Virus record (IMG/VR): IMGVR_UViG_3300045988_107889
Coordinates: 42,257 to 106,256 of that record
Direction: 5' to 3' (one strand)
Length of the DNA stretch: 64,000 nt
Source of the DNA: a virus
Shown here: one piece after another, positions 1 through 64,000 of the stretch
How the letters are laid out: every line of letters begins with the position of its first letter
Numbering within the stretch: the first letter of the stretch is position 1
The notes under the pieces: model-generated
What the model was told of the DNA's origin: nothing
What the model saw: the letters and a program-made list of their open reading frames with translations, nothing else
Database searches by the model: none
Translations under genes and position numbers: made by a program

Positions 1-235
1 TCAGAGCCTCAGCTGCTTCGACCCACCGCCCGTCCAGCTCGACTAACCCAAGGTCTTCCGGATCGACGGTTGGGTCAAAAAATTCGCACTGGCTGTCCAG
101 CTCATAATACAAGTATACACTATTTTTTTCTGGGGTAGTGTCGGTTCTCTTATTTTCCTGAAACGAGTTACAGTTGTCGTACCACACGCAGCACTTGCAT
201 AGATTGACGCAGGTGTTGTGTGCGCTGATGTCTAT
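1..235 (-). CDS. hypothetical Cys-rich protein, 3' end beyond window edge
   Basis: Minus-strand frame is open from 241 to position 1 with no stop (..TCVNLCKCCVWYDNCNSFQ..). GGAGGTGA Shine-Dalgarno at 242-235. No ATG/GTG/TTG at normal spacing; ATC at 229-227 is the best-placed codon. Not in the ORF track, presumably because it is truncated. Confidence 0.3.
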   Translation of the reverse strand, partial: MDISAHNTCVNLCKCCVWYDNCNSFQENKRTDTTPEKNSVYLYYELDSQCEFFDPTVDPEDLGLVELDGRWVEAAEAL

Positions 236-331
236 CACCTCCTATCAAGTGGTCAGTTTAGTGTAAGAACTCCTATGTAGTTGCATGAAAACGAGGGAAA
301 TAATCTGTAGGGTATATAGACATATACCCGT

Positions 332-1366
332 TCAGTTTATTCTATTTACGTAGTCTAGTGTCGGGCCTTTTATATGATGATAGGGATACCGTCGGAACGG
401 AGAGCCGAACGGGTCCGGGTAACCCCAGTACAGCTCCAGGCAGATCCGTTTGTACTCTGGCGGGCCGTCGGCGTAGATGACGTTGGGGTTTACCATCATT
501 AGGTAGTCGCTCCCATCTTTGTCAATTCGGCAGAGCTGTTGCTCTACGCCATCGTGCTTAAAAGTGATCCCTAAAAATTTTTCCTTGAGTTTGTCTATAT
601 AGTAGGAAGCCCGGCGCGGCTCGTAACCTAACACCCTGCAGATATCTTGGGCGGCTAAGGGGACAATCTCATCGCTACGTGTTTCATCTGGGTTGTAACA
701 GAGGTAGTTGTGTTCACAATTAAGGTTTGGTGTTAGTCTCAGCACAGCTCCTATGTATTTTAAATTGCCGGTTCCTTTTTTATAAAGCTGGAGGAAGGTG
801 TCTTTTTTAACTTTTCGAACCTTAACATATTGCCACGACCCGCTTGTTGGCTTAGTTCCACGTAGAAAGAAATTATCGTTTATATACCAATGACCAAACC
901 AGTCTGGTCGAAGTATATTTAAGGGAACACATTTTAAAAATAAATTATCTAAACTACTCTTATCAAGCATAGCAATCTCTCCGATCTCGGTTCTAGTAGC
1001 CATCTGAGGAGAGTGCGTGCTACTAGAAAGAATCACATGCCAATGATTATCTTCGGTCTCGGTCGTGTCAAAAGCGTCTAGATCAAAGCTGTCGTCGCTG
1101 TCGCTGCCGTCTATGTCGCTATCGCCATCAGGACTACTATCGCCGCTGTCACCCTTACTGAAATCTATTTCTATCACCGGGATAGTGTGGAGTGACAAAG
1201 CCACAAGCCTGGGCAGGGTATCCAGCCTAACGCCAGCGCAGAAGCCCTGGAGGTCATAAGCGGCGCTAGGAGGAAACACCAAGTTGCTGGACAGTACGTC
1301 CTCGCCATACTGAATATCAGACGTATCACAGCCGGACAGCATTGCTACTATTTTAGTTACTGACAT
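332..1366 (-). CDS. hypothetical DNA-binding/Rep-like protein, paralog A (acidic D/S-rich linker, C-terminal wHTH-like domain)
   Basis: 344-aa ORF whose ATG at 1366 overlaps the stop of the upstream gene. C-terminus aligns with the 1357..2067 product (LCYNP..PLAAQDICRVLG vs LCWNP..PLTFTDVCRVLG). Contains the acidic run SGDSSPDGDSDIDGSDSDDS. Confidence 0.7.
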   Translation of the reverse strand: MSVTKIVAMLSGCDTSDIQYGEDVLSSNLVFPPSAAYDLQGFCAGVRLDTLPRLVALSLHTIPVIEIDFSKGDSGDSSPDGDSDIDGSDSDDSFDLDAFDTTETEDNHWHVILSSSTHSPQMATRTEIGEIAMLDKSSLDNLFLKCVPLNILRPDWFGHWYINDNFFLRGTKPTSGSWQYVKVRKVKKDTFLQLYKKGTGNLKYIGAVLRLTPNLNCEHNYLCYNPDETRSDEIVPLAAQDICRVLGYEPRRASYYIDKLKEKFLGITFKHDGVEQQLCRIDKDGSDYLMMVNPNVIYADGPPEYKRICLELYWGYPDPFGSPFRRYPYHHIKGPTLDYVNRIN

Positions 1367-2067
1367 AGGGGCATCAACTCTTTGAAGTAGACAAGTCCCG
1401 CGTTTATAAAAATGGCATACCGCCCTTCATGATAGTTGTCTACCGTACACAGAGGGTGTGTCGATTGTCCGTCCCGAACCGCCATGCTAGACATATTTTT
1501 TTCAAATCGCTTCCTGTACTTATCAACATTATTGGTGCTTCTGCCCAGCACTCGGCAGACATCCGTAAATGTGAGCGGCGCAATCAAGTCTAGATTTTCT
1601 TCGTACGGATTCCAGCACAACACATGCTCGCTCTTATGTATAAATGGGATCAGTCGAAGTACGGTGCCAATCTCTTTTGCGCTCTTCACGTTGTCCGTAT
1701 ACAGTCTTTGATATTTAGGCACGGACAGTCGTGCGGTTGGGGCGGCGTACCTTTTCTGCCGTGGCAGCCTACCCTTAGCGAACAACCAGTTACTCAAGAT
1801 CAAGCATCCCTGGGCGCTTTCGTCCACCAGACGCGCCCGTTCCATATCGTCTAAAAATTTGTAAAAGGCGTCTTTCCCAATCTGTAAGATATCTTGGGCC
1901 TCACTCTTTGACATTGGGTGCTGCGCTCTCGTGCGGCCAGCCATCACCACACTCCCATCTTGCATCGGGTTCTCTGAATACTGCATGTGCGTCGCCAGCA
2001 TAGCGACCCTAGCTAAGTTTGCCAAAGTGATGTCCGGGCAGAAACATTCCCCGATTTGTTTGGGCAA
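1357..2067 (-). CDS. hypothetical DNA-binding/Rep-like protein, paralog B (minimal TTG-start model; frame stays open to 2265)
   Basis: 236-aa ORF from the track. The same frame continues 66 codons upstream without a stop. AGGAGG at 2274-2269 lies 9 nt before ATA at 2259-2257. See the finding on non-canonical starts. Confidence 0.7.
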   Translation of the reverse strand: MPKQIGECFCPDITLANLARVAMLATHMQYSENPMQDGSVVMAGRTRAQHPMSKSEAQDILQIGKDAFYKFLDDMERARLVDESAQGCLILSNWLFAKGRLPRQKRYAAPTARLSVPKYQRLYTDNVKSAKEIGTVLRLIPFIHKSEHVLCWNPYEENLDLIAPLTFTDVCRVLGRSTNNVDKYRKRFEKNMSSMAVRDGQSTHPLCTVDNYHEGRYAIFINAGLVYFKELMPLCQ

Positions 2068-2313
2068 CCTTAGGAATATGAACTGTTCGTCAGATCGGAC
2101 ACGAGCGTTCGCTCTAAAGACATCAATGCCTCGCTCCTTCTGCCTCTGAACTATTTTGATTTCTTCATCTTGGTGTAGAGGGCGGAAGCCATGCCCGCGT
2201 CTAAAAATACCGAAGGTGTTGTCTGGACCTCGCTCAATTGATTCGTAGCGTTTATCTATAGTGTGCTACCTCCTTATAAAAATTTTGTTGTCGCGGCCTT
2301 GCCGCCTGATTAT

Positions 2314-2342
2314 AATATACAAGTTTTTCTTTCAAACGTCAA
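2314..2342 (-). promoter_or_regulatory. sigma-70-type promoter for the leftward operon
   Basis: Minus strand reads TTGACG (2342-2337), 17 nt, TATATT (2319-2314). Same TTGACGTTTGAAA core as the promoters at 12713 and 40291. Confidence 0.55.
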
Positions 2343-2611
2343 GGGGATAGAGTGGAACTCGTGCGAAATCCAACTCGAAATATTCTGATAAAAAATATAC
2401 TGGGCGACTATGAACAATTGTGAATAAATTATGAACATACATGAACGAATTGTTAACAAATAGATTTTCGGACACACTCTGCTATCTTGTCCGCGATACG
2501 CTACGCCCCTTCCATATCCTTGAAATTCTGCGCTTCTTTAGATGCCTGTGGCCTGAAGCTCAATATTTAATTGTGAACAAACTATTAACAAAATACGTTC
2601 ACTTTAACAGG

Positions 2612-2653
2612 TAGGCGTACTTTGGCAGAAAAATAGGCGTACTTAGACAGAAA
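2612..2653. repeat. two tandem 20-nt direct repeats (iteron-like)
   Basis: TAGGCGTACTTTGGCAGAAA (2612-2631) and TAGGCGTACTTAGACAGAAA (2634-2653). An alternating TA tract follows at 2711-2745. Confidence 0.6.
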
Positions 2654-2775
2654 GAGCGGATTGTGATTTTGTGTTGATATACCAACATTTTTTAGCTGTT
2701 GAGACACTTGTATTATATCTTATATCTATATATACATATATATAGTAATTCTCTCCGTCACACCTCTATCTCTTG

Positions 2776-3722
2776 TAAGGTAGTCCGTGGCGTGTCAGTA
2801 GATCAGCCGTCCTATCTCTTCGCCCCGGCCTGGAGAAGTAGGTAAGTCCGTAGAAGGGAAAAGGAAAGGTACGCCTGCGGCGTAGTCCGTAGAGAGAAAA
2901 GTGAGATGAGCTGTCTTGCTTGTGTGGGTAGTAGTTCTGTAACGCTGGTGGTGGGTAGGGCTGCGCCGGGATGAACGCGAGATGGTAGGGGGCGAAAGAA
3001 TGTAGGTTAGCAGGTAGAAGGAAAAGTGATCCGTAGAGGGAAGAGTGGGTAAGGGCGTGGTGCATGGTGGATGTGGGGAGCGCTATGTTGTTCGCCAGAG
3101 GTGAGCTAGGTTTCGGAAGGTAGCAGACCGTCATATCTCCATCCTGTGTATGGCCGCTGCAGCGGCGGCTTGTTAGGTCGCTGCGCTCCCGAAGATTTTT
3201 TATTTTTAGCCCGTACAAGAAAAATGGAGTAGAAGAACTTTTCCTGTTGGTGGGGACGGCGTAACGGAATGATGGTCAGGCTTCCAGGCCATGACCTTCT
3301 CGCAGGAGAGGTTGGAGCTTTCTACAAAAGAAAGCGTGAGAGCGGCAGGAGTGGGAGATCAGCGAAGAGGGTTGGCAAGACGGAGCCGACGTGGATGGTT
3401 GAGGGGAAGAGCTGTTCTGCGATAGGAGGCGGGACTTGCAACGCTTCGCGTGAGGATTCATTTTTTTAGCCCGTAGAAAGAAATGGGATGAGAAGAGTGC
3501 TGGTTACGGAAGTAACTAGGGGTGGGAAGCCGCATAGCCACGGACTACCTTACGGTATTTCAATTTTTTAAAAGAAACAGCGCAGGATAGTTATTGGGTG
3601 AGAGGTAGAGCGTTTAGGGCCAAGTAGTGCTGGTGGATGGAACACCACCTTTTCTCTCTACGGAAAAAGAGCGGGAGCGATTCCGGGAGCGGAGCGACCT
3701 ACAAGATGCCGCTGCAGCGGCC
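2776..3722. repeat. purine-rich non-coding repeat field with CCGTAGA boxes and long-range inverted repeats
   Basis: YCCGTA(G/C)A(A/G)-purine boxes at 2847, 2886, 3030, 3210 and 3470, plus an inverted copy at 3653. Perfect 16-bp inverted repeat TAAGGTAGTCCGTGGC (2776-2791) / GCCACGGACTACCTTA (3537-3552). ~40-bp inverted pair at 3152-3191 / 3684-3722. ~260-nt direct repeat of GATT..TTTTTAGCCCGTA.A at 3196 and 3455. Confidence 0.6.
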
Positions 3723-3884
3723 TTCCGTAAGAGGGAAACTAGACGGTTGAACTTACCTATCATGTTTTCTTCCACACTACGCAGAGAAAATAGAACGGAA
3801 CGGTCAGGGGTATATACCTACATACCCAACATATTATCTCTCTAATTTTTCGTGGGACTACAGGAAGAAAATAGACCTCAGAAG

Positions 3885-4775
3885 TCAAATGGCGGCGGGG
3901 GTTGAATCAGCAGGTGCTTCGTACAGAGCAGCGAGCTGGTAGTCGTATCCGTTGCCACCCAGGTTCAGGTTGGTGTAGGCTTCGGTCATCTCTTCCTTGG
4001 TGAGGCCGATGTAGCAGAGGGTCTCGTTCATGGAGGAGTGGCCGAACATCTTCTGGAGGAGTACCAGCTTGCGAGGGTCGTTGCCGGACATCATCATCTG
4101 ATGATAGCCGAACGTCTTGCGGAGGGAGTGAGAGGAGAACCGGAAGTCGAAGTTGCAGTGGTCGGCGATATCTTCTAGGATACGATTGACAGATCTTCTG
4201 TTGAGAGGACCAGGCTCGTAAGCACCACGGTTGTTGCTCTCAGACCGGAACACTAGGTCAGACAGACTGACAGAGTAGGGTGCGTGCTCCAGGTAGAGTT
4301 CCACAGCGTCCATGACCGCGTCGTTGATGACAACGTAGCGGTTCTTTTTTCTTTTACGGGTGGAGGCAGTTTTCTTTTCCAGGATCTCAAAGGATTCTTT
4401 AAAGGAGAAGTCCTCGTTTAGGATGTGGGTGAACCGGAGACGCTGCAGGTCACTAATTCGGAGGCCGAAGTTGATGCCCATGACAAGTAGCATATGATCT
4501 CTGTAGCGGTGGTTGTCCAGAAGGTAGGAGCACGCTCTACGGATGTCTTCAACACTCTTGATAGGGTCAGCCGCTCGGTCAGGTGCGGTGATGGCCTCTA
4601 CCGGCTGGTCGCTCTGAGCGGTGATCCGGCTGGCAGCAGATTGCTTGAGTACCCGTGAACGGCTACTGTCGGCAGTCCGTGAGCGGCGGACAGAGTTGAC
4701 GTCGATGGACGCGGGGTTGACAGTTTTGCTGGCGGGGTTGACAGCACTGTTGGGGAAAGAAATTAGGTTGCTCAT
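3885..4775 (-). CDS. int: tyrosine recombinase / integrase (XerC/D-like)
   Basis: Catalytic signature present: GLRISD (Arg), HSLRKT (H-x-x-R), GHSS, LCYIG (Tyr). ATG at 4775 lies 8 nt after AGGAGG (4789-4784); the track start is TTG at 4781. Confidence 0.85.
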   Translation of the reverse strand: MSNLISFPNSAVNPASKTVNPASIDVNSVRRSRTADSSRSRVLKQSAASRITAQSDQPVEAITAPDRAADPIKSVEDIRRACSYLLDNHRYRDHMLLVMGINFGLRISDLQRLRFTHILNEDFSFKESFEILEKKTASTRKRKKNRYVVINDAVMDAVELYLEHAPYSVSLSDLVFRSESNNRGAYEPGPLNRRSVNRILEDIADHCNFDFRFSSHSLRKTFGYHQMMMSGNDPRKLVLLQKMFGHSSMNETLCYIGLTKEEMTEAYTNLNLGGNGYDYQLAALYEAPADSTPAAI

Positions 4776-4825
4776 TGGCAAAACCTCCTTTTAAATTTGA
4801 AATGTTTTCTATTGATTATGTTACT

Positions 4826-4854
4826 ATTATAGCGAAAATGTTTTCAAATGTCAA
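4826..4854 (-). promoter_or_regulatory. sigma-70-type promoter upstream of the integrase
   Basis: Minus strand reads TTGACA (4854-4849), 17 nt, TATAAT (4831-4826). Confidence 0.55.
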
Positions 4855-5270
4855 GATTTTTGGACGGCGAATTCCAAGAAATTTTCCAAAATTTATGAGC
4901 TACTGATTACGTCCCAAAATCAGAGACTGGAGAAACGAAGAGGAAACTTTAACCAAATAAAGTGAAATGAAAAGTTCTGATAATCAATATGTTGCGGATG
5001 GAAGTGGCGAGTTTTGGTGAGAAAAAGTTGTGAAATGGTGGAACAACTAATTCCATATTACATTAAAAAACCGGCTTTAAAATATGGAAATTGCCCCCTC
5101 TACACCCCATAGGCGGGAAATGGGACGTTACTAATAAACGGTGTTAGGTACTATAATAGACTATAGTCTAGAACGGCTAATGGTCATTAGCTTGCCTGGC
5201 ACAAATCAATAATAGGAATAAGTCTCAATAACACATTCTGACCGAAAAAATAAAAAATGCAAAAAAGGGG

Positions 5271-5300
5271 TTGACAAACCATGTCTATGTCTGGTATACT
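5271..5300 (+). promoter_or_regulatory. sigma-70-type promoter
   Basis: TTGACA (5271-5276), 18 nt, TATACT (5295-5300), with TG at 5292-5293. No ORF follows. Confidence 0.55.
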
Positions 5301-5467
5301 CAAAGCACAGTCAAGGGACGGACGCCAAACCGGATGGACGGCGAAAAGTGACAGTCGCCGGTTATGTCCTAACCTGATTGTATGACGTAAACCAGGCCAG
5401 CCCGGCGGCCTTGCTCCATAGGAGCGGAAGCCAGGCAAAAAAATCCCTGAAGAATCACAAAAACCGC

Positions 5468-5496
5468 TTGACAAAAACAAGCCGATGTGATAAGAT
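5468..5496 (+). promoter_or_regulatory. sigma-70-type promoter
   Basis: TTGACA (5468-5473), 17 nt, TAAGAT (5491-5496). The downstream sequence starts ACAGCTCGAA, like ACAGTCAAGG after the first promoter. Confidence 0.45.
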
Positions 5497-6219
5497 AGGG
5501 ACAGCTCGAACGGGGCAACCTGTTTTGAGTGGGGCAAAATGAGACATTACAAAATCCAGGCAACCGGATAGCAATTTGACTTTTGCCAAAAAATCTACCA
5601 CTTGACTAACCATTGAGTGGTACGTGCGGATAGCACGCTATACCGCACGGCGTACCTTGAAAACTCAATGCCAGACATTTCCTTTTCCGGCGTGGGGCGT
5701 TTTACCGTATTTATACGGTAAAACCAATGTAAGTTGGTAGCCCTCCTATGTGTAGTGTACTCCGTATTTATACGGATAATACTATCCATGGCACGATTAA
5801 CCAGATTGGGAGATGGTAAAACGTGGCAAGTGCTAAAGGCGCAAGGGTGCAATAAGGCTGGAAACGGCTGGATATTATAGAGGTATCCTATCCTTTTACA
5901 GGATTTACCACTCTGTCGGACGTCCCCAGGGGATAACTATACCCTGGGGAAGAAAGAGGATAAACCGCTAAAACAATAGCGTGCTGGTTGGCACGCCGTG
6001 ACCTGTTATGCGGGGGCGTTGTGGGATGTACCAGGGTGGCCAGAAGGGGAAAAAGACTAATAATCTGGAAACGTCAGAGAAAGATTATTAGCAAGTACCT
6101 GGAATAAAGTTAGCACAACACCGGATGGCGTGGCTTGTTATGAGTGCAGTGACGGTAACAAGCATAGGTCTATAGTTAAGACCTATCAGACGGTGATAAA
6201 ACTCTTACTGGAAAAATCT

Positions 6220-6284
6220 AGGCCGGGTATGTTTTGTAGTTAGTAGCGAACGTGAACCCTAAAATTCATGCCCGGCCTATTTTT
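6220..6284 (+). terminator. terminator-like stem plus T-run closing the non-coding locus
   Basis: AGGCCGGGTATG (6220-6231) pairs with CATGCCCGGCCT (6267-6278), followed by ATTTTT. Confidence 0.5.
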
Positions 6285-6404
6285 GAAAGAGGATTTGTTT
6301 TTTTTTATTATCAAATAAGAAGTCGTCAAAAGTGAATCAGACCGGCGGAACATCCACCTGTGTAATTTACCTTTGAAAATTACTACATAAAAAGGAGAAT
6401 AACC

Positions 6405-7193
6405 ATGAATAACAATGAATTGTTGAAAAAGTACGAATCCACTACCACCACCGACCTGAACAATCAGGTGAAGTCCGCTGTCGAGAAGGCAAACGCCTAT
6501 GCTAAACAGCCCGAACTGAACCAGGTCGAGCTGTTGAAGCTCCGTGCCGATGCCGTTGCTCTGGCAGATGACTATAACCGTCTGGTAAAGCTCCGCCGTC
6601 TGGGCGAGCTGGCCGCCATGTCCTACGGGGACGCCATCAACGCCATGACGGTAGAGGGCGGGGAAACTTGCCCCAAGATGGAAGTGATTCTCGATGGGGA
6701 GATCATGAACATCACCACGTCCAACGCCACCCGTATCCGCTGGAACGAGTTGTTGAAGGCTGGCCAGTGTCCCGACGGTTACGAAAACCTGGAATCCCTG
6801 GTAAAGGTTTTCACCCACAACTGCCTCACCAACAAATTTGAAAAGGGTCAGTTGGTCGAGCTGCCCCCGCTGGACCCCGCTATCAAAGCGGTCGCTAATG
6901 GTCGTGACAACTGGGACTCTGGCTCTATGAATAAGTTGCAGTGCCAGATCCGGGATCTCATCGGCTGGATGTTCCCGGTGGACGAAGTAGGGGAATACTC
7001 TGCTCCTAGAAAGTCTGATGTACGGTGGTTTTCTGACATCGTTTGCCCTGCGAGTGACCGCGCTGGTGAACCTGCCCACTATGTCCAGCGCAAGGTATCT
7101 ACTTTGTTGGACTCCCTGTTCAGAGTGTTCTATACCCTGAAAGAGGAGAAGGAAGTGGTCGTACGGCCTGCAAAAGCTAGCAAGAACCAGTAA
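6405..7193 (+). CDS. hypothetical protein
   Basis: 262-aa ORF. AAAGGAG lies 8 nt before the ATG. Visibly more GC-rich than its neighbours. The long antisense ORF 6240..7079 is judged spurious. Confidence 0.7.
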   Translation: MNNNELLKKYESTTTTDLNNQVKSAVEKANAYAKQPELNQVELLKLRADAVALADDYNRLVKLRRLGELAAMSYGDAINAMTVEGGETCPKMEVILDGEIMNITTSNATRIRWNELLKAGQCPDGYENLESLVKVFTHNCLTNKFEKGQLVELPPLDPAIKAVANGRDNWDSGSMNKLQCQIRDLIGWMFPVDEVGEYSAPRKSDVRWFSDIVCPASDRAGEPAHYVQRKVSTLLDSLFRVFYTLKEEKEVVVRPAKASKNQ

Positions 7194-7360
7194 GTCGTTC
7201 CGGCGACTATAAACAGGCGTTAGGCCGGGAGCGTTCGCAGGTTAGGGCAAGCCCAACCTGCGAGGTCGCAGGAATAACATAGGTGGATTCTGTCTATGCC
7301 TGCAAAAAAAAAGCTACCCTAGCAGTAGCTTGCTAGGGTAGCGGAAGGGTAGGACGCTGT

Positions 7361-8353
7361 ATGAGTAACCATACATATGTAGTCGGTGAATATACCGACT
7401 ATGGTTATAAAGGTGGTGATGGTTTGTATAACGAAGATATTAAGCGGAATTTTTTGGATACGGAATGCAGTAGCTTGAAAAAGCAAAGAGATATTGCGAA
7501 AGTTTTTTCTTCTATCGCGTCGTTTGAGCAAGAGAATGGTCTAGACATCGCTGAAATGGGCAAGAATTTGAGCGCGCAGGCTCTTGAACGTACTGGAATA
7601 AATGAGTATAGTGGAATTAGGAGTTATATTACTAGGTTAAGAGAGTATGCAAGATGGTGCGAAAAAAACAATATCTTCCCATCAATCCCCGGCGGGATTT
7701 TTGAAGTTTCTCCGGACGATGTGGATATTACAGATTCTCTAAAAGGGGTTTTGTTTAAAGACGAATTTGACTTGCTGGAGTCTATTAGATTAGTCCGTGA
7801 CTTTGATTCTGGCTATCCAGAGGTTGCAGCCTTTTGTCTTTACTGGGTCGGTCTTACAAAAGACGAAGCAGTTTTGCTAAAAGACACTGACGTTGACTTG
7901 GAAAACAAGATCGTTTATGTTCATGACGGTATTGTTGCAGAAGACTTTTCGGATGCCATTTGTGATGTATTAAACCGTTACCGTAATTGCAAATGGTCAA
8001 CCCGGGCGAACGGAACTACACTCATGAGCGTTCGCAAGGATTTGTCTGTTGACACATTTCTTAAAAGGATGTTAACAGATGGTTCTAAAAAATTCGGTAT
8101 GCCTGTAACAAAAACACAAATCACAGCACTATGTCAAGATGTGGTGACGGATTGTTCAGCACTTGGTCTCCCTAGTCGTCATACTTTTCAAAACGTCTGG
8201 CGGTGCGGTGGGTTCAATCGTATGTACAAGCTGGAACAATCCGGCGTGGATGTAATGAACCGCCCCACCATAGAAACGGTTTTTCGTGGAAAAAAGAATT
8301 ACTACGATACACTAAGAATGTATCAATATTATAAAAAGGTCTTTGGTTTATAA
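7361..8353 (+). CDS. hypothetical protein, possibly a degenerate tyrosine-recombinase-like fold
   Basis: 330-aa ORF. YWVGLTKDEAVLLKDTDVDL resembles the Arg-I box but lacks the Arg. LPSRHTFQNV resembles the H-x-x-R-H-T box but lacks the first His. Confidence 0.6.
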   Translation: MSNHTYVVGEYTDYGYKGGDGLYNEDIKRNFLDTECSSLKKQRDIAKVFSSIASFEQENGLDIAEMGKNLSAQALERTGINEYSGIRSYITRLREYARWCEKNNIFPSIPGGIFEVSPDDVDITDSLKGVLFKDEFDLLESIRLVRDFDSGYPEVAAFCLYWVGLTKDEAVLLKDTDVDLENKIVYVHDGIVAEDFSDAICDVLNRYRNCKWSTRANGTTLMSVRKDLSVDTFLKRMLTDGSKKFGMPVTKTQITALCQDVVTDCSALGLPSRHTFQNVWRCGGFNRMYKLEQSGVDVMNRPTIETVFRGKKNYYDTLRMYQYYKKVFGL

Positions 8354-8396
8354 GCCGTCGCATAGCGACGGCTTAATTTATTAGGGAGGGTTACTT

Positions 8397-8831
8397 ATGA
8401 AAATGTATGGCGAAAAGGATGTAGTGGAACCCAGAGAATATGTCAAGATGCACCGCGTAAGAACTCTGTGTGAACTTCAGAACAACACCATGGAACCGCT
8501 CGGATGGTTCAGCCTTCCCGGATGGTTCAAAGATCTGGTCCGGTCGGAACTATCTGGTATGGCGAAGGCTGGTAACACCGGTGCCATCTCTGGTCTGGAC
8601 TACATCGCAAAGATGGAATCCAGAAAGGCGGATCGTACCGGCTGGAAGTGTGGTACTGTATCATTCTCTAGTCGCAGCCGGAAAGCCCCTATCTTCACAG
8701 ACTACCTGCGGGAACGTAGAATCTCGTTCAGCGTTCATAGGTGTAGTGGTAAGGTAGTGTTCCGGCTGACTTTCCATCCATGTGAGCTGGCCGGAATCAA
8801 GTCTCAGCTGGATCGTATCGCAATGACGTAA
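8397..8831 (+). CDS. hypothetical protein
   Basis: 144-aa ORF with GGGAGGG upstream of the ATG. The overlapping +1 ORF 8470..8757 is rejected. Confidence 0.6.
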   Translation: MKMYGEKDVVEPREYVKMHRVRTLCELQNNTMEPLGWFSLPGWFKDLVRSELSGMAKAGNTGAISGLDYIAKMESRKADRTGWKCGTVSFSSRSRKAPIFTDYLRERRISFSVHRCSGKVVFRLTFHPCELAGIKSQLDRIAMT

Positions 8832-8917
8832 CAGGAAACTTTTACCTCTGGAAATTTTCCCTCTGATGGTATATTATACTTGTATTAGGTGTTTTATACA
8901 AATCAAAGAGGTATGAG

Positions 8918-9214
8918 GTGAGAGAATTGTATATTACGAACAAAAAGGGAACTATTCAGGTGGTTGTCAAACCCGTTGATATCTCGCGCGGAGATGTCAA
9001 GGTGGAAGTTGTCTCTGGCTTGGAGCACATCTACTCGGAGCTCCCGTTGTTTTTCGAGGTTAGATCCTATGTAGTAGTCCAGCACGACACTCCGCCTAAT
9101 AGGTTCTCGCTTGTTATCGAGAGGGTAGAGGACGATTATAGCGATACATGGTTTTGGGATTGTGTCTGTTTTGACGTAACCCTGGAACCGCACGAACTGG
9201 AATGGTTCAACTAA
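8918..9214 (+). CDS. hypothetical protein
   Basis: 98-aa ORF with a GTG start after AAAGAGG. Followed by terminator hairpins. Confidence 0.5.
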   Translation: MRELYITNKKGTIQVVVKPVDISRGDVKVEVVSGLEHIYSELPLFFEVRSYVVVQHDTPPNRFSLVIERVEDDYSDTWFWDCVCFDVTLEPHELEWFN

Positions 9215-9231
9215 TACATACCTGTCTTACC

Positions 9232-9258
9232 GCCGTACCAAGTACGGCTTTCTTTTTT
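9232..9258 (+). terminator. rho-independent terminator
   Basis: GCCGTAC-CAA-GTACGGC followed by TTTCTTTTTT. Confidence 0.7.
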
Positions 9259-9285
9259 ACCATGACGGTGGTTTAATAAGTCTTC

Positions 9286-9316
9286 AACGCCCGCTATTAC
9301 TTAGCGGGCGTTTTTG
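9286..9316 (+). terminator. rho-independent terminator
   Basis: AACGCCCGC / GCGGGCGTT stem followed by TTTTT. Confidence 0.7.
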
Positions 9317-9352
9317 TTAAGGGGCACTTCTAATAAAAAAGGAGGAACAAAC

Positions 9353-9811
9353 ATGGAAGTGAATATATGCAAAAATTGCGAGAGCTATCGCGTGGATGGT
9401 TGCTGCTACCGCACTTGTGAAAGCTGGCATAAGGCTATTGAAAGTGTGAGCGACTATTGCTTCTGTCGAGAGCGGTGCGACGGTTGCCCGCTGCATAAGT
9501 TGGGTTGCTCAGCAGGTTGGTGCGGCTATCGCAACCAGGCACTTGTCCAAGTGGCAACGGCATTGCAAAGCCAGGAAGGTCAGGAATGGTTGTCCGGTAT
9601 GAAGTCCATAAGCGATCTCTATCGTGCCATGGGTATGATGACTGATACCGAAGCGCACAACAAACACGTCGCTGAAGCAGAAGAAAAGGACGCACGGATT
9701 ACGGAGGTAGCAAAGCTCCTCCAGGAATTAGGCGGTGACGCGTGTCGAGAGGCTGCCCAGTATCTTATGGAATACAAAGAGCAAAGAGAGCGGGATAGAG
9801 AGTGCTTCTAA
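9353..9811 (+). CDS. hypothetical Cys-rich protein
   Basis: Start trimmed to the ATG at 9353, 8 nt after AGGAGG. Contains CKNCESYRVDGCCYRTCESW. Confidence 0.65.
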   Translation: MEVNICKNCESYRVDGCCYRTCESWHKAIESVSDYCFCRERCDGCPLHKLGCSAGWCGYRNQALVQVATALQSQEGQEWLSGMKSISDLYRAMGMMTDTEAHNKHVAEAEEKDARITEVAKLLQELGGDACREAAQYLMEYKEQRERDRECF

Positions 9812-9874
9812 CGTTTGACCTCTGGTGGTATAGGTGCTATAATATGGTAGCACTTACACGACAGGAGGCCAGAC

Positions 9875-10291
9875 ATGAAACTATACACGATCCGCACGAA
9901 GACCAACGAAGGCACAACCTACGATAAAGGTTATACCTCTCGTGAGTACGCTATGGAAGTCGCTGAGCTACAGGGCGAGAGTTGGGATATAATAGAAAAG
10001 GAAATCCCATACGTCTATGTCCTTGCTTACACTAAGATAGGCGACAAAGTGGAGTGCGGAACCGTGGAAGTATATGACGGCCTTGATGGGTGTCACTCGC
10101 ATATGCTGGATAGCTATAGATGTGCTGCGGAAGAAAGTAGCACATCAGTTTTGGAAGCATGGGCGGAAGACACACAGGCATATTACAGAACAAATACCTA
10201 TAGTATCAGGTGGAACATCGTTGTAAGCGATATGATCCCAGACGGGTGCAGGAAGGTAAAGCACTTGTATGGAACAGAGGCGCGGGTTTGA
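9875..10291 (+). CDS. hypothetical protein
   Basis: 138-aa ORF with AGGAGG upstream. Confidence 0.6.
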   Translation: MKLYTIRTKTNEGTTYDKGYTSREYAMEVAELQGESWDIIEKEIPYVYVLAYTKIGDKVECGTVEVYDGLDGCHSHMLDSYRCAAEESSTSVLEAWAEDTQAYYRTNTYSIRWNIVVSDMIPDGCRKVKHLYGTEARV

Positions 10292-10324
10292 CACCCATGA
10301 CTCTTAAGTTAATAAAGCCATTGC

Positions 10325-10355
10325 AAGACCGTGCTAATCAGCACGGTCTTTTCTT
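10325..10355 (+). terminator. rho-independent terminator
   Basis: AAGACCGTGC / GCACGGTCTT stem followed by a T-rich run. Confidence 0.6.
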
Positions 10356-10377
10356 ATGGGTGGAAAGGAGAATAGCC

Positions 10378-10755
10378 ATGGCAAGCATGATGGATTTGGT
10401 CGGTCGAAACGTCAAAATCGGCAAGTCTACCATCACGATTAAAGACGGTGACAATAAGACTCGCGGAATTGTGAGAGGGGTCACCAAGCTAGGGGATGTC
10501 CAACTTAGCCAGAGTCTTGAGTTCTGGCACACGCTGAAAAAGATTGGTGTGTATAACACACTCGGAGCAAAATGCTTCTTCGTTAAGGATGGTTTCCTGT
10601 ATGCCATCCGTAGCACGAACTCGGATAAATACAGGGAGGCCATTATGGAACGCGATGGTTTTGAAGACGACAAGAAGGTATGGGCAGAACAAGCCGAAGC
10701 ATATAAGAAGCTCGAAGAGAATGGTATTCCTGTTATTGAATGCAGGGTTTTGTAA
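10378..10755 (+). CDS. hypothetical protein
   Basis: Start trimmed to the ATG at 10378 after GAAAGGAG, downstream of the terminator at 10325. Confidence 0.6.
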   Translation: MASMMDLVGRNVKIGKSTITIKDGDNKTRGIVRGVTKLGDVQLSQSLEFWHTLKKIGVYNTLGAKCFFVKDGFLYAIRSTNSDKYREAIMERDGFEDDKKVWAEQAEAYKKLEENGIPVIECRVL

Positions 10756-10767
10756 GGAGGTATACCT

Positions 10768-11055
10768 ATGGAAGTAACAATTTACGCCAACTATGGAATG
10801 TTGGCACACGAAAAGGAAACGGTATACAGCATGAATCCAGCTGCTGTAATCTACGAAGAACTGACCGTAATTCTTCCGGATGAAATCTATGCCGGTGAGA
10901 ATCACGCCGGAGAAATCCTGGTGGATTTTGATGGAAGTGGTTGTCTGTACCCGCTTAGTAGGCTGTTGTGTGACCACAACCATAATGGCCCGGCACTGGT
11001 CGTGCCTAGCACCGGAAAGCGTACTAAGTACGTTGATTTGGAAGTCGTAGTCTAA
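10768..11055 (+). CDS. hypothetical protein
   Basis: 95-aa ORF with AAGGAGG upstream. Confidence 0.6.
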   Translation: MEVTIYANYGMLAHEKETVYSMNPAAVIYEELTVILPDEIYAGENHAGEILVDFDGSGCLYPLSRLLCDHNHNGPALVVPSTGKRTKYVDLEVVV

Positions 11056-11082
11056 GAAAGAAACAGGTAGGAGGAATTTAAA

Positions 11083-11493
11083 ATGAACGTCAAGAAAAAG
11101 TGTGTCGCTATCCTGGCAATCGTTATCGCAGCTATGGCAGTGTGGGGAATCGTCTTAACGGTGAAGTGTGCTGGTGATGATGCTACTATGGTAATTGAGC
11201 AGGAGCAGCCCGGATTTAATGATAACAAGGTTAAGCTGATTACCCACCAGCAGTACGTCAATGACGCTCTGGACCCCAACGCAATCTATATCGTAAAAGA
11301 GGATTGGATTTCCGGTGGAAATGGAGAAGGGTATGTGGAAGATTGTGACTGCGGTCATGATTACATTGCATATCGTGGGAACATTCCTGCTGGAATGGTT
11401 GTCACGTCCTACTTCGTGCTTGACAACAAGCACGAATATGAAGTCCTAGCCCGGTTTGATTACATTGGTGGTCGGTTGGTTGAAGTGCGGTAA
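11083..11493 (+). CDS. hypothetical membrane-anchored protein
   Basis: 136-aa ORF. N-terminal hydrophobic helix CVAILAIVIAAMAVWGIVL. TAGGAGG upstream. Confidence 0.6.
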   Translation: MNVKKKCVAILAIVIAAMAVWGIVLTVKCAGDDATMVIEQEQPGFNDNKVKLITHQQYVNDALDPNAIYIVKEDWISGGNGEGYVEDCDCGHDYIAYRGNIPAGMVVTSYFVLDNKHEYEVLARFDYIGGRLVEVR

Positions 11494-11505
11494 GGAGGTC
11501 TCGCC

Positions 11506-12171
11506 ATGGCTAAGTATGAGTACGACAAAAGTTATCCCTTCGCTGTTTATATCACGAACCTCGGGAAGTACAACGAGGGCGAGCTTGTGGGCGAGTGGGT
11601 TCACCTCCCCACAACAGCCAAAGAAATGAAGGAGGTGTTCGAGCGTATTGGGATCGGCCAGAAGGATGACTTCGGATGCCCTTATGAGGAGTGGTTTATC
11701 ACGGACTATGACTGTTATGTAACTGACCTTTGTCGGGGGTTCGGCGAATACGAAAATCTGGACGAGCTGAATTACCTGGCAGCAAGATTGGACGAGATGA
11801 GTGATCATGACTTTGAATTGTTCGAAGCGGTTATTGAGACAGGGGACTGCGGCGATTCTGTTAAAGATCTTATCAATCTCGTGGATAACCTGGATAGCTA
11901 TATGGTCTTCTCTAATGTGACCAGCGACTACGACCTTGGATATTACTACATCGAGGAAAGTGGTTGCTATGATACGGACAAGCTTGGCACGCTGGCCAGG
12001 TATATCGACTATGAAAGTTTTGGTCGAGACGTCCGGTTTGAAGAAGGAGGGTGTTTCACTTCCGCTGGATATGTTTTGCATGATGGTTCGAGCTTTACGG
12101 AATACTACGAGGGTGTCGAGGATATCCCCGATGAATATCGGGTAATGACTTTCAAAGAGGAGGATGAATGA
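11506..12171 (+). CDS. ardA: ArdA-family antirestriction protein
   Basis: VYITNLGKYNEGELVGEWVHLP..EEWFITDYD..ENLDELNYLAARLDEM and an overall acidic composition match my recollection of the ArdA family. Confidence 0.75.
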   Translation: MAKYEYDKSYPFAVYITNLGKYNEGELVGEWVHLPTTAKEMKEVFERIGIGQKDDFGCPYEEWFITDYDCYVTDLCRGFGEYENLDELNYLAARLDEMSDHDFELFEAVIETGDCGDSVKDLINLVDNLDSYMVFSNVTSDYDLGYYYIEESGCYDTDKLGTLARYIDYESFGRDVRFEEGGCFTSAGYVLHDGSSFTEYYEGVEDIPDEYRVMTFKEEDE

Positions 12172-12431
12172 TGGAACTGCAGATTGCACTGTTGGACTTG
12201 CTGAAGCAAGAAAAAGAGCTGGTCGACGAGATCAACAAAACGGGGTACGACGCGACCTATTACGAAAAGCGGGCTAAAGAGCATAAAGCTGGCGAAACTA
12301 TCTGTGATATGCAGGCCGCACTTGATGACTTCAGGAAGGCTAGACAGCTCTTGGAGGAAGAGGTTCGTCTTCTCGGTCGGCTGAAAGATATTCGTGTCAG
12401 GATCAACAACTACTTCGAGGAAGAACTCTAA
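12168..12431 (+). CDS. hypothetical coiled-coil protein
   Basis: 87-aa ORF with an ATGA overlap onto ardA. Confidence 0.55.
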   Translation: MMELQIALLDLLKQEKELVDEINKTGYDATYYEKRAKEHKAGETICDMQAALDDFRKARQLLEEEVRLLGRLKDIRVRINNYFEEEL

Positions 12432-12432
12432 G

Positions 12433-12597
12433 ATGAAACGTGAATTTGTAGCGCTGATTGGAGTCGCCTTTCTGATTTCCGCAATTCCCTTCCAGCTGAT
12501 GGGCTGGTCTGTTACGGCTTGGATCCTCGGCGCGATTGGTGTAGCTGCCGAATGGAAGAGCGGTTACAGAATCCACGTACATACTGAAGAAGACTAA
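12433..12597 (+). CDS. small membrane protein
   Basis: ATG at 12433. 54 aa with two hydrophobic segments. Confidence 0.45.
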   Translation: MKREFVALIGVAFLISAIPFQLMGWSVTAWILGAIGVAAEWKSGYRIHVHTEED

Positions 12598-12598
12598 C

Positions 12599-12637
12599 AC
12601 CGCAGCCTTGCCTTTTTCCGCTGCGGTTGTTTCTTTG
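12599..12637 (+). terminator. rho-independent terminator
   Basis: ACCGCAGC / GCTGCGGT stem followed by TGTTTCTTTG. Confidence 0.55.
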
Positions 12638-12677
12638 CCCTGGGTAGTCGCAAGCTGCCCAGGGTAGAATTTAAACC

Positions 12678-12741
12678 CGCGAAACTCGTCTGACGAGTTT
12701 CGCGGAAAAGGGTTGACGTTTGAAAAATAATCTTATATAAT
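12678..12741 (+). promoter_or_regulatory. conserved hairpin + promoter module (copy 1), drives the tRNA operon
   Basis: Hairpin CGCGAAACTCGTC/GACGAGTTTCGCG (12678-12704). TTGACG (12713-12718), 17 nt, TATAAT (12736-12741). ~95-nt near-repeat of 40256-40350. Confidence 0.65.
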
Positions 12742-12784
12742 ATAACCACGGTGAGCGGTTAAAAAACACAAGATTAAATTGCAT

Positions 12785-12876
12785 GGGGAGTTACCTGCGA
12801 CGGCTCGCAGCGCTGTCTTGAAAACAGCTGGTACGGCTAGTAACCGTATGGGGATCGACACCTCAGCTCCTCGCCA
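12785..12876 (+). tRNA. tRNA-Ser(UGA), class II
   Basis: Acceptor GGGGAGT/GCTCCTC. Anticodon stem GCTGT/ACAGC with loop CTTGAAA. Long variable arm TACGG/CCGTA. T arm TGGGG-ATCGACA-CCTCA. Encoded GCCA end. D arm is atypical (5-bp CTGCG/CGCAG). Confidence 0.7.
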
Positions 12877-13021
12877 CAAGACCATCAAACAGCACTTTGA
12901 TAGGTCAAACTAGGCATGGTTTTGTTCACTTCCTTTCTTAAAAAATTGTACTGTCTGTACTGTCATTGATCAAAAAATTTTTACTCCCCAAAAGCACCGG
13001 GTGCTGACGGCGCTTTTACTT

Positions 13022-13203
13022 GCCTCCGTAGCTCAGCAGGTAGAGCAGGGGCGGGCATCGAGTTTAGTTGACAACAGCGTGGGTTAAGTAGTTATGAATC
13101 AAAGGTGCGGTAAAGGCGCGGTTCAGGCTACTATATGGGCTTTATCACTACGCTAACTCGTAATCCCGTCTCCGTGTCACCGGTTCGATTCCGGTCGGAG
13201 GCA
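13022..13203 (+). tRNA. interrupted tRNA-like gene (about 109 extra nt between D arm and T arm); identity undetermined
   Basis: 5' half GCCTCCG-TA-GCTC-AGCAGGTA-GAGC at 13022-13046. T arm ACCGG-TTCGATT-CCGGT at 13179-13195. Perfectly complementary acceptor 3' strand CGGAGGC plus A at 13196-13203. CTCGTAA heptamer at 13157-13163 looks like a CGU anticodon loop. Confidence 0.5.
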
Positions 13204-13315
13204 TAGCCGCAAGCTATGATTAAGAACGTAAGTTCTGTAAGGGCGGCGTTGCTGACGTTGCTCTAGTCTTACACTCCTACTTGTGACTTGACAGCCCGGA
13301 AAGACGGGCAAACAC

Positions 13316-13391
13316 ACCAGCATAGTTTTAAATGGGAAAACAACGGTCTCCAAAACCGTAGTTCTAGGTTCGAGTCTTAGTGCTGGTGCCA
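13316..13391 (+). tRNA. tRNA-Trp(CCA)
   Basis: Acceptor ACCAGCA/TGCTGGT. Anticodon stem ACGGT/ACCGT with loop CTCCAAA. T arm CTAGG-TTCGAGT-CTTAG. GCCA end. Confidence 0.8.
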
Positions 13392-13797
13392 CGTGCAAGT
13401 TTAATTGCACGGTGTGTAGTGTGAAAAAAGTCATATATTGCTCTATGTATATAACCTCACGGCGTAAAAGAGGTTGACTGTCTGACCGCAGTTATTCCAG
13501 TGCAATTCTGGTTGCCGTACACGCTGCTCAAAGCGGGTGAAGAGGTGTGGCACACTCCTTCCGTGCCTCACTTATGACTTCAAGGCGGTGCAATTCCGCC
13601 TAGCAGCTCTCAATCGCTCTAGTTAACTGGTTCTGGGGCGAGGGTCAAAACCAGCAACCTAAACATTGATTGCAGACACCTGGTTAAGTACAGGCTAGGC
13701 AAGAAAGCTCTCAGGCACGGTTGGGCAACACAATCCAGCCCTATCCTTTGGTTAGGCCGACTGATTGATAGGGCGGTTGTGGTTGCTGAACAAATAT

Positions 13798-13888
13798 CTC
13801 CCTGTAGCTAAATTGGTTATAGCTTCCAACTTATAATTGGAAGGCCCTCATAAGGTATATGGTGATTCGAATTCACCCAGGGAGACCA
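13798..13888 (+). tRNA. class II (long variable arm) tRNA with UAU anticodon
   Basis: Acceptor CTCCCTG/CAGGGAG. D arm GCTA-AATTGGTTA-TAGC. Anticodon stem TCCAA/TTGGA with loop CTTATAA. 19-nt variable region. T arm GGTGA-TTCGAAT-TCACC. ACCA end. Confidence 0.7.
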
Positions 13889-13939
13889 CGATACCACGAT
13901 AAAAATCTAATTCCATAAATAAGAAAGTGAGGAACTAAT

Positions 13940-14593
13940 ATGAACAAAGAAACTATGACCGTCCATAAAGCTCTTGCGGAGCTGAAAATTTTGGACGCTA
14001 GAATTTTCAACGCCACTTCTGGCAAAACATTTGTCGCCGCGAAGAAGGTGAGCGACAAAAAGATCGGCGGTGTGTTGGTCGAAACCCTCAAGAAGGATAT
14101 GAAGTCTGATTATCAGTCTGTTACGGACTTGATTGCTCGTCGGACTGCCATTAAGAGAGCAGTTGTGCTCTCTAATGCCAAAGCTAAGGTAGTAATTGGT
14201 GGTGAGACCTATACTGTGGCAGAAGCTATTGAAATGAAGAACCATGGCCTCATGGCAAAGAGAGACTTGCTGGATGTAATGGTTCGGCAGTATGAAAAGG
14301 CTCGTGCCGAGGTCGCCAAACACGAAGGCGAGTGGATTGAAGCGAAAGCCGAGCAATACATTATGAATTTCCTTCAGTCGCAGCCCAAAGAGGCCAAGAC
14401 AACCAAGGATTCTGAGGTCGTTAAGCGGTTGAGAGAAGAGTATATTGCCAACAATACGTATGAACTCATTGATCCGCTTGACATTGGTAATGAAATCAAG
14501 GTTTTGAGCGATTGGATTGACGCGTTTACTGCGGATGTAGATTCTCAGCTGTCTGTGTCCAATGCGACCACTACAATCACCGTAGAATACTAA
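13940..14593 (+). CDS. hypothetical protein embedded in the tRNA operon
   Basis: 217-aa ORF with GTGAGGA upstream of the ATG. The antisense ORF 13907..14698 is rejected. Confidence 0.7.
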   Translation: MNKETMTVHKALAELKILDARIFNATSGKTFVAAKKVSDKKIGGVLVETLKKDMKSDYQSVTDLIARRTAIKRAVVLSNAKAKVVIGGETYTVAEAIEMKNHGLMAKRDLLDVMVRQYEKARAEVAKHEGEWIEAKAEQYIMNFLQSQPKEAKTTKDSEVVKRLREEYIANNTYELIDPLDIGNEIKVLSDWIDAFTADVDSQLSVSNATTTITVEY

Positions 14594-14600
14594 AATAATC

Positions 14601-14943
14601 AACTTGCTGCAACCCGAAAACCTAAAACGGTAACCCATCGTGCTGACGGCACTTGGTTCGATGTAAAAATGAACAAATATGTGCCAACTACAAGGCAAAC
14701 TTGAAATTTTGTGCTTGTAAAAAGATTGGGCGGTTAATCCAAATCTCTTATAAAAAGAAGATATTTGCTGTAAAGCTCAAATTTCAAAGCTCGAATTTCA
14801 AAATTCAAGGCTCAAAGATCTTCAGAAGATTAAAGTTCAAGGGTCAACGTTCAATGGTTAAAGTTTTACAAAATCCTGGGTTAATGGTTTGGGTCAGTTA
14901 TCAACGCCCACGGGTCAACCACCAGGCTGGGTTGTAGCAAGTT
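14601..14943 (+). ncRNA. candidate structured RNA domain closed by a 15-bp helix, with internal TTCAA-rich degenerate repeats
   Basis: AACTTGCTGCAACCC (14601-14615) pairs with GGGTTGTAGCAAGTT (14929-14943); 14 Watson-Crick pairs plus one G-U that works only on the plus strand. Lies immediately 5' of tRNA-Leu. Confidence 0.35.
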
Positions 14944-14949
14944 CAATAT

Positions 14950-15034
14950 GCGGGATTGGCGGAATTGGTAGACGCATCGTGTTTAAGTCTCGATGTCGAA
15001 AGACGTAGGAGTTCGAGTCTCCTATCCCGTACCA
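14950..15034 (+). tRNA. tRNA-Leu(UAA)
   Basis: Acceptor GCGGGAT/ATCCCGT. Anticodon loop TTTAAGT. Variable arm GTC-GAAA-GAC. T arm AGGAG-TTCGAGT-CTCCT. ACCA end. Confidence 0.8.
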
Positions 15035-15183
15035 AAGAAAAGCCCATAGTTTGCGGACTATGACACCTGAAAAGTGGCGGTTTGCTTCTGGTAGACCGTA
15101 GTAGTGTGTTGACATCCTGGAAGAGACAGGAGTTCCCCTTTTTGATCCCCCTTACATAGCTACCCCGCTTTGCGGGGTAGCGT

Positions 15184-15259
15184 GGCCGATTAGTTTAAAT
15201 GGTAAAACGGCGGATTTGTACCCCGCAGATGTCGAGTTCGAGCCTCGCATTGGCCTCCA
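15184..15259 (+). tRNA. tRNA-Thr(UGU)
   Basis: Acceptor GGCCGAT/ATTGGCC. Anticodon stem GCGGA/CCCGC with loop TTTGTAC. T loop TTCGAGC. TCCA end. Confidence 0.75.
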
Positions 15260-15260
15260 T

Positions 15261-15334
15261 GCTACTATAGTTTAATGGTTGAACGGTTGTTTCGTAAGCA
15301 ACAGGTTCCAGTTCGATTCTGGGTAGTAGCTCCA
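15261..15334 (+). tRNA. tRNA-Thr(CGU)
   Basis: Acceptor GCTACTA/TAGTAGC. Anticodon stem GTTGT/GCAAC with loop TTCGTAA. T arm TCCAG-TTCGATT-CTGGG. TCCA end. Confidence 0.8.
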
Positions 15335-15337
15335 TAT

Positions 15338-15412
15338 CTGGGTGTAGCGCAATGGAAGCGCTCCTGATTTGGGATCAGGAGGTTGTCAGTTCGAGCCTGA
15401 CCACTCAGACCA
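15338..15412 (+). tRNA. tRNA-Pro(UGG)
   Basis: Acceptor CTGGGTG/CACTCAG. Anticodon stem CCTGA/TCAGG with loop TTTGGGA. T arm GTCAG-TTCGAGC-CTGAC. ACCA end. Confidence 0.8.
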
Positions 15413-15414
15413 AT

Positions 15415-15489
15415 GCAGGCGTAGTTCAACGGCTAGAACACCGGTCTTCCAAACCGGAAACGCGAGATCGGCACTCGTCGCCTGCTCCA
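15415..15489 (+). tRNA. tRNA-Gly(UCC)
   Basis: Acceptor GCAGGCG/CGCCTGC. Anticodon stem CCGGT/ACCGG with loop CTTCCAA. Atypical T loop ATCGGCA. TCCA end. Confidence 0.75.
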
Positions 15490-15595
15490 TATCAAGCAAC
15501 AGAAAACGATTCTCCTACCTGTTATTGTTGATAAATCACCTCCTTTCTTTACATAGCCTGGAATGGCGTTAAACTCTGCTCTGCTTGATTTATAT

Positions 15596-15669
15596 AGCGC
15601 CGTAGCATAACGGTAATGCAACGGACTTTGACTCCGTAAACGGTAGTTCGACACTATCCGGCGCTGCCA
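15596..15669 (+). tRNA. tRNA-Gln(UUG)
   Basis: Acceptor AGCGCCG/CGGCGCT. Anticodon stem ACGGA/TCCGT with loop CTTTGAC. T arm GGTAG-TTCGACA-CTATC. GCCA end. Confidence 0.8.
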
Positions 15670-15727
15670 CGTTCGTTTTATACGGACACTTGCTTTCATT
15701 AACCGGCGGTACCACCGCCGGTAACAT

Positions 15728-15812
15728 GTGGGCGTGATGTAATTGGCAAACATGCGAGATTTAGGTTCTCGTGTCGAAAGATGTGCGGGTTCGAACCCCG
15801 TCGCCCACTCCA
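15728..15812 (+). tRNA. tRNA-Leu(UAG)
   Basis: Acceptor GTGGGCG/CGCCCAC. Anticodon stem CGAGA/TCTCG with loop TTTAGGT. Long variable arm. T arm GCGGG-TTCGAAC-CCCGT. TCCA end. Confidence 0.8.
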
Positions 15813-15817
15813 TGATA

Positions 15818-15842
15818 AAGCCGCTGCTTGAGCAGCGGCTTT
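15818..15842 (+). terminator. rho-independent terminator ending the tRNA operon
   Basis: AAAGCCGCTGC-TTGA-GCAGCGGCTTT. Confidence 0.7.
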
Positions 15843-15876
15843 AAATATATCAGCAAGTTTTAGGAGGTACATACAA

Positions 15877-16749
15877 ATGACAGTGACAGCTTATGAAGAA
15901 TTGTTGAGCAAGTTGTTGTTCGAAGAACGGAACGGTGGACAGTTGGCGTATGCTTACGTGTCTCCGGAAATGGCGACGGGTTTGTTGGCTATGTCCGGCG
16001 GCAATCGTCCGATCAGTAAGAGCACTGTGAATAAGTACAAGTCCCATATGATGAATGGCACATGGGATGAAGATACTCCGACTGGCTTTATTATGTTTGA
16101 TAAGGCTGGTGTTCTTATCGACGGGCATCACCGGCTCGAAGCAGTGAAGCGCTGCGGTAAGACAGTAAAGATGTTCTTCCTGTTCAATATGGAACGCAGT
16201 CCGTACATTGACCGGGGTAGGGCGAGAAGTGAAGCCGACGCTTTGTGTATGGCCGAGGGCGGAAACAGAGGAAAGATTTCTTCTTACAAGCGCTCGGTTG
16301 CAATCTGCATGGTGCTGAATGAGTTTAGTGCGAGGCACTTGGAGAATGAAGCTAAGAGAGCGGACATGATTTCGAAGCACATCGCTGAATTCTCCTGGGT
16401 TAATAGTTTCTTGAAGGTGAGACAGAGAAAACTTGGCACGGCTCCGGTCACAGCTGCCATGTATCTGGCGAAAGAAGCCGGAGCGAGCGATGTTAAGCTC
16501 GAATACTTCTGGAATGTTCTCCAGACTGGTTATGCTGAGTCTAGTTTGGATAGGCAGATTGTCCGCTTGAGAGATTGGATTAAGGATTCTACTATTGATG
16601 GCCGGTGCAAGCATTATCGTCACCGTGTGTTCTTGACGACCTCTTATGTGTTGTCCAGATGGTTGGACGGCAAGGAAACCAAAGGCGTTCCCGATCCTGA
16701 GTGCTTGGTTGTTTGGAACAACGGTCAGCAAAGAATTGATAACGCATAA
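15877..16749 (+). CDS. ParB/Srx-like N-terminal domain protein
   Basis: 290-aa ORF with TAGGAGG upstream. NRPISKSTVNKYKSHMMNGTW...VLIDGHHRLEAV matches the ParB-type DGxHR box. Confidence 0.6.
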   Translation: MTVTAYEELLSKLLFEERNGGQLAYAYVSPEMATGLLAMSGGNRPISKSTVNKYKSHMMNGTWDEDTPTGFIMFDKAGVLIDGHHRLEAVKRCGKTVKMFFLFNMERSPYIDRGRARSEADALCMAEGGNRGKISSYKRSVAICMVLNEFSARHLENEAKRADMISKHIAEFSWVNSFLKVRQRKLGTAPVTAAMYLAKEAGASDVKLEYFWNVLQTGYAESSLDRQIVRLRDWIKDSTIDGRCKHYRHRVFLTTSYVLSRWLDGKETKGVPDPECLVVWNNGQQRIDNA

Positions 16750-16815
16750 ATAGAATCGCAATTTGAACAAACGTCAGTAACTACAGTTAATAACCAACAA
16801 AAACATTCGCATTTT

Positions 16816-16855
16816 TTCTCAAAAAAAATGAGAAGCTATTTCCGGAACGGGATAG
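16816..16855 (+). promoter_or_regulatory. conserved two-hairpin element, copy 1 (apical CCGGAACGG)
   Basis: TTCTCA-A7-TGAGAA then CTATTTCCGGAACGGGATAG. Covaries with the copy at 22730-22772. The second hairpin recurs at 20136-20155. Confidence 0.5.
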
Positions 16856-17170
16856 TAATATATTGCCAGAGGAGAGCATCTCGCTGCCAAGCCTGATGGC
16901 AGTACCGCCGAGCGACTCGTGCATCCGCCAACCCAGCCGCAGGTCATCACAAGAGCAGACGCGAAAAAAAAAATGCCCACCACGCAGTCGCCCCGCATCA
17001 GAAAGGCACAAGGCTCGAAGCGACATGGAAGGTCGCAACGGTACAACTATAGGCAAACGCACCCTGCAAGCAACGCAAGTACATTATGGCGCAAGCCACC
17101 TAACGACATCGCTCGATTTCCTGATTTCCTGAGGCCCATATCTAGGAGTGTAATGTTGGTTTACGACTGA
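16856..17170 (+). ncRNA. T-poor non-coding leader R1, candidate ncRNA paralogous to the RT leader
   Basis: No credible ORF. Shares the block CATCCGCCAACCCAGCCGCAGG (16922-16943) with CATCCGCCACCAGCAGGGG at 22931-22949. Confidence 0.35.
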
Positions 17171-17202
17171 GTTAATAATACATGAAAAAAGGAGTACATA
17201 AC

Positions 17203-17592
17203 ATGGAAATTATCGTATGTGGTAACGCAGTAACGCTCAAGAGTGCTTTCACTCTTGAAGAAATCAATCGCGCAGCTCTGTATCGGCCTAAGTCTGTACA
17301 GCTGCTGGACGAAGATGGCAACGCACTGTTTTACACTCTCGCTGGCGAGAGAGGAGTAGTAGCACCGACCGGTATTATCTATGAGGCTGAGTCTTGTGAT
17401 GGCTCTGGTCGTGCGGTCGTAACAGTGAGTCTTATTACCGAAGCTGACCGTTCCGTACGTGAGGTTGTTGCCGAGAGATATGCTTCTGTTATCGAGAAGG
17501 TAGAAAAGATTGAAGCCCAGGTGCGCGAAGCGCTGGAAGAGATCGACGTTATGATGGCACGGGTCAGTTCCAAGATCGTAGTAGCTGGCTAA
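17203..17592 (+). CDS. hypothetical protein ending ...KIVVAG (cassette gene 1)
   Basis: Start trimmed to the ATG at 17203, 8 nt after AAGGAG. 129 aa with a C-terminal coiled segment and a terminal Gly. Confidence 0.65.
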   Translation: MEIIVCGNAVTLKSAFTLEEINRAALYRPKSVQLLDEDGNALFYTLAGERGVVAPTGIIYEAESCDGSGRAVVTVSLITEADRSVREVVAERYASVIEKVEKIEAQVREALEEIDVMMARVSSKIVVAG

Positions 17593-17633
17593 AACAAATA
17601 AGCATAGATGTAATAACAGAAAGGAAGTATAAC

Positions 17634-17873
17634 ATGATTATTGTTAATGTTCGTAGCACCACCCGGCGTTTTGATGGTCAGGCTGTAGATGAGAGCGTGG
17701 AAACCCCTCGTTCTCTGTTCGAGAAGATCGGAATTGAGTGCAGCCGTAGCGTAAATTCTCTTTCCGGCACGATTCTGACGCCTGATGATATGAGTTGCAC
17801 TTTTGCCGAACTTGGTGCCGCTGGTGTTTGTACTCTGAGTGCTATTGTTAAGGCGCAAGGTAACGCGATCTGA
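17634..17873 (+). CDS. small protein, candidate ubiquitin-like beta-grasp modifier (cassette gene 2)
   Basis: 79 aa, starts MIIVNVR and ends AIVKAQGNAI. Sits in a JAB/E1 neighbourhood. The fold is not verifiable by eye. Confidence 0.6.
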   Translation: MIIVNVRSTTRRFDGQAVDESVETPRSLFEKIGIECSRSVNSLSGTILTPDDMSCTFAELGAAGVCTLSAIVKAQGNAI

Positions 17874-17999
17874 TTCGAGTTAGCACAATCTACGAGGCCG
17901 GACAATGTCCGGCCTCGTACATAACACAGTGAGTTGCTGGGAGGGCATTCGGTTACGTCGGATGACCTGCCAAGAGTTCATAAAGAAAGGAGAAGATAT

Positions 18000-19415
18000 A
18001 TGTTTTCAAATTGTTTGAAGCGCAGTGAAGTTTTAGTGCTGGCCCCAGAGCTGGAGTCTGAGTTTTCTAATATTGCTGGCGACGGGACGTTCAAAGGCGA
18101 TGACTTTGCGTTGGCAATGGCTCGGTTGTTTTTGAAGCCAAGAGTTCCGGCGGACGTGTGCATCACGGTTAGAGTGGTGGATTCTAATTGTGCTGATTGG
18201 ATTACGTGGATAAAAGACAAAGAGCGTTTTTCGGAGGTGACTTCTCAAGACAACACAATTACATTTTGCGTGTGTGATAAGGTTAAGGCCGTAGAAACTT
18301 TAGTCAGTAATATGAAATGTGCGAGCAGTTGGAAAGAGAAGACGGCAAGAGAGCTGAATCTAATGAAAGAACGACTCGGTATCATACTGAGAATTTTCAG
18401 TAATGAAGAGAGGAAGAGTACGGTTGTCCTTACCGACGTGGATAACTATGGCTCGTGGCATTACCTAGTGTGTCTTTTCAATGTATTCTGCCCATGGTAC
18501 ATTAAAGACAGGACTGAAGCGGAGTCAAAGTTTATTAAGATTCTGTCCAAAGAAGACTCCGGCATGAGTGTAATCTGTAAAGCGATGAACGATATGGTTG
18601 CCGCTGCTGTGGACGTGGCCTCAGCTAAAAAGAGATATTACCTTTATGGCTATGAGGGAAAGCTAAGGAACGTACAGAGGGAAAGATACACAAAGAAGAT
18701 GGAGAGTGCAAGAAGTCAGATCAATAAATTGACGTCCGATTTGAGAGATTGGTATAGAGAATACGAAGGTTGGTCTTTGTTGGTGGCAGCAATTGACAAC
18801 AGTAATGTTGAGAGCAAGAACGAGTTAATGGATTATTTTCTGTCGAACAAAAATGTGTCTGTTGAGAGCGGTGACAAAGATGGGAATATCGTATATGTTG
18901 TAACTGGTTATATGACACTGTTTGATCCAGAGATTGCGAGAGAGTACATCAACAATTGGTCGTCGATTTTTTATACGCAGTCTTCGTATGCGGGCCTGAC
19001 AGAAAGTGATACTAAAAAGTTAATGACAGGGATTTTCATTGACTCTGATATCAAAGTAAGAATGTGTTCCGCATGGAGACTTTCTTTCGGAGGAGGGGTA
19101 CTACCCATCGTGGCATATGGGTATGGCTGTGAATACAACAGCTATCTCCCCAACACACACCTTGATAAATATGGTTGCATGGGGAGCTGGCAACAGGCGT
19201 TAGAGAAATCTTGCGACAAATGTGACTACGTTTATACGGTAGACACGACGTGTGCCGAAAGCGGGAATCTGAATCTTAGTGATACTGTCGTATTGAGATC
19301 ATTCCTTGAAGAGTTGTTGAGAGAAGGCGCTGTAGTATTGGAGTTGCCGGATGGGCGAGTAGTTAATTACATCGACGCAATTAAATGGATAAAGGAGAAT
19401 AAGAGCAATGAATAA
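18000..19415 (+). CDS. hypothetical 471-aa protein with an E2-like LPNTH..GC loop near the C-terminus (cassette gene 3)
   Basis: Start trimmed to the ATG at 18000 after AAAGGAG. LPNTHLDKYGCMGSW is encoded at about 19146-19190. Confidence 0.65.
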   Translation: MFSNCLKRSEVLVLAPELESEFSNIAGDGTFKGDDFALAMARLFLKPRVPADVCITVRVVDSNCADWITWIKDKERFSEVTSQDNTITFCVCDKVKAVETLVSNMKCASSWKEKTARELNLMKERLGIILRIFSNEERKSTVVLTDVDNYGSWHYLVCLFNVFCPWYIKDRTEAESKFIKILSKEDSGMSVICKAMNDMVAAAVDVASAKKRYYLYGYEGKLRNVQRERYTKKMESARSQINKLTSDLRDWYREYEGWSLLVAAIDNSNVESKNELMDYFLSNKNVSVESGDKDGNIVYVVTGYMTLFDPEIAREYINNWSSIFYTQSSYAGLTESDTKKLMTGIFIDSDIKVRMCSAWRLSFGGGVLPIVAYGYGCEYNSYLPNTHLDKYGCMGSWQQALEKSCDKCDYVYTVDTTCAESGNLNLSDTVVLRSFLEELLREGAVVLELPDGRVVNYIDAIKWIKENKSNE

Positions 19416-20094
19416 GGCAACTAATGCAACGGATTTGTTGGCTGCGACAAATCCGTGCAAAATCGTATACAGTAAGAAGGCATGGATGAAGACGTGTTTG
19501 CTTGTTATGAATAGGAATCTTGAGGTTGGATGGCACGGAGTTGCAAGAAGGTTGGAAAATCCAGCTGAGTTTATCGTGGAGGACGTCTTGGTATTCCCCC
19601 AGAAGGTCACGTCGGCAAGCACCGAACCTGAAGATGCGGACTATGTGAACTGGCAGGATTCTCTTAACACGGAAATATTCAATAAGGTTCGGTTGTACGG
19701 GCATTCTCATGTGAACATGGGTGTCAGTCCATCTTCTACGGATATAAAGTATAGAGCAGATTTGCTGACAGACGTTGATGATTTCTACGTCTTTCAGATT
19801 TTCAATAAGAAAGGCTACATATCCTCACAGGTTTATGATGTTAGAGAAGGCATCCTGTACGAAAGCGACAATGTGGAACTCGCAGTGGAACGATGGAACC
19901 CCGCTGTATATGATTTGTGCAGAGGGTTTTTCGATAACATTGACCGGTTTGAGAAGGTGGACGTGCGTGATGTACAGGATGGAATCGAGTGGATCATGAA
20001 CGCAGCATCCGAGTTTGAAAAATTCATGGAGGACGCAGATAAAATTATTGATGAGCGGCCCGATTGGCGTGACGGTAAGATGTTAATTAAGTAA
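19408..20094 (+). CDS. JAB/MPN (JAMM) metalloprotease
   Basis: GHSHVNMGVSPSSTD gives H-x-H-x7-S-x2-D, with upstream acidic EFIVEDV. ATG overlaps the end of the previous gene. Confidence 0.8.
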   Translation: MNKATNATDLLAATNPCKIVYSKKAWMKTCLLVMNRNLEVGWHGVARRLENPAEFIVEDVLVFPQKVTSASTEPEDADYVNWQDSLNTEIFNKVRLYGHSHVNMGVSPSSTDIKYRADLLTDVDDFYVFQIFNKKGYISSQVYDVREGILYESDNVELAVERWNPAVYDLCRGFFDNIDRFEKVDVRDVQDGIEWIMNAASEFEKFMEDADKIIDERPDWRDGKMLIK

Positions 20095-20135
20095 AAAACA
20101 TATGTGCCTGTACAGATATGTTAAATTACATATCA

Positions 20136-20155
20136 CTCTTGTCGGAACGAGGGAG
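20136..20155 (+). promoter_or_regulatory. conserved CGGAACG hairpin, copy 2
   Basis: CTCTTGTCGGAACGAGGGAG, compared with CTCTTACCGGAACGGAAGAG (22753-22772) and CTATTTCCGGAACGGGATAG (16836-16855). Confidence 0.45.
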
Positions 20156-20267
20156 TAACAAATGGCTGTGTCGCTTCAAAAGTTTTCCGCTCTGGGAGTA
20201 GGAAAACTTTTTGAACTTAAACAGCTGGTTAGCTGTTCAGAGGTACATAAGAAAGGAGAAGACCGGT

Positions 20268-20609
20268 ATGGAGGTATATTGTGTGATAACAGAAACAGAC
20301 CAGGGTATTGATTTATCCGGTGTTTATTGGAATTTGGAGAGTGCGGTAGAACACGTGAAACGTAGGTTTTATTCAGTGTTTCAAGAATACGTCGATGATG
20401 GATGCGAAATGATTGAAGGTGACAATTTTAATGCTCCAGATAAATACGGCGCGACAATTTATCTGGAACCGGACGACTATTGGATTTGGCGTGTTTACTT
20501 TGGCGAAGTAAGAGATGAGTGCCTGGTGAGTGGGCCGAACGAAGTGGTGCCGCCGCTAGAAGGGAAGCGTGTTGACGAAGAGACGCTTATGAATTGTTTG
20601 CTGCTATAG
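20268..20609 (+). CDS. CLLL-tail paralog 1
   Basis: ATG at 20268 after AAAGGAG. Ends VDEETLMNCLLL. Confidence 0.7.
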   Translation: MEVYCVITETDQGIDLSGVYWNLESAVEHVKRRFYSVFQEYVDDGCEMIEGDNFNAPDKYGATIYLEPDDYWIWRVYFGEVRDECLVSGPNEVVPPLEGKRVDEETLMNCLLL

Positions 20610-20616
20610 AGGTGAT

Positions 20617-20958
20617 ATGATGTTTGAACTTGGGCAGAAAGTTACGCTTGCCCCAAAGTCATGGGATGAATTTCGGGGTGCTTTAATGGAGTTGTTTGCG
20701 AGAGAGATGATAGTAGATGAATTCTCAACTACTCATAAAGAAATGATATTGGTTACAGGGGTGCTTTATGGGGAAGGCGATTCTTGGTTTAACGACCTTC
20801 TAATAAATGGAGGTGAGATTATCAAGTGCTATGCTACTGGTTGGTATATGGTGAATATAAATGGAGTAAAACTGAAATTTCACGAAAGCGTGTTGTGTCT
20901 GAAAGAAGACATGAGGTCAGTTGATGAAAAATTGTTCATAAGTTGCTTATTATTGTGA
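20617..20958 (+). CDS. CLLL-tail paralog 2
   Basis: 113 aa with GAGGTGA upstream. Ends VDEKLFISCLLL. N-terminus ELGQKVTLAPKSWDEF. Confidence 0.75.
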   Translation: MMFELGQKVTLAPKSWDEFRGALMELFAREMIVDEFSTTHKEMILVTGVLYGEGDSWFNDLLINGGEIIKCYATGWYMVNINGVKLKFHESVLCLKEDMRSVDEKLFISCLLL

Positions 20959-20967
20959 GGTGATATA

Positions 20968-21300
20968 ATGTTTAGACCTGGGCAGCGGGTTGAGCTTATT
21001 CCCAAAACGTGGGATGAATTTAATGATAACTTACGGGCGGTATTTCCGAATGGAGCTGTGTCGCAGAGCGTAGACATCATCACAAACGAAAGATTTATAT
21101 ACGCCGACGATGTGATGTACGCGGAGGGCGATCCTTACCTCAGAGAGTTTATAAGAGACGGCGGCGAGATCGTTGAGTATGAACTTGGCGGTTGGTACAG
21201 GATAAGGGTTAGCAAAAAAGAGATGTCTTTCTATAAAAGTGTGTTGCGGTTAAAGCAATCTATTGATGAGCAGGTTTTTATGAACTGTTTGTTGTTGTGA
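20968..21300 (+). CDS. CLLL-tail paralog 3
   Basis: 110 aa with GAGGTGA upstream. Ends IDEQVFMNCLLL. N-terminus RPGQRVELIPKTWDEF. Confidence 0.75.
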   Translation: MFRPGQRVELIPKTWDEFNDNLRAVFPNGAVSQSVDIITNERFIYADDVMYAEGDPYLREFIRDGGEIVEYELGGWYRIRVSKKEMSFYKSVLRLKQSIDEQVFMNCLLL

Positions 21301-21584
21301 TAAGAGGTGGCGCTTTGAATATCGTAGCTGGTCAGAAATTTAGAGTTAAAAAGTGGTCAGAAAGCAATTCTGACCGCTTTTTTACCAGTAGCCATGAAAA
21401 GTATTGCGGGAAAACATTAACGGTGAGAGAAAAAGGTATACATAGAGGTGTGAGCGGTTACGTTCGCCCGATAATTTGGGCGTACGAATGTAGAGAGGTC
21501 GTGTGGTTTTCATGGATGATAGAACCTATTGAGGACCGCCGTCGTGTTAATGAAAATCTGTTTCTAAGCTGCTTGTTGTTGTAG
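21297..21584 (+). CDS. CLLL-tail paralog 4
   Basis: GTG at 21297 in a GTGA overlap; alternative TTG at 21315 after AAGAGGTGG. Ends VNENLFLSCLLL. Confidence 0.7.
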   Translation: MIRGGALNIVAGQKFRVKKWSESNSDRFFTSSHEKYCGKTLTVREKGIHRGVSGYVRPIIWAYECREVVWFSWMIEPIEDRRRVNENLFLSCLLL

Positions 21585-21591
21585 GTGATGT

Positions 21592-21933
21592 ATGAAATTT
21601 GAAGATATGTATGTTGGGCAAAAGATTAGGGTACGGACTTTAGACGACATGGTATCTGACCCTGATTTAACGTATAGACTTGATAAGTCTTTTAAAGTAG
21701 CGACGATCAGGTCTAAGGATAATACAACTCATTTGAGCTTAATTCGTAAGACAATGCGTTATTGTGGTACAGCTGTGACGGTGTTCTCATTAACAGAAAA
21801 TCTTGCACCAACAGAGTGGAGGCATGTTTATATAGAAGAAGATAATCAATATTACCCATGGGAGTCTTGGATGTTTGAACCGATTGAAAGTAAGGTTGAT
21901 AGTGATGTATTCTTGAGTTGTTTAATGTTATGA
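21592..21933 (+). CDS. CLLL-tail paralog 5 (CLML)
   Basis: 113 aa with TAGGTGA upstream. Ends VDSDVFLSCLML. Confidence 0.75.
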   Translation: MKFEDMYVGQKIRVRTLDDMVSDPDLTYRLDKSFKVATIRSKDNTTHLSLIRKTMRYCGTAVTVFSLTENLAPTEWRHVYIEEDNQYYPWESWMFEPIESKVDSDVFLSCLML

Positions 21934-21946
21934 GGAGGCATGAAAA

Positions 21947-22615
21947 ATGAATTTGTCGAAGAGTATTGAGTTCTTTAACCCCACAAAGGTCAAAGAAAGA
22001 GTACATATCATCGGCTGTGGCGCGTCCGGTTCCACTGTAGCCGAATTGTTGGCAAGAGCTGGGCTTGAGAAGGTTACTCTGTACGATTTTGACAAGGTTG
22101 AGTCGCACAATATCGCGAATCAGATGTTCAATGATAGCGACATCGGTAGAAATAAAGCTGAAGCCGTGAAAGATATGATGTTAAGTATCAATCCTGATGC
22201 AAATGGTATTGAAGTAGTTCAGGAGGGGTATACCAACCAGCGTCTGTCCGGCTATGTCTTCCTTATGGTGGACAACATTGATCTCCGCAGAAAAATTTGC
22301 GAAGAAAATGCTAGAAACCCGTATATCAAAGCTGTGTTTGATACCAGACTTCGGCTGACGGACGCGCAACACTTTGCGGCTGACTGGAGTTCTAGTGCGA
22401 TGGTTGAAAATCTGATTAACTCCATGCAGTTTACTCAAGAGGAAGCTCTGGCTGAAACTCCTCGATCTGCATGTAACCTGGAGCTTAGTATCGCTCCTTC
22501 CGTGCGGATGATTTGCTCTTGTGCAGTAGCAAACTTCATGAATTTTGTGAATGGGCGTTCGATCAAGAAGATAGTTTTGATCGACGCCTTTGATTTTACT
22601 ATGGAAGCATATTAA
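21947..22615 (+). CDS. ThiF/MoeB/E1-like adenylyltransferase (adenylation domain only)
   Basis: VHIIGCGASGSTVAELL Rossmann loop, DFDKVESHNIANQ, GRNKAEA, MVDNIDLRRKI. GAGGAGG lies 8 nt before the ATG. Confidence 0.8.
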   Translation: MNLSKSIEFFNPTKVKERVHIIGCGASGSTVAELLARAGLEKVTLYDFDKVESHNIANQMFNDSDIGRNKAEAVKDMMLSINPDANGIEVVQEGYTNQRLSGYVFLMVDNIDLRRKICEENARNPYIKAVFDTRLRLTDAQHFAADWSSSAMVENLINSMQFTQEEALAETPRSACNLELSIAPSVRMICSCAVANFMNFVNGRSIKKIVLIDAFDFTMEAY

Positions 22616-22729
22616 ATATTAGTTGTTTGAGGTGGAAATTTCGTGTCGCCACGCGCCTTAATGGCTAAAGAGATGCAGGGGAATGGCACGCCTGCTAACA
22701 ACCAATTCAATCTAAATATCTGAAAGCAC

Positions 22730-22772
22730 TTTCTATTTAAAAAAAATAGAAACTCTTACCGGAACGGAAGAG
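22730..22772 (+). promoter_or_regulatory. conserved two-hairpin element, copy 3
   Basis: TTTCTAT-loop-ATAGAAA then CTCTTACCGGAACGGAAGAG. Compensatory changes relative to copy 1. Confidence 0.5.
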
Positions 22773-23060
22773 TGGCACATCGTCCGAAAGAGGAACCCCG
22801 CTGCGTGCGATAGCAAACCAATACTTGGTGCCCTCCAAGAAGGCTTAACACCCCGGTGGCATCTTCTCTGATGAGAAGCATCGCCCGAACAACAGGAAAA
22901 ACCAGAAGGATATTCGTTCGACAGGTTCAACATCCGCCACCAGCAGGGGTATCCGGCAAACAATAAACGCCAAGTCAGGGATTTCACCGTCTCAGACGAC
23001 GACAAGCTCCGCGATGAGCATCTCGTACTGACATCCAAATCCATATATAGTTTCAGATAA
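22773..23060 (+). ncRNA. T-poor leader R2 upstream of the RT, candidate RT-associated ncRNA
   Basis: 460-nt gap between the E1 and RT genes with no plus-strand ORF. Local hairpins, e.g. CTTCTC-TGAT-GAGAAG. Shares blocks with R1. Confidence 0.4.
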
Positions 23061-23076
23061 AAGCAAGGAGAATAAT

Positions 23077-24243
23077 ATGATTTATGTAACAGCAAGAATT
23101 ACAGAGCCGTATAAGCAGATTTCTTTAGAGGATATTATGTCTGCGCTGCTTCAAGATAAACATGTGAGGGAATCGAGATCTCTATATACTAGAACAGTTA
23201 CATATGAGAGACTGCCCGAGAGAATCCTGGCAGGGTTTGACACGGGGAAAAAGATTGAGCTGCTGAGAGCATTTAACAAAAAGCATCAGGAACTGCTTGA
23301 AAGCGATCTTCATACGCATTACCACAAGTTTTTTATCCCGAAAAAGAGCGGCGGCATGAGAGAGATTAACGCGCCGGACGACGAGCTGATGAATTGTCTG
23401 CGAGAGCTAAAACTGCTGTTAGAATCTGAGTTTTATGCGAGCAGCCACGCCGCTGCGTACGCTTATGTCAAAAACAGAAGCAGTGTAGATGCAGCAAAAG
23501 TCCATCAGTGGAACAAGAGTAAGTGGTATTTAAAGACTGACATCAGCGGTTTCTTTCCCAACACTACTCCAAAGTTTGTATGGAACGCGCTGTCTACAAT
23601 TTATCCGTTCTGTCTCATTATGGAGCACAAGAACGGGAGAGAGGAGCTTAAAAAAGCTCTGTCGCTCTGTTTCTTAGACGGCGGCCTGCCTATGGGGACA
23701 CCGATCAGCCCGATGCTGACCAACCTGATTATGATTCCATTTGATTTTGAGTTCAGTAAGTTTCTGCGCAGCCTACAGGACCCAGCGAACAGCCCTGATA
23801 GAAAGGGTAGAAGGTTCGCGTATACCAGATATGCTGACGACATGAATATTAGCTGTGGTATTGAATTTGATAAGGGGTTTATTATTAGAAAGATTGAAGA
23901 GCTATTTAGGCTGTTTGGAGCTAGTTATATCATTAAAGACGAGAAGACTCATTACGGCCCGTCGTATCATAAGAATTGGGTACTCGGTGTGATGATCAAC
24001 AAGGACAACCAGATCACGATTGGGTATAAGAAGAAGCGCAACTTCGAGGCGATGCTTTTCAATTACGCGAAGGACAGAAAGAGCGGAACTTATTGGCCTC
24101 TTGAGCAACTGCAATATGTGCTCGGTCTTATGAGCTACTATCGAATGGTTAACAGAGGAAGTATTGATGGAGTTATCACTCGCTATAGTCAGAAGTTTGG
24201 CTTTGATATTGAAGCCACGATGAAGAAGGATCTCAAAAACTAA
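23077..24243 (+). CDS. reverse transcriptase, retron/Abi-like class
   Basis: FFIPKKSGGMREINAP (RT1-2), LKTDISGFFPN (motif A), GLPMGTPISPMLTN (motif B), YTRYADDMNIS (YADD), and NWVLGVMINKD, which resembles the retron VTG region. No maturase or endonuclease domain. Confidence 0.85.
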   Translation: MIYVTARITEPYKQISLEDIMSALLQDKHVRESRSLYTRTVTYERLPERILAGFDTGKKIELLRAFNKKHQELLESDLHTHYHKFFIPKKSGGMREINAPDDELMNCLRELKLLLESEFYASSHAAAYAYVKNRSSVDAAKVHQWNKSKWYLKTDISGFFPNTTPKFVWNALSTIYPFCLIMEHKNGREELKKALSLCFLDGGLPMGTPISPMLTNLIMIPFDFEFSKFLRSLQDPANSPDRKGRRFAYTRYADDMNISCGIEFDKGFIIRKIEELFRLFGASYIIKDEKTHYGPSYHKNWVLGVMINKDNQITIGYKKKRNFEAMLFNYAKDRKSGTYWPLEQLQYVLGLMSYYRMVNRGSIDGVITRYSQKFGFDIEATMKKDLKN

Positions 24244-24260
24244 AGGACGAGGTGTCATAT

Positions 24261-24491
24261 ATGAAAACTAAAACAGTATTGTGTAATGAGTGTAGATTCT
24301 CTAAGTACAGAGCTGGTATCTCTAGCTCTCTCGCTGCCATGTACGGACTCCCTGGGACTCATCCATACCCGACACACACCTGTGAGAAGTATAACGTGGT
24401 AAGAGAAAGAAAGGACTACCATGTTCGGCGGCTTCCGATTTGTGTGAAGGAAAATGGCGGTGAGCAGAAAGACAAGAAGGGTAATGAGTAA
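24261..24491 (+). CDS. small Cys-containing protein
   Basis: ATG at 24261 after GACGAGGTG. Contains CNECRF...HTCEKY. Confidence 0.55.
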   Translation: MKTKTVLCNECRFSKYRAGISSSLAAMYGLPGTHPYPTHTCEKYNVVRERKDYHVRRLPICVKENGGEQKDKKGNE

Positions 24492-24520
24492 TCTTAAAGC
24501 AGCTATGCTGGAGGTACTAT

Positions 24521-24931
24521 ATGGTAGATTGGAAGAAAAGTTTTCAATATGAAGGTATTCACTGGTGGCGGAACGTGTTTGGGATACCTTATTACTTTAA
24601 AGAGCGGAGGTACCTTCTGAAACACGGATTCACCAGAGAAGCAGAATATGATATGCCACTTTGGTTCATCAAAACGATGACGAGAGTAATGACCAGATAC
24701 TCAGATACACGATGGGGAATCCCAGGCGGATATACTGATGAGGAATGGCAGGCGGTTGTTGATAAGATGATTGAATGCCTGAAGAATATGCGGGCGTCAG
24801 AATGGTTTGAGAAGGCTCCCGAAGAGATGAGCCTGCTAGAGAGAGATATGTGGGCACAAAATATGGCCGACAAATACAAGAACGACTTCTTTGATCTGTT
24901 CAAAGAAGTCTTTTATCTTCTATGGGATTAG
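24521..24931 (+). CDS. hypothetical protein
   Basis: 136-aa ORF with TGGAGG upstream. Confidence 0.6.
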   Translation: MVDWKKSFQYEGIHWWRNVFGIPYYFKERRYLLKHGFTREAEYDMPLWFIKTMTRVMTRYSDTRWGIPGGYTDEEWQAVVDKMIECLKNMRASEWFEKAPEEMSLLERDMWAQNMADKYKNDFFDLFKEVFYLLWD

Positions 24932-25020
24932 TGGATGAGTGAGTTGTAGAGTTATGGTTACAAGAAGGATTATCAGGAAGATTTGTTCGTGTGACTTATG
25001 AGCTTATGAAGGAGGTTGCT

Positions 25021-25224
25021 ATGGTTAAAGATGCTAAGTTTGTAACGGTGTGGAGCGGAGATGTAACTATTACTACTGATTGCAAAGTGGATACGGAAAC
25101 AAACGAAGTCTTCGATATTGAGTGTGTTGATGTAGATGTTGATATTTTGCTTAACGAGTATATCGTTCTTGACGGTAAAGAGCGACTTGTATTTGATAGA
25201 GATGGCGAGTATTACATACTCTAA
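25021..25224 (+). CDS. hypothetical protein
   Basis: ATG at 25021 after AAGGAGG. Confidence 0.55.
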   Translation: MVKDAKFVTVWSGDVTITTDCKVDTETNEVFDIECVDVDVDILLNEYIVLDGKERLVFDRDGEYYIL

Positions 25225-25247
25225 CGAGATGGATTAGGAGGAGCTTT

Positions 25248-25486
25248 ATGACTTTTATTGTTAATAGAGCAAGTTTGTGGGGTACTGGTTGCCCCTGCGA
25301 AGAATCAAAACAAATGACTCTCTTCGATGGTATTAGTAAAAAAGAAAAAAGTTCTGGACTGTTGAGATAAACTCTCTGGAGGAGCTTATGGATTTCAAGA
25401 ATAAATACGGAGATATTATTTTACAGGACTCAATCAATGTTAAAGGATGGTCGGAAGTCCTGATTTATGATGGGTATATTGAGTGA
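25248..25486 (+). pseudogene. small gene split by a frameshift in an A6-G-A6 tract
   Basis: ORF a is 25248..25370. The frame of ORF b (ATG 25388..25486) is already open from 25340 (KRKKFWTVEINSLEELMDF..). The junction lies at AAAAAAGAAAAAAG, 25338-25351. Confidence 0.5.
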
Positions 25487-25524
25487 CTCTATAAAAATGT
25501 AATTTTTAAGTGAAGGATTTAACT

Positions 25525-25737
25525 ATGTTCAAGGCAGGAGATAGAGTTTGTATTTCTGGTGATACATCGGAACTTTGGATTCATGATTATAATTGTAGAG
25601 TTGTTACGGAAGGTACAGTAGGGGTAACACCAAAAAAGTATGATAAGAAAATTTATGTTACGCTTGATTCGATTGACGGAGAAGGCGATGTCGGAATCTA
25701 TGTAAGAAAAAGTAAGGTTAGATTGGTAAGCAATTAA
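25525..25737 (+). CDS. hypothetical protein
   Basis: ATG at 25525 after GAAGGA. Confidence 0.55.
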   Translation: MFKAGDRVCISGDTSELWIHDYNCRVVTEGTVGVTPKKYDKKIYVTLDSIDGEGDVGIYVRKSKVRLVSN

Positions 25738-25762
25738 AAAAGATAATTTGAAAGGAGTAAAT

Positions 25763-26425
25763 ATGAAAAATACAGTTGTACTTGAAATGTTGAAAGAAGG
25801 GCGGATTGACGAGCTTAAAAGCTTGTTGACTGATGAAATCTATCAGGACAGTTTGAAGAAAAATGTTGGTGCGAAAGAACGTTATGCGGCTATGAAACGA
25901 TACTTTAAGTATGTGGATAAGCCAAATCCGTGTTGTCACTATCCGTGTGACAACGTTAAAGTGAACGGGGAAATTTACAACGGCTTTGTGGACGGTTATT
26001 CCTTTGTAATTACTAAGGAACCGCTTGGTGAGATGGATACATATAACGAGGAAGAACATGGCTCGTATTTTAAGCTGGACGGGTTTGTGAACTACACCAA
26101 TTACACAGAGGTAGACCGAGTTGATCTTAACAAAGTGCTCGCAGAAGCGAAATCCAAAGGGTACAAATTCAAGAAGGCAGAGACGACACATGACTTCCGG
26201 TATATGCTCCGATACAAGGATGGAGGGTATAAGATGTCTCTGCTGGATAGAGCGTTTAGCATTGTTAATGATGGCAGTGTGGCAAAAGTATACTACAAAG
26301 ATAGGCTTGGTATGCTGATGATTGAGACTAGTATTGGCATCGCAGGTATTCTGCCGGTAAATCTGGAGAAGATTGATGCTAGTCAGCGTGAAAAAATCTT
26401 TGCGGACGAAATGATTATTCAGTAA
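25763..26425 (+). CDS. hypothetical protein
   Basis: ATG at 25763 after AAAGGAG. 220 aa. Confidence 0.65.
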   Translation: MKNTVVLEMLKEGRIDELKSLLTDEIYQDSLKKNVGAKERYAAMKRYFKYVDKPNPCCHYPCDNVKVNGEIYNGFVDGYSFVITKEPLGEMDTYNEEEHGSYFKLDGFVNYTNYTEVDRVDLNKVLAEAKSKGYKFKKAETTHDFRYMLRYKDGGYKMSLLDRAFSIVNDGSVAKVYYKDRLGMLMIETSIGIAGILPVNLEKIDASQREKIFADEMIIQ

Positions 26426-26441
26426 GAAAGCAGGTGTAATA

Positions 26442-26699
26442 ATGAACTTCTATTTGTTAGATGTAAAAAGCGTAGTTAATGTAGACGGCGTTGACGTGCC
26501 GTTTGATTATATTAATACATATTTGGATCCTAACGAAGCATATATGAGGGGGTTACAACAGAGTTTCAATGAAGACGTGCTGGAAGTGTCCGTACACAGA
26601 TGGGTTTTGGAACAAGACGGCAATCAGAGACATGATGGTGGCGATGACAGCATCCTGTATCGTTTTCTGAACGACAACCATAGAAAGCTGAGGGAATGA
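26442..26699 (+). CDS. hypothetical protein
   Basis: 85-aa ORF, tightly packed with neighbours. Confidence 0.55.
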   Translation: MNFYLLDVKSVVNVDGVDVPFDYINTYLDPNEAYMRGLQQSFNEDVLEVSVHRWVLEQDGNQRHDGGDDSILYRFLNDNHRKLRE

Positions 26700-27127
26700 A
26701 AATGGGGATGTATACAGAACTAAACATTGGAGTGAACCTTGCACCCTCGACGCCTGACAGCGTCATTGAGGTTCTCAATTACATGCTTGGTAATAAAGAA
26801 GACGTGGTTGAAGTACCGGATCATCCGCTGTTTCAGACTGAAAGATGGCGGTATATGTTAAAAAGTGGCAGCTATTATTTCGATGGCAGAACTGACAGTT
26901 CTATGGTCCGTAATAATATCACGAAGGAATACGAACTAAATGTGCGTTGTAATCTGAAAAATTATGACGGAGAAATTTCTAAGTTCTTGGACTTTATTTT
27001 CCCGTATGTAAGAACGTATGGATTTATTGGTTACACGCGATATGAGGAGTTCGAGCTTCCGTATCTTATTTGGCGTGGCGAGGATAGAATGCGGCTGCTG
27101 GATGTGTACACGAAAGATGGGTGGTAA
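26696..27127 (+). CDS. hypothetical protein
   Basis: 143-aa ORF with an ATGA overlap. Confidence 0.6.
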   Translation: MKMGMYTELNIGVNLAPSTPDSVIEVLNYMLGNKEDVVEVPDHPLFQTERWRYMLKSGSYYFDGRTDSSMVRNNITKEYELNVRCNLKNYDGEISKFLDFIFPYVRTYGFIGYTRYEEFELPYLIWRGEDRMRLLDVYTKDGW

Positions 27128-27129
27128 AG

Positions 27130-27309
27130 ATGGTGTATCCGTGTAAAGACTGCGAAGACAGAGAGGTAGGATGTCATAGTTTTTGCGAGAAATATAAAGA
27201 GGCAAAGAAAATGGACAACCGGATTAAGTGGCGAGGACGTATCAGAAGTGAATACGCGCGGTACTCATTTTTCAGATATAAAGATCGGATTGCTAGAGGT
27301 GGCAAATGA
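27130..27309 (+). CDS. small Cys-rich protein
   Basis: ATG at 27130. Contains CKDCEDREVGCHSFC. Confidence 0.5.
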   Translation: MVYPCKDCEDREVGCHSFCEKYKEAKKMDNRIKWRGRIRSEYARYSFFRYKDRIARGGK

Positions 27310-27464
27310 AGTTGTTGTCAAAGTTGTTTTGCAAACACGACTTTCATTACGTGGCAGGTATAAAGAAGTTTTGTGATAACACAACTATGCCAGACGGGAT
27401 TGAACTCATTTATCTATGCAAGAAGTGTGGTCGTGTAAAGTACGTTGTGGTTGGGAGAAAGTGA
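27306..27464 (+). CDS. small zinc-ribbon-like protein (below the track size cutoff)
   Basis: ATG at 27306 overlaps the previous TGA. 52 aa with FCKHDF...LCKKCG. Confidence 0.45.
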   Translation: MKLLSKLFCKHDFHYVAGIKKFCDNTTMPDGIELIYLCKKCGRVKYVVVGRK

Positions 27465-27471
27465 GGTTTGT

Positions 27472-27696
27472 ATGAAGTACGTTGTAGCTATTACGGAAGA
27501 ACTCCAGAGAGAACTGGAGGTTGAAGCAGAGAGCAAGGAACAGGCTTACGAGATTGTGAAGCGCAAGTATAATAATGAGGAGATCGTACTGGACGACAGC
27601 GACTATTCTGGTACTGAAATTGATGTATGGGCTGAAGAGGGGTTAGTCACAAGTAAAGTATTTAACAGATGTAAGATTGGAGGAACTATGGGATGA
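27472..27696 (+). CDS. hypothetical acidic protein
   Basis: ATG at 27472 after GTGAGG. Confidence 0.55.
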   Translation: MKYVVAITEELQRELEVEAESKEQAYEIVKRKYNNEEIVLDDSDYSGTEIDVWAEEGLVTSKVFNRCKIGGTMG

Positions 27697-27862
27697 TCTA
27701 ACAGATGTTTCAGTCACTGAAGATGCAGATATGAGAACGGTTCTTGATGAAGATTGGTATGGTTTTGCAAAAGGGACTGACGTGGAAGATATTTGGAAGC
27801 TGTTTGACGAATGCCACAGCAATGGCGTTTATTGGCTGATGTATGAACGAAGCACGAAGTGA
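27677..27862 (+). CDS. hypothetical acidic protein
   Basis: TTG start without a clear SD; overlaps the previous gene by 20 nt. Confidence 0.4.
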   Translation: MEELWDDLTDVSVTEDADMRTVLDEDWYGFAKGTDVEDIWKLFDECHSNGVYWLMYERSTK

Positions 27863-27871
27863 GGGTTGCAT

Positions 27872-28147
27872 ATGAATAACATGGCGGATAAAAGGTTAGA
27901 AGAACTATGGAATAACCTATATAAAGAAACTGGTTGTGGGGGGCTGAATTTAATGAATTTTAAGTGCATGAAAGATGTTGGTACTCTGAAAGAGTTCTTG
28001 AACAATATCCCCGATGATACGATGTGTGCCCATACTTACTATGGTTATGATAATCAGTGTAATTACGGTGTTCACGAAGCGGCATTTGTGTATGTTGGGT
28101 ACGATGAAGAAGAAAATATAATTATGTTTCCCACTGATAGTAGATGA
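27872..28147 (+). CDS. hypothetical protein
   Basis: ATG at 27872 after GTGAGGG. Confidence 0.55.
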   Translation: MNNMADKRLEELWNNLYKETGCGGLNLMNFKCMKDVGTLKEFLNNIPDDTMCAHTYYGYDNQCNYGVHEAAFVYVGYDEEENIIMFPTDSR

Positions 28148-28164
28148 TTGTGGAGGTATGATGA

Positions 28165-28542
28165 ATGCAGACTAAGTTATTTGTGTTATTGGTGATGCTG
28201 TTTGCTCACATCGTGGATGATTATTACCTGCAGGGTGTGCTTGCCAGTATGAAGCAGAAGGATTGGTGGAGAAAGAACTCTCCTGGAGAGAAGTACAGGC
28301 ACGACTATCTTGCAGCACTGTTTATGCACGCTTCTAGCTGGACGTTCATGACGATGCTGCCGGTGGCGGTTTATCTGAAGCTCAACCTACCGGTCCTGTT
28401 TTTTGTTATGCTGGTAGTGAACTGCGTTATTCACTTTTGTGTTGACGACTTGAAGGCGAACTTTAAGAAAATCAACCTGGTTCAGGATCAGCTGATTCAT
28501 ATTTGTCAGATTGTTTTAACATGGATTGTAATGGTGATGTAA
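28165..28542 (+). CDS. multi-pass membrane protein (DUF3307-like H-x3-D-x2-LQ N-terminal motif)
   Basis: Hydrophobic 125-aa ORF. AHIVDDYYLQG near the N-terminus and CVDDLKAN later. The family call is from memory only. Confidence 0.55.
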   Translation: MQTKLFVLLVMLFAHIVDDYYLQGVLASMKQKDWWRKNSPGEKYRHDYLAALFMHASSWTFMTMLPVAVYLKLNLPVLFFVMLVVNCVIHFCVDDLKANFKKINLVQDQLIHICQIVLTWIVMVM

Positions 28543-28736
28543 TGAGATACAAAAAACGAGAAAAAGATATTGACTGGTGGTGCAATTTGACTGGAGTGAA
28601 ACTGCGTCCGCTTCAGAAATATGCGCTTTCGCTGGCTGCTGGAGATGCAATCAGAAGAGCTAGAAGAAAGTATGAGTTAGTGGAAGAGGAGGTAAAAAGA
28701 AAGAATGAAGCTAATCAAAAACTCAATTCAGTGTAA
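28542..28736 (+). CDS. hypothetical basic protein
   Basis: ATG at 28542 overlaps the TAA of the previous gene. Confidence 0.5.
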   Translation: MRYKKREKDIDWWCNLTGVKLRPLQKYALSLAAGDAIRRARRKYELVEEEVKRKNEANQKLNSV

Positions 28737-28908
28737 ATGGTGTGGGGATATTCTTGTCTCTGAGTATACTCACGATTTTAAGATGTGTAGCTGCGGAGCT
28801 GTTGGTTGTGATGGCGGCCTGTCTTATCTAAGGAGAAGTTTTAAAAATTCGCCTGACGATTTTGTTGAGTTGAGCGAGTATAGCCGGGGCGAGGAGAATG
28901 GCGAATGA
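28705..28908 (+). CDS. small zinc-ribbon protein
   Basis: Contains CKWCGD...CSCGAVGCDGG. Confidence 0.55.
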   Translation: MKLIKNSIQCKWCGDILVSEYTHDFKMCSCGAVGCDGGLSYLRRSFKNSPDDFVELSEYSRGEENGE

Positions 28909-29150
28909 CAAAAGATGATATCAACAAGATGGGTCTGCGCGAGCTGAGAGGAGCATTCGTTGAGTTCTGTGGCAATCAAAACTGGGCGACCAGTTCGTGC
29001 TGGCGTTCTTGCCCGGTTTACGAAAATGACTGTGGGCAAGTTCAGTGGCTAGCGTCTATTAGCGAACGAGAAATCAAAGAATTTCTGTCCGGCGTGATAA
29101 CAAAAGAGGAGGCCGATAATGTTATACATAAAGAAACCGGTAGTAATTGA
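28905..29150 (+). CDS. hypothetical protein
   Basis: 81-aa ORF with an ATGA overlap. Confidence 0.55.
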   Translation: MTKDDINKMGLRELRGAFVEFCGNQNWATSSCWRSCPVYENDCGQVQWLASISEREIKEFLSGVITKEEADNVIHKETGSN

Positions 29151-29388
29151 GGCGTTTCAATTCGGTGAAGAGAAGCCGCTTGACTGGTTTGACGAGGCAT
29201 GTGAATCTGGTGTGGCGCGAGTATACATCAACGAAGACGGCGATATGTGTGCTGAGTTTGAGACGTTAGAGGGCACTCACCGGGCGAACATGGGAGATTA
29301 CATTATCCGTGGTGTGAAGGATGAGCTGTATCCGTGCAAGACTGATATTTTTGAAATGACTTATGAAAGGGTAGGAAACAACACATGA
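29119..29388 (+). CDS. hypothetical protein
   Basis: 89-aa ORF with GAGGAGG upstream. Confidence 0.55.
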   Translation: MLYIKKPVVIEAFQFGEEKPLDWFDEACESGVARVYINEDGDMCAEFETLEGTHRANMGDYIIRGVKDELYPCKTDIFEMTYERVGNNT

Positions 29389-29699
29389 ATGTTATTGAAA
29401 AATTGTACGCCGGAAAGAAGTTGGACGAGTACGAACTGAAATGCCTTGCGTATGGTGATGGTGACTTGGGAGAGTACGAATGGATTGATGAGGTCGGGTG
29501 CGACTCTGGCAGATGGGCGCAGTCTATGGAAACTATCTTCCAGGTCGGTAATGATCTTTGGGCGATTCCGTGGCAGCGGGGGCTTACAGAGTATCAGGAA
29601 AATGAGTTTTATGACCAGCCGTACAGAGTGGTTAAGAAAACGAGAGTTATCACCGAGACGTATTACGAAACACTGGGAGGAACGGAAGTCACGATGTGA
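29385..29699 (+). CDS. hypothetical protein, paralog of 55276..55587
   Basis: IEKLYAGKKLDEYELKCLAYG...LWAIPWQRGL..QPYRVVKK versus IEKMLHGIPLDEEELCYLALG...LWCIPWTWDL..QPYKVVKS. Confidence 0.65.
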   Translation: MNVIEKLYAGKKLDEYELKCLAYGDGDLGEYEWIDEVGCDSGRWAQSMETIFQVGNDLWAIPWQRGLTEYQENEFYDQPYRVVKKTRVITETYYETLGGTEVTM

Positions 29700-29711
29700 G
29701 AGGGTGTAGCC

Positions 29712-29963
29712 ATGGTACATATTATTTCAAATAAAGACGTTCGGTATCAGGACTTCTTTGCGGAATCCTTAGACGAGATCAGTAGCGTGATTAGCGACGT
29801 AACGAGCATTGCTATTGTTGCTATTGGTAAAGATACGGAGGAGATTTATTCTAATTACTACGAGTGTACTCCGACAACTGCCCACATGCTGGCTGGCGTT
29901 ATCCAGCAAGATGCAACCGAGGCTATTATTGATGAAAGGTTGGGGTTTGATGGAGCTTATTAA
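29712..29963 (+). CDS. hypothetical protein
   Basis: 83-aa ORF. Confidence 0.5.
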   Translation: MVHIISNKDVRYQDFFAESLDEISSVISDVTSIAIVAIGKDTEEIYSNYYECTPTTAHMLAGVIQQDATEAIIDERLGFDGAY

Positions 29964-30273
29964 AGACTGGTCTATTGAATATATTTTCTTTGAGCACCGA
30001 TATCCGGTGCTATTTTTAAGCTCATCTAAAGGTGAGCTTTTCTTATGCTGCCGAAGTGAAGATGAGAGTTGCGTGTCTACGAAGGTGTCCGTTAACCACT
30101 GTAGAAAAATGCTAACAAACAAGCTAACAATTCGAGAGGCTTTTACTAAGTCAGAAAGTCCGATATTCCTAGAAGAGCAGCGACGTGGTGGACTTGTCTA
30201 TACTATGATTAGCCCGCAACATCCGGCTCTTCCGACACAGGGATGTATTTTGATGCAGACCAAAAGGAGGTAG
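29950..30273 (+). CDS. hypothetical protein
   Basis: Start trimmed to the ATG at 29950 (MELIKDWSIEY..). The upstream part of track ORF 29809.. overlaps the previous gene. Confidence 0.5.
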   Translation: MELIKDWSIEYIFFEHRYPVLFLSSSKGELFLCCRSEDESCVSTKVSVNHCRKMLTNKLTIREAFTKSESPIFLEEQRRGGLVYTMISPQHPALPTQGCILMQTKRR

Positions 30274-30279
30274 AAGAAT

Positions 30280-30513
30280 TTGAGCGATTTCGAGAGAGGC
30301 GGTTTGAAAGCTACGTGTAGGACGTTAAATGTAATAAGATTTGACGACCCTCCCGATATATTTTGCCCCCTAAGTAGGAAGGAATATGGTGTATGTGATA
30401 GCCATTGTGCTTGGCTTCAAATGGTTTTAACTCCTTCTGGGCCGAGAAAAATGTGTGCAATTTCAGTAATAGCAAAATCTTTGAGCGACCTGAATTCCAA
30501 AATAATGAGGTAA
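30280..30513 (+). CDS. hypothetical protein
   Basis: TTG start 9 nt after AGGAGG (30265-30270). Confidence 0.45.
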   Translation: MSDFERGGLKATCRTLNVIRFDDPPDIFCPLSRKEYGVCDSHCAWLQMVLTPSGPRKMCAISVIAKSLSDLNSKIMR

Positions 30514-30520
30514 GAAAGAA

Positions 30521-30706
30521 ATGGGGAAGGCTAAAAGAAAACCGCGCCCTTCTATGCCGCGTTGGGTATGGTTGGGCAGAGATGGGTGCTGGTTTTGCAG
30601 GGACACGAACAACTGCAACCAGTGCAAAGCGAACAGAATGACAGCCAAAAAGAGTAAGCAAAAGAAGTATAAAGGAAAGCATATGAAAATGGAAAAGGAG
30701 TGGTGA
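30521..30706 (+). CDS. small basic Cys-containing protein
   Basis: 61 aa. Contains CWFCRDTNNCNQC. Confidence 0.45.
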   Translation: MGKAKRKPRPSMPRWVWLGRDGCWFCRDTNNCNQCKANRMTAKKSKQKKYKGKHMKMEKEW

Positions 30707-30718
30707 GTCCGCTATTAC

Positions 30719-31174
30719 ATGAAAGTTCTGTTCTTAGATGTAGATGGTGTTTTAAATAAAGCGAACACAAAAGAAAAGACTGCGACCGGGTATGACTTCG
30801 TTGAAGACGTGTTCGTCCGCCGACTAAAGGACATTGTAGATCAAACTGGGTGCAAAATTGTTCTATCAAGCGACTGGAGGTATGATGCTCATACTGAGTT
30901 AAATCCAGAACTTGATGAGTTGGAAGACAAACTGGCTGAATACGGTCTGGTTCTATACAGTTTTACACCGATTATAAACAATCATAGAGGGCGGGAGATT
31001 CAGTCGTGGTTAGATGCTCATATGGGTGTAAGTAGCTTTGTTATATTAGATGACAGGGGTGATACGGAGCCGAACGAAGAGCGTCTGGTGCGGACTCTAT
31101 TTAGTCACGGGTTGACTGAAGAAAATAAGCGGGAAGCGATAAAAGTATTGAATGGAGTGAATGCAAATGAGTGA
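30719..31174 (+). CDS. HAD-superfamily phosphatase (type seen in RNA-repair contexts)
   Basis: FLDVDGVLN (DxDGV), VLSSDWR and VILDD motifs. 151 aa. Confidence 0.6.
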   Translation: MKVLFLDVDGVLNKANTKEKTATGYDFVEDVFVRRLKDIVDQTGCKIVLSSDWRYDAHTELNPELDELEDKLAEYGLVLYSFTPIINNHRGREIQSWLDAHMGVSSFVILDDRGDTEPNEERLVRTLFSHGLTEENKREAIKVLNGVNANE

Positions 31175-31385
31175 CAGCTACGAGAAGCGTCTTCCCACTG
31201 CGGAGGAATACAGAGAAGCAGAAGGTATGACGCTACTAGGGTGGTCAAACTGGTCTAATCCTATGTATCTTTGTCCGTGCGGCGGAAATATGCGTAAGAA
31301 TTTGACGATCAGATTGTGTACAGAACCAGAAGCCTATATGTATGTATGCGACAAATGCGGCCATATAGAGTATCAGTTTGTGTAA
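31161..31385 (+). CDS. small zinc-ribbon protein
   Basis: Contains CPCGG...CDKCG. Confidence 0.55.
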   Translation: MQMSDSYEKRLPTAEEYREAEGMTLLGWSNWSNPMYLCPCGGNMRKNLTIRLCTEPEAYMYVCDKCGHIEYQFV

Positions 31386-31400
31386 CAAGGAGGGATTCTA

Positions 31401-31697
31401 GTGGAACATATCGTACAGTTTGGCATTACGATTGACGACGAATACATCAAGAAAAGCATTGAACAAGGGGCTGAGAACGCTATCACTAAGGAAATGGCGG
31501 AGCAAGTGCGCAATGTCCTGATTATGAAGTGGTGCGGAAATGATGAGCCAACGATATACTTTGACAAAAAACTCACAGAGGTAATCAATGAACATAAGGA
31601 TGAGATTATCGAGCTTGCTGCTGATAGACTGGCTGAAAGACTCAGAAGAACCAGAGCGGTAAAGAATGCCGTAAAAAATTTGGAGGAGGATGCTTAA
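31401..31697 (+). CDS. hypothetical protein
   Basis: GTG start after AGGAGGG. Confidence 0.55.
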   Translation: MEHIVQFGITIDDEYIKKSIEQGAENAITKEMAEQVRNVLIMKWCGNDEPTIYFDKKLTEVINEHKDEIIELAADRLAERLRRTRAVKNAVKNLEEDA

Positions 31698-31698
31698 T

Positions 31699-31845
31699 AT
31701 GAACTACTTTGTTACGTTCAATAATAGCTGTGAGGTCGTCGAACTGAGTTCAGAACATGACTTTATCGCTTTCCTCAAAGAAGAGATGCGCAAATGCGAG
31801 AAGGCAAAGGAAAGCGGCTTTGAGATTATGATTATGGGTGGCTAA
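31699..31845 (+). CDS. small hypothetical protein (below the track size cutoff)
   Basis: ATG at 31699, 48 aa, fills the gap between neighbouring genes. Confidence 0.4.
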   Translation: MNYFVTFNNSCEVVELSSEHDFIAFLKEEMRKCEKAKESGFEIMIMGG

Positions 31846-31846
31846 T

Positions 31847-32173
31847 ATGACAAAAGAAATTTTTGTTAGCATTATGAAAAGGCTAATGGATTTGGATAGC
31901 AGGATGAACGCAGTGGACTCTGCCATGAAAAAACTTAATCCTGATTTCTGCGGCCTCTACATTACGGATATTTTCGACATAGCAATACAACTGATCGAAG
32001 ACGCGATGCACGATGACGAACATTGGGTTAGTTATTGCATTTATGAGAAAGACTGGCTAAAGGATTTTAAGATCGGAGATGTATTTGTCTCACACGGGGA
32101 GGAGAAAAAAGAGTACATCGACCTATCATCGTGGGATAAAGTTTATGATTTCTTGATTGAGATTTCTATTTGA
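31847..32173 (+). CDS. hypothetical protein
   Basis: ATG at 31847 directly after the previous stop. Confidence 0.55.
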   Translation: MTKEIFVSIMKRLMDLDSRMNAVDSAMKKLNPDFCGLYITDIFDIAIQLIEDAMHDDEHWVSYCIYEKDWLKDFKIGDVFVSHGEEKKEYIDLSSWDKVYDFLIEISI

Positions 32174-32201
32174 AAATTAAAATAAGGTTTGAGGATAGTA
32201 C

Positions 32202-32786
32202 ATGGAAAATGTAAAGTATCAAGTATCATCGCATTGTAAAACTCGTTACGCGGAACGCGTTATGGGCAAAAGGGAGAAGCCAGACGCTGCTCGTTTTGTT
32301 TCTCTGAATGAAGATAAGATTAAGACAGATATTAACAAGATGATAGAATACGGCAGTTGTATTTATTCAGGCAGACAATCTCAGAAGGATGGCAAGGGCA
32401 AAGTAATTGACGTTTATGTGCAAGATACTTGGGTGCTCCTTGTAGACGAACGAGAAAAGGTTGTCGTGACTCTTTACAAGATCGACCTTGGTTTAGGTGA
32501 TGAATTTAACAATACATATGTAACTAAAATGCTGGATAAATTGAACTCTACTAAGGCAACTCTGGAGGATATTCAGAAGCAAGTGCAGGAAGAGTCTGAC
32601 ATGTATAGGAAAATGATTGAGGAGGCAGACGCCCAGATCAAAGATAGAAGATCTGAGATCAAAAGCTTAGAAGAGTTGAGGGAAGCGTACAAGATTATCA
32701 TCAATAACAACTGTGTTAAGGTAGCGCAGGCGAATAAAGACGTCACTGACGTACTGAATAAACTGATTGAGAAGAGAGTTTTTTAA
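32202..32786 (+). CDS. hypothetical protein with C-terminal coiled coil
   Basis: 194-aa ORF. Confidence 0.6.
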   Translation: MENVKYQVSSHCKTRYAERVMGKREKPDAARFVSLNEDKIKTDINKMIEYGSCIYSGRQSQKDGKGKVIDVYVQDTWVLLVDEREKVVVTLYKIDLGLGDEFNNTYVTKMLDKLNSTKATLEDIQKQVQEESDMYRKMIEEADAQIKDRRSEIKSLEELREAYKIIINNNCVKVAQANKDVTDVLNKLIEKRVF

Positions 32787-32931
32787 TAGGTGTTTTATGT
32801 ACAATTTTTATGATGATTATAAAAACCCTATTTCGGAGATTGAACAGGAACAAATACATACCCAAGCACAGAGTTTGAGCTGGTAATGCGTAGAAAGACT
32901 AGTGAAGATAGGTAAAGACGAGGTGAATATT

Positions 32932-33801
32932 ATGTCGGTAAAAGATGCGCTCGGCGACAGAATGAAAGCGTACTACGAAAGCATTCCGAAGACAAAGCTA
33001 ATGCGAAGAACGCCGGTTGCGATCAGACTGGATGGTAAAGCGTTTCACACTTTCACAAAAGGTTTTCAAAAGCCTTTTGATGATGTGCTGATCAAATCAA
33101 TGCAAGATACAATGAAGTACCTCTGTGAGAACATCCAGGGTGTGGTGTTTGGCTACACTCAATCCGATGAAATCACGTTAATTCTTGTAGACTATAAGAA
33201 TCTTAATTCTGCTGCTTGGTTTGATTATGAGGTGCAGAAAATGTGCAGCGTGGCAGCGAGCATGGCTACCCTTGCGTTTAACAAAGCGTTTGCAAAGCGG
33301 TACGACGAGTGGGGTAGAGAACAGTTCCCGTGCTGGGATGAAGGTGGCACAAATGATCCTATTGATAAAGATCTGCTGAAGCTGAGTTGGACTTATGGTT
33401 ATGCCGAAGGTAGAGGGGCTATGTTCGATGCAAGAGTGTTCAACGTCCCAAAAGAAGAAGTGGCGAACCTCATCTATTGGAGGCAGCTGGATGCTATCAG
33501 AAATAGCATTCAAATGGTTGGTAGAGCAAACTTTAGCCATCGAGAACTAGATCGTAAGTCTTGCAGCGATATCCAGGATATGCTGATGACAGAGAAGGAA
33601 ATTAACTGGAATGACTTTCCTGCGTGTCAAAAGAGAGGTAGTTGCTGCGTTAAAATGTATCAAGTTGGTGAACAGGAATGGAAGAGTCACGCCGAAGATG
33701 AGTTGATGCCTAGTGGAAGAACTAAGTGGGAAGTGATTGATGAGGTTCCTATCTTCAAAGGGAGCGAAAGATGTTACATAGAGAAATTGATTTACTTGTA
33801 A
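32932..33801 (+). CDS. Thg1-like protein (tRNA-His guanylyltransferase / 3'-5' nucleotidyltransferase family)
   Basis: GDRMKAYYES...PVAIRLDGKAFHTFTKGF..KPFD...VFGYTQSDEITLIL matches the Thg1/TLP N-terminal signature. ATG at 32932 after GAGGTGA. Confidence 0.75.
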   Translation: MSVKDALGDRMKAYYESIPKTKLMRRTPVAIRLDGKAFHTFTKGFQKPFDDVLIKSMQDTMKYLCENIQGVVFGYTQSDEITLILVDYKNLNSAAWFDYEVQKMCSVAASMATLAFNKAFAKRYDEWGREQFPCWDEGGTNDPIDKDLLKLSWTYGYAEGRGAMFDARVFNVPKEEVANLIYWRQLDAIRNSIQMVGRANFSHRELDRKSCSDIQDMLMTEKEINWNDFPACQKRGSCCVKMYQVGEQEWKSHAEDELMPSGRTKWEVIDEVPIFKGSERCYIEKLIYL

Positions 33802-34337
33802 GTAAACTCATGAGTGAAATACATACAAGGATTTTTCTTGAAGTGTGGATGAGGCTAATCGTAAATAAATGTCTGGCGGAAGAAAGTGGGGGAAGATCCT
33901 ACTTCACAAGACTTGATGCTGAAGTGAAGAAGCAGCCCGAGCTACTTGCGGAGTACATGAAATATGTTACTGATAGGTCAGGCGTTTATGACGTGGTTGT
34001 TAGTGGTGAGATAGGTGACAGGTACGCCGAGCTGCAGTGTGCTGGGGAAATTCCAGATAACATCAATCTATTTTTATTGCCGGGCGGCCTGAGAGAGAAC
34101 CCCACAAAACTAGCTTCAAAAGGGCGTCGTTGCGAGAACTCACAGTGGAAAGAATTCATATTCCTTGACGATAGCTACTATAGCGGGAAGACGTTGAATG
34201 CCGTGACAGATTATATGTGTTATGTCGGCGGGAGTGTCAAACATGCGTACGTGTTTTACGATGGGTCTCCGGCAAGAAATAAAGATGTGAGCAGTCTGTA
34301 TCGGTACTATGATTTTTACGGAGGGAATCATGTTTGA
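33771..34337 (+). CDS. phosphoribosyltransferase-like protein (start uncertain; alternative ATG at 33810)
   Basis: EFIFLDDSYYSGKTLNAV resembles the PRTase PRPP loop (hhhhDDhhxTGxT). Confidence 0.45.
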   Translation: MLHREIDLLVSKLMSEIHTRIFLEVWMRLIVNKCLAEESGGRSYFTRLDAEVKKQPELLAEYMKYVTDRSGVYDVVVSGEIGDRYAELQCAGEIPDNINLFLLPGGLRENPTKLASKGRRCENSQWKEFIFLDDSYYSGKTLNAVTDYMCYVGGSVKHAYVFYDGSPARNKDVSSLYRYYDFYGGNHV

Positions 34338-34617
34338 AAAATCCTGGGGTATTTGCGGCCTCGATTATGAATCAGCCTGCGTTTTGATGGATAGGATCGA
34401 ACGAACCTGTGGTAAAGAAGTAGCACATAGATTTAGGAACAAGAGGTCGGTGTATACGGAGTTCGTGGATGGAACCAAACTATTGTGGATGCCGCGTGAT
34501 GTCTGTTACGCAAAAAGAGTTGGGAGACTTTGGTGTGACAAAAAGATTAAAAACGAGGTCGAATATATTGTCCGTGGAATTTACATGGGAAGGTACGAAG
34601 ATATTATTTGGGTTTAA
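34330..34617 (+). CDS. hypothetical protein
   Basis: ATG at 34330 after GGAGGG. Confidence 0.55.
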   Translation: MFEKSWGICGLDYESACVLMDRIERTCGKEVAHRFRNKRSVYTEFVDGTKLLWMPRDVCYAKRVGRLWCDKKIKNEVEYIVRGIYMGRYEDIIWV

Positions 34618-34631
34618 AGGAGGCGAAGATA

Positions 34632-34865
34632 GTGTCTAGACAAACCGTAAGTCTTTATGAAGACGTGATTACTGCAAGTGGTGCAATACGCGAAATAATT
34701 CAGGGCGATTATAGAGTGGTTACAATGGCGGCGACACCGAAGCACGGAGTAATTGTTGTGTATGAACAGGTTGAGAAGAAGTCGTCGGGCGGCAGTCGCG
34801 ATCTAATAGACGACATCAAGAACGGGAAAGGATTACCTCCTCTGCCGAAAAAAGAATGGGCGTGA
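34632..34865 (+). CDS. hypothetical protein
   Basis: GTG at 34632, 8 nt after AGGAGG. Confidence 0.5.
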   Translation: MSRQTVSLYEDVITASGAIREIIQGDYRVVTMAATPKHGVIVVYEQVEKKSSGGSRDLIDDIKNGKGLPPLPKKEWA

Positions 34866-34872
34866 GAGGTGA

Positions 34873-35112
34873 GTGAAGCGATATGATTTTATCAATATGT
34901 GGAGCGATGATGCGGCACTCCCGGAGCGAAAACTGATATATGTGGGCAACCCGTCAGACGAAATTTGGACTACTAAAGCCGGGAATAAACTCACAGTTGG
35001 AAGTATGACCGATGATTATATTGAGAATTGCTATCGTATGGTAAGACCGCTAGACGAGTATTGGTCGCTTGTGTTCGAGGCGGAGCTAGCCAAGCGAGGC
35101 ATTAAAATTTAA
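34873..35112 (+). CDS. hypothetical protein
   Basis: 79-aa ORF with a GTG start after GAGAGGTGA. Confidence 0.5.
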   Translation: MKRYDFINMWSDDAALPERKLIYVGNPSDEIWTTKAGNKLTVGSMTDDYIENCYRMVRPLDEYWSLVFEAELAKRGIKI

Positions 35113-35136
35113 CTACTGTTTCATGGAGGGATACAT

Positions 35137-35346
35137 ATGGCGACAGAACTTAATATTTGGGATAACGAAAGGAAGATTCGTGCTATTAAAGAGTGTGGGC
35201 AGTCTTTGATCAACAACGCGGAGAGTATTATTGGTAACTACAAATACCTGAAAGGCGTTATCGTTACTTGCTATATTGACGATCCAGGTGCGGAGCCGTA
35301 CATCAATGTTAGTGCTGACTTCTATCCAGAAGGAATTTCAGGCTAA
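35137..35346 (+). CDS. hypothetical protein
   Basis: 69-aa ORF with GGAGGG upstream. Confidence 0.55.
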   Translation: MATELNIWDNERKIRAIKECGQSLINNAESIIGNYKYLKGVIVTCYIDDPGAEPYINVSADFYPEGISG

Positions 35347-35359
35347 AGGAGTGGGTTGT

Positions 35360-35530
35360 ATGATTGCAACAAACATTAAGTGGGACACGGATGGCGACAA
35401 GGAGCTTCTAAGTCAACTGCCAGAAAGTGTTGAAGTCCCGAAGAGTATGACGGATATAGATGAGATTTCAGACTTTCTGTCTGATACTTATGGGTTTTGC
35501 CATACCGGATTTGATTTAGCTTGTGTGTAA
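35360..35530 (+). CDS. small acidic protein
   Basis: ATG at 35360 after AAAGGAG. 56 aa. Confidence 0.5.
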   Translation: MIATNIKWDTDGDKELLSQLPESVEVPKSMTDIDEISDFLSDTYGFCHTGFDLACV

Positions 35531-35563
35531 ATGCAGTGACACAGATTTGTAAAGGAGTACATA

Positions 35564-35878
35564 ATGACTGTTGAAGAACTGAGAATTGAAGCTGACAAGT
35601 TGGGTTATAACCTCACGAAGAAACCAGAAAGTATTAAACTGCTGCCGTGCCCTGTGTGCGGCAGCAAAACTACTAGCGAGTGGTTTGGTGGTGGTAAATA
35701 CATTAGACGCTGTAGAAATTGGCAGGCCGAGTCTGACGATCAGTTTTGCGTGAGAGGTACTCGAAAGACTTGCGCGTTTGAGGGAGCACCCGCAGAGACT
35801 GCAAAGCAGGCAAAGCGGAATTGGAACGATGCGGTCGTCGCATACATGAATAGACATGGAGAAGACAATGCGGTTTAA
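35564..35878 (+). CDS. zinc-ribbon protein, possibly Lar-like restriction alleviation
   Basis: Contains LLPCPVCGSK...AKQAKRNWNDAV. AAAGGAG upstream. Weak family call. Confidence 0.55.
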   Translation: MTVEELRIEADKLGYNLTKKPESIKLLPCPVCGSKTTSEWFGGGKYIRRCRNWQAESDDQFCVRGTRKTCAFEGAPAETAKQAKRNWNDAVVAYMNRHGEDNAV

Positions 35879-36137
35879 AGAATTTGAAATCAGACCAATC
35901 GTTCATTCTGCCAGCCAAGAGACCAGAGATTACGAGCTAGTGAAGTGGTTCGGCGACGACCACTGCTACGCGATCGCCAGGATCTATTGGGATTTAAAAG
36001 AGAATTTCTGGGGTTTCGAGTCGTATGGGATGAGGTTTTTTGATGACTATGTAAACGGTTTGGCGATGTATGTAAAGAAATATATTGAACTACTGGAGGT
36101 TATAAGAGTAGCTGATGGAGGTGGGAAATTAGAGTGA
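35856..36137 (+). CDS. hypothetical protein
   Basis: 93-aa ORF. Confidence 0.5.
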   Translation: MEKTMRFKEFEIRPIVHSASQETRDYELVKWFGDDHCYAIARIYWDLKENFWGFESYGMRFFDDYVNGLAMYVKKYIELLEVIRVADGGGKLE

Positions 36138-36298
36138 GCACTTTACATTTTATTATAGACATATTGGACCTTATTACTATTGCTGCGTTTGCAAGCGGCT
36201 ATAGCGAGGAGCTTGCTAGTCGCAGTAAGAGGTTCTTTGTAGGAAGCTTTCTCTTCATTGCCTCCACCGTGCTCTCGGCGATTGATCTGTTTGTTTAG
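36134..36298 (+). CDS. small membrane protein (below the track size cutoff)
   Basis: GTG in a GTGA overlap. 54 aa with two hydrophobic helices. The antisense ORF 36143..36403 is rejected. Confidence 0.4.
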   Translation: MSTLHFIIDILDLITIAAFASGYSEELASRSKRFFVGSFLFIASTVLSAIDLFV

Positions 36299-36335
36299 AT
36301 TGTGCTTGAATTTAAAGATGTGGAAGGAGTTAACA

Positions 36336-36602
36336 ATGGACTTTGAAACAATGACGAGAATTACAGTTGAACATAATGTGTCACCAGACGAAAATAACTG
36401 CACTTACGGTGGAGACTTTTATGGGAAGTATGTGTGTAAATATCATAGACGAAGAAATCGCACGCACGGTAAGAAAGCTCCGACAGAATATCATGTGCCA
36501 AAATGCACACTTTTTAATGTGTGGCTAAAAGAGGACTGTGTAAAGTGTGAAGAGTGTCGCGATGCTTGCTCCGATGGGCGGCAGGTGTCTGTAGCTCGCT
36601 AA
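36336..36602 (+). CDS. Cys-rich hypothetical protein
   Basis: ATG at 36336 after GAAGGAG. Confidence 0.55.
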   Translation: MDFETMTRITVEHNVSPDENNCTYGGDFYGKYVCKYHRRRNRTHGKKAPTEYHVPKCTLFNVWLKEDCVKCEECRDACSDGRQVSVAR

Positions 36603-36614
36603 GGAACTGGGTAA

Positions 36615-36968
36615 GTGAATAAAGTACGTGCCGTAACGATAGATCTGCTACAATCGTTAGGCTGCAGATTTTCGCAGTGTGGTGCTGGCTACCTGCAGGA
36701 CGCAATATGCACGGTAGCAGAAGAGAAAGATTTCTATGGGTTTGAATTGAAAGAACTTATCAAGAGTCTTGAGCACAAGTATGGGGCGTCGTTCAAATCC
36801 GTAGAAAAAGCTATGCAAAGGAACGTAGTAAGTATGCTGGATGTAAAGCAACCAATCCAGTATTTGTATGACCTGTTTCCGGACGATGATTTCTATAGAA
36901 CCGGAGATATAACACTAAAAAAGTTTATCCGTACAACGGCAATCGAGGTTAGTAAGATTGCTTGCTAA
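36615..36968 (+). CDS. Spo0A C-terminal-like DNA-binding protein
   Basis: TIDLLQSLGCRFSQCGAGYLQDAICTV...LKELIKSLEHKYGASFKSVEKAMQRNV parallels Spo0A-C (IGVPAHIKGYLYLREAI...IAKKFNTTASRVERAIRHAI), recalled from memory. Confidence 0.5.
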   Translation: MNKVRAVTIDLLQSLGCRFSQCGAGYLQDAICTVAEEKDFYGFELKELIKSLEHKYGASFKSVEKAMQRNVVSMLDVKQPIQYLYDLFPDDDFYRTGDITLKKFIRTTAIEVSKIAC

Positions 36969-36977
36969 GGAGGGTAT

Positions 36978-37178
36978 ATGAAAGAAAAAATTGTTGGAGT
37001 TTGGACGGCGATCACGTTGGCGTTGATCATTGCCGTCCTCTTTCTTTTGGGACGATATGTCTCGGAGTTGTTCGCGGCTGCTACTGTGGTGATTCTTATG
37101 CCAGCCGGAGCATTCTTCCTGTGGTATATCATTTCCAGAAAGCTGAAGGAGTTGTTGAAAGGCGGGACGAAGAAATGA
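36978..37178 (+). CDS. small membrane protein
   Basis: 66 aa with two TM helices. AAGGAGGG upstream. Confidence 0.55.
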   Translation: MKEKIVGVWTAITLALIIAVLFLLGRYVSELFAAATVVILMPAGAFFLWYIISRKLKELLKGGTKK

Positions 37179-37265
37179 GAAGACTGTGTAAGGTTTTGGA
37201 TATCGTGACAGAATCGCTCTGGGGACTGGTTTACTTGCTTATGTTTGCAATTGGGGTTTGTGCTT

Positions 37266-39287
37266 ATGTCAATGTATAAGCCGATATCACTTGATAAAGA
37301 GCAGCAGCGTCTTGACGACATCGAACTCATGCAAGAGCTAGTATATTTTATAAATTGTTTCAACGATAGCTATTTTAATGGTGGCGAAAATGTAGTAAGC
37401 GACAGGGAGTTTGACGAGTTTATAGCCGCGTTAGCTTGGCTTGAAAAAGAAACAGGCGTCGTGTACTCCAACTCTCCAACAAGAACTGTTGGCAGCAAAG
37501 TGGTCAGCAATCTGCAAAAGGTAGCACATACACACAAGTTGCTGTCCCTCGCTAAGACAACTGAGCTAAATGAGTTTGTTGAGTATTTTAATCAATATGA
37601 GTTCGTGTTGATGCCGAAACTAGATGGCATTACTTGCGCTCTTACATACGAACACGGTGTTCTTAAACGCGCCGAGACACGGGGAGATGGCACCGTAGGC
37701 GAGGACATTACTCATAACGCAAGAGAGTTTGCCAATATCCCGTTGACCATCCCATATCAAGGTGAGCTGTATGTGGATGGAGAGGCAGTAATCACTTATG
37801 AAGAATTTGAAAAAATCAAAAAGGCCGAGAACACCGATTATAAGAACCCACGCAACCTTGTGAGCGGAACTGTTAGGCAACTAGATAATGCTGTTCTTCG
37901 TAAACGAAAAGTCACTTTCATAGCATGGCGAAATTCTACACCTGAATTTCAAGACGAAGACTTTCGAGACGCCATGCAAATGCTAGATAACCTGGGATTT
38001 ACAACCGCTCAGATTGTGTCCGCCCCTTCTTTCGGTAAGGGTGGTGTTGACGTTAAGGAATTTGTGAGCCGCACCATGAAAGCTATGAAGTGTACACCAT
38101 ATCCAATCGACGGGGTGGTCGGAACGTTCTGTGATCAGAAATATGGCCGGTCATTAGGTGAGACTTCTCACCATCCCAACCATAGTTTCGCCTTTAAGTT
38201 CTATCAGGAAAGAAACCTGACAACGCTTAGAGATATTGAGTGGAATACTACGAGAACCGGCACAATCAATCCGGTTGCTATGTTTGATCCAGTAGAAATT
38301 GACGGCACGACTGTGAGTAGAGCGAGCCTTTCTAATGTAAGCCAGATTAAAAAGCTGAAGCTTGGAATTGGCGATGAGATTGAAGTCATCAAAGCCAACC
38401 AAATCATCCCGATGGTAGTCCGCAATCTCACCCAAAGTGACACGTACCTGATTCCAAAGCGTTGTCCGGTTTGTGGGGAAGCTGCAGAGATTGTGTCAAG
38501 TAGTGAAGCCCAGCGTCTTGAGTGTACTAACGATAACTGTCCAGCGGTTTTAGTGGATCGGATTTCAAACTTCGTGTCTAGGCAAGGGATGAATATTGAT
38601 GGTTTATCTACGGAGCGCATCAAGCTTTTTGTCAATAACGGATGGTTGAAGAATCTTGCCGATATCTACCGGCTTGATAGATATAGTAATGATATGAAGC
38701 AGCTCGATGGGTTTGGTGACACCAGCGTGGACAAGCTGATGAGTGCGATAGAGAAGAGCGAGACCTGCGCAGCGGAAAACTTTATCGTTGCGATAGGAAT
38801 TCCGGGTGTCGGCAAAGCCGCTGCACCGGTTGTGGCCGGGGCGATCTTTGAAGCAATGGGCGAACGCTCGTTCATTGAGACACTATGTAGTCTGGCGAAC
38901 GCCGAGATGGACTGGAGCGGTCTTAGTGGAATTGGTACGAAGACCAGCGAAGGGATCAACGCCTACATCAAGAAGCATTCTGCAGAGGTTGCGGCACTGA
39001 ACCGCTATTTAGTTATCACCGTTAGAGAAAATAAGGAAAGCACAGGGATGACAGTCTGTGTGACAGGTAAACTGGAGACGTTCAAATCAAGAAAAGAGTT
39101 TGAGAAAGCTGTAAAGGATGTTGGCTGGAATGTGTCGTCAAGCGTGACAAAAGACGCAACCTGTTTGGTCTGCAATGACCCACAGAGTGGGAGTTTAAAG
39201 GTTAAGAAAGCTGTTAGCATGAAGATCCCGATTCTTTCGGAAGAAGGATTTTTAAATAATTACATGACGAAAGAAGGAGGAGAGTAA
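37266..39287 (+). CDS. ligA: NAD-dependent DNA ligase
   Basis: MPKLDGIT (KxDG adenylation lysine). CPVCGEAAEIV..CTNDNCPA zinc finger. HhH region IGIPGVGKAAA. BRCT-like C-terminus VCVTGKL..ILSEEGF. Confidence 0.9.
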   Translation: MSMYKPISLDKEQQRLDDIELMQELVYFINCFNDSYFNGGENVVSDREFDEFIAALAWLEKETGVVYSNSPTRTVGSKVVSNLQKVAHTHKLLSLAKTTELNEFVEYFNQYEFVLMPKLDGITCALTYEHGVLKRAETRGDGTVGEDITHNAREFANIPLTIPYQGELYVDGEAVITYEEFEKIKKAENTDYKNPRNLVSGTVRQLDNAVLRKRKVTFIAWRNSTPEFQDEDFRDAMQMLDNLGFTTAQIVSAPSFGKGGVDVKEFVSRTMKAMKCTPYPIDGVVGTFCDQKYGRSLGETSHHPNHSFAFKFYQERNLTTLRDIEWNTTRTGTINPVAMFDPVEIDGTTVSRASLSNVSQIKKLKLGIGDEIEVIKANQIIPMVVRNLTQSDTYLIPKRCPVCGEAAEIVSSSEAQRLECTNDNCPAVLVDRISNFVSRQGMNIDGLSTERIKLFVNNGWLKNLADIYRLDRYSNDMKQLDGFGDTSVDKLMSAIEKSETCAAENFIVAIGIPGVGKAAAPVVAGAIFEAMGERSFIETLCSLANAEMDWSGLSGIGTKTSEGINAYIKKHSAEVAALNRYLVITVRENKESTGMTVCVTGKLETFKSRKEFEKAVKDVGWNVSSSVTKDATCLVCNDPQSGSLKVKKAVSMKIPILSEEGFLNNYMTKEGGE

Positions 39288-39307
39288 TTATTACGAACGG
39301 TAATCCA

Positions 39308-39580
39308 ATGACAATTGATGAAGTGGTGGCTGCGGCTAAGGAAGCTGGATTGAGTTACGGTCAGTGGGTAGCGCAGAATCGCCCGAACGAGCAGGTACAT
39401 AGAAAGCGAAAGAACAAAGTGAGAGATGGCCGTATTAAGATTGATATTGACGAAGTGGCGTCTTTGTATCTAGACGGGATGAGCGCCAGTGATATCGCAA
39501 GAAAGATCAAGGTGACGCCGTCTGCAGTATACGTTGTTATTAAAACTCTTGGATTAAAAAGGCTGGAGGTAGTGGAATAA
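39308..39580 (+). CDS. HTH DNA-binding protein
   Basis: LYLDGMSASDIARKIKVTPSAVYVVIKTLG looks like a helix-turn-helix. Confidence 0.6.
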   Translation: MTIDEVVAAAKEAGLSYGQWVAQNRPNEQVHRKRKNKVRDGRIKIDIDEVASLYLDGMSASDIARKIKVTPSAVYVVIKTLGLKRLEVVE

Positions 39581-39750
39581 TGCCGGAGAATATTTTGGAT
39601 ACTAGTCCTTGTAGATTGTGTGATAGGGACTGGAAGTGTACTCGCCAGTGTCCTGACTGGCAAGCATGGGTCGCCTGCACATGGCGACAAGTGACAGATA
39701 GATTTAAGGAAAAGCCCGAAGTTCCACCGAAGGATACAGGGGAAAAGTGA
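39580..39750 (+). CDS. small Cys-rich protein (below the track size cutoff)
   Basis: ATG at 39580 overlaps the TAA. 56 aa with CRLCDRDWKCTRQCPDW. Confidence 0.4.
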   Translation: MPENILDTSPCRLCDRDWKCTRQCPDWQAWVACTWRQVTDRFKEKPEVPPKDTGEK

Positions 39751-39822
39751 GTGAGGGCTAGATACAACCTCTTTCCACCCTGTAAGTTGTCGGTGCCTAA
39801 CCGTCGGGTAGAAGGAGGTTTC

Positions 39823-40236
39823 ATGGAATACGATAAGCCGCGACTAGGCGACATATATCTAATGAGTTTTAGTGGGGTTGGCAGTGAACAGAAAGGCGTC
39901 AGGCCGGGAATCATTTTCCAAAACGATATTGGAAATGACAGAAGCCCGAACGTCATAGCGCTGCCACTCACGACCAGAATTAAGAATCTGACTCAACCCA
40001 CACATGTACTTCTGCCAGCGGAGAAATACAACCTGCTGGCGGATAGCATTGTCTTATGTGAGAATCCGCAGAGGATGTCAAAGTCAAGACTGCTGAAATA
40101 TCTAGGTGCTCTAGAAGAGGAGGATATTAAGAGCATAGCTATTGGAAACATCCTATCCTCCTCGGCCATCGCCCTTCTTTCAGAGGAGGAACTCCTGAAC
40201 GTATGGAAGGAGTCAAAAAGGATTCAAGGATTGTGA
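39823..40236 (+). CDS. MazF/PemK-family endoribonuclease toxin homolog
   Basis: GDIYLMSFSGVGSEQKGVRPGIIFQND...VIALPLTT. ATG at 39823 after GAAGGAGG. Confidence 0.75.
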   Translation: MEYDKPRLGDIYLMSFSGVGSEQKGVRPGIIFQNDIGNDRSPNVIALPLTTRIKNLTQPTHVLLPAEKYNLLADSIVLCENPQRMSKSRLLKYLGALEEEDIKSIAIGNILSSSAIALLSEEELLNVWKESKRIQGL

Positions 40237-40255
40237 TTTTAAGTGGCTGCTCTTT

Positions 40256-40319
40256 CGCGAAACTCGTCAGACGAGTTTCGCGAAAAGGGGTAGACATTTG
40301 AAAAATAAAGCTATATAAT
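40256..40319 (+). promoter_or_regulatory. conserved hairpin + promoter module (copy 2), drives the recombination/replication operon
   Basis: Hairpin CGCGAAACTCGTC/GACGAGTTTCGCG (40256-40282). TAGACA (40291-40296), 17 nt, TATAAT (40314-40319). Confidence 0.6.
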
Positions 40320-40396
40320 ATAATCACGCTGAGCGGTTAAAAAATATAAGGTTATTTTGCAACACAGCCAGCGCAAAAAATGAGATGAGGTGAAAT

Positions 40397-41107
40397 ATGG
40401 AAAAAGAAAATCACGCAACGTTGAACATCTATCAGAAGCTCGCGGCAGTGCAGAAAGCTGTAGATGTCGTCAAGAAAGACAAGAAGGGGTATGGTTACAG
40501 CTACACCTCTGATGTGGAATTGTTGCCGAAGATTAACAGCGCTGTCGCGGAGTACGGCTTGACACTGGTTCCTGGGATTGTTCAAGGGACAGCAGATGTA
40601 CGGCCTTTTAGCTACGAGAAAACGAAAGGTGGTAAGACGGAAACAGTAAATGAGTTCTTGGTCTCTGCTGATATGGTTTACACCTGGGTCAATAACGACA
40701 ATCCCGAAGAGAAGATCGTTGTGCCTTGGACGATGACTGGCAATCAAGCAGATAGCAGCCAGGCGTTTGGTTCGGCTCTTACCTACAGTAACAGATATTT
40801 CCTGCTGAAATACTTTCAGTGTGCTACTACTACCGACGATCCGGACTTCATTCGCTCGAAGCAAAAAGAAGAGAAGTCTAAGAACGAACTCGCATCTATC
40901 ATTGAGGAAATTGACGCAATCGCTAACGACATCGCGGCAAAAGATCCTAGCAAGAGAGAAAAGATTAGAGAGTTGGTTACAAAGCACGTAGATAAGCGTG
41001 ACGAAAATGGGAAGCTGATTCCCACTGGAGACTACAAACAAATTAAAAAGAAGGCAAGAGCGACTGCTCTGCTGAGAGATTTGAATAAACTACATACGGA
41101 GGAATAA
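40397..41107 (+). CDS. erf: ERF-family single-strand annealing protein
   Basis: KKGYGYSYTSDVELLPKINSAVAEYGL and GSALTYSNRYFLLKYF...DDPD are typical of ERF. Confidence 0.7.
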   Translation: MEKENHATLNIYQKLAAVQKAVDVVKKDKKGYGYSYTSDVELLPKINSAVAEYGLTLVPGIVQGTADVRPFSYEKTKGGKTETVNEFLVSADMVYTWVNNDNPEEKIVVPWTMTGNQADSSQAFGSALTYSNRYFLLKYFQCATTTDDPDFIRSKQKEEKSKNELASIIEEIDAIANDIAAKDPSKREKIRELVTKHVDKRDENGKLIPTGDYKQIKKKARATALLRDLNKLHTEE

Positions 41108-41110
41108 TAC

Positions 41111-41470
41111 ATGGGTTTTCATACTGGCGCGTATGCAACAATTTGGTCTGTCGAAGACAAAGGTAATTATACAAAGGTAAATCTGTCTGTCAGCCAGAAG
41201 AATAAGAACACTGGCGAGTACGAGACTAAATTTAGTGACTTCGTAAATTTTGTTGGTGCGGCGCACGCTAACGCAAAGGAGCTGAAGCCGAGAGATAGAA
41301 TTCGTATCGGCGATATGGATGCAACCAATAGCTATAGCAAGGAGACGAATAAGCGGTACTACAATTTTGCTGTGTTCTCTTTCGAGTCCGCAGATAACTC
41401 CAGAGGCAACTCTGATAATGGCGCAATTTCGGCAAATCAGCCTACCGTAACAGATGACGACCCCTTTTGA
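41111..41470 (+). CDS. ssb: single-stranded DNA-binding protein
   Basis: OB-fold-sized 119-aa ORF ending in the acidic tip TDDDPF. Confidence 0.75.
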   Translation: MGFHTGAYATIWSVEDKGNYTKVNLSVSQKNKNTGEYETKFSDFVNFVGAAHANAKELKPRDRIRIGDMDATNSYSKETNKRYYNFAVFSFESADNSRGNSDNGAISANQPTVTDDDPF

Positions 41471-42377
41471 GGTCGTCTCTGACCCTGAATATGAAAGAGC
41501 AATTTCAGCTATGCTGTGGAGTTATTCTAGACTGTCTTCGTTTGATGACTGCAAGTATGGCTGGTTTGTTCGGTACATAGCGTACAACAAAAAATTAGAC
41601 CAGGTTTACAGGAAGGTTATGGAGTGGATGAAGGAAAGACTCGACGACGAGACTTACCAAAAGGTTCTTGAGCACACGGCGGTAAGAATCAAACCGGAGC
41701 CACACTTCTTTTCCACGTATGGCAGATTTATGCACCATGTGCTGGAGCAGTATTTGTCACAGGCATTGAAGAAAGAAGAGCTTGTACCATATTTCCTGGA
41801 TCACTATGACGAGAAGGTTGTTGGTAAACCACCGAGCAAAAAGGTCGAGGATAATTTCTTCAATAATTCACTTTCGTATTTGGAAAACATTGACTTCCCA
41901 TACGATATCAAAGATATTGTCGCTGTTGAAAAAGAAGTCCACTTCATGATTGGCCCGTACAACTTTGTTGGTTTTATAGATGTATTGGCCGAAGAGAACG
42001 GATTACATATAGCCGACCACAAATCACACGGATTGAGATTCAGAAGCAACAGAAAGTTCCAGACAGAATATGACAAGGAACTAGACAGGTACTACAGACA
42101 GCCTTATATTTACTCAATCCCCATCAAAGAAGAATATGGGAAATGGCCTGCGACTTTGGATTTTAATTGTTACCGACATGGGCGGTTTATCGCAGAAGCA
42201 TTCGACGAAGAACGGCTTGAGCAGGTGAAACAGTGGGTACTGGATCGAATCGAAGAGATTAAAAATGAGAGAGAGTTTGAACCAGACCCTGAGTTTTTCA
42301 GATGTACATATATTTGTGACACTGCTGAGAGCTGTCCGTTTAGAGCTAAGAATAATAGGAGATATAAGAGTGCCTGA
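41454..42377 (+). CDS. PD-(D/E)XK nuclease, Cas4/RecB-like with Cys cluster
   Basis: N-terminal Cys (FDDCKYGW). GFIDVL...IADHKS (D..D/E-x-K). C-terminal CTYICDTAESC. Confidence 0.7.
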   Translation: MTTPFEVVSDPEYERAISAMLWSYSRLSSFDDCKYGWFVRYIAYNKKLDQVYRKVMEWMKERLDDETYQKVLEHTAVRIKPEPHFFSTYGRFMHHVLEQYLSQALKKEELVPYFLDHYDEKVVGKPPSKKVEDNFFNNSLSYLENIDFPYDIKDIVAVEKEVHFMIGPYNFVGFIDVLAEENGLHIADHKSHGLRFRSNRKFQTEYDKELDRYYRQPYIYSIPIKEEYGKWPATLDFNCYRHGRFIAEAFDEERLEQVKQWVLDRIEEIKNEREFEPDPEFFRCTYICDTAESCPFRAKNNRRYKSA

Positions 42378-42861
42378 ATATATCGAGAGAGAATCTCTTT
42401 TAGCATACATAAAGGATCTGCCGACATGGTGGGAAGATGGCGGCGGTGTGTACGGGCCACCAATGAAATACCCGGAAGGAAACTTTGATCCTGAAGATGT
42501 GATTAGTGCTATAGAAAATGCCCCAGCGGCGAATGTTTCCTCTGCGCACTTTCAAGAGTGGCGACTAAGACCAGCCGCCTTTTATATGGATACAATGTCT
42601 GAGGAAAGAGAGCTTTCTGTGTCCATCACGGCGGTGTGTTCTGGGTGTGGGGAAAGGCATCCAAATAATGCAGTAGTATGGTCGCGCAGATTATATGCGC
42701 CGGATGGAGAAGAGTATACGTATGAATGGGATTTAGAAGCAGAAAAGCAAAAAGCTTTAGAGAAGTTTTTAGAAAACCTCAAGCCGTATACATTCGCAAG
42801 ATATTGCCCAAATTGCGGAGCGAGGATGAATGTAGAGAGTACGGATGCAACAATGGAGTAA
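42370..42861 (+). CDS. hypothetical protein with C-terminal zinc ribbon
   Basis: GTG at 42370 after TAGGAG. Contains CSGCG...CPNCG. Confidence 0.5.
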   Translation: MPEYIERESLLAYIKDLPTWWEDGGGVYGPPMKYPEGNFDPEDVISAIENAPAANVSSAHFQEWRLRPAAFYMDTMSEERELSVSITAVCSGCGERHPNNAVVWSRRLYAPDGEEYTYEWDLEAEKQKALEKFLENLKPYTFARYCPNCGARMNVESTDATME

Positions 42862-42867
42862 AGGAGC

Positions 42868-45714
42868 GTGGTAGATGGTGAGAACGAAATGCTAATTGAA
42901 AAGGAAAAATTACAAAAGGCAAAAGAGAAGATCGGAGATAGAACTCCATTCTTGATTGCTGAAACACTTGACCTTAAATTGTTTGATCCGTCTAACTTGA
43001 AATCATTATGCCCGGTGCATCAAGAAGACACTCCGAGCTTTATTTATAATCCGAAAGCCTATAGTTTTCATTGCTTTGGATGCGGCTGCAATATTGATAT
43101 TATTGATGCTTATGTGATGTCTGGCAATACATATCTTGAAGCGGCAGAGAAAACTTTTGAAGAAGCTGGGATGGCATATAGCTTTGGAGAGAAAGGCATC
43201 AAGACTCATAGGGGGTATCGCTATCCTCAGCAGACTCCGTTAAGAGATCGGTCAATCGTAAACCAGTACATGGCTACGAGAAAGATTAGTGAAAAGACGT
43301 TAGACCATTGTGATGTGCGAGAAGATGAGCATGGTAATGCTGTGTTCAACTACTACGACACAAACGACGTGCTGACGATGGTGAAATACCGACCGGCCAG
43401 AAAAATCGACAAGTCAAAAGGTGAGGCTAAGAACTGGTGTCAGAAAGGAGCGGACACTCGTCCGCTCCTTTTCAATATGAACAGGGTAAACATAAGTCAA
43501 CCGTTATTGATAACTGAAGGCGAATGCTTCCCTGGTGACGCAGAAATTCTAACGCCTGATGGATGGGTTCGGTTTGATGAATATCACGGGCAGGACGTGT
43601 ATTCGGTGTGTGCGGATGACCTATTTGCTGGTACTTGGTCGAAACTGCGTGGCGGATTTGTAAGACCGGTTGCAATTATCAACGAGCACTACGAAGGGTT
43701 CCTCTCCTTCATTGCTACGGATAACTATGTGTCGTGTGTAACTGGAGGCCACAATATTGTAACTTATAATGCTCTTGGTTTTCTAGAGAAGACGAAGGCG
43801 AGGAAATTGCCAGATGGTCGGTATAAATCGGCTCCAATTACAACGAGTTATTCAGGCGATGGTTTTTTTCTCACTACGGATGAAGTCGAACTATCAATTG
43901 CTATATCGGAGAACTGTAGTTATGACAAGAGCAATGGTGAGTACAGACTCTTGACGACAGAAAAGAGAAAACGGCGTAGGTTGCGGCGGCTCCTCAAGAA
44001 GCTATCCGTTAGTTACGTTGAGACGCCAGTTTCTGATTATGGTTTTAAATTGCTGTTCAAGATCCCGTCACACGTTCACATAGAACCCGTCTCTTATTCG
44101 TGGGTCAGCACCACATCTGAAATACAAAAGCTCGTGATTCTTCGGCGATTTCAGAAATGGACTGCAGGCTATGCCTGCAAACTGGATAACGCTAATGTGA
44201 TGCAGACGATTGCTCACACAAGCGGACAGCAATGCTCTGTTAAATACCAGTTGTCTACATTGGACGGGAGCTATCGTGTGTCAATCACAGGTAAGAAAAA
44301 AGCGGATTTAAACAATATTACATATGACGCGCAGTATTACAGCGGTCCAGTTTATTGCGTGACGGTTCCAAGTGGAATGATCTTGGTGAGGCAATACGGG
44401 ACAATCTTTGTTACAGGCAACTGCGACGCAATGGCTGCTATCGAGTCCGGATATACAAACGCGGTGAGTGTTCCTTTAGGTTCTCAAAATCACCACTGGA
44501 TTGAGGAGAATATGGATTGGCTAGACCAGTTTTCCGAAATTATTATCTGCTCTGACAATGATAAAGCTGGTTATCAAATGGCAAAAGATGTGTGCCCTAG
44601 ACTTGGTTCCTGGAGGACAAAGGTGGTAGACATCCCGCCAATAGATGAAGCAACTGGTAGGCACATTAAGGATTTGAATGAGTTGCTTTATTACAGGGGA
44701 AAAGAAGCGGTGATGAACGCAATCCTTAGCGCGAAGGAATCTCCGATTGACAGTGTGATGGATCTTAGTGACGTCGAGGACGTTAATATTAGCGACTTGG
44801 ACGGGATTTATTTTGGCATTGAAAGTCTTGACAGGGAACTGTTTAAACTGTTCTTCGGGACGTTAACGCTCGTGACCGGCACGCCAGGTTCCGGCAAGAC
44901 CAGCTTCTTGTATCAGCTTATCTGTAATGCGCTTGAGCAAAACAGAGGTGCATGGATCTTTTCAAGAGAGCTGCCGGACTTCATGAGTAAGGCGTGGATG
45001 AATTACTTGCTTGCAGGGCCGAGGAATGTTGAAGAACACACCGGTAAGAACGGCGCGGTCTACTGGGTTGCTTCGAGAGAAGCGAAAGAAAAAATCAACG
45101 ATTGTTATAGAGGTCAGTGGTTTGTGTATAAGAATGAATGGCCGAATGATATTGAGTCAATCCAGGAATCTATGGAAGCCTCAGCTAGAAAGTATGGCAG
45201 TAAGTTGTTCTTGTTGGACAACCTAATGACCATAGACCTGCACTCTTCTGACGAGAATAAGTACGACAAGCAGACCGAGCTGGTCAACTGGCTAATTCAG
45301 TTTGCATCAAAGTTCAACGTGTGTGTAATTTTGGTCGCACATCCGAGAAAAATTCCAAGCGGGACAACGCCGGGGGCGGTCGCGCTGTATGACATCGGCG
45401 GCACGTCGAACCTTCCCAATCTTGCACACCGAACATTGTCTCTGCGAAGAGTGCGGCAGGATGAAAGAGAGCAGGGAACGTCAAAGTTCTCGCAGTATTC
45501 CTGTGTCGTGTCCGTAACAAAGGATCGTATGCGAGGAAGAGCTGGCTTTGAACTTGGGCTGTACTATGACGAAGCGTGCCGGAGGTTCTTTACGAACTAC
45601 GAAGAGTACGACCGTAGATATAAATGGGATGACAAGATTTACACTACCCGCGTTCCATGTGCTCCATTGGATATGGAGTCGGAAGTGTATGGAGTGATAC
45701 AGGGAGGAGGCTGA
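42868..45714 (+). CDS. bifunctional DNA primase-helicase (T7 gp4-like), interrupted by an intein
   Basis: CHC2 zinc finger CPVHQEDTPSF..HCFGCG. TOPRIM LLITEGE / DAMAAIE and CSDNDKAG. Walker A GTPGSGKTS. Walker B LFLLDNL. Alternative start ATG at 42889. Confidence 0.85.
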   Translation: MVDGENEMLIEKEKLQKAKEKIGDRTPFLIAETLDLKLFDPSNLKSLCPVHQEDTPSFIYNPKAYSFHCFGCGCNIDIIDAYVMSGNTYLEAAEKTFEEAGMAYSFGEKGIKTHRGYRYPQQTPLRDRSIVNQYMATRKISEKTLDHCDVREDEHGNAVFNYYDTNDVLTMVKYRPARKIDKSKGEAKNWCQKGADTRPLLFNMNRVNISQPLLITEGECFPGDAEILTPDGWVRFDEYHGQDVYSVCADDLFAGTWSKLRGGFVRPVAIINEHYEGFLSFIATDNYVSCVTGGHNIVTYNALGFLEKTKARKLPDGRYKSAPITTSYSGDGFFLTTDEVELSIAISENCSYDKSNGEYRLLTTEKRKRRRLRRLLKKLSVSYVETPVSDYGFKLLFKIPSHVHIEPVSYSWVSTTSEIQKLVILRRFQKWTAGYACKLDNANVMQTIAHTSGQQCSVKYQLSTLDGSYRVSITGKKKADLNNITYDAQYYSGPVYCVTVPSGMILVRQYGTIFVTGNCDAMAAIESGYTNAVSVPLGSQNHHWIEENMDWLDQFSEIIICSDNDKAGYQMAKDVCPRLGSWRTKVVDIPPIDEATGRHIKDLNELLYYRGKEAVMNAILSAKESPIDSVMDLSDVEDVNISDLDGIYFGIESLDRELFKLFFGTLTLVTGTPGSGKTSFLYQLICNALEQNRGAWIFSRELPDFMSKAWMNYLLAGPRNVEEHTGKNGAVYWVASREAKEKINDCYRGQWFVYKNEWPNDIESIQESMEASARKYGSKLFLLDNLMTIDLHSSDENKYDKQTELVNWLIQFASKFNVCVILVAHPRKIPSGTTPGAVALYDIGGTSNLPNLAHRTLSLRRVRQDEREQGTSKFSQYSCVVSVTKDRMRGRAGFELGLYYDEACRRFFTNYEEYDRRYKWDDKIYTTRVPCAPLDMESEVYGVIQGGG
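43525..44421 (+). mobile_element. intein (299 aa) inside the TOPRIM motif of the primase
   Basis: Begins CFPGDAEILTPDGW (block A). TGGHNIV (block B T-x-x-H). VYCVTVPSG (block F). Ends IFVTGN followed by +1 Cys. Removal restores LLITEGE-CDAMAAIE. Confidence 0.75.
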
Positions 45715-45717
45715 TGG

Positions 45718-47664
45718 TTGGATAATTATGTTGCATATCATGTTCACAGCGACTATTCGCTGCTGGACTCGACGACAGATTTTAACCTTTACATAGAGAA
45801 GGCAAAGCAGCTTGGGCAGAAGGCTATTTGCTTCACCGAGCATGGCAACATCCGTGGATGGGTTGCCAAGAAGATGGCTTGTGATGCAGCAGGTATCAAG
45901 TATCTGCATGGCGTGGAGATTTATTTAACGGAGTCTCTGCAGGAGAAAGTGAGAGACAACTACCACACAATTCTGATAGCGAAGAACCGGCAAGGTTTTT
46001 TGGAACTCAATAAGTTGCTCAGTATGTCAACAGATGAGGACCATAAATACTATGTTGGACGGCTTTCATTTGATGAGTTTTTGAATATCTCTCCGAATAT
46101 TATCAAGACGTCCGCTTGTTTGGCTTCACCGCTGAACAAGCTGGACGTAAGTCACCCGTACTACGAGAAGCTCGTAAAGAAGTATGACTACCTTGAGATC
46201 CAACCGTACGATTGTGAAGATCAGATTGTCTATAACAGACACTTAGCAGCGCTGTCTCAAAGGTATAACATCCCTTTGATTGCGGCAACAGACACGCACA
46301 GTATCGACCAATACTACGCTGAGTGCCGGTCATTACTTGCTTATGCAAAGAGTAGGCATTATGACACGGAAGATGATTTTGATCTAACGTATAAGTCGCG
46401 CGAGGAATTGGAAGAAGCATTTAGAAAGCAGGACGCTATCCCAGAAGAAGCATGGCAGGCCGCGATAGACAATACAGTCTTGATGGCAAATCAGGTTGAG
46501 GAGTTTGAATTAGATACTTCTTTGAAATACCCAATCCTTTATGGGTCTGCAGAAGAAGATAGAGAAAAATTTATCCAGAATATTAACGAAAAGCTAGAAG
46601 CAAAGTTAGAGGCCGGAATCATCCCAAGAGAGCAAGAGCAAGCGTTCCGAGACGCAATTAAAGAAGAGCTTAGAGTATTCACAAAACTTGGGATGTGCGG
46701 GTTCATGCAATCTATGAGCGAGATCCTTACATGGTGTCATGAGAATGGAATTGTAACAGGTCCTGGGCGTGGCAGTGTAGCTGGGTCAAGAGTTGCTTAT
46801 GTGACAGATATTACAGATGTTAACCCGGAAACATGGCATACGGTATTTAGCCGCTTTTGCAATGAGGACCGAATTGAAGCAGGCGATATCGACACAGACG
46901 TTATTGAAGATGACCGCCCTAAGATCTTTAATTACATTATTGAACGATTCGGGCAACAGAAGACTGCGTTCGTTCCATCATGCGGCACATTAAAAGGCTT
47001 GGCGACTATCGAAGAGATTGTGCGTGGGTTCAGACATAAATGGGCAGAGCAACATCCGGAAGCGGACAAAAACGAAAATCCATATCCAGTAAGTCTAGCG
47101 GCAAAGATTAAAGCAGATTACGGAAAGGACGCAGAAACGTGCAGAGAGAGATACAAAGAAACGTTCTATTATTTTGATGGGTTCCTGAATACAAGAGTAT
47201 CACAATCTGTACATCCGGCTGGCATTGTGATCAGCCCTGTTACATTAGATGATAACTATGGCGTTTTTCACCACAAGGATAGCGGTATCGTACTTCAGAT
47301 TGACATGGAAGAAATCCATGAGGTGTCTCTCGTTAAGTACGACATGCTTGTTCTAAGTACGTTACAAATTATTCGTGACGCTTGCAAACTAGCAAACATC
47401 CCATACCCGAAGTCACATGAAATAGATTGGGGTGACCAAAAGGTTTGGGAAGACATGATGGTTTCCAATATCGGCATCTTTCAGATGGAATCTCCCTTTG
47501 CAGGAAAGATGCTAAAGGACTTCAACACGAAGTCAATCTTTGATATGTCGTTGGTGACTGCGTGTATTCGCCCGTCTGGCGCGTCGTATAGAAATGATTT
47601 GATAAGTAGAGTTCCACATCATAACCCGTCGCCAATGATTGACGAGTTGCTTTCGGACAACAAT
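45718..47664 (+). CDS. dnaE: DNA polymerase III alpha subunit, exon 1
   Basis: TTG start 7 nt after GGGAGGAGG. PHP domain YHVHSDYSLLDS..CFTEHGN. The frame reads into intron sequence after ..LLSDNN. Confidence 0.8.
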
Positions 47665-48649
47665 GGATTAGAGATAGTCCCGGTGCATAGTAATATGCGC
47701 TTGCAAACCCATTGAATTGCTGGAAACCCCTTAGAGCTATATTCGCCACAACGTAATTTTGAAACAAAGATAAGCGTGATGGTTTGAAAAGAATGTAGAT
47801 TGGGCAATCAGCAGCCAAGTCTCGAACAGAGAAAGGTTCAACGACTATTGCGTATGCAAGTAGGACCGCAAGCGATCGGCGGTTCGAAGCGGTGGGCATC
47901 CGGATAAAAACGGATGAAGATATAGTCTACGCTCTATCGAAATGGTAGAGAATAGTTTAGCGAACTAAGTGCTATGTAAATAAATTATGAAGGAGGTGAA
48001 TGTATGTATCAATTAAAAGGGAAACAGTTTGGAAGACTGTTGGTAGTCGATAGAGCTGGTAGCGATAAGGCAAAAAACGCAACGTGGCGTTGCCGATGCG
48101 ACTGTGGCAAAGAAAAAGTAGTGTCAAGCCGTAACCTAATTGCCGGAGACACTCGTTCATGCGGGTGTCTTCAAAGAGAGCTAGTTAAAGAAAGAATGAC
48201 GACACATAAAGCGTCGAAAACAAGACTGTATCGTGTGTGGGCTGGTATTAAAAACCGTTGTTACAATAAGAATTCTGAAAACTATAAGTATTATGGCGGG
48301 AAAGGCATTGCGGTATGCGAAGAATGGCGAAATGATTTTACGGCGTTTTCAGAGTGGGCAATCGAGAATGGATATAACGAGTACGCGGCCACACAAGAAT
48401 GTACAATTAACAGGATAGATAACTCAAAAGATTACTGCCCGTCGAATTGTAGGTGGTCTAACCATACATCACAATGCAATAACCAATCAAGCAATAAACT
48501 GTTTACTTACAATGGCGAAACATTAACCATGGCAGAATGGGACAGAAGAACGGGAATAAAATACACGACGTTAAGAGCTAGAATCCGTCGAGGCGTCCCG
48601 TTCGAAGAGGCGATTAAGATGAAAGAGATACATAGCACATAATAAAACG
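47665..48649 (+). mobile_element. group I intron in dnaE (boundaries approximate)
   Basis: Classical elements: P AATTGCTGGAAA (47715-47726), Q AATCAGCAGC (47806-47815), R GTTCAACGACTAT (47836-47848), S AAGATATAGTC (47917-47927). U precedes the 5' splice site and G ends the intron. Joining gives ..SDNN-DLIYQEDTIKF.., like the DnaE YQEQ region. Confidence 0.8.
48004..48642 (+). CDS. intron-encoded homing endonuclease, HNH_3-like
   Basis: 212-aa ORF after GAAGGAGGTGA. YRVWAGIKNRCYN...INRIDNSKDYCPSNCRW...QCNN. Paralog of 57645..58295. Confidence 0.7.
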   Translation: MYQLKGKQFGRLLVVDRAGSDKAKNATWRCRCDCGKEKVVSSRNLIAGDTRSCGCLQRELVKERMTTHKASKTRLYRVWAGIKNRCYNKNSENYKYYGGKGIAVCEEWRNDFTAFSEWAIENGYNEYAATQECTINRIDNSKDYCPSNCRWSNHTSQCNNQSSNKLFTYNGETLTMAEWDRRTGIKYTTLRARIRRGVPFEEAIKMKEIHST

Positions 48650-49834
48650 GATCTAATTTATCAGGAAGATACGATTAAATTCCTGCAACAAATCTGCGGG
48701 TTGTCTGGCTCTGAAAGTGACAATATCCGCCGAGCCATTGGTAGAAAGGACAAAGATAGATTAGACGCTGCGCTTCCAAAAATTCTTGACGGGTATTGTA
48801 GTAAGTCAGATAAGCCACGAGAAGTGGCCGAAGAAGAAGCAAAAGAGTTCCTTCAGATACTGGAGGACAGTGCATCATATCAGTTTGGTTACAATCACTC
48901 TATTAGCTATTGTCTGGTTGGGTTTTTGTGCGCGTGGTTGCGTTGCTATCACCCGTATGAGTTTGTGACGAGTTATCTAAATAATCCAGCAAAGGATGAG
49001 GACATCAGAAACGGCACTAAGCTTGCACAGATATACGGGCTGAAGATTACGCCCCCGATGTTTGGTGCGTCGTCTGACCAGTACATGTTTGACCCGGACA
49101 GAAAGATCGTATCCAAAGGTATCAGCTCTGTAAAGTATCTTAACAAAGTTGTGCCGCAGCAGCTCTATGCCATGTATCACCAGAAGAAACCGGAGTCATT
49201 TATGGAAACACTTCTTAGAATTCGGTCAGAGACGTCGTGCAATGAGCGGCAGCTACTAAATCTAATTCGGATAGGCTTCTTTTCTGAGTACGGCAACATC
49301 CGTGAGTTGCAAAGAATATACGACATCTTCAAATTCTTTAATGATGGCACAGCTAAATCTATTAAAAAGACAAAGCTTAAAGATGGGCCGATGTGTGAGA
49401 TAGTAAAACGACACGCAACAGATATTGGTGTCAAAGGAAACGAGCTGAAATCCTACACAATCACAGATATGCCAGGCTTATTGGAGGAATGTGAGCGCAA
49501 TGTTCTAAGTCTTGGTATTGAAGAGGCTGATGTGAAAAGCAGAATCAAAGATCAGCTTGAGCTGATGGGGTATATAGATATTACGACTAACGATCCTCAG
49601 GACAGAAGGAAACTTCTTGTTCTTGAGACGTTTGAACTAAGTGGAGCTAATGGAGTGTGGGGTATCGCCACTACGGTGCGGTCTATCGGCACTGGTAACG
49701 AGGCAAGACTCACGGTTCGTAAGTCTATTTTTGATAAGAAGCCTTTCGCTCAATACAATATCCTGTTCGGCGCAGGTTTGTATAAGAACAAGAAAGGGTA
49801 TTGGTATTTGAACGACTACAAAGTATTGGAGTGA
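48650..49834 (+). CDS. dnaE: DNA polymerase III alpha subunit, exon 2
   Basis: The frame is open from 48641. DLIYQEDTIKFLQQICGLSGSESDNIRRAIGRK matches the DnaE region ..YQEQ..aGfs..eAD.lRRAmgKK. Confidence 0.8.
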   Translation, partial: DLIYQEDTIKFLQQICGLSGSESDNIRRAIGRKDKDRLDAALPKILDGYCSKSDKPREVAEEEAKEFLQILEDSASYQFGYNHSISYCLVGFLCAWLRCYHPYEFVTSYLNNPAKDEDIRNGTKLAQIYGLKITPPMFGASSDQYMFDPDRKIVSKGISSVKYLNKVVPQQLYAMYHQKKPESFMETLLRIRSETSCNERQLLNLIRIGFFSEYGNIRELQRIYDIFKFFNDGTAKSIKKTKLKDGPMCEIVKRHATDIGVKGNELKSYTITDMPGLLEECERNVLSLGIEEADVKSRIKDQLELMGYIDITTNDPQDRRKLLVLETFELSGANGVWGIATTVRSIGTGNEARLTVRKSIFDKKPFAQYNILFGAGLYKNKKGYWYLNDYKVLE

Positions 49835-49914
49835 TGCAACTGCAGAAAAGTTTTTGAACAACAGAAGCCCGCCTTGTTGGCGAAAGCAATCATTACAACA
49901 GGAGTTTTTACAAG

Positions 49915-50124
49915 ATGAATGATGTACATAAGAAATGTAATGTGTGTGGTCGTGAACTAAAAGAGTTTAGCCTAGAAAACTACTTTGATATCGACCTTGG
50001 AGAGGTTGGATATGGAAGTGTCTATGATGGGCTGCGGTTTTCTTGCACTTTGTGTTACGACTGCTTTGATAGAATTGTAAACCGTATTGATTTTGCGGTT
50101 AACCCATTCACGGAGGAAGAATGA
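49915..50124 (+). CDS. small zinc-ribbon protein
   Basis: Contains CNVCGR...CTLCYDC. Confidence 0.5.
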   Translation: MNDVHKKCNVCGRELKEFSLENYFDIDLGEVGYGSVYDGLRFSCTLCYDCFDRIVNRIDFAVNPFTEEE

Positions 50125-50447
50125 TCAAGAAATACAAGTACGACATTGAAGAATTCAAACTGATTACGTGTATGGCGGATTTTTTCAAAGGTGTGGATGG
50201 TTTGTCTTACGACATGAACCGACTTCACGCCTCGCCGCTGGACGTTTATATGAGTGAAGGTAATTGCTATAAACTCCTGCTGTATATGCAGAACAGAGTT
50301 GACCGGTACAGCCCGCAAAAGAAGAGCTGGGACGCCAAATGTCAATACGATTGGATTGAAAGATCTCCAATGGTCAATAACAAGGGCGTTCCGGACGACG
50401 AAGTGTGGCTGGTTTTGAGTGATTTGACTGAGGAGGGGATGGCATGA
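50121..50447 (+). CDS. hypothetical protein
   Basis: 108-aa ORF with an ATGA overlap. Confidence 0.55.
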   Translation: MIKKYKYDIEEFKLITCMADFFKGVDGLSYDMNRLHASPLDVYMSEGNCYKLLLYMQNRVDRYSPQKKSWDAKCQYDWIERSPMVNNKGVPDDEVWLVLSDLTEEGMA

Positions 50448-50989
50448 AGAGTCAAAGCCCCTTGGTTGTCCTGATTTCAGGGAAGGCTGGTTCTGGTAAG
50501 GATACATTTGCTGGAATGCTGACGGATGAGCTTGAACAGGCGTACGGGAAGAAGGTTTGCACAACTCATTACGCTGATTCTTTGAAATATATTCTCCGCA
50601 GTTACTTCAGTTGGGATAGCAAGAAGGATTCTTGCGGCAGAGAGCTTCTTCAAGTGACAGGGGATACATTTAGAGCAAACAATGAGGATTTTTTTGTGAA
50701 CTTTGTGGTAGATACCCTACATTCCATCGGGTATCTGTGGGATATCGTGCTGATTTCCGACGCGCGGTTCAAAAATGAGGTAGAAAAAGTGAAAGCGGCG
50801 TTCAAAACCGTGACCGTGCGTGTTGAGAGAATGGATTGCGGTGATGAAACGGCGTTTTGGCGTAGGCATAAATCAGAAAATGAGCTTGACGACTATGATT
50901 TTGACTATGTGGTTGAAAATTTGACACTTGAAAGCCTGAGATCTGAAGCGGATTGGGTCGCAAGTGAGATTATGGAAGGTTGTGGTTAA
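50444..50989 (+). CDS. P-loop deoxynucleoside monophosphate kinase-like protein
   Basis: Walker A VVLISGKAGSGKDT. Size and context resemble phage dNMP kinases. Confidence 0.55.
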   Translation: MKSQSPLVVLISGKAGSGKDTFAGMLTDELEQAYGKKVCTTHYADSLKYILRSYFSWDSKKDSCGRELLQVTGDTFRANNEDFFVNFVVDTLHSIGYLWDIVLISDARFKNEVEKVKAAFKTVTVRVERMDCGDETAFWRRHKSENELDDYDFDYVVENLTLESLRSEADWVASEIMEGCG

Positions 50990-53241
50990 TTATCGAGCTA
51001 TTTGTAATCAAAAGAGACGGTCGGTTAGAGAAATTTTCCCCTAAAAAGATAGAAGAGGCGGTGAAGAAGGCGTTCGTGAGCGTCGATGGGGAAGAAAATG
51101 GGCAGTGTGCAGTCGTTGCAAGGGAAATTGCGGTTGCCGTGACTGCTGAAATGAAGAAAAGCAAGTCTGTTGAGGAAATTCAAGATATTGTTGAAGCCAA
51201 ACTTATGGAATCTGACAGAAAAGATGTGGCAAAAGCGTACATCCTGTATAGAAATGAGAGAACAAAGGTAAGAGAGCGGAACGGACGGCTTGTTCAGAAG
51301 GTTTTGGATCGCGCAACGTCCAGTGTAGACAATAGATCTAACGCAAATGTGGATGAGAAGAGCTTTTCAGGCAGAGAAAAAGAAGCATCTGCTGATATCG
51401 GTAAGATGATTGCCTTAGAGTATGGCGGTCTATCTGACGAAGTAGCAAAAGCTCATAAGGAAATGTTGATTTATCAGCACGACCTGGAGAAGGCGATTTA
51501 CGGTATGCACAATTGCCTTAACGTTAATTTCCAAGAGCTGTTTACATACGGGTTTCACACTAGAAACGGAGATGTACGACCACCCGCAAGCTTCAGCACG
51601 GCGTGTCAGCTTGTCGCCGTCGCTTTTCAGTGCCAAAGCCAGATCCAGTACGGTGGCTGCGGCACGGTACACTTTGATCTGGATCTCGCTCCGTTTGTAA
51701 AGAAAAGCTTTCGCAAACATTATGAAGACGGAAAGAAATATATCGACGAACCAACTGTGATGGGAATTGGAGATATAGTTATTTTTGAAACAGATGATTG
51801 GCATATTGACAATCCAGTTTTCAAATCATATTACCCGAAAGCATATCAGTACGCTATGGATATGTTAGAGAGAGAGGGACAGCAATCGACTCAGGCGTTG
51901 TATCATAACCTGAATACGCTAGAATCACGGCAAGGTTCGCAGGTGCCATTCACGTCAATCAACCTTGGCAGAGATACATCCGTCGAAGGCCGACTCATAA
52001 CCAAGTGGGTTTTTGAAGCCAGCCTAGATGGAATCGGTAAACACCATCTGACAAGCATCTTCCCAATTAGCATCTTCCAGTACAAGCAAGGTGTTAATGC
52101 AAATCCTGAAGATAAAAATTACGATCTCAAACAGCTTGCTTTGAAGTCAATGAGCAAACGAATTTATCCGAACTGGTGTAACGGTGATTGGTCTCAAGCG
52201 CATGAGGACGACGACAACCCGGACACCTGGTTTAGTACCATGGGTTGTAGAACTATGCTGGGGTATGATCGCCATGGCCTTGGGTATATCCGCCAGGGCA
52301 GAGGGAATAATGTACCCAACACAATTATTCTCCCGAAGCTCGGAATCGAGTTTGGTATTTGCCTAGGAGAGCGCACAAAGCCAGATCTCGACGGGTTCTG
52401 GAACGCTTTTGAGGAAACATTAAAACTGTGTGAGAGAGGGCTGCTAGAGCGGTTCGAAATCATGGTTCGGCAATCACCGAAAGCTGCTCCGTTTATGTAT
52501 GAAAACAATACAATCCAAAAAGCACGTGAGTGTGAAGATGACGTGTTTAATGCTTTAAAAGGCAACACGCTTGCCATAGGCTTCATTGGAGTTGCAGAGA
52601 TGTGTCAAGCGCTATTCGGGAAAAATCATGTTCACGACAAGGATATCCACGCCTTTGCGCTATCTGTTGTAAAAAGAATCAATGAGTTTGCGGCAGAGGC
52701 ATCTAAGCGAAATGACCTGAATTTCTCATGTTACGCGACTCCGGCTGAAACATTAGCGCGTACAGCACTGGTTGCGCTTAGAGAGCAATATGGTGTTATT
52801 AAAGATGTTACATCTCATGAGTATCTGACAAACTCCCACCATGTGCCTGTATGGGAAAAGGTGTCTATCTATGACAAGCTTCGTATTGAAGCTCCGTTCT
52901 GTAAGTATCCGACAGGTGGCACTATTACTTACGTAGAATTGTCGAGCACCTTCGTAAAGAATACCAAAGCTGTGGAAGATATCATTGATTATGCTTTTAA
53001 AGAGCTTGATATTCCGTATCTTGCCTTCAATTTCCCAATTGATAGTTGCTTAGATTGCGGATATCAGGGCGAGTTTAATAATAGCTGTCCTGAATGCGGA
53101 AGCAAGAACATCCAGCAACTCCGTCGCGTAACAGGATATCTTTCTACTGATTACCACAATTTTAACGACGGCAAACAAGCAGAGGTAGAAGAAAGAGTGA
53201 AACATAGTACATATCAAGATGCAGGTGAGCTATTTGGTTAA
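50980..53241 (+). CDS. nrdD: anaerobic ribonucleoside-triphosphate reductase
   Basis: ATP-cone VIKRDGRLEKFSPKKIEEAV. C-terminal CLDCGYQGEFNNSCPECG zinc ribbon. Glycyl-radical motif RRVTGYLS. Confidence 0.9.
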   Translation: MWLIIELFVIKRDGRLEKFSPKKIEEAVKKAFVSVDGEENGQCAVVAREIAVAVTAEMKKSKSVEEIQDIVEAKLMESDRKDVAKAYILYRNERTKVRERNGRLVQKVLDRATSSVDNRSNANVDEKSFSGREKEASADIGKMIALEYGGLSDEVAKAHKEMLIYQHDLEKAIYGMHNCLNVNFQELFTYGFHTRNGDVRPPASFSTACQLVAVAFQCQSQIQYGGCGTVHFDLDLAPFVKKSFRKHYEDGKKYIDEPTVMGIGDIVIFETDDWHIDNPVFKSYYPKAYQYAMDMLEREGQQSTQALYHNLNTLESRQGSQVPFTSINLGRDTSVEGRLITKWVFEASLDGIGKHHLTSIFPISIFQYKQGVNANPEDKNYDLKQLALKSMSKRIYPNWCNGDWSQAHEDDDNPDTWFSTMGCRTMLGYDRHGLGYIRQGRGNNVPNTIILPKLGIEFGICLGERTKPDLDGFWNAFEETLKLCERGLLERFEIMVRQSPKAAPFMYENNTIQKARECEDDVFNALKGNTLAIGFIGVAEMCQALFGKNHVHDKDIHAFALSVVKRINEFAAEASKRNDLNFSCYATPAETLARTALVALREQYGVIKDVTSHEYLTNSHHVPVWEKVSIYDKLRIEAPFCKYPTGGTITYVELSSTFVKNTKAVEDIIDYAFKELDIPYLAFNFPIDSCLDCGYQGEFNNSCPECGSKNIQQLRRVTGYLSTDYHNFNDGKQAEVEERVKHSTYQDAGELFG

Positions 53242-53722
53242 GCTCGCAGGCTATGACTGGGAGTCCTTCTGCGACGCAGAGGGCGTAGCGTGTGTGCTGT
53301 TTATTTCGGGGTGCCGAAATAACTGCCCTGGTTGCCAGTCACCACAGACCCATGATTTTAATTATGGGCTTGAAATTACACAAGATGTAATTGATAGAAT
53401 CAATTTTGAGATTGATAAAAGACCGTTTTTAAACGCACTGGTTCTGTCCGGCGGAGACCCTATGTTCTCCGCCGGGGAACTGGTCTCCATTATTGATAAG
53501 ATCCATATCCCTAATGATAACCTCTGGTGCTACACAGGGCTGCTAATGGGACAGGTGAAGCAAGACAAAGATATGTCTCAGCTATTAGATAGATGCACGT
53601 ATCTAGTAGACGGGAGGTTTGAGATTGATAAGCGAGATGTCACCCTTCAGTTCCGAGGCAGCAGTAACCAGATTGTTTGGAAAAAACAAGATGGCGTATG
53701 GGTCAAATGGATTACAGATTAG
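53219..53722 (+). CDS. nrdG: anaerobic RNR activating protein (radical SAM)
   Basis: GCRNNCPGC gives C-x3-C-x2-C. Immediately follows nrdD. Confidence 0.85.
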   Translation: MQVSYLVKLAGYDWESFCDAEGVACVLFISGCRNNCPGCQSPQTHDFNYGLEITQDVIDRINFEIDKRPFLNALVLSGGDPMFSAGELVSIIDKIHIPNDNLWCYTGLLMGQVKQDKDMSQLLDRCTYLVDGRFEIDKRDVTLQFRGSSNQIVWKKQDGVWVKWITD

Positions 53723-53737
53723 AAAGAGAGGTACGAA

Positions 53738-54310
53738 TTGATCGGATGTAAAGGCTATTTTGAGAAAGTTCCCTTCGAGACCTTCAGAACAGACTGTGCA
53801 AAAATTCCAGAGATGCAGAGTCTTTGTGAGGACGACGCAGCCTTCAATCGAAGAATTCAGGGTTCCTATGATGAATTTAGATTGCCAGCAAGGGCAACGC
53901 CTGGTTCCGCCGGGTACGATTTCTTCATCCCGTTTGACGTGACGATTCAACCAGGCGGTTCGGCCACGATCCCCACTGGTGTGAGAATTGTCATGCCGGA
54001 ATCGGCTGTGCTCCTACTTGTCCCTAGAAGTGGTAGTGGCTTTAAGTACGGCGTAAGCCTAGCCAATACAGTCGGTGTCATTGATAGCGACTATTATAAC
54101 CCTAGCACTAGAACCGAAGGACATATTATGATTAAGCTGTTTAACCACGACCACCACGAAGCAGTCACTTTCCATTTTAATGACGGCTTTGCACAAGGAA
54201 TCATTGTCCCGTATTCTACTCTCCCGGAGTATGATAACGAAAATGTGGAGTTGTATGGTGTCGAAGAAAGAACCGGCGGGTTCGGAAGTACAAGCAAAGA
54301 AGGTGGCTGA
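53738..54310 (+). CDS. dut: dUTP diphosphatase (trimeric type)
   Basis: ATPGSAGYDFF, VPRSGSG, GVIDSDYY and RTGGFGST motifs. Confidence 0.85.
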   Translation: MIGCKGYFEKVPFETFRTDCAKIPEMQSLCEDDAAFNRRIQGSYDEFRLPARATPGSAGYDFFIPFDVTIQPGGSATIPTGVRIVMPESAVLLLVPRSGSGFKYGVSLANTVGVIDSDYYNPSTRTEGHIMIKLFNHDHHEAVTFHFNDGFAQGIIVPYSTLPEYDNENVELYGVEERTGGFGSTSKEGG

Positions 54311-55254
54311 TGGAAAAAGAAAAGAAGTATACCTCAGAAGACCTAAAGGAGATGCAAACGTGGCCGTTAGAACGCAAAATCCAGGTCACACAGACGCGCC
54401 TCATCGAGTGGTATCAACACTACGACGGTAAAGTATACGTGTCATTCTCTGGCGGCAAGGACTCTACCGTGCTGCTGGATATGGCTCGTAGAATCTACCC
54501 CGACATCGAGGCGGTGTTTATCGACACCGGCCTGGAGTACCCGGAGATTAGGAAGTTTGTCAAGACGTTTGATGGCGTCACTTGGCTAAAACCGAAAATG
54601 AATTTCCGCCAGGTAATCGAAAAATATGGGTACCCGCTAATCTCGAAAGAACAAGCAGCGCTTATCCAAGAATGCAGGACGACAAACAGTGAGAAGTTAA
54701 GAGCTATCCGGTTAAATGGGAATAAGTATGGCCGAGGGAAAATTTCTAAACGATGGGTTCCGTTAATCGCCGCGCCGTTTAAAATCTCGGATAAATGCTG
54801 CGATGTCATGAAAAAATCACCCGCAAAACAATTCGAGAAAAGAACGGGCAAGACAGCAATTATTGCGACAATGGCTACCGAGAGCGGACAACGAGCATCT
54901 AATTGGATGATGTACGGGTGTAATGCTTTTAGCAAGAAAAGGTCAACGTCCCAACCGATGAGCTTTTGGACGGAACAAGACGTGTTGCTCTACCTCAAGC
55001 GGTTTAATATCCCTTACGCTTCTGTCTATGGCGAGATTGTGGAGGATGACAAGGGCAACTTACATACCACCGGTTGCATTCGCACAGGCTGCGTTTTTTG
55101 TGCGTTCGGAGCGCACCTGGAGAAAGAGCCGAACCGGTTCCAGCGGCTGAGACAAACCCACCCGAAGTTGTGGGAGTATTGCATGAAACCTTGGAGCGAG
55201 GGTGGACTCGGCATGAAAGAAGTGCTGGAGTCGATTGACGTGAAGATTGAATAA
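54310..55254 (+). CDS. PAPS-reductase-family PP-loop enzyme
   Basis: VSFSGGKDSTVLLDM PP-loop. C-terminal Cys cluster TGCIRTGCVFC. Confidence 0.75.
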   Translation: MEKEKKYTSEDLKEMQTWPLERKIQVTQTRLIEWYQHYDGKVYVSFSGGKDSTVLLDMARRIYPDIEAVFIDTGLEYPEIRKFVKTFDGVTWLKPKMNFRQVIEKYGYPLISKEQAALIQECRTTNSEKLRAIRLNGNKYGRGKISKRWVPLIAAPFKISDKCCDVMKKSPAKQFEKRTGKTAIIATMATESGQRASNWMMYGCNAFSKKRSTSQPMSFWTEQDVLLYLKRFNIPYASVYGEIVEDDKGNLHTTGCIRTGCVFCAFGAHLEKEPNRFQRLRQTHPKLWEYCMKPWSEGGLGMKEVLESIDVKIE

Positions 55255-55275
55255 GAGAAAGGAGATTGCTTAGTA

Positions 55276-55587
55276 ATGACAATCATTGAAAAAATGCTGC
55301 ACGGCATTCCTCTCGACGAAGAAGAACTCTGCTACTTAGCACTTGGCTATGATGATAGATGTCACACAGAGCCTGGCAAGTACGAAGAGTTTGATGTGGT
55401 GGAAAGGGGAGAAGGCCGATCAGTTAAAGAAATGCAGACCATCATTAAAGCTGGTAATAGCCTTTGGTGCATCCCTTGGACGTGGGATCTTCTTGGATAT
55501 CAAATGACTGGACAACCTTACAAGGTCGTTAAAAGTGTTCGCATTGGGACTGTCGTAAAGACGATTTACGACAAAACAGATAAATGA
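55276..55587 (+). CDS. hypothetical protein, paralog of 29385..29699
   Basis: See 29385..29699. Confidence 0.65.
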   Translation: MTIIEKMLHGIPLDEEELCYLALGYDDRCHTEPGKYEEFDVVERGEGRSVKEMQTIIKAGNSLWCIPWTWDLLGYQMTGQPYKVVKSVRIGTVVKTIYDKTDK

Positions 55588-55595
55588 TTTATAGA

Positions 55596-55619
55596 ACCGC
55601 CGCCCGTGCGGGCGGCGGT
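55596..55619 (+). terminator. GC-rich hairpin (no U tract)
   Basis: ACCGCCGCCCG-TG-CGGGCGGCGGT. Confidence 0.4.
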
Positions 55620-55634
55620 CAGAGAGGATGATTT

Positions 55635-56036
55635 ATGGTTTACAAAGAAGCATGGAAAGCGCTTGAGGACGAAGGATTCCGCATTCAACGGAGTAAACCA
55701 AGGCGTGATAGATACGTTGACCACATGATTATCGACGAAAACAAATCTGTCAAGTGGAACAGAGAGCAGCTTGCGAAAAGAAACGAGGAATTGGAGGCCA
55801 AGTACGTCGCGGATATTCTAGACCGAGAAGCGCGGTATGCGCGCTGTGTTAGAGATGTATGCTATGCGATTCAAGATGAGGTCGGCAACAGAATGACGTA
55901 TGATCAAGCAATGGCGGTCTGCAAGGCCGTAGAACTACCAAACGAGGCAGATGGCCCTTGGTGGCCAGGGACTCTCGCAGACGACATCCAGCCGTTTGTA
56001 GATCTTGCAAAGGAGCTGTTGAGCGATAAAGAATAA
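55635..56036 (+). CDS. hypothetical protein
   Basis: 133-aa ORF with GAGAGGA upstream. Confidence 0.6.
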   Translation: MVYKEAWKALEDEGFRIQRSKPRRDRYVDHMIIDENKSVKWNREQLAKRNEELEAKYVADILDREARYARCVRDVCYAIQDEVGNRMTYDQAMAVCKAVELPNEADGPWWPGTLADDIQPFVDLAKELLSDKE

Positions 56037-56064
56037 AGATTGGGTTGGGACACAGCAGTTCATC

Positions 56065-56616
56065 TTGTCTGGCAACAACAGAAAAGATGACGCAGCGACT
56101 AACGATTACTACGCCACAGAACCAAGAGCCGTGGAGATCTTGCTCGATCACGAAACCTTCTCTAAGGATGTATGGGAACCAGCTTGTGGTGAAGGCCATA
56201 TATCGAAAGTCCTGCTTGAGAGAGGGTACGATGTACTAAGTACAGACCTGGTGTATAGAGGTTTTGGATTTAAAGCCCCTGTTGATTTTTTAAACGAGGA
56301 CTTTACAGAGGCAGATGACATCGACATTATCACCAACCCCCCCTATAAGTACGCACGGGAATTTGTTGAGAAGTCTTTAGAGTGTGTGGGAGACGGGCAC
56401 AAGGTTGCAATGTTTTTGAAGCTCACTTTCTTGGAAGGAAAGGCTCGTAAGCAACTGTTTCAAAAGTATCCGCCTAAAACAATATACGTGTTCTCATCGC
56501 GTGTGTGCTGTGGCAAGAACGGTGTGTTTGATCGAAAGAATAACGCCGTCGCATACGCATGGTTTGTCTGGGAGAAAGGATTCCAGGGCGACCCGATTGT
56601 GCGATGGGTCAATTAA
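56065..56616 (+). CDS. N6-adenine DNA methyltransferase (small, NPPY type)
   Basis: VWEPACGEGHIS (SAM motif I) and IITNPPYKYA (motif IV). TTG start. Confidence 0.75.
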   Translation: MSGNNRKDDAATNDYYATEPRAVEILLDHETFSKDVWEPACGEGHISKVLLERGYDVLSTDLVYRGFGFKAPVDFLNEDFTEADDIDIITNPPYKYAREFVEKSLECVGDGHKVAMFLKLTFLEGKARKQLFQKYPPKTIYVFSSRVCCGKNGVFDRKNNAVAYAWFVWEKGFQGDPIVRWVN

Positions 56617-56664
56617 CAACGTACATATGACGAACGAAACGCGAGGTGTATAGTAACGAAAAGA

Positions 56665-57342
56665 GTGTTTGATTTTATTGCGGAAGAACAGCAAAGACAA
56701 GAGCGCCAGATCAATCTAATTGCGTCAGAGAACTTCTGCTCAGAAGATGTGATGAAAGCAGTTGGTTCTTGCCTTACCAACAAGTATGCCGAAGGGTATC
56801 CTGGCCACCGGTATTACGGTGGATGTGAAATAGTAGACGAGCTTGAGCTTTACTGCCAAAAGAAATGGCAGGAAGCCTTCAACACAGACTACTTCGTAAA
56901 TGTCCAACCACACTCCGGCACACAGGCAAACGAAGCGGTTTACTACGCGCTGCTTAATCCAGGTGATACGGTTTTGAGCATGTCGTTGGACTGTGGTGGG
57001 CACCTGTCACACTTTTCGCCAGCCAGCATTTCTGGTAAGCTTTACAATCCGGTTTTCTATGGCTTGGATGAAGATGGGATTATTGATTACTACGATCTCA
57101 GCGAAAAAATAAGAACTCACAAACCCAAGCTAATTTTAGCTGGTGCGAGTTCTTATTCAAGAGAAATTAAGTTTGGATTGATTAGAAAAATCATTAACAT
57201 CGAAATGTCTGTTGATCCTGATTACCATCCCATCTTTATGGTGGATATGGCACATATCGCCGGGCTGATTGTCGGCGGCGCGCATGTATCTCCGTTCGGG
57301 CTTGCAGACGTGATTACTACTACCACGCATAAAACTTTGCGT
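56665..57342 (+). CDS. glyA: serine hydroxymethyltransferase, exon 1
   Basis: LIASENFCSEDVMKAVGSCLTNKYAEGYPGHRYYGG. Ends ..TTTTHKTLR just before an in-frame TGA that belongs to the intron. Confidence 0.85.
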
Positions 57343-58308
57343 TGAATTGGTCGGCGCAAGTAAAACCTACTTAACTGCGGGAACACCCTTAGAGCCTTAA
57401 CAACCAAATTATTGTGGGGACACAATGATGGCGAGGTTAGCGACCAAGGTACGGTAAAATCGTTAAGGATTGGGCAACCAGACGCATCCAAGCATCTAGA
57501 ACAGATGAAGGTTCAACGACTATTCTTTATGAAGTAGGAGAGGTGAGGCTCCGAAATAGTAGGCTTCTTTTTAGAAGATGATATAGTCTAAGCTAAATAG
57601 AAATATTTAGAAGTGTGTAATTTTTTATTTAGAAGGTGATATAACTGTCAAATCTAAAAGATAGAACTGGTCAGAAATATGGACGTTTACTCGTCCTCAA
57701 AAGAGGCCCAGACAAAGTTTTTAAAAGTGGGCGAAAAGTGGTTCAGTGGGAGTGCTTATGTGAGTGTGGAAATAAAACTTTAGTTGCTACTACCAGTCTA
57801 GGTGCCGGGCTAACCCGGTCTTGCGGGTGTTTGAATGATGAAAAAAGGAAGGATTCAAAAACAAAGCATCATACTCACGGTCACCGCAATGAAAGAATTT
57901 ACAAGACATGGCACGGAATAAAGGCGCGATGCTGCAACCCTTCATCAGACAATTATAACAATTATGGTTTACGAGGCATCACGGTCTGTGACGAATGGAA
58001 AAATAATTTTCAAAATTTTTACGATTGGGCTGTGAAAAATGGCTATCGGGATGACCTGTCTATTGACAGAATAGATAATGATAAAGGGTATTTTCCAGAA
58101 AACTGCCGATGGGAGACTCCAAAAGGGCAGCAAAGAAACAAGCGAAATAATAGGTTGTTGACTCGTAATGGGGAAACTCATTGCCTTGCAGAGTGGGCAG
58201 AAATTACTGGAATCAACAGAAGCACAATTTCTGATAGGATTGATAAAATGGGCTGGACAGTTGAAAAAGCCCTTGCAGAACCGCCTCGCCATTGACACAC
58301 AGGTTCTG
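57343..58308 (+). mobile_element. group I intron in glyA, homologous to the dnaE intron
   Basis: P AACTGCGGGAA (57373-57383), Q AACCAGACGC (57476-57485), R GTTCAACGACTAT (57511-57523), S GATGATATAGTC (57577-57588). U57342 precedes the 5' splice site and G58308 ends the intron. Splicing restores HKTLR-GPRGG. Confidence 0.85.
57645..58295 (+). CDS. intron-encoded homing endonuclease, HNH_3-like (first canonical start is GTG 57738)
   Basis: Paralog of 48004..48642 (YKTWHGIKARCCN...IDRIDNDKGYFPENCRW). The conserved N-terminal LKDRTGQKYGRLLV is encoded upstream of the GTG. The only start-like codon there is CTG at 57645, 5 nt after AAGGTGA. Confidence 0.6.
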   Translation: MSNLKDRTGQKYGRLLVLKRGPDKVFKSGRKVVQWECLCECGNKTLVATTSLGAGLTRSCGCLNDEKRKDSKTKHHTHGHRNERIYKTWHGIKARCCNPSSDNYNNYGLRGITVCDEWKNNFQNFYDWAVKNGYRDDLSIDRIDNDKGYFPENCRWETPKGQQRNKRNNRLLTRNGETHCLAEWAEITGINRSTISDRIDKMGWTVEKALAEPPRH

Positions 58309-58800
58309 GGACCAAGAGGAGGGTTAATCTTCTGTAAAACCGAGATGGCAAAGAAAATCAACAGCGCAGTATTTCCCAGAAACCAGGGCGGCCCTCTGAT
58401 GCACGTTATCGCAGGCAAAGCAGTAGCGGCTGAAGAAGCTTGCACAGAAGAGTATAAGGAGTACATCTCCAATGTAATTCTGAATACATACACCATGTGC
58501 GAGCAGTTCAAAAAGATGGGCTACGAGATCGTGTCCGGCGGAACAGACAACCACCTGTTTATGATCGACCTGACTAACACCCACCCTAATGTTACCGGTA
58601 AGATGGTTCAGGACGCTTTGGAGGAGAAAGGCATTGCAGTAAACAAGAACTGCGTACCGGGTGATAAGAGATCTCCGGCGGAGACTAGCGGGATTAGAAT
58701 TGGCTGTGCCGCAATGACGACTAAGGGGTTTGGTCCGCTGGACTTTGTAGGGTGCGCGATTGAGATTGATAAGATCATCCGTAAGCTAAATAAAAAATAA
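58309..58800 (+). CDS. glyA: serine hydroxymethyltransferase, exon 2
   Basis: GPRGGLIFCKTEMAKKINSAVFPRNQGGPLMHVIAGKAVA... continues the SHMT consensus. Confidence 0.85.
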   Translation, partial: GPRGGLIFCKTEMAKKINSAVFPRNQGGPLMHVIAGKAVAAEEACTEEYKEYISNVILNTYTMCEQFKKMGYEIVSGGTDNHLFMIDLTNTHPNVTGKMVQDALEEKGIAVNKNCVPGDKRSPAETSGIRIGCAAMTTKGFGPLDFVGCAIEIDKIIRKLNKK

Positions 58801-58827
58801 GCGCCGACAAGCGACGCGCGTTAAAGG

Positions 58828-59043
58828 TTATTCAGCAGTTTCGTTAGGGTTGACGCCAAGCATATCCATGATATCAGTAATAGTCATGCCCTTGCTCTTA
58901 GCCATGGCGATGATTTCGGCGGGAGACGGAGCAAGAAGCTCTTCTCGCTTCGTTTTAAGCTCTGCGATCTTGTTTTCGTAAAAAGCAATTTTCTCGTCGA
59001 TGTCAATAAGCTGCTGTTCCAGGGTTTTTCTGGCTCTTGCCAT
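58828..59043 (-). CDS. small coiled-coil protein (only minus-strand gene in this arm)
   Basis: ATG at 59043 after GAAAGGA. 71 aa, MARARKTLEQQLIDIDEKIAFYENKIAELK... Confidence 0.5.
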   Translation of the reverse strand: MARARKTLEQQLIDIDEKIAFYENKIAELKTKREELLAPSPAEIIAMAKSKGMTITDIMDMLGVNPNETAE

Positions 59044-59120
59044 ATTCTCATTCCTTTCATGAAAGTATAATTTCATGATACCACAAACATAAATACAATA
59101 CAACAGAAAGAGGTAATTAA

Positions 59121-59762
59121 ATGGGCTATGAATGCAACAATACTTACGAAATTAACATTCCTTTTCTTGGCGATACATATCTTGAACTCGTAGAACCAGT
59201 GTCTGGCGTAACCAACGAGGAGGTGAAATTTATCAACTATGACGATAAAGAAGGTCTTACCTGCGCACTTGATAATGGCTGTGCGTGCCTTGTCGCAGAC
59301 TGGCGCGGCGCAACCGAGCATCAGACTCCTCATGGCATTGATCCAGAGGTTGCGGATGTAACGGCTGTGAACGACAAAGTTACTATCGTCACATTTACTG
59401 ACGGCACACAAGAAAAAGCTATCTGCCGCGAGGGCGATACATTTTCAATTGAAACCGGTGTGACGATTTGCCTTATGAAAAGAATCCTCCGACTGATGTT
59501 TGAAAAGTTCGGAGAAAAGTCCGGCACAAATCTGTACAATAATATGCTGAGAAAGGCCCTCAAAAAGAAGGATGCCTTCAAGATTGAAAAAGAGAAGGCT
59601 AAGGAAAAAGAAAAGAGAAAGCGTGCGACCAAACAGAGAGTTCGTGAGTTGGAGAAGAAGCAGGCACGCGACAATTGGGAGTTCATGGTTAATATGCTTG
59701 CAGAGAACATGAAAAGAAACTGCAAAGCTATGTTCGAGAACAACAACATCAACGAAGAATAA
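59121..59762 (+). CDS. hypothetical protein with Lys-rich C-terminal region
   Basis: 213-aa ORF with AGAGGTAA upstream. The 341-aa antisense ORF 59330..60355 is rejected. Confidence 0.6.
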   Translation: MGYECNNTYEINIPFLGDTYLELVEPVSGVTNEEVKFINYDDKEGLTCALDNGCACLVADWRGATEHQTPHGIDPEVADVTAVNDKVTIVTFTDGTQEKAICREGDTFSIETGVTICLMKRILRLMFEKFGEKSGTNLYNNMLRKALKKKDAFKIEKEKAKEKEKRKRATKQRVRELEKKQARDNWEFMVNMLAENMKRNCKAMFENNNINEE

Positions 59763-59770
59763 GGAGGAGT

Positions 59771-60376
59771 ATGGGCTACAAGGAAAGATTTATTGAGGTG
59801 TTTAAAAACAACATCCACCGCGACGGGAGCGACCAGCTCCTGTCGTACCTGGAACGATCTGATTTCTTTACAGCACCGGCCAGCACCCGGTTTCACCTGT
59901 CCTGCGAGGGAGGTCTGTGTATCCATAGTCTGAATGTATACGATAGATTGGTCCATCTGCTTGATAATCAGGCAGACAAGGAACGCTGCTTCTCCGCCGG
60001 AGTACCGGACGAAGAAATTAACGAGACAGTTGCTATTGCGGCGCTCCTGCACGACCTGTGCAAGATTCATTTTTACCAGCCTGGCACACGGAACGTAAAG
60101 AATCCGGACACTGGTAGATGGGAAACGGTTCCAACCTATGTAATTGACGAAAGATTCCCGATTGGTCACGGCGAGAAAACCACCTTTATCATCCAGAACT
60201 ATATGAAGCTGAAGCCGGAAGAGGCAATCGCTATTAGATGGCATATGGGTGAGTTTGATAACGCCGTGAAAGGCGGAGACAAATCCCTTAATAAGGCGTG
60301 GGAGAAGTATCCGCTCGGTTTTATGCTGCATATGGCGGACATGATGGCGAGTCACCTGGACGAAGTAGATAAATAA
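59771..60376 (+). CDS. HD-domain phosphohydrolase
   Basis: AALLHDLCKI and IGHGEKT motifs. Confidence 0.7.
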   Translation: MGYKERFIEVFKNNIHRDGSDQLLSYLERSDFFTAPASTRFHLSCEGGLCIHSLNVYDRLVHLLDNQADKERCFSAGVPDEEINETVAIAALLHDLCKIHFYQPGTRNVKNPDTGRWETVPTYVIDERFPIGHGEKTTFIIQNYMKLKPEEAIAIRWHMGEFDNAVKGGDKSLNKAWEKYPLGFMLHMADMMASHLDEVDK

Positions 60377-60386
60377 GGAGGGCTAT

Positions 60387-61289
60387 ATGGGGTTTTTGCG
60401 TTTTATTGCTGCCATCTTTGTGCTGGCAGGTATTGTTGTATCAATCGTTTGTCGATGCGGGGACATGAAGCACGAGGCCGGAGCAAGAATTACAAAGACT
60501 TGCAACATTTTTATTGTAGCTGGAATTGTTATTATGTTGGGTTTACAGACGTTCACTATTATTCCTACCGGATATACCGGCGTGCGCAGCACATTCGGTC
60601 AGATTTCAGAGAAAACTGTCCAAACCGGATTCAATTGGAAAGTTCCGTTCGTTCAGAAAATCGAAGCGGTAAACAACAAGCAACAAGACGTCACTTTTGA
60701 AGATAAAATTTGGTCTGAGACTGCAAATAGAACTGCTGTGTACTACGAAAATGTGACTGTGACCTATCAAATTAACCCGGACAAGTCCTCTTGGATCTAC
60801 GCCAATGTCTCAGACTATAAAGATGCGCTAGTTTCTACTGGGATTGTGTCTTCTGCGGTCAAATCTGCGAGCAAAGAGCTGCAAGACACCGACGCGACGT
60901 CCAGAACAAAGATTGAACCACTCGCTATGAAGCACCTGCAAGAAGCGTTGGACGAAAAATATAATAAGAACATTGTTGTGATTAACAAAGTTGTTATCAA
61001 CGGTGCTGATTTTGAGGATAGTTACAACAAAGCCATTGCTAAAAAGCAGAAAGCACAGCTTGAAGCAGAGGAGCAAGAGATCCTCAATAAGAAAAATATC
61101 GCTAAAGCAGAGGCGGAAGCGAAGGTAAAGATTAAGAATGCCGAAGCTGAGTCCAAGGCAAACAAAATGCTGGAAAAATCTTTGACTGATAACGTTATTA
61201 AGAGTCGGTATATTGAAAAATGGGATGGTAAGATGCCTGGCGTCGTCACATCGAAGGACGGAAACATCATGATTGGAATTGATAAGTGA
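60387..61289 (+). CDS. SPFH/band-7 (prohibitin-like) membrane protein
   Basis: N-terminal TM segments, then IIPTGYTGVRSTFGQISEKTVQTGFNWKVPFVQKIEAVN and an Ala/Glu/Lys-rich coiled coil. Confidence 0.75.
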   Translation: MGFLRFIAAIFVLAGIVVSIVCRCGDMKHEAGARITKTCNIFIVAGIVIMLGLQTFTIIPTGYTGVRSTFGQISEKTVQTGFNWKVPFVQKIEAVNNKQQDVTFEDKIWSETANRTAVYYENVTVTYQINPDKSSWIYANVSDYKDALVSTGIVSSAVKSASKELQDTDATSRTKIEPLAMKHLQEALDEKYNKNIVVINKVVINGADFEDSYNKAIAKKQKAQLEAEEQEILNKKNIAKAEAEAKVKIKNAEAESKANKMLEKSLTDNVIKSRYIEKWDGKMPGVVTSKDGNIMIGIDK

Positions 61290-61298
61290 GGTTTATAA

Positions 61299-62039
61299 AT
61301 GAAGGTTACTCTAATTACACATACACCAGCACCGGAGAAGGTTGTCGCTGCAGCGGCTAAGCTGTGTTACTCAAATGCAGATAGTATTGAGACTTTGATG
61401 AATGGATTGACGGACGAATCTGTATCCAAATTCATTCAGCATCTCTCGAACATGGGGCATCAATCGCCTATCGAGCACGTATCTTTTACATTTGGTATTG
61501 AAGGGGTGTCTCGCGCGTTGCTTGCGCAGTTGACTCGGCACCGCATTGCCTCTTACTCGGTACAGAGTCAGCGGTACGTAAACATGAACGGGTTCGATTT
61601 TGTTATCCCACCGGACGTAGAAGGCGACGAGGAGCTGAATGTTCTGTTTTCCGAGACGATGACAATGGAGAACAGAGTGTACGAAGTACTCCAGAGCAGG
61701 CTGTCCAAGAAGTATGTTGAAGCAGGAATGAAAAAGTCTGCAGCGGATAAAGCTGCGAATGAGGATGCACGATTTGTCTTGCCGAATGCGGCGACAACAA
61801 GAATGATTGTAACTATGAACGCAAGGTCTCTGCTGCATTTGTTCGAGCTTAGATGTTGTAACCGTGCTCAGTGGGAGATCAGAGAACTGGCCGATAAGAT
61901 GTTGGAGCTTGTTTACCCTGTAGCACCGAACTTGTTTGCAAAGGCTGGGCCTAGTTGTGTAGCTGAGGGCAAGTGTCCGGAGGGCAGCATGAGCTGCGGT
62001 AAGTATGAAGAGGTCAAAAGTAAGTATACAAGAAAGTAA
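61299..62039 (+). CDS. thyX: flavin-dependent thymidylate synthase
   Basis: ThyX signature LTRHRIASYSVQSQRY. Confidence 0.9.
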   Translation: MKVTLITHTPAPEKVVAAAAKLCYSNADSIETLMNGLTDESVSKFIQHLSNMGHQSPIEHVSFTFGIEGVSRALLAQLTRHRIASYSVQSQRYVNMNGFDFVIPPDVEGDEELNVLFSETMTMENRVYEVLQSRLSKKYVEAGMKKSAADKAANEDARFVLPNAATTRMIVTMNARSLLHLFELRCCNRAQWEIRELADKMLELVYPVAPNLFAKAGPSCVAEGKCPEGSMSCGKYEEVKSKYTRK

Positions 62040-62052
62040 CTAACGTATGAAT

Positions 62053-62079
62053 TTAGGGCTGCCCGATGGGCAGCCCTAA
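62053..62079 (+). terminator. hairpin after thyX
   Basis: TTAGGGCTGCC-CGAT-GGGCAGCCCTAA. Confidence 0.5.
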
Positions 62080-62091
62080 TAAGGAGAGGAC

Positions 62092-62280
62092 ATGGAAAAA
62101 GCTTTATTGTCATTAAAAGAAGTGTGTGAGTACACGGGATGGGGACAAACAAAAACAAGAAAACTACTAAAAGAAAACGAGGGCGGTTTTACCCTTAGAG
62201 TAGGAAATAGACTTTACGTTCACAAGGAGAGGTTTGACGAATACTTACACCGGTGCGCAAAATACGGTATTGACATCTAG
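62092..62280 (+). CDS. xis: excisionase-type HTH protein
   Basis: 62 aa. LSLKEVCEYTGWGQTKTRKLL. Directly upstream of the integrase. Confidence 0.65.
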   Translation: MEKALLSLKEVCEYTGWGQTKTRKLLKENEGGFTLRVGNRLYVHKERFDEYLHRCAKYGIDI

Positions 62281-62340
62281 GTGTATACTAATTACATATG
62301 CACAAATATGTTTTGCCCGTAAGTAGAAAGGAGTGCTGAC

Positions 62341-63540
62341 TTGGGCAAAGATTTAAAAGGGAAAGATCTTGGGGTTGGGTTTTCTCAACGGAAAGACGGG
62401 ATATATTGCGCTCGCGCAAAAATTGGTACGACCAAGATCTGCATATATAATTCTAATCTTTCAAAACTGAAGAAAGAGTTTGAAGAGAAAAAAGCACTCG
62501 CCCATAGGGACGAGTATGGAGAGCGCCCCGGCATAAAACTTACTGAGTGGTTTGAAGAATGGTTTGAGCGTTGCAAAGCGCCAAGTCTGAAATCTGATGT
62601 ATCCAGAAAGGTCTATTACAGAAAAATCAATAACACATATATCAACATTATCGGTGCAAAAAAGGTTGAAGACATATCCCAGATGAATATTCAAACAGCG
62701 ACAAATGAACTTGTAGAAAAGGAGTATTCATATAGATCAATTAAAGAAGCCCTTGGTGCTCTAAAAGAGTGCCTAGACATCGCTGTAGTAAACAAAGTAA
62801 TTAAAGTTAACCCATGTGTTGGAATAAATATCCTGAACGCCAATGTAACTGCCGCGAAAGAAAAACGGGCGCTTGCTGACTGGGAACTAAAGTTGTTCTT
62901 GGAGGAGATCGAAAACAACTATTACTATGAGGCATATATGTTCTTGCTCCTTACCGGCGTACGAATCGGAGAATTCTCCGGGTTACGTTGGGAGGATATA
63001 GATTTTGGCAACAAGGTAATCACGATTGAGAGATCAATGAGAACATACTATGACGGGGGCAAGAAAGTAGAAGAGCTATGTACTCCAAAAACATCAAATG
63101 CGTACAGAAGAATCCCGTTCTTCGGAGATGTGGAAAAATATTTACTAGCCTGGAGGATGAAGCAACAAACCTTAAAAGAGGAGCTTGGCAATAGGTGGAG
63201 AGCAAACCCCGACCACGGCAACCTAGTCTTTACAACAACGATGGGGTCTCCGGCTACAAGATATCCTATTGCACACGATCTTAAAAGGGTGTGTGCAAAT
63301 ATGCAAGCCAAAGAGAACTACAATGCAAATAAAAAAGGGCGAGTTCCAAGGGAGATCAAAAGCATTCATCCGCATGTATGTAGACATACATTCGCAACAC
63401 TCTGTTTCAAAAAGGGTCTCGAACCGCTATTTGTTCAACAGGTGATGGGGCATTCGAGTTACTCTACGACTCTACATTATACGCACATCACAGACTCCTA
63501 CACAAATAGTGAGGTTGCTAAAGCTGGAAGCCTACTGTAA
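62341..63540 (+). CDS. int: tyrosine integrase
   Basis: LLTGVRIGEFSGLRWEDID (Arg), HVCRHTFAT (H-x-x-R), MGHSSYSTTLHYTH (His, Tyr). TTG start after AAAGGAG. Confidence 0.9.
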   Translation: MGKDLKGKDLGVGFSQRKDGIYCARAKIGTTKICIYNSNLSKLKKEFEEKKALAHRDEYGERPGIKLTEWFEEWFERCKAPSLKSDVSRKVYYRKINNTYINIIGAKKVEDISQMNIQTATNELVEKEYSYRSIKEALGALKECLDIAVVNKVIKVNPCVGINILNANVTAAKEKRALADWELKLFLEEIENNYYYEAYMFLLLTGVRIGEFSGLRWEDIDFGNKVITIERSMRTYYDGGKKVEELCTPKTSNAYRRIPFFGDVEKYLLAWRMKQQTLKEELGNRWRANPDHGNLVFTTTMGSPATRYPIAHDLKRVCANMQAKENYNANKKGRVPREIKSIHPHVCRHTFATLCFKKGLEPLFVQQVMGHSSYSTTLHYTHITDSYTNSEVAKAGSLL

Positions 63541-63558
63541 AGTGTTGTGTAGTGTGTG

Positions 63559-63869
63559 GCGTTGAGTCATGTGTTCTAAATATGGCGGAGGCACAAAACA
63601 ATAAGCGTTGAGTAGTTGTTGAGTAGTGAAGTGTGCGTGTGATGGAAAAACGTTGATATATCAACACGATTTTTGAAACTTAGCAAAGATGATCAAGTAA
63701 CAAAGTCTTCGGCAGATTCTGAGTAACAGTGTTAAAAAACGTTGCAATATCAACGTTTTCGGCATATGCTCTTTAAAATAAACTACACAACTTTTTGAAA
63801 TATATGTCATATATTATCACAGCTTTATAAGAAGCATTGAGTAGAAGTTGCGTAGTGCGTTGAGTACGC
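63559..63869. repeat. att-like field of GYRTTGAGTA boxes and AACGTTG-N6-CAACGTT palindromes
   Basis: Boxes at 63559, 63605, 63616, 63834 and 63857. Palindromes GTTGATATATCAAC (63652-63665) and AAAACGTTGCAATATCAACGTTTT (63736-63759). Confidence 0.55.
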
Positions 63870-63954
63870 AAAGATTTTGTTTCCTTCGGCGAAGTTTACG
63901 CAACAGGAAAAACAAGGACAATCAAACATATTTGTGCATATGTAATTATCCTTT

Positions 63955-63996
63955 AAAAATAAGAGGGTCGCCCTGCAGGGCGACCCTCTTATTTTT
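63955..63996. terminator. bidirectional rho-independent terminator
   Basis: AAAAATAAGAGGGTCGCCC-TGCA-GGGCGACCCTCTTATTTTT. Confidence 0.75.
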
Positions 63997-64000
63997 AAAG

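Follow-up and report, generated by a model that had tools for sequence, protein, structure and literature searches.

Genes of a ubiquitin-like pathway and a retron-type reverse transcriptase in a conserved module of large phages

The window analysed here is a stretch of 64,000 nt from the virus record IMGVR_UViG_3300045988_107889. An earlier note on it had described a phage-borne cassette of E1, JAB and ubiquitin-like (Ubl) genes in the early region and had likened it to the PRTRC cassette of plasmids and ICEs, which raises the question of which genes at this locus form a system, and of what kind. The cassette is indeed located in the early region, between a gene for the anti-restriction protein ArdA and a tRNA array on one side and replication genes (ligase, primase-helicase, Pol III alpha and NrdD) on the other. 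All features described below lie on the plus strand. We see an even chance that the locus encodes a retron of the phage with a Ubl-conjugation pathway as its conserved accessory module, used in conflict during early infection.

Conservation of the module

Six core genes were found in the same order in approximately 100 related loci: p136, Ubl, p493, JAB, E1 and, behind a non-coding RNA (ncRNA), a reverse transcriptase (RT). This block is carried by phage-like loci in gut metagenomes, with few exceptions large uncultured phages of the gut; the contigs are those of phages, apparently non-integrated, and not plasmids or ICEs. The core order was intact in 65 of the 90 loci compared; five others came from other searches and have no cassette, and the remaining 20 were mostly truncations or duplications of the core. 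The same order was seen in about 20 of 30 MAG contigs. The flanks vary while the core order stays, each flanking gene family being present in at most 38 loci. The ORFs of 129, 79 and 471 aa that the earlier note had pointed out between the recognisable genes exist and are conserved. The note had also seen that an RT follows the cassette and that a repeated structured motif punctuates it, but had missed that the RT and its ncRNA are integral to the module. Because the order is kept in some 100 phage-like loci, the RT is part of the module. The motif belongs to its ncRNA.

Defence-type retrons are usually sporadic accessory genes. This module, in contrast, is kept across a whole phage clade, so that a core function in the life cycle would fit its distribution equally well. 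The Ubl pathway and the retron would then serve the replication or gene expression of the phage, for instance by tagging or priming a replication protein, which would explain their fixed place throughout the clade. The near-universal presence and fixed order, maintained although the JAB proteins of the relatives are only approximately 35–45% identical to that of the window, are consistent with this, as are the adjoining replication genes and the RNase H gene after the RT in one locus (L007). However, JAB-E1 pairs without an RT occur in other phages and MAG contigs, showing that the parts are separable; the module adjoins ArdA; and known retrons and bacterial Ubl operons all act in defence, according to the papers that review them. 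A core function is, on balance, rather unlikely, and a role in conflict is considered the most likely one for this module of the early region.

The predicted conjugation proteins

The E1-like adenylating enzyme (222 aa, 21947..22615) was confirmed by a match to Pfam PF00899 (ThiF; E 5e-24, residues 17-218). ThiF was also its best named NCBIfam HMM match, and the NCBIfam and PADLOC E1 models cover only the N-terminal half. A comparison of 71 unique E1 sequences showed Cys176, within the motif TPxSAC, to be conserved in 90% or more of them. In the window the protein has NIANQ, without the usual Arg of the NxxRQ motif.

The JAB/JAMM metalloprotease (228 aa, 19408..20094), the start of which overlaps the end of p493, carries HSHVNMGVSPSSTD. 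In an alignment of 34 homologues E39, H99, S100, H101, S109 and D112 were invariant, so that the JAMM motif recognised earlier stands, but the catalytic Glu is E39 (EVGWHG) and not the acidic residue of EFIVED proposed before. When the profile was compared with the PDB only Rpn11 chains matched, with the motif in register (E approximately 0.03), and Prok-JAB was the Pfam family matched by most of the homologues (7 of 34). The family is large and uncharacterised (1,852 cluster representatives at E<=1e-30), and the JAMM motif is invariant in it. In most loci outside the window lineage JAB and E1 abut or overlap.

Two small ORFs had been put forward as modifiers; of the small ORFs, only the one of 79 aa (p79, 17634..17873) is the predicted modifier. 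The top PDB matches of its profile were SAMP2, PF1061, ThiS and ubiquilin, and family members matched ThiS in NCBIfam (5.7e-5) and Pfam (0.0027), as expected of a ThiS/SAMP-like beta-grasp protein. Its tail is K-A-Q-G-N-A-I in the window and K-x-D-[N/S/G/C]-A followed by 0–4 residues in the family consensus; the proteins end in Ala, Asn or Ser, not in Gly or Gly-Gly. A conserved tail with variable extensions calls for trimming. Directly after the p79 stop codon lies a GC-rich 17-bp hairpin (inverted repeat I3, 17888..17922). Folding of the 90 nt that follow this stop gave z < -2 in 77% of the 71 non-redundant loci, and in many loci a GC stem is followed by a T-run, the equivalent hairpin being a canonical intrinsic terminator.

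The second of these ORFs, p136 (129 aa from the conserved start, 17203..17592), has no support as a modifier: conservation is lacking at its C-terminus, and its AF2 model (pLDDT 94.4) shows a beta-sheet with a 40-residue C-terminal helix and no beta-grasp fold. A fold search of the model against the PDB gave no significant match, and hhalign found p136 and p79 to be unrelated. The family was present in 82 of the 90 loci, in each case immediately before the Ubl gene, and among the loci there are natural fusions of p136 with the Ubl as well as tandem duplications of the pair. We propose p136 as a candidate stoichiometric partner of the Ubl protein.

The protein of 471 aa, p493 (18000..19415), belongs to a family found in 85 loci and consists of a flavodoxin-like N-terminal domain, a coiled coil and a C-terminal alpha/beta domain. 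The latter contains the motif Pro-Asn-x-His387-x5-Cys393-x-Gly, of which H387 and C393 are invariant. The protein had been named as an E2 candidate, but neither profile nor fold searches gave an E2 match; its AF2 model (pLDDT 85.9) matched no PDB fold and, in BFVD, only another uncharacterised phage protein. In E2 enzymes the spacing from Asn to Cys in HPN...C is 8. The same spacing in p493 was counted toward an E2-like role, and p493 is regarded as a candidate thioester relay. Two distant relatives that have no RT also encode weakly p493-like proteins immediately before JAB and E1.

The same proteins could also be read as a sulfur-carrier pathway, in which p79 would be a carrier of the ThiS/MoaD/TtuB type, thiocarboxylated by the E1, and the JAMM protein would mature p79 or free its adducts, as in CysO/Mec+ or QbsE/QbsD. 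The sulfur would pass to nucleic acid, for example the adjacent phage tRNAs or the retron cDNA. The top named HMMs (ThiF for the E1, ThiS for p79 family members), the tRNA arrays beside the cassette in the window and in relatives, and the established JAMM partners of sulfur carriers (Iyer et al. 2006, PMC1779556) agree with this. However, the p79 tail is not Gly-Gly, the ThiF and ThiS models scored far below their cut-offs (72.7 versus 159), and the conserved block contains no rhodanese, cysteine desulfurase or PP-loop ATPase, nor does p493 have motifs of these enzymes. The conserved His/Cys protein and the partner protein suit protein transfer better, and a sulfur-carrier pathway seems improbable.

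Reverse transcriptase, ncRNA and lineage-specific neighbours

The RT (388 aa, 23077..24243) has the motifs YADD and LPxGxPxSP and belongs to the retron clade. It matched Pfam RVT_1 (2.4e-13) and PADLOC retron RT_II-A (6e-41), and scored 163 bits with NCBIfam retron_St85_RT, below the cut-off of 235; the closest retron models are St85/type II-A and type I-A. The predicted retron-type ncRNA precedes it (22717..23059). Its 5' arm TATCTGAAA is followed by G22726 and two msr-like hairpins up to approximately 22790. The body after them, roughly 250 nt long, is GC-rich and variable, and the 3' arm TTTCAGATA comes 18 nt ahead of the ATG of the RT gene. Across the family 18 inverted repeats flanking the RT leader were observed versus 4.05 expected, with an imperfect control that gave 8 matches upstream of E1. 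The arms vary between loci yet stay complementary, and among 12 diverse loci each of the 6 pairs predicted for hairpin 2 has compensatory changes.

A second copy of the two hairpins (16796-16900) was detected by nhmmer in the non-coding leader before p136 (16792..17161), flanked by the 8-nt inverted repeat AACCAACA/TGTTGGTT. This copy, seen only in the window lineage, scored 88.6 bits with covariance model R1, and a search with the two-hairpin pattern gave 2 matches versus 0.08 expected. A third, partial copy after JAB (20095..20165; hairpin 2 CTCTTG-TCG-GAA-CGA-GGGAG) scored 23 bits with R1 (E 0.1) and occupies the same relative place in the window and two close relatives (L005 and L013). The repeated motif is the conserved two-hairpin 5' part of the predicted retron-type ncRNA.

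It might be argued that the RT with its ncRNA and the E1/JAB/Ubl genes are two independent elements that happen to be neighbours, as the RT forms a transcription unit of its own with a leader, the gap between E1 and RT ranges from -9 to approximately 2,370 nt, with extra ORFs in some loci, and the distant JAB-E1 pairs lack an RT. Yet the RT is found at one and the same position in 81 of the 85 cassette loci of viral or metagenome origin and in about 20 of 24 cassette-carrying MAG loci, far above the counts for flanking families, and in the window lineage the msr-like motif has also been copied before the Ubl operon and after JAB. Mere adjacency is thus very improbable.

Other neighbours are confined to the window lineage. 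The gene at 15877..16749 (290 aa), ParB/DGQHR-like and reported earlier as ParB-type, is weakly supported as such: it has a DGHHR box and matches phrog_5931 (3e-32), its one ParB-like match being phrog_1033 (6e-4), and no Pfam, NCBIfam or PDB match was obtained. Five paralogous small ORFs ending in [N/S]CL[L/M]L (20211..21933), inserted between JAB and E1, have conserved tails. Both the ParB-like gene and the paralogs have homologues only in the three closest relatives of the window (L005, L006 and L013) and are therefore placed outside the system; JAB and E1, on the other hand, are syntenic across the loci. A Skipping-rope sRNA (RF02924, 22622..22702; 50.3 bits versus a gathering score of 36.7) was found, among the scanned cassette loci, only in the window and L005. 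Elsewhere in phages it adjoins integrase-like and tail-fibre-like genes, and it is probably a passenger.

That the module is a divergent member of the PRTRC system, as had been suggested by a comparable set of parts (ThiF-like and JAB-like proteins, small proteins and, close by, a ParB-like gene) in a comparable order of sizes, has next to no probability, because no window protein matched the PRTRC A-F or ParB models at E<=0.1, family-wide scans with JAB and Ubl were negative, the PRTRC ThiF model gave 35 bits on the E1 versus a cut-off of 145 and ranked below many other E1 models, the ParB-like gene is restricted as described, the carriers are phage contigs, and the PRTRC system has no RT.

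A possible mechanism and comparison with known systems

For a retron with a conjugation pathway as accessory module, the following course can be envisaged. p136 and p79 would be produced in surplus from a first sub-operon that ends at the hairpin or terminator. The JAMM protease would trim the 0–4 residue tail of p79, exposing the conserved end, after which the E1 would adenylate the carboxylate and hold p79 through a thioester with Cys176. With its invariant His-x5-Cys, p493 may take over p79 in the manner of an E2 and attach it to one or more target proteins, with p136 as escort, adaptor or first target. The RT would copy part of its ncRNA into an msDNA-like cDNA. The RT-cDNA complex may act together with the conjugation enzymes; it could be the sensor or regulator that controls an effector, as it is in known retrons, or it could provide these enzymes with a substrate or scaffold. 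Such a module could serve host takeover, counter-defence or the exclusion of competing phages.

The literature search found no paper describing the combination of Ubl, E1, JAB and RT/ncRNA, in agreement with the earlier note, and the module is without a match among the described systems that were found. It is also separate from the plasmid PRTRC system, whose seven TIGRFAM constituents occur on mobile elements (PMC3318190). Both have a ThiF-like enzyme and several small or medium-sized proteins of unassigned function on a mobile element, with a ParB-superfamily gene nearby in the window lineage alone; the phage carrier and the RT/ncRNA set the module apart.

With CysO/MoeZ/Mec+, QbsE/QbsC/QbsD, TtuB/TtuC and SAMP/UbaA/JAMM1 the module shares a p79 nearest to ThiS/SAMP2, an E1 nearest to ThiF and a JAMM enzyme for the trimming of a C-terminal extension (here predicted). 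It differs from these in its lack of sulfur donor or acceptor enzymes and of a Gly-Gly end, and in the extra His/Cys and partner proteins.

In crAss-like phages (cr111_1) and Flavobacterium phage FpV4, JAB-ThiF pairs are annotated as 'metalloprotease' and 'thiamine biosynthesis protein'. There too a JAMM protein (HSHNNMxxFFSGTD) is encoded immediately before an E1 that belongs to the family of the window's E1 (E1 HMM approximately 1e-50 to 1e-54), and the pair lies in the replication or early region. In these equally uncharacterised pairs, however, the JAB forms part of a larger protein (about 420 aa), and no homologues of p136, p79, p493 or the RT were detected with them.

Bacterial Ubl operons with E1, E2 and JAB were classed as 6a-6e by Iyer et al. 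2006 (PMC1779556), CBASS Cap2/Cap3 included. Like the Bil (BilABCD), Bub and CBASS Cap2/Cap3 operons, the module combines an E1 adenylation domain, alone or fused, a JAMM/JAB peptidase whose active site is intact and a small beta-grasp modifier on elements of phage-host conflict. Unlike them it has, in place of a recognisable UBC/E2 fold, a 471-aa orphan with His-x5-Cys; its Ubl does not end in Gly; it has an extra conserved 129-aa partner and no CD-NTase or MBL partner; and it is carried by phages instead of cells and linked to a retron RT and ncRNA.

Mestre et al. 2020 (PMC7736814) distinguish 13 retron types, none with a Ubl pathway, and the words ThiF and ubiquitin are absent from their text. 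The module resembles retrons in the RT motifs, the conserved accessory genes and the upstream same-strand ncRNA with inverted repeats, a G after the 5' arm and msr-like hairpins. It differs from them in an RT that stays under the named-family cut-offs, in a long predicted ncRNA (approximately 300–340 nt), in an accessory module of five genes that makes up a Ubl pathway, and in being fixed in a clade of large phages.

A conserved gene order in uncultured phages

The window, which belongs to a phage genome of approximately 107 kb, carries almost all of its genes on the + strand. Three IMG/VR contigs of 106-109 kb (L005, L006 and L013; together with the window, hereafter the window lineage) are near-identical to it, and a near-identity search among cultured and deposited phages gave no match to the window. 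Iterated HMMs were built from every window protein and run over the related loci, of which 85 had been collected from IMG/VR, ENA, JGI and a single GenBank record and a further 30 from MAGs. Six families recurred in a single order, namely p136 (129 aa in the window), p79 (a ubiquitin-like protein, Ubl, 79 aa), p493 (471 aa), JAB (a JAMM-motif peptidase, 228 aa), E1 (a ThiF-type adenylating enzyme, 222 aa) and a reverse transcriptase (RT, 388 aa). The exact order was present in 65 of 90 loci; five of the 90, recovered by different searches, have no cassette, and in most of the other 20 the contig is truncated, genes are duplicated in tandem or a gene is split. The same order was seen in about 20 of the 30 MAG loci. 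No flanking gene family occurred in more than 38 loci, and the RT was as conserved as the E1 (81 of 85 loci). Gene content and synteny could be read directly from these loci, and the feature is real, widespread and uncharacterised.

The recurrence of the six-gene order argues against chance adjacency of JAB, E1 and the other core genes, a possibility raised in the earlier note. The boundaries which that note had drawn for the cassette were wrong: the RT, taken for a mere neighbour, belongs to the block, and the ParB-like gene, which had been included, is not conserved and was found in only three relatives. Among the 85 cassette loci, this gene and five paralogs are confined to L005, L006 and L013; outside the window lineage JAB and E1 usually abut or overlap. 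The DGHHR box reported for the ParB-like protein is present, but its identity as ParB is marginal, with one weak ParB-like PHROG match and no match in a PDB search.

The five tandem paralogs (20211-21933, 95-132 aa) lie between JAB and E1, in the window lineage only; L005 has five, L006 and L013 fewer. All end in a CaaX-like tail, ...[V/I]DExx[L/F]x[N/S]CL[L/M]L, and these C-termini are conceivable substrates of E1 or JAB. Single-sequence scans of the paralogs against Pfam, NCBIfam, PHROG and PADLOC were essentially empty, as were those of p136, p79, p493 and JAB.

The cassette is carried by phage contigs from IMG/VR (about 50-170 kb) and by contigs binned into MAGs, and the only deposited phage record containing it is the uncultured faecal phage MT835544. 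In a scan of 185,579 species genomes, relatives were found solely on MAG contigs and none came from an isolate. These MAGs are mostly gut Clostridia, such as Oscillospiraceae, Lachnospiraceae, Christensenella and Defluviitaleaceae, and their binning suggests Clostridia as hosts. One copy, on an Oscillospiraceae MAG contig of 244 kb (L119, 6923-9483), looks fragmented, with a split p493, a short E1 and the RT in three pieces; it may be integrated and decaying. In L007 the RT is followed by an RNase H gene (11749-12177). In subsets of loci, additional ORF families of 268 aa and 181 aa are inserted in the E1-RT or the JAB-E1 interval (L038, 11502-12308; L014, 7745-8368); these may be mobile genes.

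The reverse transcriptase and its leader

The RT contains the motifs YADD and LPxGxPxSP. Its best NCBIfam match was retron_St85_RT (163 bits, E 9e-48, over the full model), with 66.6 bits for the group II intron RT; since the cut-off of the St85 family is 235, the protein is not a member of that named family, and it scores under the cut-offs of the named retron families. Against PADLOC it matched RT_II-A at 6e-41, and all of the 25 matches listed were retron-type RT models. The earlier note had regarded the RT as a gene that merely follows the cassette, and so overlooked the retron identity of a member of the conserved block.

A gap of 375 nt without an ORF on the + strand precedes the RT. It is framed by a perfect 9-nt inverted repeat (22717-22725 and 23051-23059), whose 3' arm lies 18 nt from the ATG. 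Of 67 non-redundant loci, 18 had a perfect repeat of 9 nt or more with the same geometry; shuffled sequences gave 4.05 on average (maximum 10), and a control region upstream of E1 gave 8. The arms vary in sequence among loci yet stay complementary (ACTGTAAC/GTTACAGT, AAGCATGTAAT/ATTACATGCTT, GCTATAAT/ATTATAGC), and in 12 of the 18 loci a G directly follows the 5' arm. When 12 diverse loci were anchored on the 5' arm they aligned as arm, G, hairpin 1, hairpin 2 and GTAACA..TTG, and hairpin 2 showed compensatory double changes at all six predicted pairs. The inner stem of this hairpin occurs in three variants in the window's own three copies. Judged from sequence, the RT leader has the msr-msd architecture of a retron, with a1/a2 repeats, a candidate branching G and small putative msr hairpins; the variable body of the RNA is approximately 250 nt.

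Conservation outside the window lineage emerged only after anchoring on the inverted repeat: nhmmer found none in the RT-leader sequence, and R1, a covariance model of the two-hairpin motif built on the window lineage, gave nothing significant elsewhere. The minimum free energy fold of the whole leader, with a z-score of -1.9, was uninformative. A second full copy of the motif (16796-16900) precedes p136, in a 370-nt leader with its own flanking repeat, and a third, partial copy (20095-20165) follows JAB; both are restricted to the window lineage, in which the RNA element therefore marks both the Ubl operon and the RT. What had been described as a private motif is this element: it is structured and repeated, and belongs to a retron-type ncRNA whose hairpin 2 covaries in 12 diverse loci.

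A skipping-rope sRNA (Rfam; 22622-22702, 50.3 bits) separates the E1 stop codon from the retron-type ncRNA. It was ruled out as the ncRNA of the RT, being absent from the 10 other cassette loci scanned. A pattern scan found it in 85 other phage loci, next to integrase-like and tail-fibre-like genes and not to RTs; most often the neighbour is a tyrosine-recombinase-like protein of 341 aa, encoded just downstream.

The modifier, its partners and the two enzymes

Most p79 relatives are 75-80 aa in length, with a predicted beta-grasp pattern of the ThiS/ubiquitin kind. The best PDB matches of the profile were SAMP2, PF1061, ThiS, ubiquilin and ubiquitin-type chains (E 0.02-1.4), and family members matched ThiS models (NCBIfam 5.7e-5; Pfam 0.0027) and other Ubl families. 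These profiles (SAMP2, ThiS, ubiquilin) bear out the suggestion that the cassette encodes a Ubl, with p79 as the probable beta-grasp modifier. The family tail reads K-x-D-[N/S/G/C]-A followed by 0-4 variable residues, with Ala as the last conserved residue in 49 of the 61 tails scored; the conserved end is not Gly or Gly-Gly. Such a tail would be expected if p79 were a modifier precursor that the neighbouring JAMM enzyme trims.

The 129-aa protein p136 had likewise been proposed as a modifier, which does not hold, as its C-terminus is variable, its fold is not beta-grasp and it is unrelated to p79 (hhalign probability 0.7%). Cross-matches between p136 and p79 HMMs were explained by fusions or contaminated iterated profiles. 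The AF2 model of p136 (pLDDT 94.4) consists of a small antiparallel sheet packed against a C-terminal helix of 40 residues; it had no significant match among PDB folds (resemblances to START and type III chaperones had a probability of at most 0.15), and no conserved Cys was found in the family. p136 is tied to the Ubl: it always precedes it, and the gene pair is duplicated in tandem or fused in L068, L070, L071 (about 6390-8044), L105, L106, L112 (5672-6292) and L030 (6965-7567). The fusions are single ORFs with the Ubl at the C-terminus, leaving its tail free. In most loci a strong GC hairpin lies 3' of the Ubl stop codon (17888-17922 in the window), which in many relatives has the textbook form of an intrinsic terminator. 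This terminator-like hairpin suggests that p136 and p79 are overproduced relative to the three larger proteins, an excess that fits substrates as against enzymes.

In the AF2 model of p493 (pLDDT 85.9) long coiled-coil helices accompany two alpha/beta domains, one flavodoxin-like and the other C-terminal. Across the family only His387 and Cys393 are invariant; they belong to the motif Pro-Asn-x-His-x5-Cys-x-Gly, located after a beta-meander and before three helices. The spacing of 8 from Asn to Cys is presumably that of the HPN...C motif of E2 enzymes. Searches for a recognisable E2 in p493 were negative: no Prok-E2 or UBC Pfam domain was matched among 45 members, two profile searches of PDB returned no E2, Foldseek gave no PDB match for the model (best E 0.13), and the single match in BFVD was an uncharacterised protein of another uncultured phage. 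Given these negative searches, p493 is a candidate thioester relay and a putative E2 at most. The module holds two confidently modelled orphan folds, one of which may represent a new kind of thioester carrier.

For the two enzymes the original identifications were sound. E1 matched Pfam ThiF (PF00899, E 5e-24, residues 17-218) and shows the GxGxxG, DxD, K and DN motifs of the adenylation domain; its family conserves GCGxxG, DfDxVexhNxxNQ, a Lys, a DxI...R segment and the Cys of TPxSAC (Cys176). A search for JAB homologues returned 75 proteins, none with a Pfam domain; Prok-JAB was the Pfam family most often weakly matched by family members. In A1, an alignment of 34 JAB homologues, E39, H99, S100, H101, S109 and D112 are invariant, corresponding to the full JAMM signature (E...HxH-x7-S-x2-D), and a profile search of PDB found Rpn11 chains alone, aligned in register on the motif; both point to a JAMM peptidase. 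The JAB family is large and unnamed and has no Pfam model: in an exhaustive search 1,852 cluster representatives passed E<=1e-30, and 4,398 passed E<=1e-10. Homologues P0013-P0069 mostly carry long low-complexity C-terminal tails rich in Gly, Tyr, Asn and Asp (A1 columns 300-484; e.g. ...YGGYR, GNYGYYGG), unlike the window JAB, which ends in a structured acidic region.

In crAss-like phage cr111_1 (L003, 4655-6660) and Flavobacterium phage FpV4 (L004, 4701-6633) a JAMM-motif 'metalloprotease' of approximately 420 aa lies directly upstream of ThiF; these are distant JAB-E1 pairs that lack an RT. An E1 of the same family is annotated as 'thiamine biosynthesis protein' in both and in Xanthomonas jumbo phage PhiXhv-12 (L002). 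These annotations, in crAss-like and other phages, are probably misleading and acquire a meaning from the module.

Possible function and comparison with known systems

An ArdA anti-restriction gene (11506-12171, Pfam 3.1e-40) lies 3.7 kb upstream of the cassette and marks the region as early and counter-defence. Directly upstream are nine tRNA genes (13316-15812; Trp, Ile-tat, two Leu, two Thr, Pro, Gly and Gln), and 3' of the cassette are genes for a NAD-dependent ligase, a primase-helicase, Pol III alpha and an anaerobic ribonucleotide reductase. With ArdA and tRNAs on one side and replication and anaerobic reductase genes on the other, the cassette falls within the early/replication region, in a phage whose host is an anaerobe. 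Arrays of tRNA genes flank the cassette in relatives too (e.g. L038 and L016), and in L038 a RAGATH-36 RNA (1861-2017, 132.8 bits) lies upstream. The window also contains a Pistol self-cleaving ribozyme (7193-7270, RF02679, 66.9 bits) and two group I introns (47639-47950, 82.9 bits; 57319-57610, 52.4 bits), the first of which is at the end of the Pol III alpha ORF (45718-47715), suggesting an intron-split polymerase gene.

Retrons and bacterial Ubl operons are recent additions to the toolkit of phage-host conflict, both known from cells. We consider the chances about even that the block is a retron with a Ubl-conjugation accessory module which acts in conflict early in infection, and are less sure of each single step. 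For the chemistry, the targets and the biological role we infer the following: JAB would mature p79; E1 would activate it and carry it on Cys176; the His/Cys site of p493 would relay it to targets, with p136 as its escort or recipient; and the RT-cDNA complex would regulate the Ubl machinery, or be used by it, in early-infection conflict. A direct partnership is doubtful, in which the cDNA or the RT-ncRNA complex has the Ubl attached to it (a protein-msDNA conjugate with the RT or nucleic acid), or the msDNA scaffolds or gates conjugation; if true, this would define a new retron type and be the first case of a virus that links reverse transcription to Ubl chemistry. Equally doubtful is a core, replication-linked role for the same machinery, whose neighbours include both ArdA and the replication genes.

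A sulfur-relay pathway is improbable. ThiS/ThiF sulfur carriers with JAMM partners are nearest by raw sequence, but p79 lacks the GG of such carriers, E1 scores only 72.7 bits against 159 for ThiF and 48 against 266 for MoeB, and no sulfur-donor or sulfur-acceptor enzyme family was found among the conserved neighbours. It is still less probable that RT and Ubl genes are independent neighbours, given their shared gene order; distant JAB-E1 pairs without an RT do occur in a few MAG contigs, two of which have a weak p493-like protein just upstream of JAB.

That the cassette is PRTRC, to which it had been likened, is very improbable. PRTRC comprises seven TIGRFAM families on mobile elements (PMC3318190), with a ParB gene conserved beside ThiF on a plasmid or ICE, whereas the carriers here are phage and MAG contigs. 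The sole PRTRC model matched in the window was PRTRC_ThiF, by E1 (35.4 bits, cut-off 144.75); the A-F and ParB models matched no window protein at E<=0.1. The family-wide NCBIfam scan, which covered the JAB and Ubl families, gave no PRTRC match at E<=1 among 34 JAB and 33 Ubl proteins. E1 had matches in 496 plasmids, only four with a query coverage of at least 80%, and none of the 60 matches listed was annotated PRTRC.

Joined as one conserved phage-borne module, in a large clade of gut phages that is entirely uncultured, the retron and the Ubl operon would offer a putative new retron type with a defined ncRNA, and an apparent E1/JAMM/Ubl set with a non-glycine C-terminus. Full-text literature searches pairing RT or retron with ThiF, JAB, JAMM or Ubl found no description of it.

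By its E1/JAB/Ubl trio the cassette belongs with the prokaryotic Ubl systems that Iyer et al. (PMC1779556) were the first to catalogue and that now go by the names Bil, Bub and CBASS Cap2/Cap3. With the Bil, Bub and 6a-6e operons it appears to share an E1 domain, a JAMM peptidase and a beta-grasp modifier with a processable C-terminus; it differs from Bil, Bub and Cap2/Cap3 in having no recognisable E2 or glycine terminus, and in having p136, p493 and the RT. It is also unlike type II CBASS, with its CD-NTase and E1-E2 fusion, as the PADLOC E1-E2 models match only the adenylation core of E1, and E1 was the only cassette protein matched in the CBASS test of the PADLOC scan. Retrons have been divided into 13 types by their accessory genes, none with ThiF or Ubl proteins (PMC7736814). 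With these the cassette shares, as far as sequence can tell, an RT of the retron clade and an upstream ncRNA with a1/a2 repeats, the G and msr-like stem-loops.

Follow-up and report, generated by a model that had tools for sequence, protein, structure and literature searches.

The closest described systems, i.e., type II CBASS (Cap2/Cap3), Bil (BilA-D), Bub (6E/DUF6527), and the archaeal SAMP/UbaA/JAMM1 system, all combine a ThiF-type E1, a JAMM peptidase, and a small ubiquitin-like (Ubl) protein, and prokaryotic and viral Ubl systems have so far been thought to choose their targets via an E2 or the E1 alone. E1-like and JAMM enzymes also act on C-termini that do not end in Gly-Gly: MccB, an E1-like enzyme with an N-terminal peptide-clamp domain, acts on the C-terminal Asn of the 7-residue peptide MccA, while the JAMM enzymes QbsD and Mec+ trim residues beginning with Cys from QbsE (...GG-CF) and CysO (CysO-Cys), two beta-grasp proteins with GG ahead of the trimmed residues. 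These pairs are precedents for an idea raised in an earlier note on the DNA analyzed here, namely that five small phage proteins sharing a C-terminal tail could be alternative modifiers or substrates of the E1 or JAMM (JAB) enzyme encoded next to them.

Within the 64-kb stretch of gut phage DNA that we analyzed (the window), these five genes are embedded in a conserved module (Table 1). This module recurs in ~50 gut-phage loci and encodes a ~130-aa protein, a ~78-aa Ubl candidate, a 471-aa protein, a JAMM peptidase, and an E1, almost always followed, across the related loci, by a retron-type reverse transcriptase (RT); MAG bins point to gut Clostridia as hosts. The Pfam ThiF domain spans residues 17-218 of the E1, which, in a protein of this size, leaves no extra or peptide-clamp domain. 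Its closest defense-library match is the E1 part of CBASS Cap2 (PADLOC, 3e-17), and 42 orthologues conserve GCGxxGS, DFD, VDNIDxRR, and Cys175 in TPxSACN. E1 adenylation domains usually carry Arg in an N-x-x-R-Q motif; here this motif reads NIANQ, with Asn at the usual Arg position. The zinc-site motif of the JAMM (E...HSH-x7-S-x2-D) is invariant in 25 orthologues, and its profile matches Rpn11 (E 5e-4), while the single sequence had no Pfam match. The 471-aa protein matched nothing in Pfam, PDB, or PADLOC, and could not be identified as an E2: hhalign against UBE2D2 was negative, and just an N-x7-C spacing is reminiscent of E2s.

The E1 and JAMM probably have the 79-aa Ubl candidate as their cognate substrate, given its C-terminus and its fusion to a downstream domain. 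Its orthologues (~78 aa) end in ...VVKADNA(A), some in ...KAYGG, ...PSIGG, or ...GA, and the mature end is probably ...[N/S/G]-A. In L006, L011, L013, L014, and L050, the candidate is fused in frame to a homologue of the ~130-aa protein. No significant beta-grasp match came from hhalign comparisons with ubiquitin, ThiS, and MoaD or from a profile search of the PDB, and the AlphaFold2 model, built from a shallow 8-sequence alignment, was unusable at pLDDT 57; the Ubl call is thus based on the size of the candidate, its synteny, its C-terminal residues, and its fusion architecture. A small-residue C-terminus and an occasional fusion precursor are shared with bacterial Ubl operons; in Bub, the precursor BubAB is cut by the JAMM domain of BubCD (PMC11601596), and is comparable to the Ubl fusions described here. 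Unlike these bacterial operons, the module is phage-encoded and nearly always followed by an RT, its E1 is bare, with neither E2 nor JAMM fused to it, no E2 is recognizable, and most Ubl orthologues end in ...DNA instead of GG. No tail-sharing array of proteins other than Ubls is present in the described CBASS, Bil, Bub, and SAMP systems.

Table 1 Genes and RNA motif of the Ubl/E1/JAMM module and its five-gene array (positions in the window)
Feature	Position	Strand	Size	Description
136-aa conserved protein	17182..17592	+	136 aa	Corresponds to the C-terminal half of Ubl fusion proteins in other phages
Ubl candidate	17634..17873	+	79 aa	Module-conserved; ends ...IVKAQGNAI
471-aa conserved protein	18000..19415 (open from TTG 17934)	+	471 aa	Invariant His409 and Cys415 in P-N-x-H-x5-C-x-G
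JAMM/JAB metallopeptidase	19408..20094	+	228 aa	E39...H99-S-H101-x7-S109-x2-D112
P1	20268..20609	+	113 aa	Type A body, Pro-rich linker VSGPNEVVPPLEGKR, tail VDEETLMNCLLL (tail codons 20571-20606)
P2	20617..20958	+	113 aa	Type B body (GQKVTL...SWDEF), tail VDEKLFISCLLL (tail codons 20920-20955)
P3	20968..21300	+	110 aa	Type B body, tail IDEQVFMNCLLL (tail codons 21262-21297)
P4	21297..21584	+	95 aa	Type C body (GQKFRV...WFSWMIEPIE), tail VNENLFLSCLLL (tail codons 21546-21581)
P5	21592..21933	+	113 aa	Type C body (GQKIRV...YCGT..TV...WESWMFEPIE), tail VDSDVFLSCLML (tail codons 21895-21930)
ThiF-type E1 adenylation domain	21947..22615	+	222 aa	Pfam ThiF PF00899, 5e-24, above cut-off
Skipping-rope RNA motif RF02924	22622..22702	+		Between E1 and RT; 50.3 bits vs gathering score 36.7
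Retron-type RT	23077..24243	+	388 aa	Pfam RVT_1; PADLOC RT_II-A 6e-41

The five array genes (P1-P5) run back to back on the + strand from 20268 to 21933, between the JAMM and E1 genes, and each encodes its tail directly before the stop codon, exactly as the earlier note had quoted. They are closely packed, each with its own ribosome-binding site (for P1, AAGGAG 8 nt ahead of the ATG at 20268), and their stop codons run straight into RBS-like GGTGAT or GGAGG. The tail follows the pattern [VI]-[DN]-[ES]-x-[VLT]-[FL]-[MLI]-[NS]-C-L-[LM]-L-stop, i.e., an acidic start and a very hydrophobic extreme end; the C-L-[LM]-L ends contain no Gly, and P1-P5 are without GG. Pairwise identity among the five proteins is 42-75% in the tails vs 14-35% in the bodies. 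No other ORF of the window has the same ending, and window shuffles put the number of chance matches to the degenerate DNA pattern of the tail at 0. Overall, 64 distinct tail-bearing proteins were found, all with Cys four residues from the C-terminus in CLLL, CLML, or CLSL, and with N, S, D, or G at position -5. The stop codon always comes exactly three residues past the Cys, a distance that fits recognition of a free C-terminus. An earlier description of the tail as invariant goes too far, as strict invariance within the window is limited to C, L(-3), and L(-1), but the motif is very well conserved across these 64 proteins. Each invariant residue is encoded by 2-4 synonymous codons (TGT/TGC; TTG/TTA/CTG/CTA) and all three stop codons occur, hence selection acts on the tail at the protein level.

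The array products are modular: the tail is found on bodies of at least two kinds, alpha/beta in P1 and weakly SH3-like in P2-P5. The GQ(K/R)x motif previously noted in four of the five is indeed present, but to call all five paralogs is too strong: P1 lacks the motif, and outside the tail, no homology between it and P2-P5 is detectable. In type A proteins, a body with an alpha/beta pattern is attached to the tail via a variable Pro-rich linker; P1 has homologues of 66% identity or more, among them some (P0059-61) with neither linker nor tail. For P2, AlphaFold2 modeled the body (residues 1-95) at pLDDT ~90 as an all-beta, SH3-like topology with two helices, not as a beta-grasp. The tail, for which a buried structural strand had also been considered, appeared in this model as a low-confidence terminal helix (residues 100-111, pLDDT 55-61). 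Searching PDB and BFVD with the P2 model, Foldseek returned nothing below E 0.05; the best match (E 0.06) belongs to a weak likeness to SH3, Tudor, and Mind-bomb repeats, and ubiquitin was not among the neighbors. Scans against Pfam, PHROGs, and PADLOC placed the five proteins in no family, save one weak match of P5 to phrog_17705 (E 0.0023), and PDB sequence-profile searches with type A and types B/C revealed no solved-structure relatives. An exhaustive HMM search connected types B and C to proteins matching phrog_7488 (best 6e-22). Remote homologues of the type C body match phrog_7488/17705, both of unknown function, and Pfam SH3_15 below its curated cut-off; fold search and sub-threshold Pfam matches both indicate Mind-bomb-type SH3 repeats, yet the SH3-like assignment of P2-P5 stays below significance. 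Unlike the array proteins, these homologues are tail-less, often multi-repeat, and have no E1/JAMM context, while the single-domain ones end in a short amphipathic segment after a ...WMFE(P/D) strand.

Next, we considered where tail-bearing genes occur. Across IMG/VR, a metagenome collection, and contig look-ups of protein-database matches, every tail-bearing gene that could be located on a contig sits in the JAMM-E1 gap, and none lies outside it. These genes are confined to one narrow phage clade, with 0-6 copies per genome, so that their co-occurrence with E1/JAMM amounts to a single evolutionary event and provides no independent support for a functional link. A more distant phage (L043), with an E1 ~70% identical as judged by eye over 114 residues, carries one type-C relative (P0079) in the same gap; its related tail, SFDWDAFKNMLGI, ends in NMLGI, with Met replacing Cys. 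The earlier note had asked whether homologues occur without E1/JAB neighbors and without the tail: this is the case for type-C-body homologues in other phages (the contigs of the remote homologues P0078 and P0082 are too short to give gene context), but never for the tail-bearing subfamily. The only copy in L041, a close relative, is tail-less, and homopolymer frameshifts have cost the last paralog its tail in many genomes. The E1/JAMM module can do without the array genes: ~50 related loci retain the Ubl candidate, JAMM, and E1 without any tail-bearing gene, and the E1s of array-less clades (48-62% identical) show no sign of an altered role. The JAMM-E1 junction of other clades holds unrelated cargo, i.e., acidic MTREEF proteins, a beta-clamp homologue (L058), and a lipoprotein, and the position of the array may thus be just an insertion hotspot. 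A blastn search of the region against an annotated phage collection gave one irrelevant match, and a tblastn search of P5 gave none.

Given these patterns, we infer that the tail is most likely a shared docking peptide and not a ubiquitin-like tail for the neighboring E1, because a separate upstream gene encodes the probable Ubl partner of this E1. This is compatible with the second option of the earlier note, in which a diversified family carries a degron or a peptide for docking on a partner, and which we favor. That the tail serves, in general, as a recognition peptide for a common partner seems reasonably probable, while the adjacent Ubl machinery is proposed only tentatively as this partner. 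Under such a scheme, the array would consist of fast-turnover accessory genes inserted into a phage Ubl conjugation operon. In each product, a binding domain that is small and variable (P1 with its alpha/beta fold, P2-P5 with an unrelated, weakly SH3-like one) would be joined to the same 12-residue C-terminal short linear motif with its acidic start, C-L-[LM]-L end, and free carboxylate. The tail would plug all members into one common receptor, for which the bodies would serve as interchangeable adaptors or cargo. If the receptor were a co-transcribed component of the Ubl machinery (E1, JAMM, 471-aa protein, or Ubl), the array would encode substrate adaptors or presented substrates.

Several observations are in keeping with docking: the same tail on two non-homologous body types, the variable linker and tail-less variants of type A, the tail of P2 modeled as a helix separate from its confident body, the weak likeness of the bodies to known binding modules, and the placement of all located tail genes, including the related L043 member, in the JAMM-E1 gap. 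The array-less loci, the tail-less L041, the frameshifted last paralog, and the possible insertion hotspot speak against the Ubl machinery as the docking site. A variable domain combined with a conserved docking element is known from F-box and SOCS-box proteins, poxvirus ankyrin-PRANC arrays, and phage T4/RB69 proteins with C-terminal clamp-binding tails. These families have the same layout, often as tandem, fast-evolving viral arrays, but show no sequence relationship to the array, the tail of which is just 12 residues, and the likeness is one of analogy only.

A docking peptide could also be addressed to the host, i.e., the tail would act at the C-terminus as a degron or docking element for a host hub or protease, and the variable bodies would be short-lived early proteins or adaptors dragging bound host targets to this hub. 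C-terminal tags of this kind include ssrA (...NDENYALAA), recognized by ClpXP, the HslU tail (EDLSRFIL) that inserts into HslV, and the beta-clamp-binding motifs QL[SD]LF and QLxLxL. An acidic start and a non-polar end at fixed distance from the carboxylate are typical of such tags, and the dispensability of the array for the E1/JAMM module, its rapid copy-number change, reminiscent of host-interaction gene arrays, and the unrelated cargo of the same accessory slot in other clades, including the beta-clamp homologue, would all suit a host target. However, the resemblance to degron and clamp motifs is one of character, with no sequence-level match to any characterized motif, and the strict operon linkage, distant L043 member included, would be left unexplained; overall, we rate a host hub as somewhat unlikely. 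A clamp encoded by the phage is unsupported as partner, as neither a clamp gene nor a second protein with a similar C-terminus was found in the window. Self-association appears improbable, the tail being in this case a helix that joins the paralogs into homo- or hetero-oligomers and thus into a multivalent complex of differing binding domains. The predicted helix, its very hydrophobic end, the co-expression of several copies, and the short amphipathic segment ending remote single-domain homologues would agree with it, but 12 residues are short for a stable bundle, one-copy and zero-copy genomes exist, and the fixed distance from Cys to the free C-terminus finds no explanation. Conservation at the nucleic-acid level, in the form of a DNA/RNA repeat or of a translational-coupling leader rich in U/G, would account for the RBS-like sequences directly after the stop codons and for Leu codons that are mostly UUG or UUA. 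Yet the variety of synonymous codons effectively refutes it, along with the three stop codons and a pattern that is one of amino acids over 12 codons, leaving it with next to no probability.

The proposal that the E1/JAMM pair uses P1-P5 as alternative modifiers or substrates was weakened by most of what we found, and we now consider it improbable. In one such route, the JAMM would cut off C-L-L-L (or L-L-L) and expose a C-terminal Asn/Ser (or Cys) for adenylation by the E1, in parallel to the module's own Ubl. The array genes do adjoin both enzyme genes in the same orientation, tail position -5 (N/S/D/G) belongs to the same class of residues as the position just ahead of the final Ala or extension of Ubl orthologues, and QbsE/QbsD, CysO/Mec+, and MccA/MccB offer precedents. 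However, the module already has its own Ubl candidate, ~50 loci combine it with JAMM and E1 but no tail gene, tail-less and frameshifted variants persist, and the E1 of array-less clades is unchanged in any apparent role. The LLL/LML end is bulky, whereas the module's own Ubl ends in small residues, and the Cys is Met in P0079. Moreover, the CLLL to be discarded is the most invariant part of the tail and the proposed mature end is variable, the opposite of a trimmed pro-peptide. With bodies of two unrelated types, the modeled one (P2) not being a beta-grasp, the E1 could recognize the tail alone, a poor fit to a bare adenylation domain without a peptide clamp. Compared to MccA, the array proteins are much longer (95-113 aa), folded, and end in Leu, and the E1 has no MccB-type clamp; compared to QbsE and CysO, they have no GG. 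Even less probable is a related possibility in which the tail works as a portable activation handle: the E1 would adenylate non-beta-grasp proteins, with or without JAMM trimming, and ligate them to targets, giving the phage a protein-tagging system with a range of SH3-like and other small domains as modifiers. Finally, CLLL/CLML could be read as a CaaX-type box, with the Cys lipidated and the proteins sent to the membrane. Rac1 ends in CLLL, and Leu is the last residue of geranylgeranylated GTPases. Accordingly, the Cys at -4, the aliphatic residues, and the terminal Leu of the tail match CaaL in all 64 proteins. However, the hosts of this virus are gut bacteria, no CaaX prenyltransferase is known from such a bacterial-virus setting, and in the literature searched, bacterial proteins are prenylated only via a eukaryotic host; no prenyltransferase-like gene was found among the ~20 window proteins scanned against protein families. 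The motif also extends over 12 residues, with eight conserved upstream residues that a CaaX box would not need, and Met takes the place of Cys in the L043 relative. Lipidation is thus highly improbable.

Should the tail dock on the phage Ubl machinery, the array proteins would be the first candidate substrate adaptors of a prokaryotic or viral Ubl system, and the 12-residue peptide would offer a direct handle for finding what this machinery binds. Even with a host hub or protease as partner, the array would be a clean natural case of a short linear motif moved onto unrelated folds, while an activation handle would represent the first E1-driven conjugation of non-ubiquitin-fold modifiers, beside a classical Ubl. 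The module around the array may matter more than the array itself: no description of the combination of Ubl, 471-aa protein, JAMM, E1, and retron-type RT was found in the literature searched.

The RT near the array raised the question of whether the tails form the variable region of a diversity-generating retroelement; this candidate was rejected, as the RT is retron-type and the tails vary synonymously, i.e., not in a template-driven manner. The skipping-rope RNA motif between E1 and RT was also detected in L001 and was absent from 10 more distant loci scanned. Within the array, the true start of P4 may be the in-frame TTG at 21315 (89 aa) rather than the GTG at 21297, judging from the sequence: starting there, the protein reads MNIVAGQKF..., as do its homologues P0045 and P0071.

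Five consecutive small ORFs (P1-P5, together the array) carry the shared tail directly before the stop codon, as the earlier note had described, and they are flanked as it had named by a JAB gene upstream (JAMM motif, Rpn11 profile match) and an E1 gene downstream (Pfam ThiF, 5e-24). Zero chance matches to the tail, written as a degenerate DNA pattern, are expected in the window, and none of the other window ORFs ends in a tail-like C-terminus. Strict invariance, as that note had it, was somewhat overstated: the motif is conserved, but pairwise identity among the window proteins is 42-75% for tails vs 14-35% for bodies. For the 64 distinct tail-bearing proteins taken together, the consensus reads [RK]-[SRK]-[VI]-D-[ES]-x-[VLT]-[FL]-[ML]-[NS]-C-L-[LM]-L-COOH, with the Cys exactly four residues from the end without exception. 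Tail codons, compared between the window copies and 17 further copies from related contigs, vary synonymously (Cys TGT/TGC; Leu TTG/TTA/CTG/CTA; all three stop codons), so that conservation acts on the protein and not on a DNA or RNA repeat, and a nucleic-acid-level constraint is effectively refuted. The tail is a separable C-terminal motif under protein-level selection, always terminal.

Coordinates of window features (L numbers denote related phage or MAG loci)
Feature	Position	Strand	Detail
P1	20268-20609	+	C-terminal end VDEETLMNCLLL, then stop
P2	20617-20958	+	C-terminal end VDEKLFISCLLL, then stop
P3	20968-21300	+	C-terminal end IDEQVFMNCLLL, then stop
P4	21297-21584	+	C-terminal end VNENLFLSCLLL, then stop
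P5	21592-21933	+	C-terminal end VDSDVFLSCLML, then stop
Six-part module	17182-24243		L001-L034, L038-L043, L045-L061; conserved in about 50 gut-phage/MAG loci
Ubl candidate	17634-17873		
JAMM	19408-20094		
ThiF-type E1	21947-22615		
Skipping-rope RNA motif RF02924	22622-22702	+	50.3 bits vs gathering score 36.7
Pistol self-cleaving ribozyme RF02679	7193-7270	+	66.9 bits
Group I introns (RF00028), two	47639-47950 and 57319-57610	+	
Nine-tRNA cluster	13316-15812	+	Trp, Ile-tat, Leu x2, Thr x2, Pro, Gly, Gln

The view of the five proteins as paralogs holds for P2-P5, whose N-termini share a GQKVxV...W element (type B, i.e., P2 and P3, and type C, i.e., P4 and P5), but P1 resembles the others in the tail only. 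P1 (type A) has an alpha/beta sequence pattern with no detectable similarity to P2-P5 outside the tail; its body extends to ...EVRDECL and is followed by a variable Pro-rich linker and then the tail, and the close type A database homologues P0059-61 have neither linker nor tail. An AlphaFold2 model of P2 (33-sequence alignment) has pLDDT of about 90 over residues 1-95, with the tail (residues 100-111) forming a terminal helix at pLDDT 55-61. This confident body with its low-confidence terminal helix points to the tail being an appendage, and not the buried strand that the earlier note had named as an outcome that would refute its proposal. The model had no significant neighbor in Foldseek, where the best weak matches were SH3, Tudor and Mind-bomb repeat barrels and none was a beta-grasp fold. 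Overall, at least two unrelated bodies carry the tail.

Among 5.8 billion proteins, word-seeded searches recovered close relatives only (45 for types B/C, 17 for type A). About ten remote relatives of the type C body, all tail-less and including the multi-repeat proteins P0074, P0078, P0080 and P0083, came in addition from an exhaustive HMM search that covered 1.84 billion cluster representatives. These remote relatives match the PHROG families phrog_7488 and phrog_17705 (function unknown) and, below threshold, Pfam SH3_15; in the two with usable context (L044 and Bacteroides phage DAC16), homologues of E1, JAMM, Ubl and the 471-aa protein are absent nearby. The earlier note had counted homologues lacking both tail and E1/JAB neighbors against its proposal: tail-less type C relatives do exist elsewhere, but tail-bearing genes were located in the JAMM-E1 gap only. 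All those locatable on a contig lie in this gap, in a single narrow clade of phages with E1 identity of 91% or more, as judged from IMG/VR, contig look-ups for protein-database matches and 241 million metagenome records scanned with a DNA pattern. The tail is restricted to this one locus in this one clade, and it offers an experimentally tractable 12-residue handle; as a feature it is real and clean, but the gut phages that carry it are a narrow, uncultivated group.

Array copy number ranges from zero in L041, which has a tail-less type A gene only, through one in L003 and two in L002, to five or six in the window, L001, L038, L039 and L065. The last paralog is tail-less in many genomes owing to single-base changes in homopolymer runs. 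In L002 and L003 (5652-6023 in each) these changes arose independently (an extra A in L002, T5 to T6 in L003), and the frameshifted gene runs into a different end, ...FELFNAIGRYENEFVEEY, overlapping the start codon of E1. Proteins of this form are frequent in the protein database (P0018-P0029, also P0072). In the more distant phage L043 (E1 identity roughly 70%, judged by eye over 114 compared residues), the JAMM-E1 gap holds one type C relative, with a recognisably related tail, SFDWDAFKNMLGI, in which Met replaces Cys.

E1 homologues at 47-62% identity (one outlier at 27%) were found in 34 IMG/VR loci and 18 MAG contigs, the MAGs being mostly binned as gut Clostridia. Gene order is the same in nearly all of them, i.e., a ~130-aa, a ~75-84-aa and a ~440-530-aa protein, then JAMM and E1, with a retron-type RT a few hundred to a few thousand bases downstream. 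The JAMM product has no Pfam match as a single sequence; its motif E...H-S-H-x7-S-x2-D is invariant in an alignment of 25 orthologues, whose profile matches Rpn11 (E 5e-4). Compared with orthologues in L004-L034 and L043, the array-bearing clade has the shortest JAMM (228-232 aa), and most other clades have 50-140 additional Tyr/Gly/Asp/Trp-rich C-terminal residues, e.g., ...YGYGYGYGYNY. The closest match of the E1 is the E1 portion of CBASS Cap2; the Cys in TPxSACN is conserved. ThiF/MoeB-type enzymes usually carry Arg in N-x-x-R-Q; this family has N-I-A-N-Q, conserved across 42 orthologues.

The ~75-84-aa protein is likely a ubiquitin-like protein (Ubl), given its size, an in-register alignment with ubiquitin that is not statistically significant, a conserved C-terminus (...VVKADNA(A), with some orthologues ending exactly in ...KAYGG or ...PSIGG), and in-frame fusion to the ~130-aa homologue in at least five loci (...VVKADNA-AYIKIAG...). 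A beta-grasp fold was not confirmed for the 79-aa window protein. The fusion looks like a precursor from which a JAMM peptidase would free the Ubl, a process demonstrated for BubAB with BubCD (PMC11601596). The 471-aa protein matched no known family; the only invariant residues among its ~470-aa orthologues are the His and Cys of P-N-x-H-x5-C-x-G. Asn and Cys are as far apart here as in the HPN...C motif of canonical E2s, but homology to these was unsupported by hhalign. As a phage version of the known prokaryotic Ubl-E1-JAMM operons, the module is unusual in having Ubl orthologues that mostly end without Gly-Gly, no recognisable E2, and a linked RT in nearly all loci. The array joined to it is a new family restricted to one clade: family and structure databases and a literature search yielded no description of the five proteins or their tail, and full-text search no paper on a phage module uniting reverse transcriptase, ThiF, JAB and a ubiquitin-like protein. 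The six-part module may merit separate study.

JAMM abuts E1 directly in most related loci, and the E1/JAMM module can do without tail-bearing genes. Other clades have unrelated genes at the junction, which therefore behaves as a variable cargo slot: very acidic MTREEF... proteins (L016 5509-5985, L019 5401-5982, L027 5486-5983), a DNA polymerase III beta-clamp homologue followed by an acidic protein (L058 6531-7995), or a lipoprotein-like DUF5052 protein (L006 5685-5987).

The most economical mechanism is that the tail serves as a short linear docking or recognition motif for one partner common to all members, which would connect interchangeable small binding domains to that partner. We tentatively favor a component of the predicted co-transcribed Ubl machinery, because it was within this operon that both body types gained the tail and retained it, and because the distant L043 member occupies the same gap. 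A host hub or protease is almost as likely a partner: other clades fill the slot with unrelated cargo, and degrons as well as clamp or protease docking tails typically have free C-termini of this kind, acidic first and then hydrophobic. That the five proteins are E1 substrates, as the earlier note had proposed, seems unlikely: the operon already encodes its own candidate Ubl, the modelled body lacks a beta-grasp fold, the E1 consists of the adenylation domain alone, the part of the tail to be discarded is the most invariant, and the Cys is not universal. Self-association via the tail ranks below these readings and is likewise doubtful. CaaX-type lipidation of the Cys would fit the sequence pattern but is highly improbable, no such enzyme being known in bacteria.

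The skipping-rope motif starts 7 nt past the E1 stop codon, upstream of the RT, and may be the partner RNA of the latter. It also occurs in L001 and was undetected in 10 more distant loci scanned, where the gap may carry other RNAs; in L024, a DUF3800-XI RNA lies in another part of the locus. The pistol ribozyme directly follows an ORF (6405-7193) and precedes an integrase-like gene (7361-8353). The tRNA cluster is closely followed by a ParB-like gene and the Ubl module, and in the related phage L008 such a cluster contains a phage-encoded tmRNA (11327-11745) with an unusual predicted tag peptide, AVEDTPEKQFSL. The DNA polymerase ORF (45718-47715) contains, within its 3' end, the start of the first group I intron, so this gene is probably split. 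PHROG matches identified two integrase-like genes and one anti-restriction-protein-like gene (7361-8353, 11506-12171, 62341-63540), and the window also encodes NAD-dependent ligase, primase-helicase, DNA polymerase and NrdD; from this gene content, the roughly 107-kb phage may be temperate.

Follow-up and report, generated by a model that had tools for sequence, protein, structure and literature searches.

The stretch of phage DNA analyzed here (64,000 nt, positions 42,257 to 106,256 of IMG/VR record IMGVR_UViG_3300045988_107889; hereafter the window) encodes a reverse transcriptase (RT) downstream of an E1-like gene. Which RNA does this enzyme copy, and with which proteins does it act? Retrons are usually viewed as bacterial anti-phage systems that combine one template RNA with a toxic effector. 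The evidence below makes it reasonably probable that this phage, a virus of gut Clostridia with a genome of about 107 kb, carries a retron-like RT-RNA module in which a single RT is provided with several templates and works with a neighboring Ubl/JAB/E1 cassette.

The RT gene (23077..24243, + strand) codes for 388 residues and follows a Shine-Dalgarno sequence, AAGGAG, at 23066-23071. The open reading frame contains FFIPKKSGGMREINAP, LKTDISGFFPN, GLPMGTPISPMLTN, YTRYADDMNIS with the catalytic YADD motif, and VLGVMINKD. RVT_1 is the sole Pfam match (residues 87-294, 50.7 bits); the Pfam search found no maturase or endonuclease domain. The N-terminus carries a conserved extension of about 70 residues. 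The top profile matches in three libraries are all to retron RTs: RT_II-A in PADLOC (139 bits, 6e-41), where the other top matches are also retron RT models, retron_St85_RT in NCBIfam (163 bits, under the model cut-off of 235), and the Ec83 RT in the PDB (1e-25). Models for DRT2, DRT3, and group II enzymes score far under their cut-offs (66.6 bits vs 300 for the group II intron model TIGR04416), and no intron RNA was matched in 21500-25500. Because the best matches in three libraries are retron RTs, sequence comparison places the enzyme in the retron branch. The preliminary description of this DNA had called the RT retron-type and free of maturase and endonuclease parts, and both statements stand.

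Retron RTs reportedly carry the signature motifs NAxxH and VTG. Both positions can be aligned with the Ec83 RT and read AAKVH and VLG in the phage enzyme. The VLGVMINKD segment, previously likened to the VTG region, indeed aligns with VTGVTLTNN of Ec83, with VLG in place of VTG. The family consensus at the two positions is DAxKRH and NLG. The altered signatures, like the score under the NCBIfam cut-off, count against a plain retron assignment, and together with the N-terminal extension they distinguish this RT from those of bacterial retrons. More than 2100 homologues of 379-398 residues were found, and 327 places of occurrence in IMG/VR were confirmed, in phages of animal guts.

The leader between the E1 and RT genes (22616-23076, 461 nt) has no plus-strand reading frame of at least 40 codons. 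Its T fraction is 0.206, compared with 0.256 for the whole window, and drops to 0.171 in 22790-23040, a value in the lowest 0.8% of all 251-nt segments of the window. The region 22700-23076 has a minimum free energy of -98 kcal/mol (z = -3.4), and 1 in 100 shuffled sequences folds as well. These figures agree with the earlier claim of a structured, T-poor leader lacking a plus-strand gene. The idea that the leader is one RNA of about 460 nt had to be abandoned in favor of two separate elements. The first 81 nt (22622..22702, +) match the skipping-rope RNA of Rfam (RF02924; Weinberg et al. 2017, PMC5737381), with 50.3 bits vs a gathering score of 36.7 and with positions 1-80, the whole 80-nt model, covered. 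A 75%-identical relative (L006; loci are numbered L001 onward) lacks this RNA and has a gap of 344 nt at this place. Only the initial fifth of the leader belongs to the skipping-rope RNA, which lies outside the putative template unit. Elsewhere it stands between E1 and the unit only in L001, the closest relative of the window; it is absent near the RT in 16 other loci scanned, including L004, L006, L007, L009, and L011, and L107 carries it at another place, inside a tRNA array. We saw no clear terminator behind the skipping-rope RNA. The hairpin at 22730-22752 was considered for this role and rejected, as it is the first hairpin of the second element and conserved by covariation in relatives. 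A promoter and terminator scan of 21800-24600 returned nothing exceeding shuffle expectation.

In retrons, a branching G after the a1 arm primes cDNA synthesis, and the msr part of the RNA is recognized by the RT. The second element of the leader, unit B (22717..23059, +, 343 nt), ends 18 nt before the RT start and has the same order of parts. The a1 arm (TATCTGAAA, 22717-22725) is directly followed by an invariant G (22726), by hairpin 1 (22731-22751) and hairpin 2 (22753-22772), and by a variable, T-poor part of approximately 250 nt (about 22791-23040). The unit closes with ATATAG and then the a2 arm (TTTCAGATA, 23051-23059). The arms were found as inverted repeat I4, and unit B matches CM R1, a covariance model built on the 76-nt 5' domain, with 47.5 bits.

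Comparison with relatives supports this architecture. Most of 134 distinct RT-upstream regions contain an inverted repeat with a G after a1 and an a2 that ends 14-30 nt before the RT, and the sequences of the two arms covary. RNAalifold recovers a1/a2 and hairpin 2. In alignment A4, 93.6% of the cells are paired vs 31-47% with slid partners, compensatory changes occur in 16/16 pairs, and 0/500 shuffles reach the observed pairing. All nine a1/a2 pairs have compensatory changes. The G after a1 is invariant in A4 and in a further alignment (A5). In a non-circular test, in which the G was anchored by the covariance model, a2 exceeded the 95th percentile of shuffles at 151 of 196 anchors. A search of the leader for msr-msd-like a1/a2 repeats, as proposed in the preliminary description, thus yielded inverted repeats with strong covariation. 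We count the layout as that of a retron noncoding RNA because a1 and a2 close the unit, a G stands right after a1, and hairpins adjoin it. As far as predicted structure goes, unit B has the retron layout, with an a1/a2 stem, the G, two covarying msr-like hairpins, a stretch in the msd position, and UAG ahead of a2. The G is the predicted branch point of a cDNA, and the architecture of the unit and its adjacency to the RT suggest that it may serve as a template.

The protein partners of such a template may be encoded upstream. The E1-like protein of the ThiF family (21947..22615, +, 222 aa) matches Pfam ThiF with 85 bits; the Cap2 E1-E2 models of PADLOC cover only its Rossmann part. Outside the lineage of the window, the E1 proteins of RT loci share 45-62% identity. 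The JAB/JAMM-type metallopeptidase candidate (19408..20094, +, 228 aa) contains HSHVNMGVSPSSTD, which fits HxHx7Sx2D. The name JAB derives from this motif, which is invariant in 138/138 homologues; the protein matched no library profile. The gene directly upstream codes for P493 (18000..19415, +, 471 aa; the reading frame opens at a TTG at 17934, and homologues start at ATG). P493, always found upstream of JAB, yields a confident AF2 model (pLDDT 86.8) with no fold match in the PDB (best E 0.46) and a match to one uncharacterised phage protein in BFVD. With a confident model that finds no PDB fold, P493 was rejected as an E2 or CD-NTase, and no other candidate E2 was found; this, like the sub-threshold fold evidence for the Ubl-like protein below, counts against the main reading.

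Upstream of P493 stands a candidate Ubl-like protein of 79 aa (17634..17873, +), with tblastn matches in 54 loci and a conserved C-terminus (..VVKAD(N/G)A or ..IVKAQGNAI). Its PDB matches are below threshold (E 0.26-1.3), several of them to full-length UBL domains; comparison with MoaD by hhalign was negative, and an AF2 model made from the single sequence (pLDDT 36) was unusable. The first cassette gene, p136 (17182..17592, +, 136 aa), has tblastn matches in 43 loci and size-matched counterparts (128-133 aa) in L006, L007, and L011. Five tandem small paralogues (95-132 aa; 20211..21933, +) lie between JAB and E1 and end in CLLL or CLML. They match no known family and are lineage-specific, with tblastn matches mostly in L001, L003, and L006, and with weak matches (28-35%) to sm1 and sm5 in L009 and L010. 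Downstream of the RT, the window contains the gene for a small Cys-containing protein (76-79 aa; 24252..24491, +), present as previously described. This protein is lineage-specific too and occurs in only 6 close relatives; most relatives have template units in its place. PADLOC matched no retron-effector gene among the RT neighbors.

Bil, Bub, and CBASS type II operons encode a Ubl or a CD-NTase together with E2, JAB, and E1. The phage cassette resembles them by its E1 domain, its candidate JAMM-motif peptidase, its protein of Ubl-like size and pattern, and its arrangement as one co-oriented block. In contrast to these operons, it has no recognizable E2 and no CD-NTase, its E1 is minimal (222 aa), and it is borne by a phage and tied to an RT and RNAs. 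Unlike in Bil and Bub, the Ubl-like protein ends in ..KAD(N/G)A and not in GG.

How closely is this cassette linked to the RT? Among 164 phage or MAG loci fetched around the RT, about 150 have the gene order p136, Ubl-like, P493, JAB, E1, unit, RT. Of these loci, 149 contain E1, 138 JAB, and 133 P493, with gene order and strand conserved. This co-occurrence and synteny bear out the adjacency of an E1/JAB cassette noted in the preliminary description, which had overlooked the genes for the Ubl-like, 471-aa, and 136-aa proteins. The E1 homologues listed were the best 120, all at least 57% identical. Of three look-ups that began from E1, two returned contigs that extend beyond this gene, each with a unit and an RT following it.

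A rather unlikely but substantial alternative is a self-contained retron made up of the RT and its units, with the Ubl/JAB/E1 cassette as a functionally separate neighbor kept by a shared phage backbone. Further neighbors are common to these loci (a 270-aa radical-SAM protein, a 299-aa Band_7 protein, Fic, and Macro), which belong to related phages, so that the conserved order may in part reflect this common backbone. Furthermore, many loci have one to four unrelated genes inserted between E1 and RT (e.g., L009 and L023), and four loci (L097, L114, L132, and L135) have the RT and units with no E1 within 6 kb; in L097, the RT adjoins integrase-like and ATPase genes. Against a merely inherited neighborhood, loci whose RTs share as little as 37-40% identity still show the order P493-JAB-E1-RT, while what lies downstream of the RT differs entirely. 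The RT of L111 is found within the cassette, between JAB and E1. Units border the cassette on its upstream side in the window and L006 and follow E1 immediately in L072 and L103. Apart from the cassette, no effector-like gene recurs consistently. We infer from the conserved gene order that the RT-RNA set works with the upstream cassette in place of a classical effector. The preliminary description named no such pairing from retron or DRT classifications, and we too found no description of a retron paired with ThiF or JAB in the literature searched. Retrons consist of an RT, an msr-msd noncoding RNA, and an effector and are grouped into types I-XIII; none of these 13 types includes ThiF, JAB, or ubiquitin (Mestre et al. 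2020, PMC7736814).

What the preliminary description missed altogether is that the candidate template RNA occurs in multiple copies. A second full unit, unit A, occupies 16792..17161 (+; CM R1 26.8 bits, E 1e-3, filters off). It has an interrupted a1 (AACCAAC..ACATTC, 16792-16808), the G at 16809, two hairpins, a variable part, ATCTAG, and the a2 arm GAGTGT..GTTGGTT (17146-17161). The 251-nt segment with the lowest T content in the window lies in this unit, and L006 has a positional equivalent at 2648 with 16-nt arms. A truncated copy of the 5' domain lies between JAB and the first small gene (20106..20173, +; CM R1 24.9 bits, E 3e-3); its a2 candidate is weak and not convincing, so that its status is uncertain. 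An nhmmer search with the 5' domain was less sensitive than the covariance model and found only unit B in the window.

CM R1 gave 213 matches in 99 sources, all on the plus (RT) strand, and 186 of them have their own a1/a2, enclosing a median of 297 nt. Typically, one unit precedes the RT and one or two follow it, each with its own a1/a2. Among 71 full loci, a unit lies directly upstream of the RT in 53 and directly downstream in 36, and 54 contain 2-8 units, often two to four, within 13 kb. The array in L023 was also inspected by eye. The copies combine a common 5' domain with differing a1/a2 arms and with unrelated, rapidly replaced template parts, which are noncoding, C/A-rich, and T-poor. 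Between the window and L003, the flanks are 86-92% identical and the variable part is 49.7% identical, which is the shuffled level. Among 189 pairs whose 5' domains share 90% identity or more, 122 have variable parts that are less than 80% identical. Variable parts fold slightly better than shuffles (mean z -1.1), and the one long hairpin expected of a typical msd was not seen. A MITE-like element with terminal inverted repeats could also be rejected, given that the arms covary and are not the same from copy to copy, the enclosed sequences are unrelated, and 213/213 copies lie on the transcribed strand. In the literature searched, we found no description of one phage RT with an apparent array of fast-changing template units that is almost always accompanied by a Ubl-like/E1/JAB gene set.

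Do these units work with the RT at all? They might be independent structured phage RNAs (regulatory, processing, or small RNAs) that are not reverse-transcribed, with the RT using another RNA or only one of them. Several units do lie kilobases away from the RT, which counts against a role as templates: L019 has eight copies spread over 5 kb, and L107 has a unit beside tRNAs. These genomes are also rich in small RNAs, including skipping-rope, drum, tmRNA, and pistol. We nevertheless judge this explanation quite improbable, as closing a1/a2 arms, the G after a1, and hairpins are the layout that defines retron noncoding RNAs. In addition, most full loci have a unit next to the RT, with those downstream in relatives beginning 11-50 nt past the RT stop, and the units stay with the RT on its strand even where the cassette is absent.

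Some features would suit a DRT2- or DGR-like system, in which a cDNA of the T-poor template would code for a protein or serve to diversify a target gene. Since the sense strand is T-poor, stop codons are few on both strands; the window has a 120-aa antisense reading frame at 22733-23095, and in some units one frame is open from end to end. Such a system is nevertheless largely refuted and extremely improbable. The variable parts have no codon periodicity (period-3 signal 0.835 vs 0.75 in shuffles and 2.33 in coding sequence), and in many units stops interrupt all six frames. The Drt2 model gives 25.9 bits vs a cut-off of 390, no second copy of the variable parts in the window could form a template/variable-repeat pair, and the substitution spectrum is an ordinary one in which transitions dominate, with no adenine specificity. 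A hidden sense or antisense reading frame was likewise rejected: stop depletion is mild (median shuffle p 0.22-0.27), with p<0.05 in 7 and 10 of 61 units.

The phage module therefore shares with retrons an RT closest to retron RTs, a noncoding RNA on the same strand adjoining the RT, with a1/a2 inverted repeats, a G directly 3' of a1, and msr-like hairpins, and accessory genes in one operon-like block. It differs from retrons in that it is phage-encoded and near-universal in a large group of gut phages, has several units per RT, both upstream and downstream, where retrons have one noncoding RNA, and has Ubl-like, JAB, and E1 neighbors. Its template part of about 200-260 nt is hypervariable and weakly structured and not a single conserved hairpin. 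Engineered retron arrays ("multitrons") use one RT with several msr-msd units for multiplexed editing. The phage array would be a candidate counterpart, with one RT for several msr-msd-like units in series. In contrast to multitrons, it is natural rather than synthetic, and each unit has its own covarying a1/a2.

We propose that the RT would bind the shared 5' domain of every unit and prime on the 2'-OH of the G after a1. Copying of each variable part would then give several G/T-rich msDNAs from one enzyme. The cassette of p136, the 79-aa Ubl-like protein, the 471-aa protein, the JAB peptidase, and the E1 adenylyltransferase would replace the retron effector. We can only guess that this module takes part in phage-host or phage-phage conflict, in which the variable msDNAs might serve as interchangeable decoys or specificity elements, with the Ubl machinery as the protein-modifying arm. 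A bolder and doubtful extension is that the RT converts its array of exchangeable, rapidly evolving templates into a small library of msDNAs that lends specificity of sequence or shape to the Ubl machine (Ubl, E1, JAB, and P493), either as guides or decoys against host defenses or rival phages or as targets or controllers of Ubl conjugation. This would amount to a nucleic-acid-programmed protein-modification system of viral origin.

Judged by its genes and predicted RNAs, the locus appears to be a variant of retrons in phages, with one RT and several templates, probably in partnership with a Ubl/JAB/E1 cassette. If true, it would place retrons on the viral side of the arms race, provide the first natural case of one RT that serves several templates, and tie reverse transcription to ubiquitin-like conjugation in a form accessible to direct experiments. 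The compact 76-nt domain, which apparently tolerates arbitrary inserts of 200-260 nt in several units per RT, may also be of use for multiplexed retron editing with long donors.

The gene at 23077-24243 (plus strand) encodes a 388-aa reverse transcriptase (RT) that contains all the peptide strings quoted in the preliminary description, and the retron type proposed there is borne out by three independent libraries in which retron RTs are the best matches. These are RT_II-A (6e-41) and RT_I-A (6e-39) in PADLOC, retron_St85_RT in NCBIfam (163 bits, under the cut-off of 235), and the RT of retron Ec83 in the PDB (1e-25), where VLGVMINKD aligns with VTGVTLTNN. RVT_1 (residues 87-294) is the sole Pfam domain, and the scores for the NCBIfam Drt2 model (25.9 bits, cut-off 390) and group II RT model (66.6 bits, cut-off 300) do not reach their cut-offs. 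In one related locus (L168, 10786-12216), the RT gene is broken after ..GGLPQGTPISP by a stop-rich insertion of about 285 nt and resumes in frame at ..TNFMMIPIDH, which looks like an intron within a conserved catalytic motif; a second locus with an identical E1 (L169) has an intact RT. RT matches in L147, L148, L151, L152, and L159 likewise exceed the usual length by about 230-285 nt.

The 461 nt between the stop of E1 (22615) and the RT start contain no plus-strand ORF of at least 40 aa, fold better than shuffled sequences (z = -3.4), and are poor in T (0.206 overall and 0.171 in 22790-23040, window 0.256; lowest 0.8% of windows). The earlier picture of an ORF-free, structured, T-poor leader therefore stands, but that of a single RNA does not, since the leader holds two elements. 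The first (22622-22702) is a complete match to skipping-rope RNA (RF02924, 50.3 bits, gathering score 36.7), the sole family matched in an Rfam scan of the region. This RNA also lies by E1 and RT in a 97%-identical phage (L001), is absent from L006 (75% RT identity), whose corresponding gap measures just 344 nt, and from four loci that are more distantly related, and occurs in L107 inside a tRNA array (8449-8531, 69 bits); we therefore regard it as a separate small-RNA gene. Skipping-rope is a structured RNA of unknown function that is associated with nearby genes (Weinberg et al. 2017, PMC5737381). Other small RNAs near the module in relatives are a drum RNA (RF02958, 72 bits; L023, 8669-8774) and phage-encoded tmRNAs (L020, 10211-10629; L034, 10341-10761). 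Elsewhere in the window we found a pistol self-cleaving ribozyme (RF02679, 7193-7270; 66.9 bits, gathering score 34.5) and two group I introns (RF00028) at 47639-47950 (82.9 bits) and 57319-57610 (52.4 bits).

The second element, which we call unit B (22717-23059), begins and ends with the arms of a perfect 9-nt inverted repeat, TATCTGAAA / TTTCAGATA. Retron msr-msd RNAs consist of a closing stem with a G at the 3' end of its first arm (a1), adjacent hairpins, a template, and the second arm (a2), followed by the RT. The layout of our units matches this arrangement. We compared 164 loci with RT relatives, taken from gut Clostridia MAG contigs and from viral contigs of IMG/VR that measure 7-152 kb, most of them 50-150 kb. 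Most of the 134 distinct upstream regions surveyed contain an inverted repeat with a G directly 3' of the first arm and a second arm that ends 14-30 nt 5' of the RT start. The arm sequences vary by locus while complementarity is kept (AACTGTAAC/GTTACAGTT, GCTTGTAAT/ATTACAAGC, GTTTGTGTT/AACACAAAC, GCTACGAT/ATCGTAGC). The G is followed by a short spacer, a hairpin of variable sequence, another hairpin (hairpin 2), and a conserved stretch resembling GUAACAAAUUG; in units upstream of an RT, ..AUGUAG is usual just 5' of a2.

From an anchored alignment of units, RNAalifold recovered a1/a2 and hairpin 2, with 93.6% of cells paired in the consensus structure (31-47% with slid partners). Compensatory changes occur at 16 of 16 pairs, and none of 500 shuffles attains the observed values. 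Hairpin 2 provides independent evidence because it was not selected for complementarity. In a non-circular test of a1/a2, the G was anchored by a covariance model and the downstream sequence was taken as real or shuffled: the mean best arm score was 9.2 for real and 5.2 for shuffled sequence, and 151 of 196 anchors exceeded the 95th percentile of shuffles. The msr-msd-like repeats envisaged in the preliminary description are thus present in unit B and covary among relatives.

A covariance model (R1) built from the 76-nt 5' domain of the units gave 213 matches in 99 sources at E <= 0.01, every one on the RT strand. Most (186) come with an a1/a2 pair of their own around a median of 297 nt; AG stands immediately 5' of a2 in 132 of 182 good units, and a1 occurs in 117 different sequences. 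Among the 71 loci with full flanks, a unit lies directly upstream of the RT in 53, one starts within 100 nt after the RT stop in 36, and at least two fall inside 13 kb in 54. Direct reading of L023 revealed two complete units after the RT stop, whose arms, TTCCTGTAAT and TCATTTGCAAT, are unlike the AACTGTAAC of the upstream unit. The window holds three R1 copies: unit B (47.5 bits), a truncated 5' domain (20106-20173), and unit A (match at 16793-16879, 26.8 bits, E 1e-3). Unit A spans 16792-17161, with an interrupted a1/a2 and ATCTAG before a2, has a ParB-like gene on its upstream side and the first cassette gene downstream, and includes the 251 nt that are poorest in T in the entire window; L006 has a positional equivalent with 16-nt arms. 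Three independent assemblies with the same E1 (L165, L166, L167) all end 55-100 nt past the E1 stop, the pattern predicted if short-read assembly breaks at the 5' domain repeats.

The part between hairpins and a2 behaves differently from its surroundings. When the window is compared with L003 at the nucleotide level, E1 and the 5' domain are each 88% identical, the RT 86%, and the segment running from a2 to the ATG 92%, whereas the variable part reaches 49.7%, the level of shuffled sequence (51%). Among 189 unit pairs with 5' domains at least 90% identical, the variable part falls below 80% in 122 and below 60% in 42. Variable parts that can still be aligned show ordinary transitions and no base-specific substitution bias. 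Tandem triplication is one way in which they change: a 91%-identical relative (L002, ~40-110) carries three copies of the ~21-nt CTTCTCTGATGAGAAACAGCC where the window has one. Variable parts resemble neither other units of their own locus nor the rest of the window, are mildly structured (mean z -1.1), and average A 0.29, C 0.275, G 0.23, and T 0.20 over 170 parts. Since T is below local background in 49 of 61 representative units, the T-poverty noted earlier is a family trait; C is above background in 54. They have no coding signal (period-3 0.835; shuffles 0.75, RT coding sequence 2.33). A 120-aa antisense ORF (22733-23095, minus strand) spans all of unit B, and a gene finder called a similar one in L013; the former is best explained by the A-poor composition of the antisense strand and shows no codon periodicity.

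The upstream cassette comprises a 136-aa protein (17182-17592), a 79-aa protein (17634-17873) whose conserved C-terminus reads ..VVKAD(N/G)A, P493 (18000-19415, 471 aa), JAB (19408-20094), and E1 (21947-22615). E1 consists of a ThiF-family domain. JAB was assigned from the motif HxHx7Sx2D, found in 138 of 138 homologues, with no profile match in PADLOC, Pfam, or NCBIfam. Matches of the 79-aa protein are sub-threshold, several of them to full-length ubiquitin-like domains. The predicted model of P493 is confident (pLDDT 86.8), has no fold match in the PDB, and finds one uncharacterised phage relative in BFVD. No E2 candidate was identified in the cassette. The JAB-E1 interval (20211-21933) holds five small paralogues in tandem (95-132 aa) without family match, all ending in a CaaX-like C-L-L-L or C-L-M-L; tblastn finds them mainly in the closest relatives (L001, L003, L006), with sm1 and sm5 also matched weakly (28-35%) in L009 and L010. 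Directly upstream of unit A lies a ParB-like N-terminal-domain protein (15877-16749; phrog_5931, weak ParB match), preceded by an array of ten tRNA genes (13316-15809). A PRTRC-type ThiF/ParB cassette is not supported (PRTRC_ThiF model, only 35 bits, cut-off 145).

The preliminary description had proposed the E1/JAB cassette as a possible partner of the RT, and the two are indeed syntenic in relatives. By tblastn, E1 is found in 149, JAB in 138, and P493 in 133 of the 164 loci, nearly always arranged as P493 > JAB > E1 > RT and on a single strand; in most loci without one of them, the upstream sequence is too short. In favour of a functional link, this order is kept even where RT identity has fallen to 37-40% and the genes following the RT differ; L111 has its RT placed between JAB and E1, and in the window and L006 units stand on both sides of the cassette. 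Three E1 look-ups yielded two contigs that continue beyond E1, each with a unit and an RT downstream of it. Against such a link, these related phages have further neighbours in common, E1 and RT are often separated by inserted unrelated genes, and four loci (L097, L114, L132, L135) carry RT and units with no E1 within 6 kb. In L097 (4500-8300, a Defluviitaleaceae MAG contig), an RT of 48% identity with two units downstream neighbours integrase-like, excisionase-like, and RelB/DinJ-like genes and an AAA ATPase, and the cassette is absent, which suggests that RT and RNA units can occur in other surroundings. We judge the chances that RT and units work with the Ubl-like/JAB/E1 cassette to be about evenly balanced.

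We are confident that an RT of the retron branch and RNAs of retron architecture form a retron-like module. From the sequences, we consider it reasonably likely that the RT uses every unit bearing the common 5' domain. Priming would occur on the unit G (22726 in unit B, 16809 in unit A), and the variable part would be copied into G/T-rich single-stranded DNA. Described retrons have one ncRNA per RT and a known effector type; in contrast, the phage module has several units per RT and no such effector, and is therefore of retron kind but outside every catalogued type. The types of the retron classification include no ThiF, JAB, or ubiquitin effector (PMC7736814). In the literature we searched, no paper linked retrons to ThiF, JAB, or ubiquitin, and neither natural multi-ncRNA retrons nor a phage-encoded retron of such kind were described. 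Because the module is carried by phages, has several templates, and replaces template parts wholesale, our guess is that it may serve in conflict, as anti-defence or in the exclusion of other phages.
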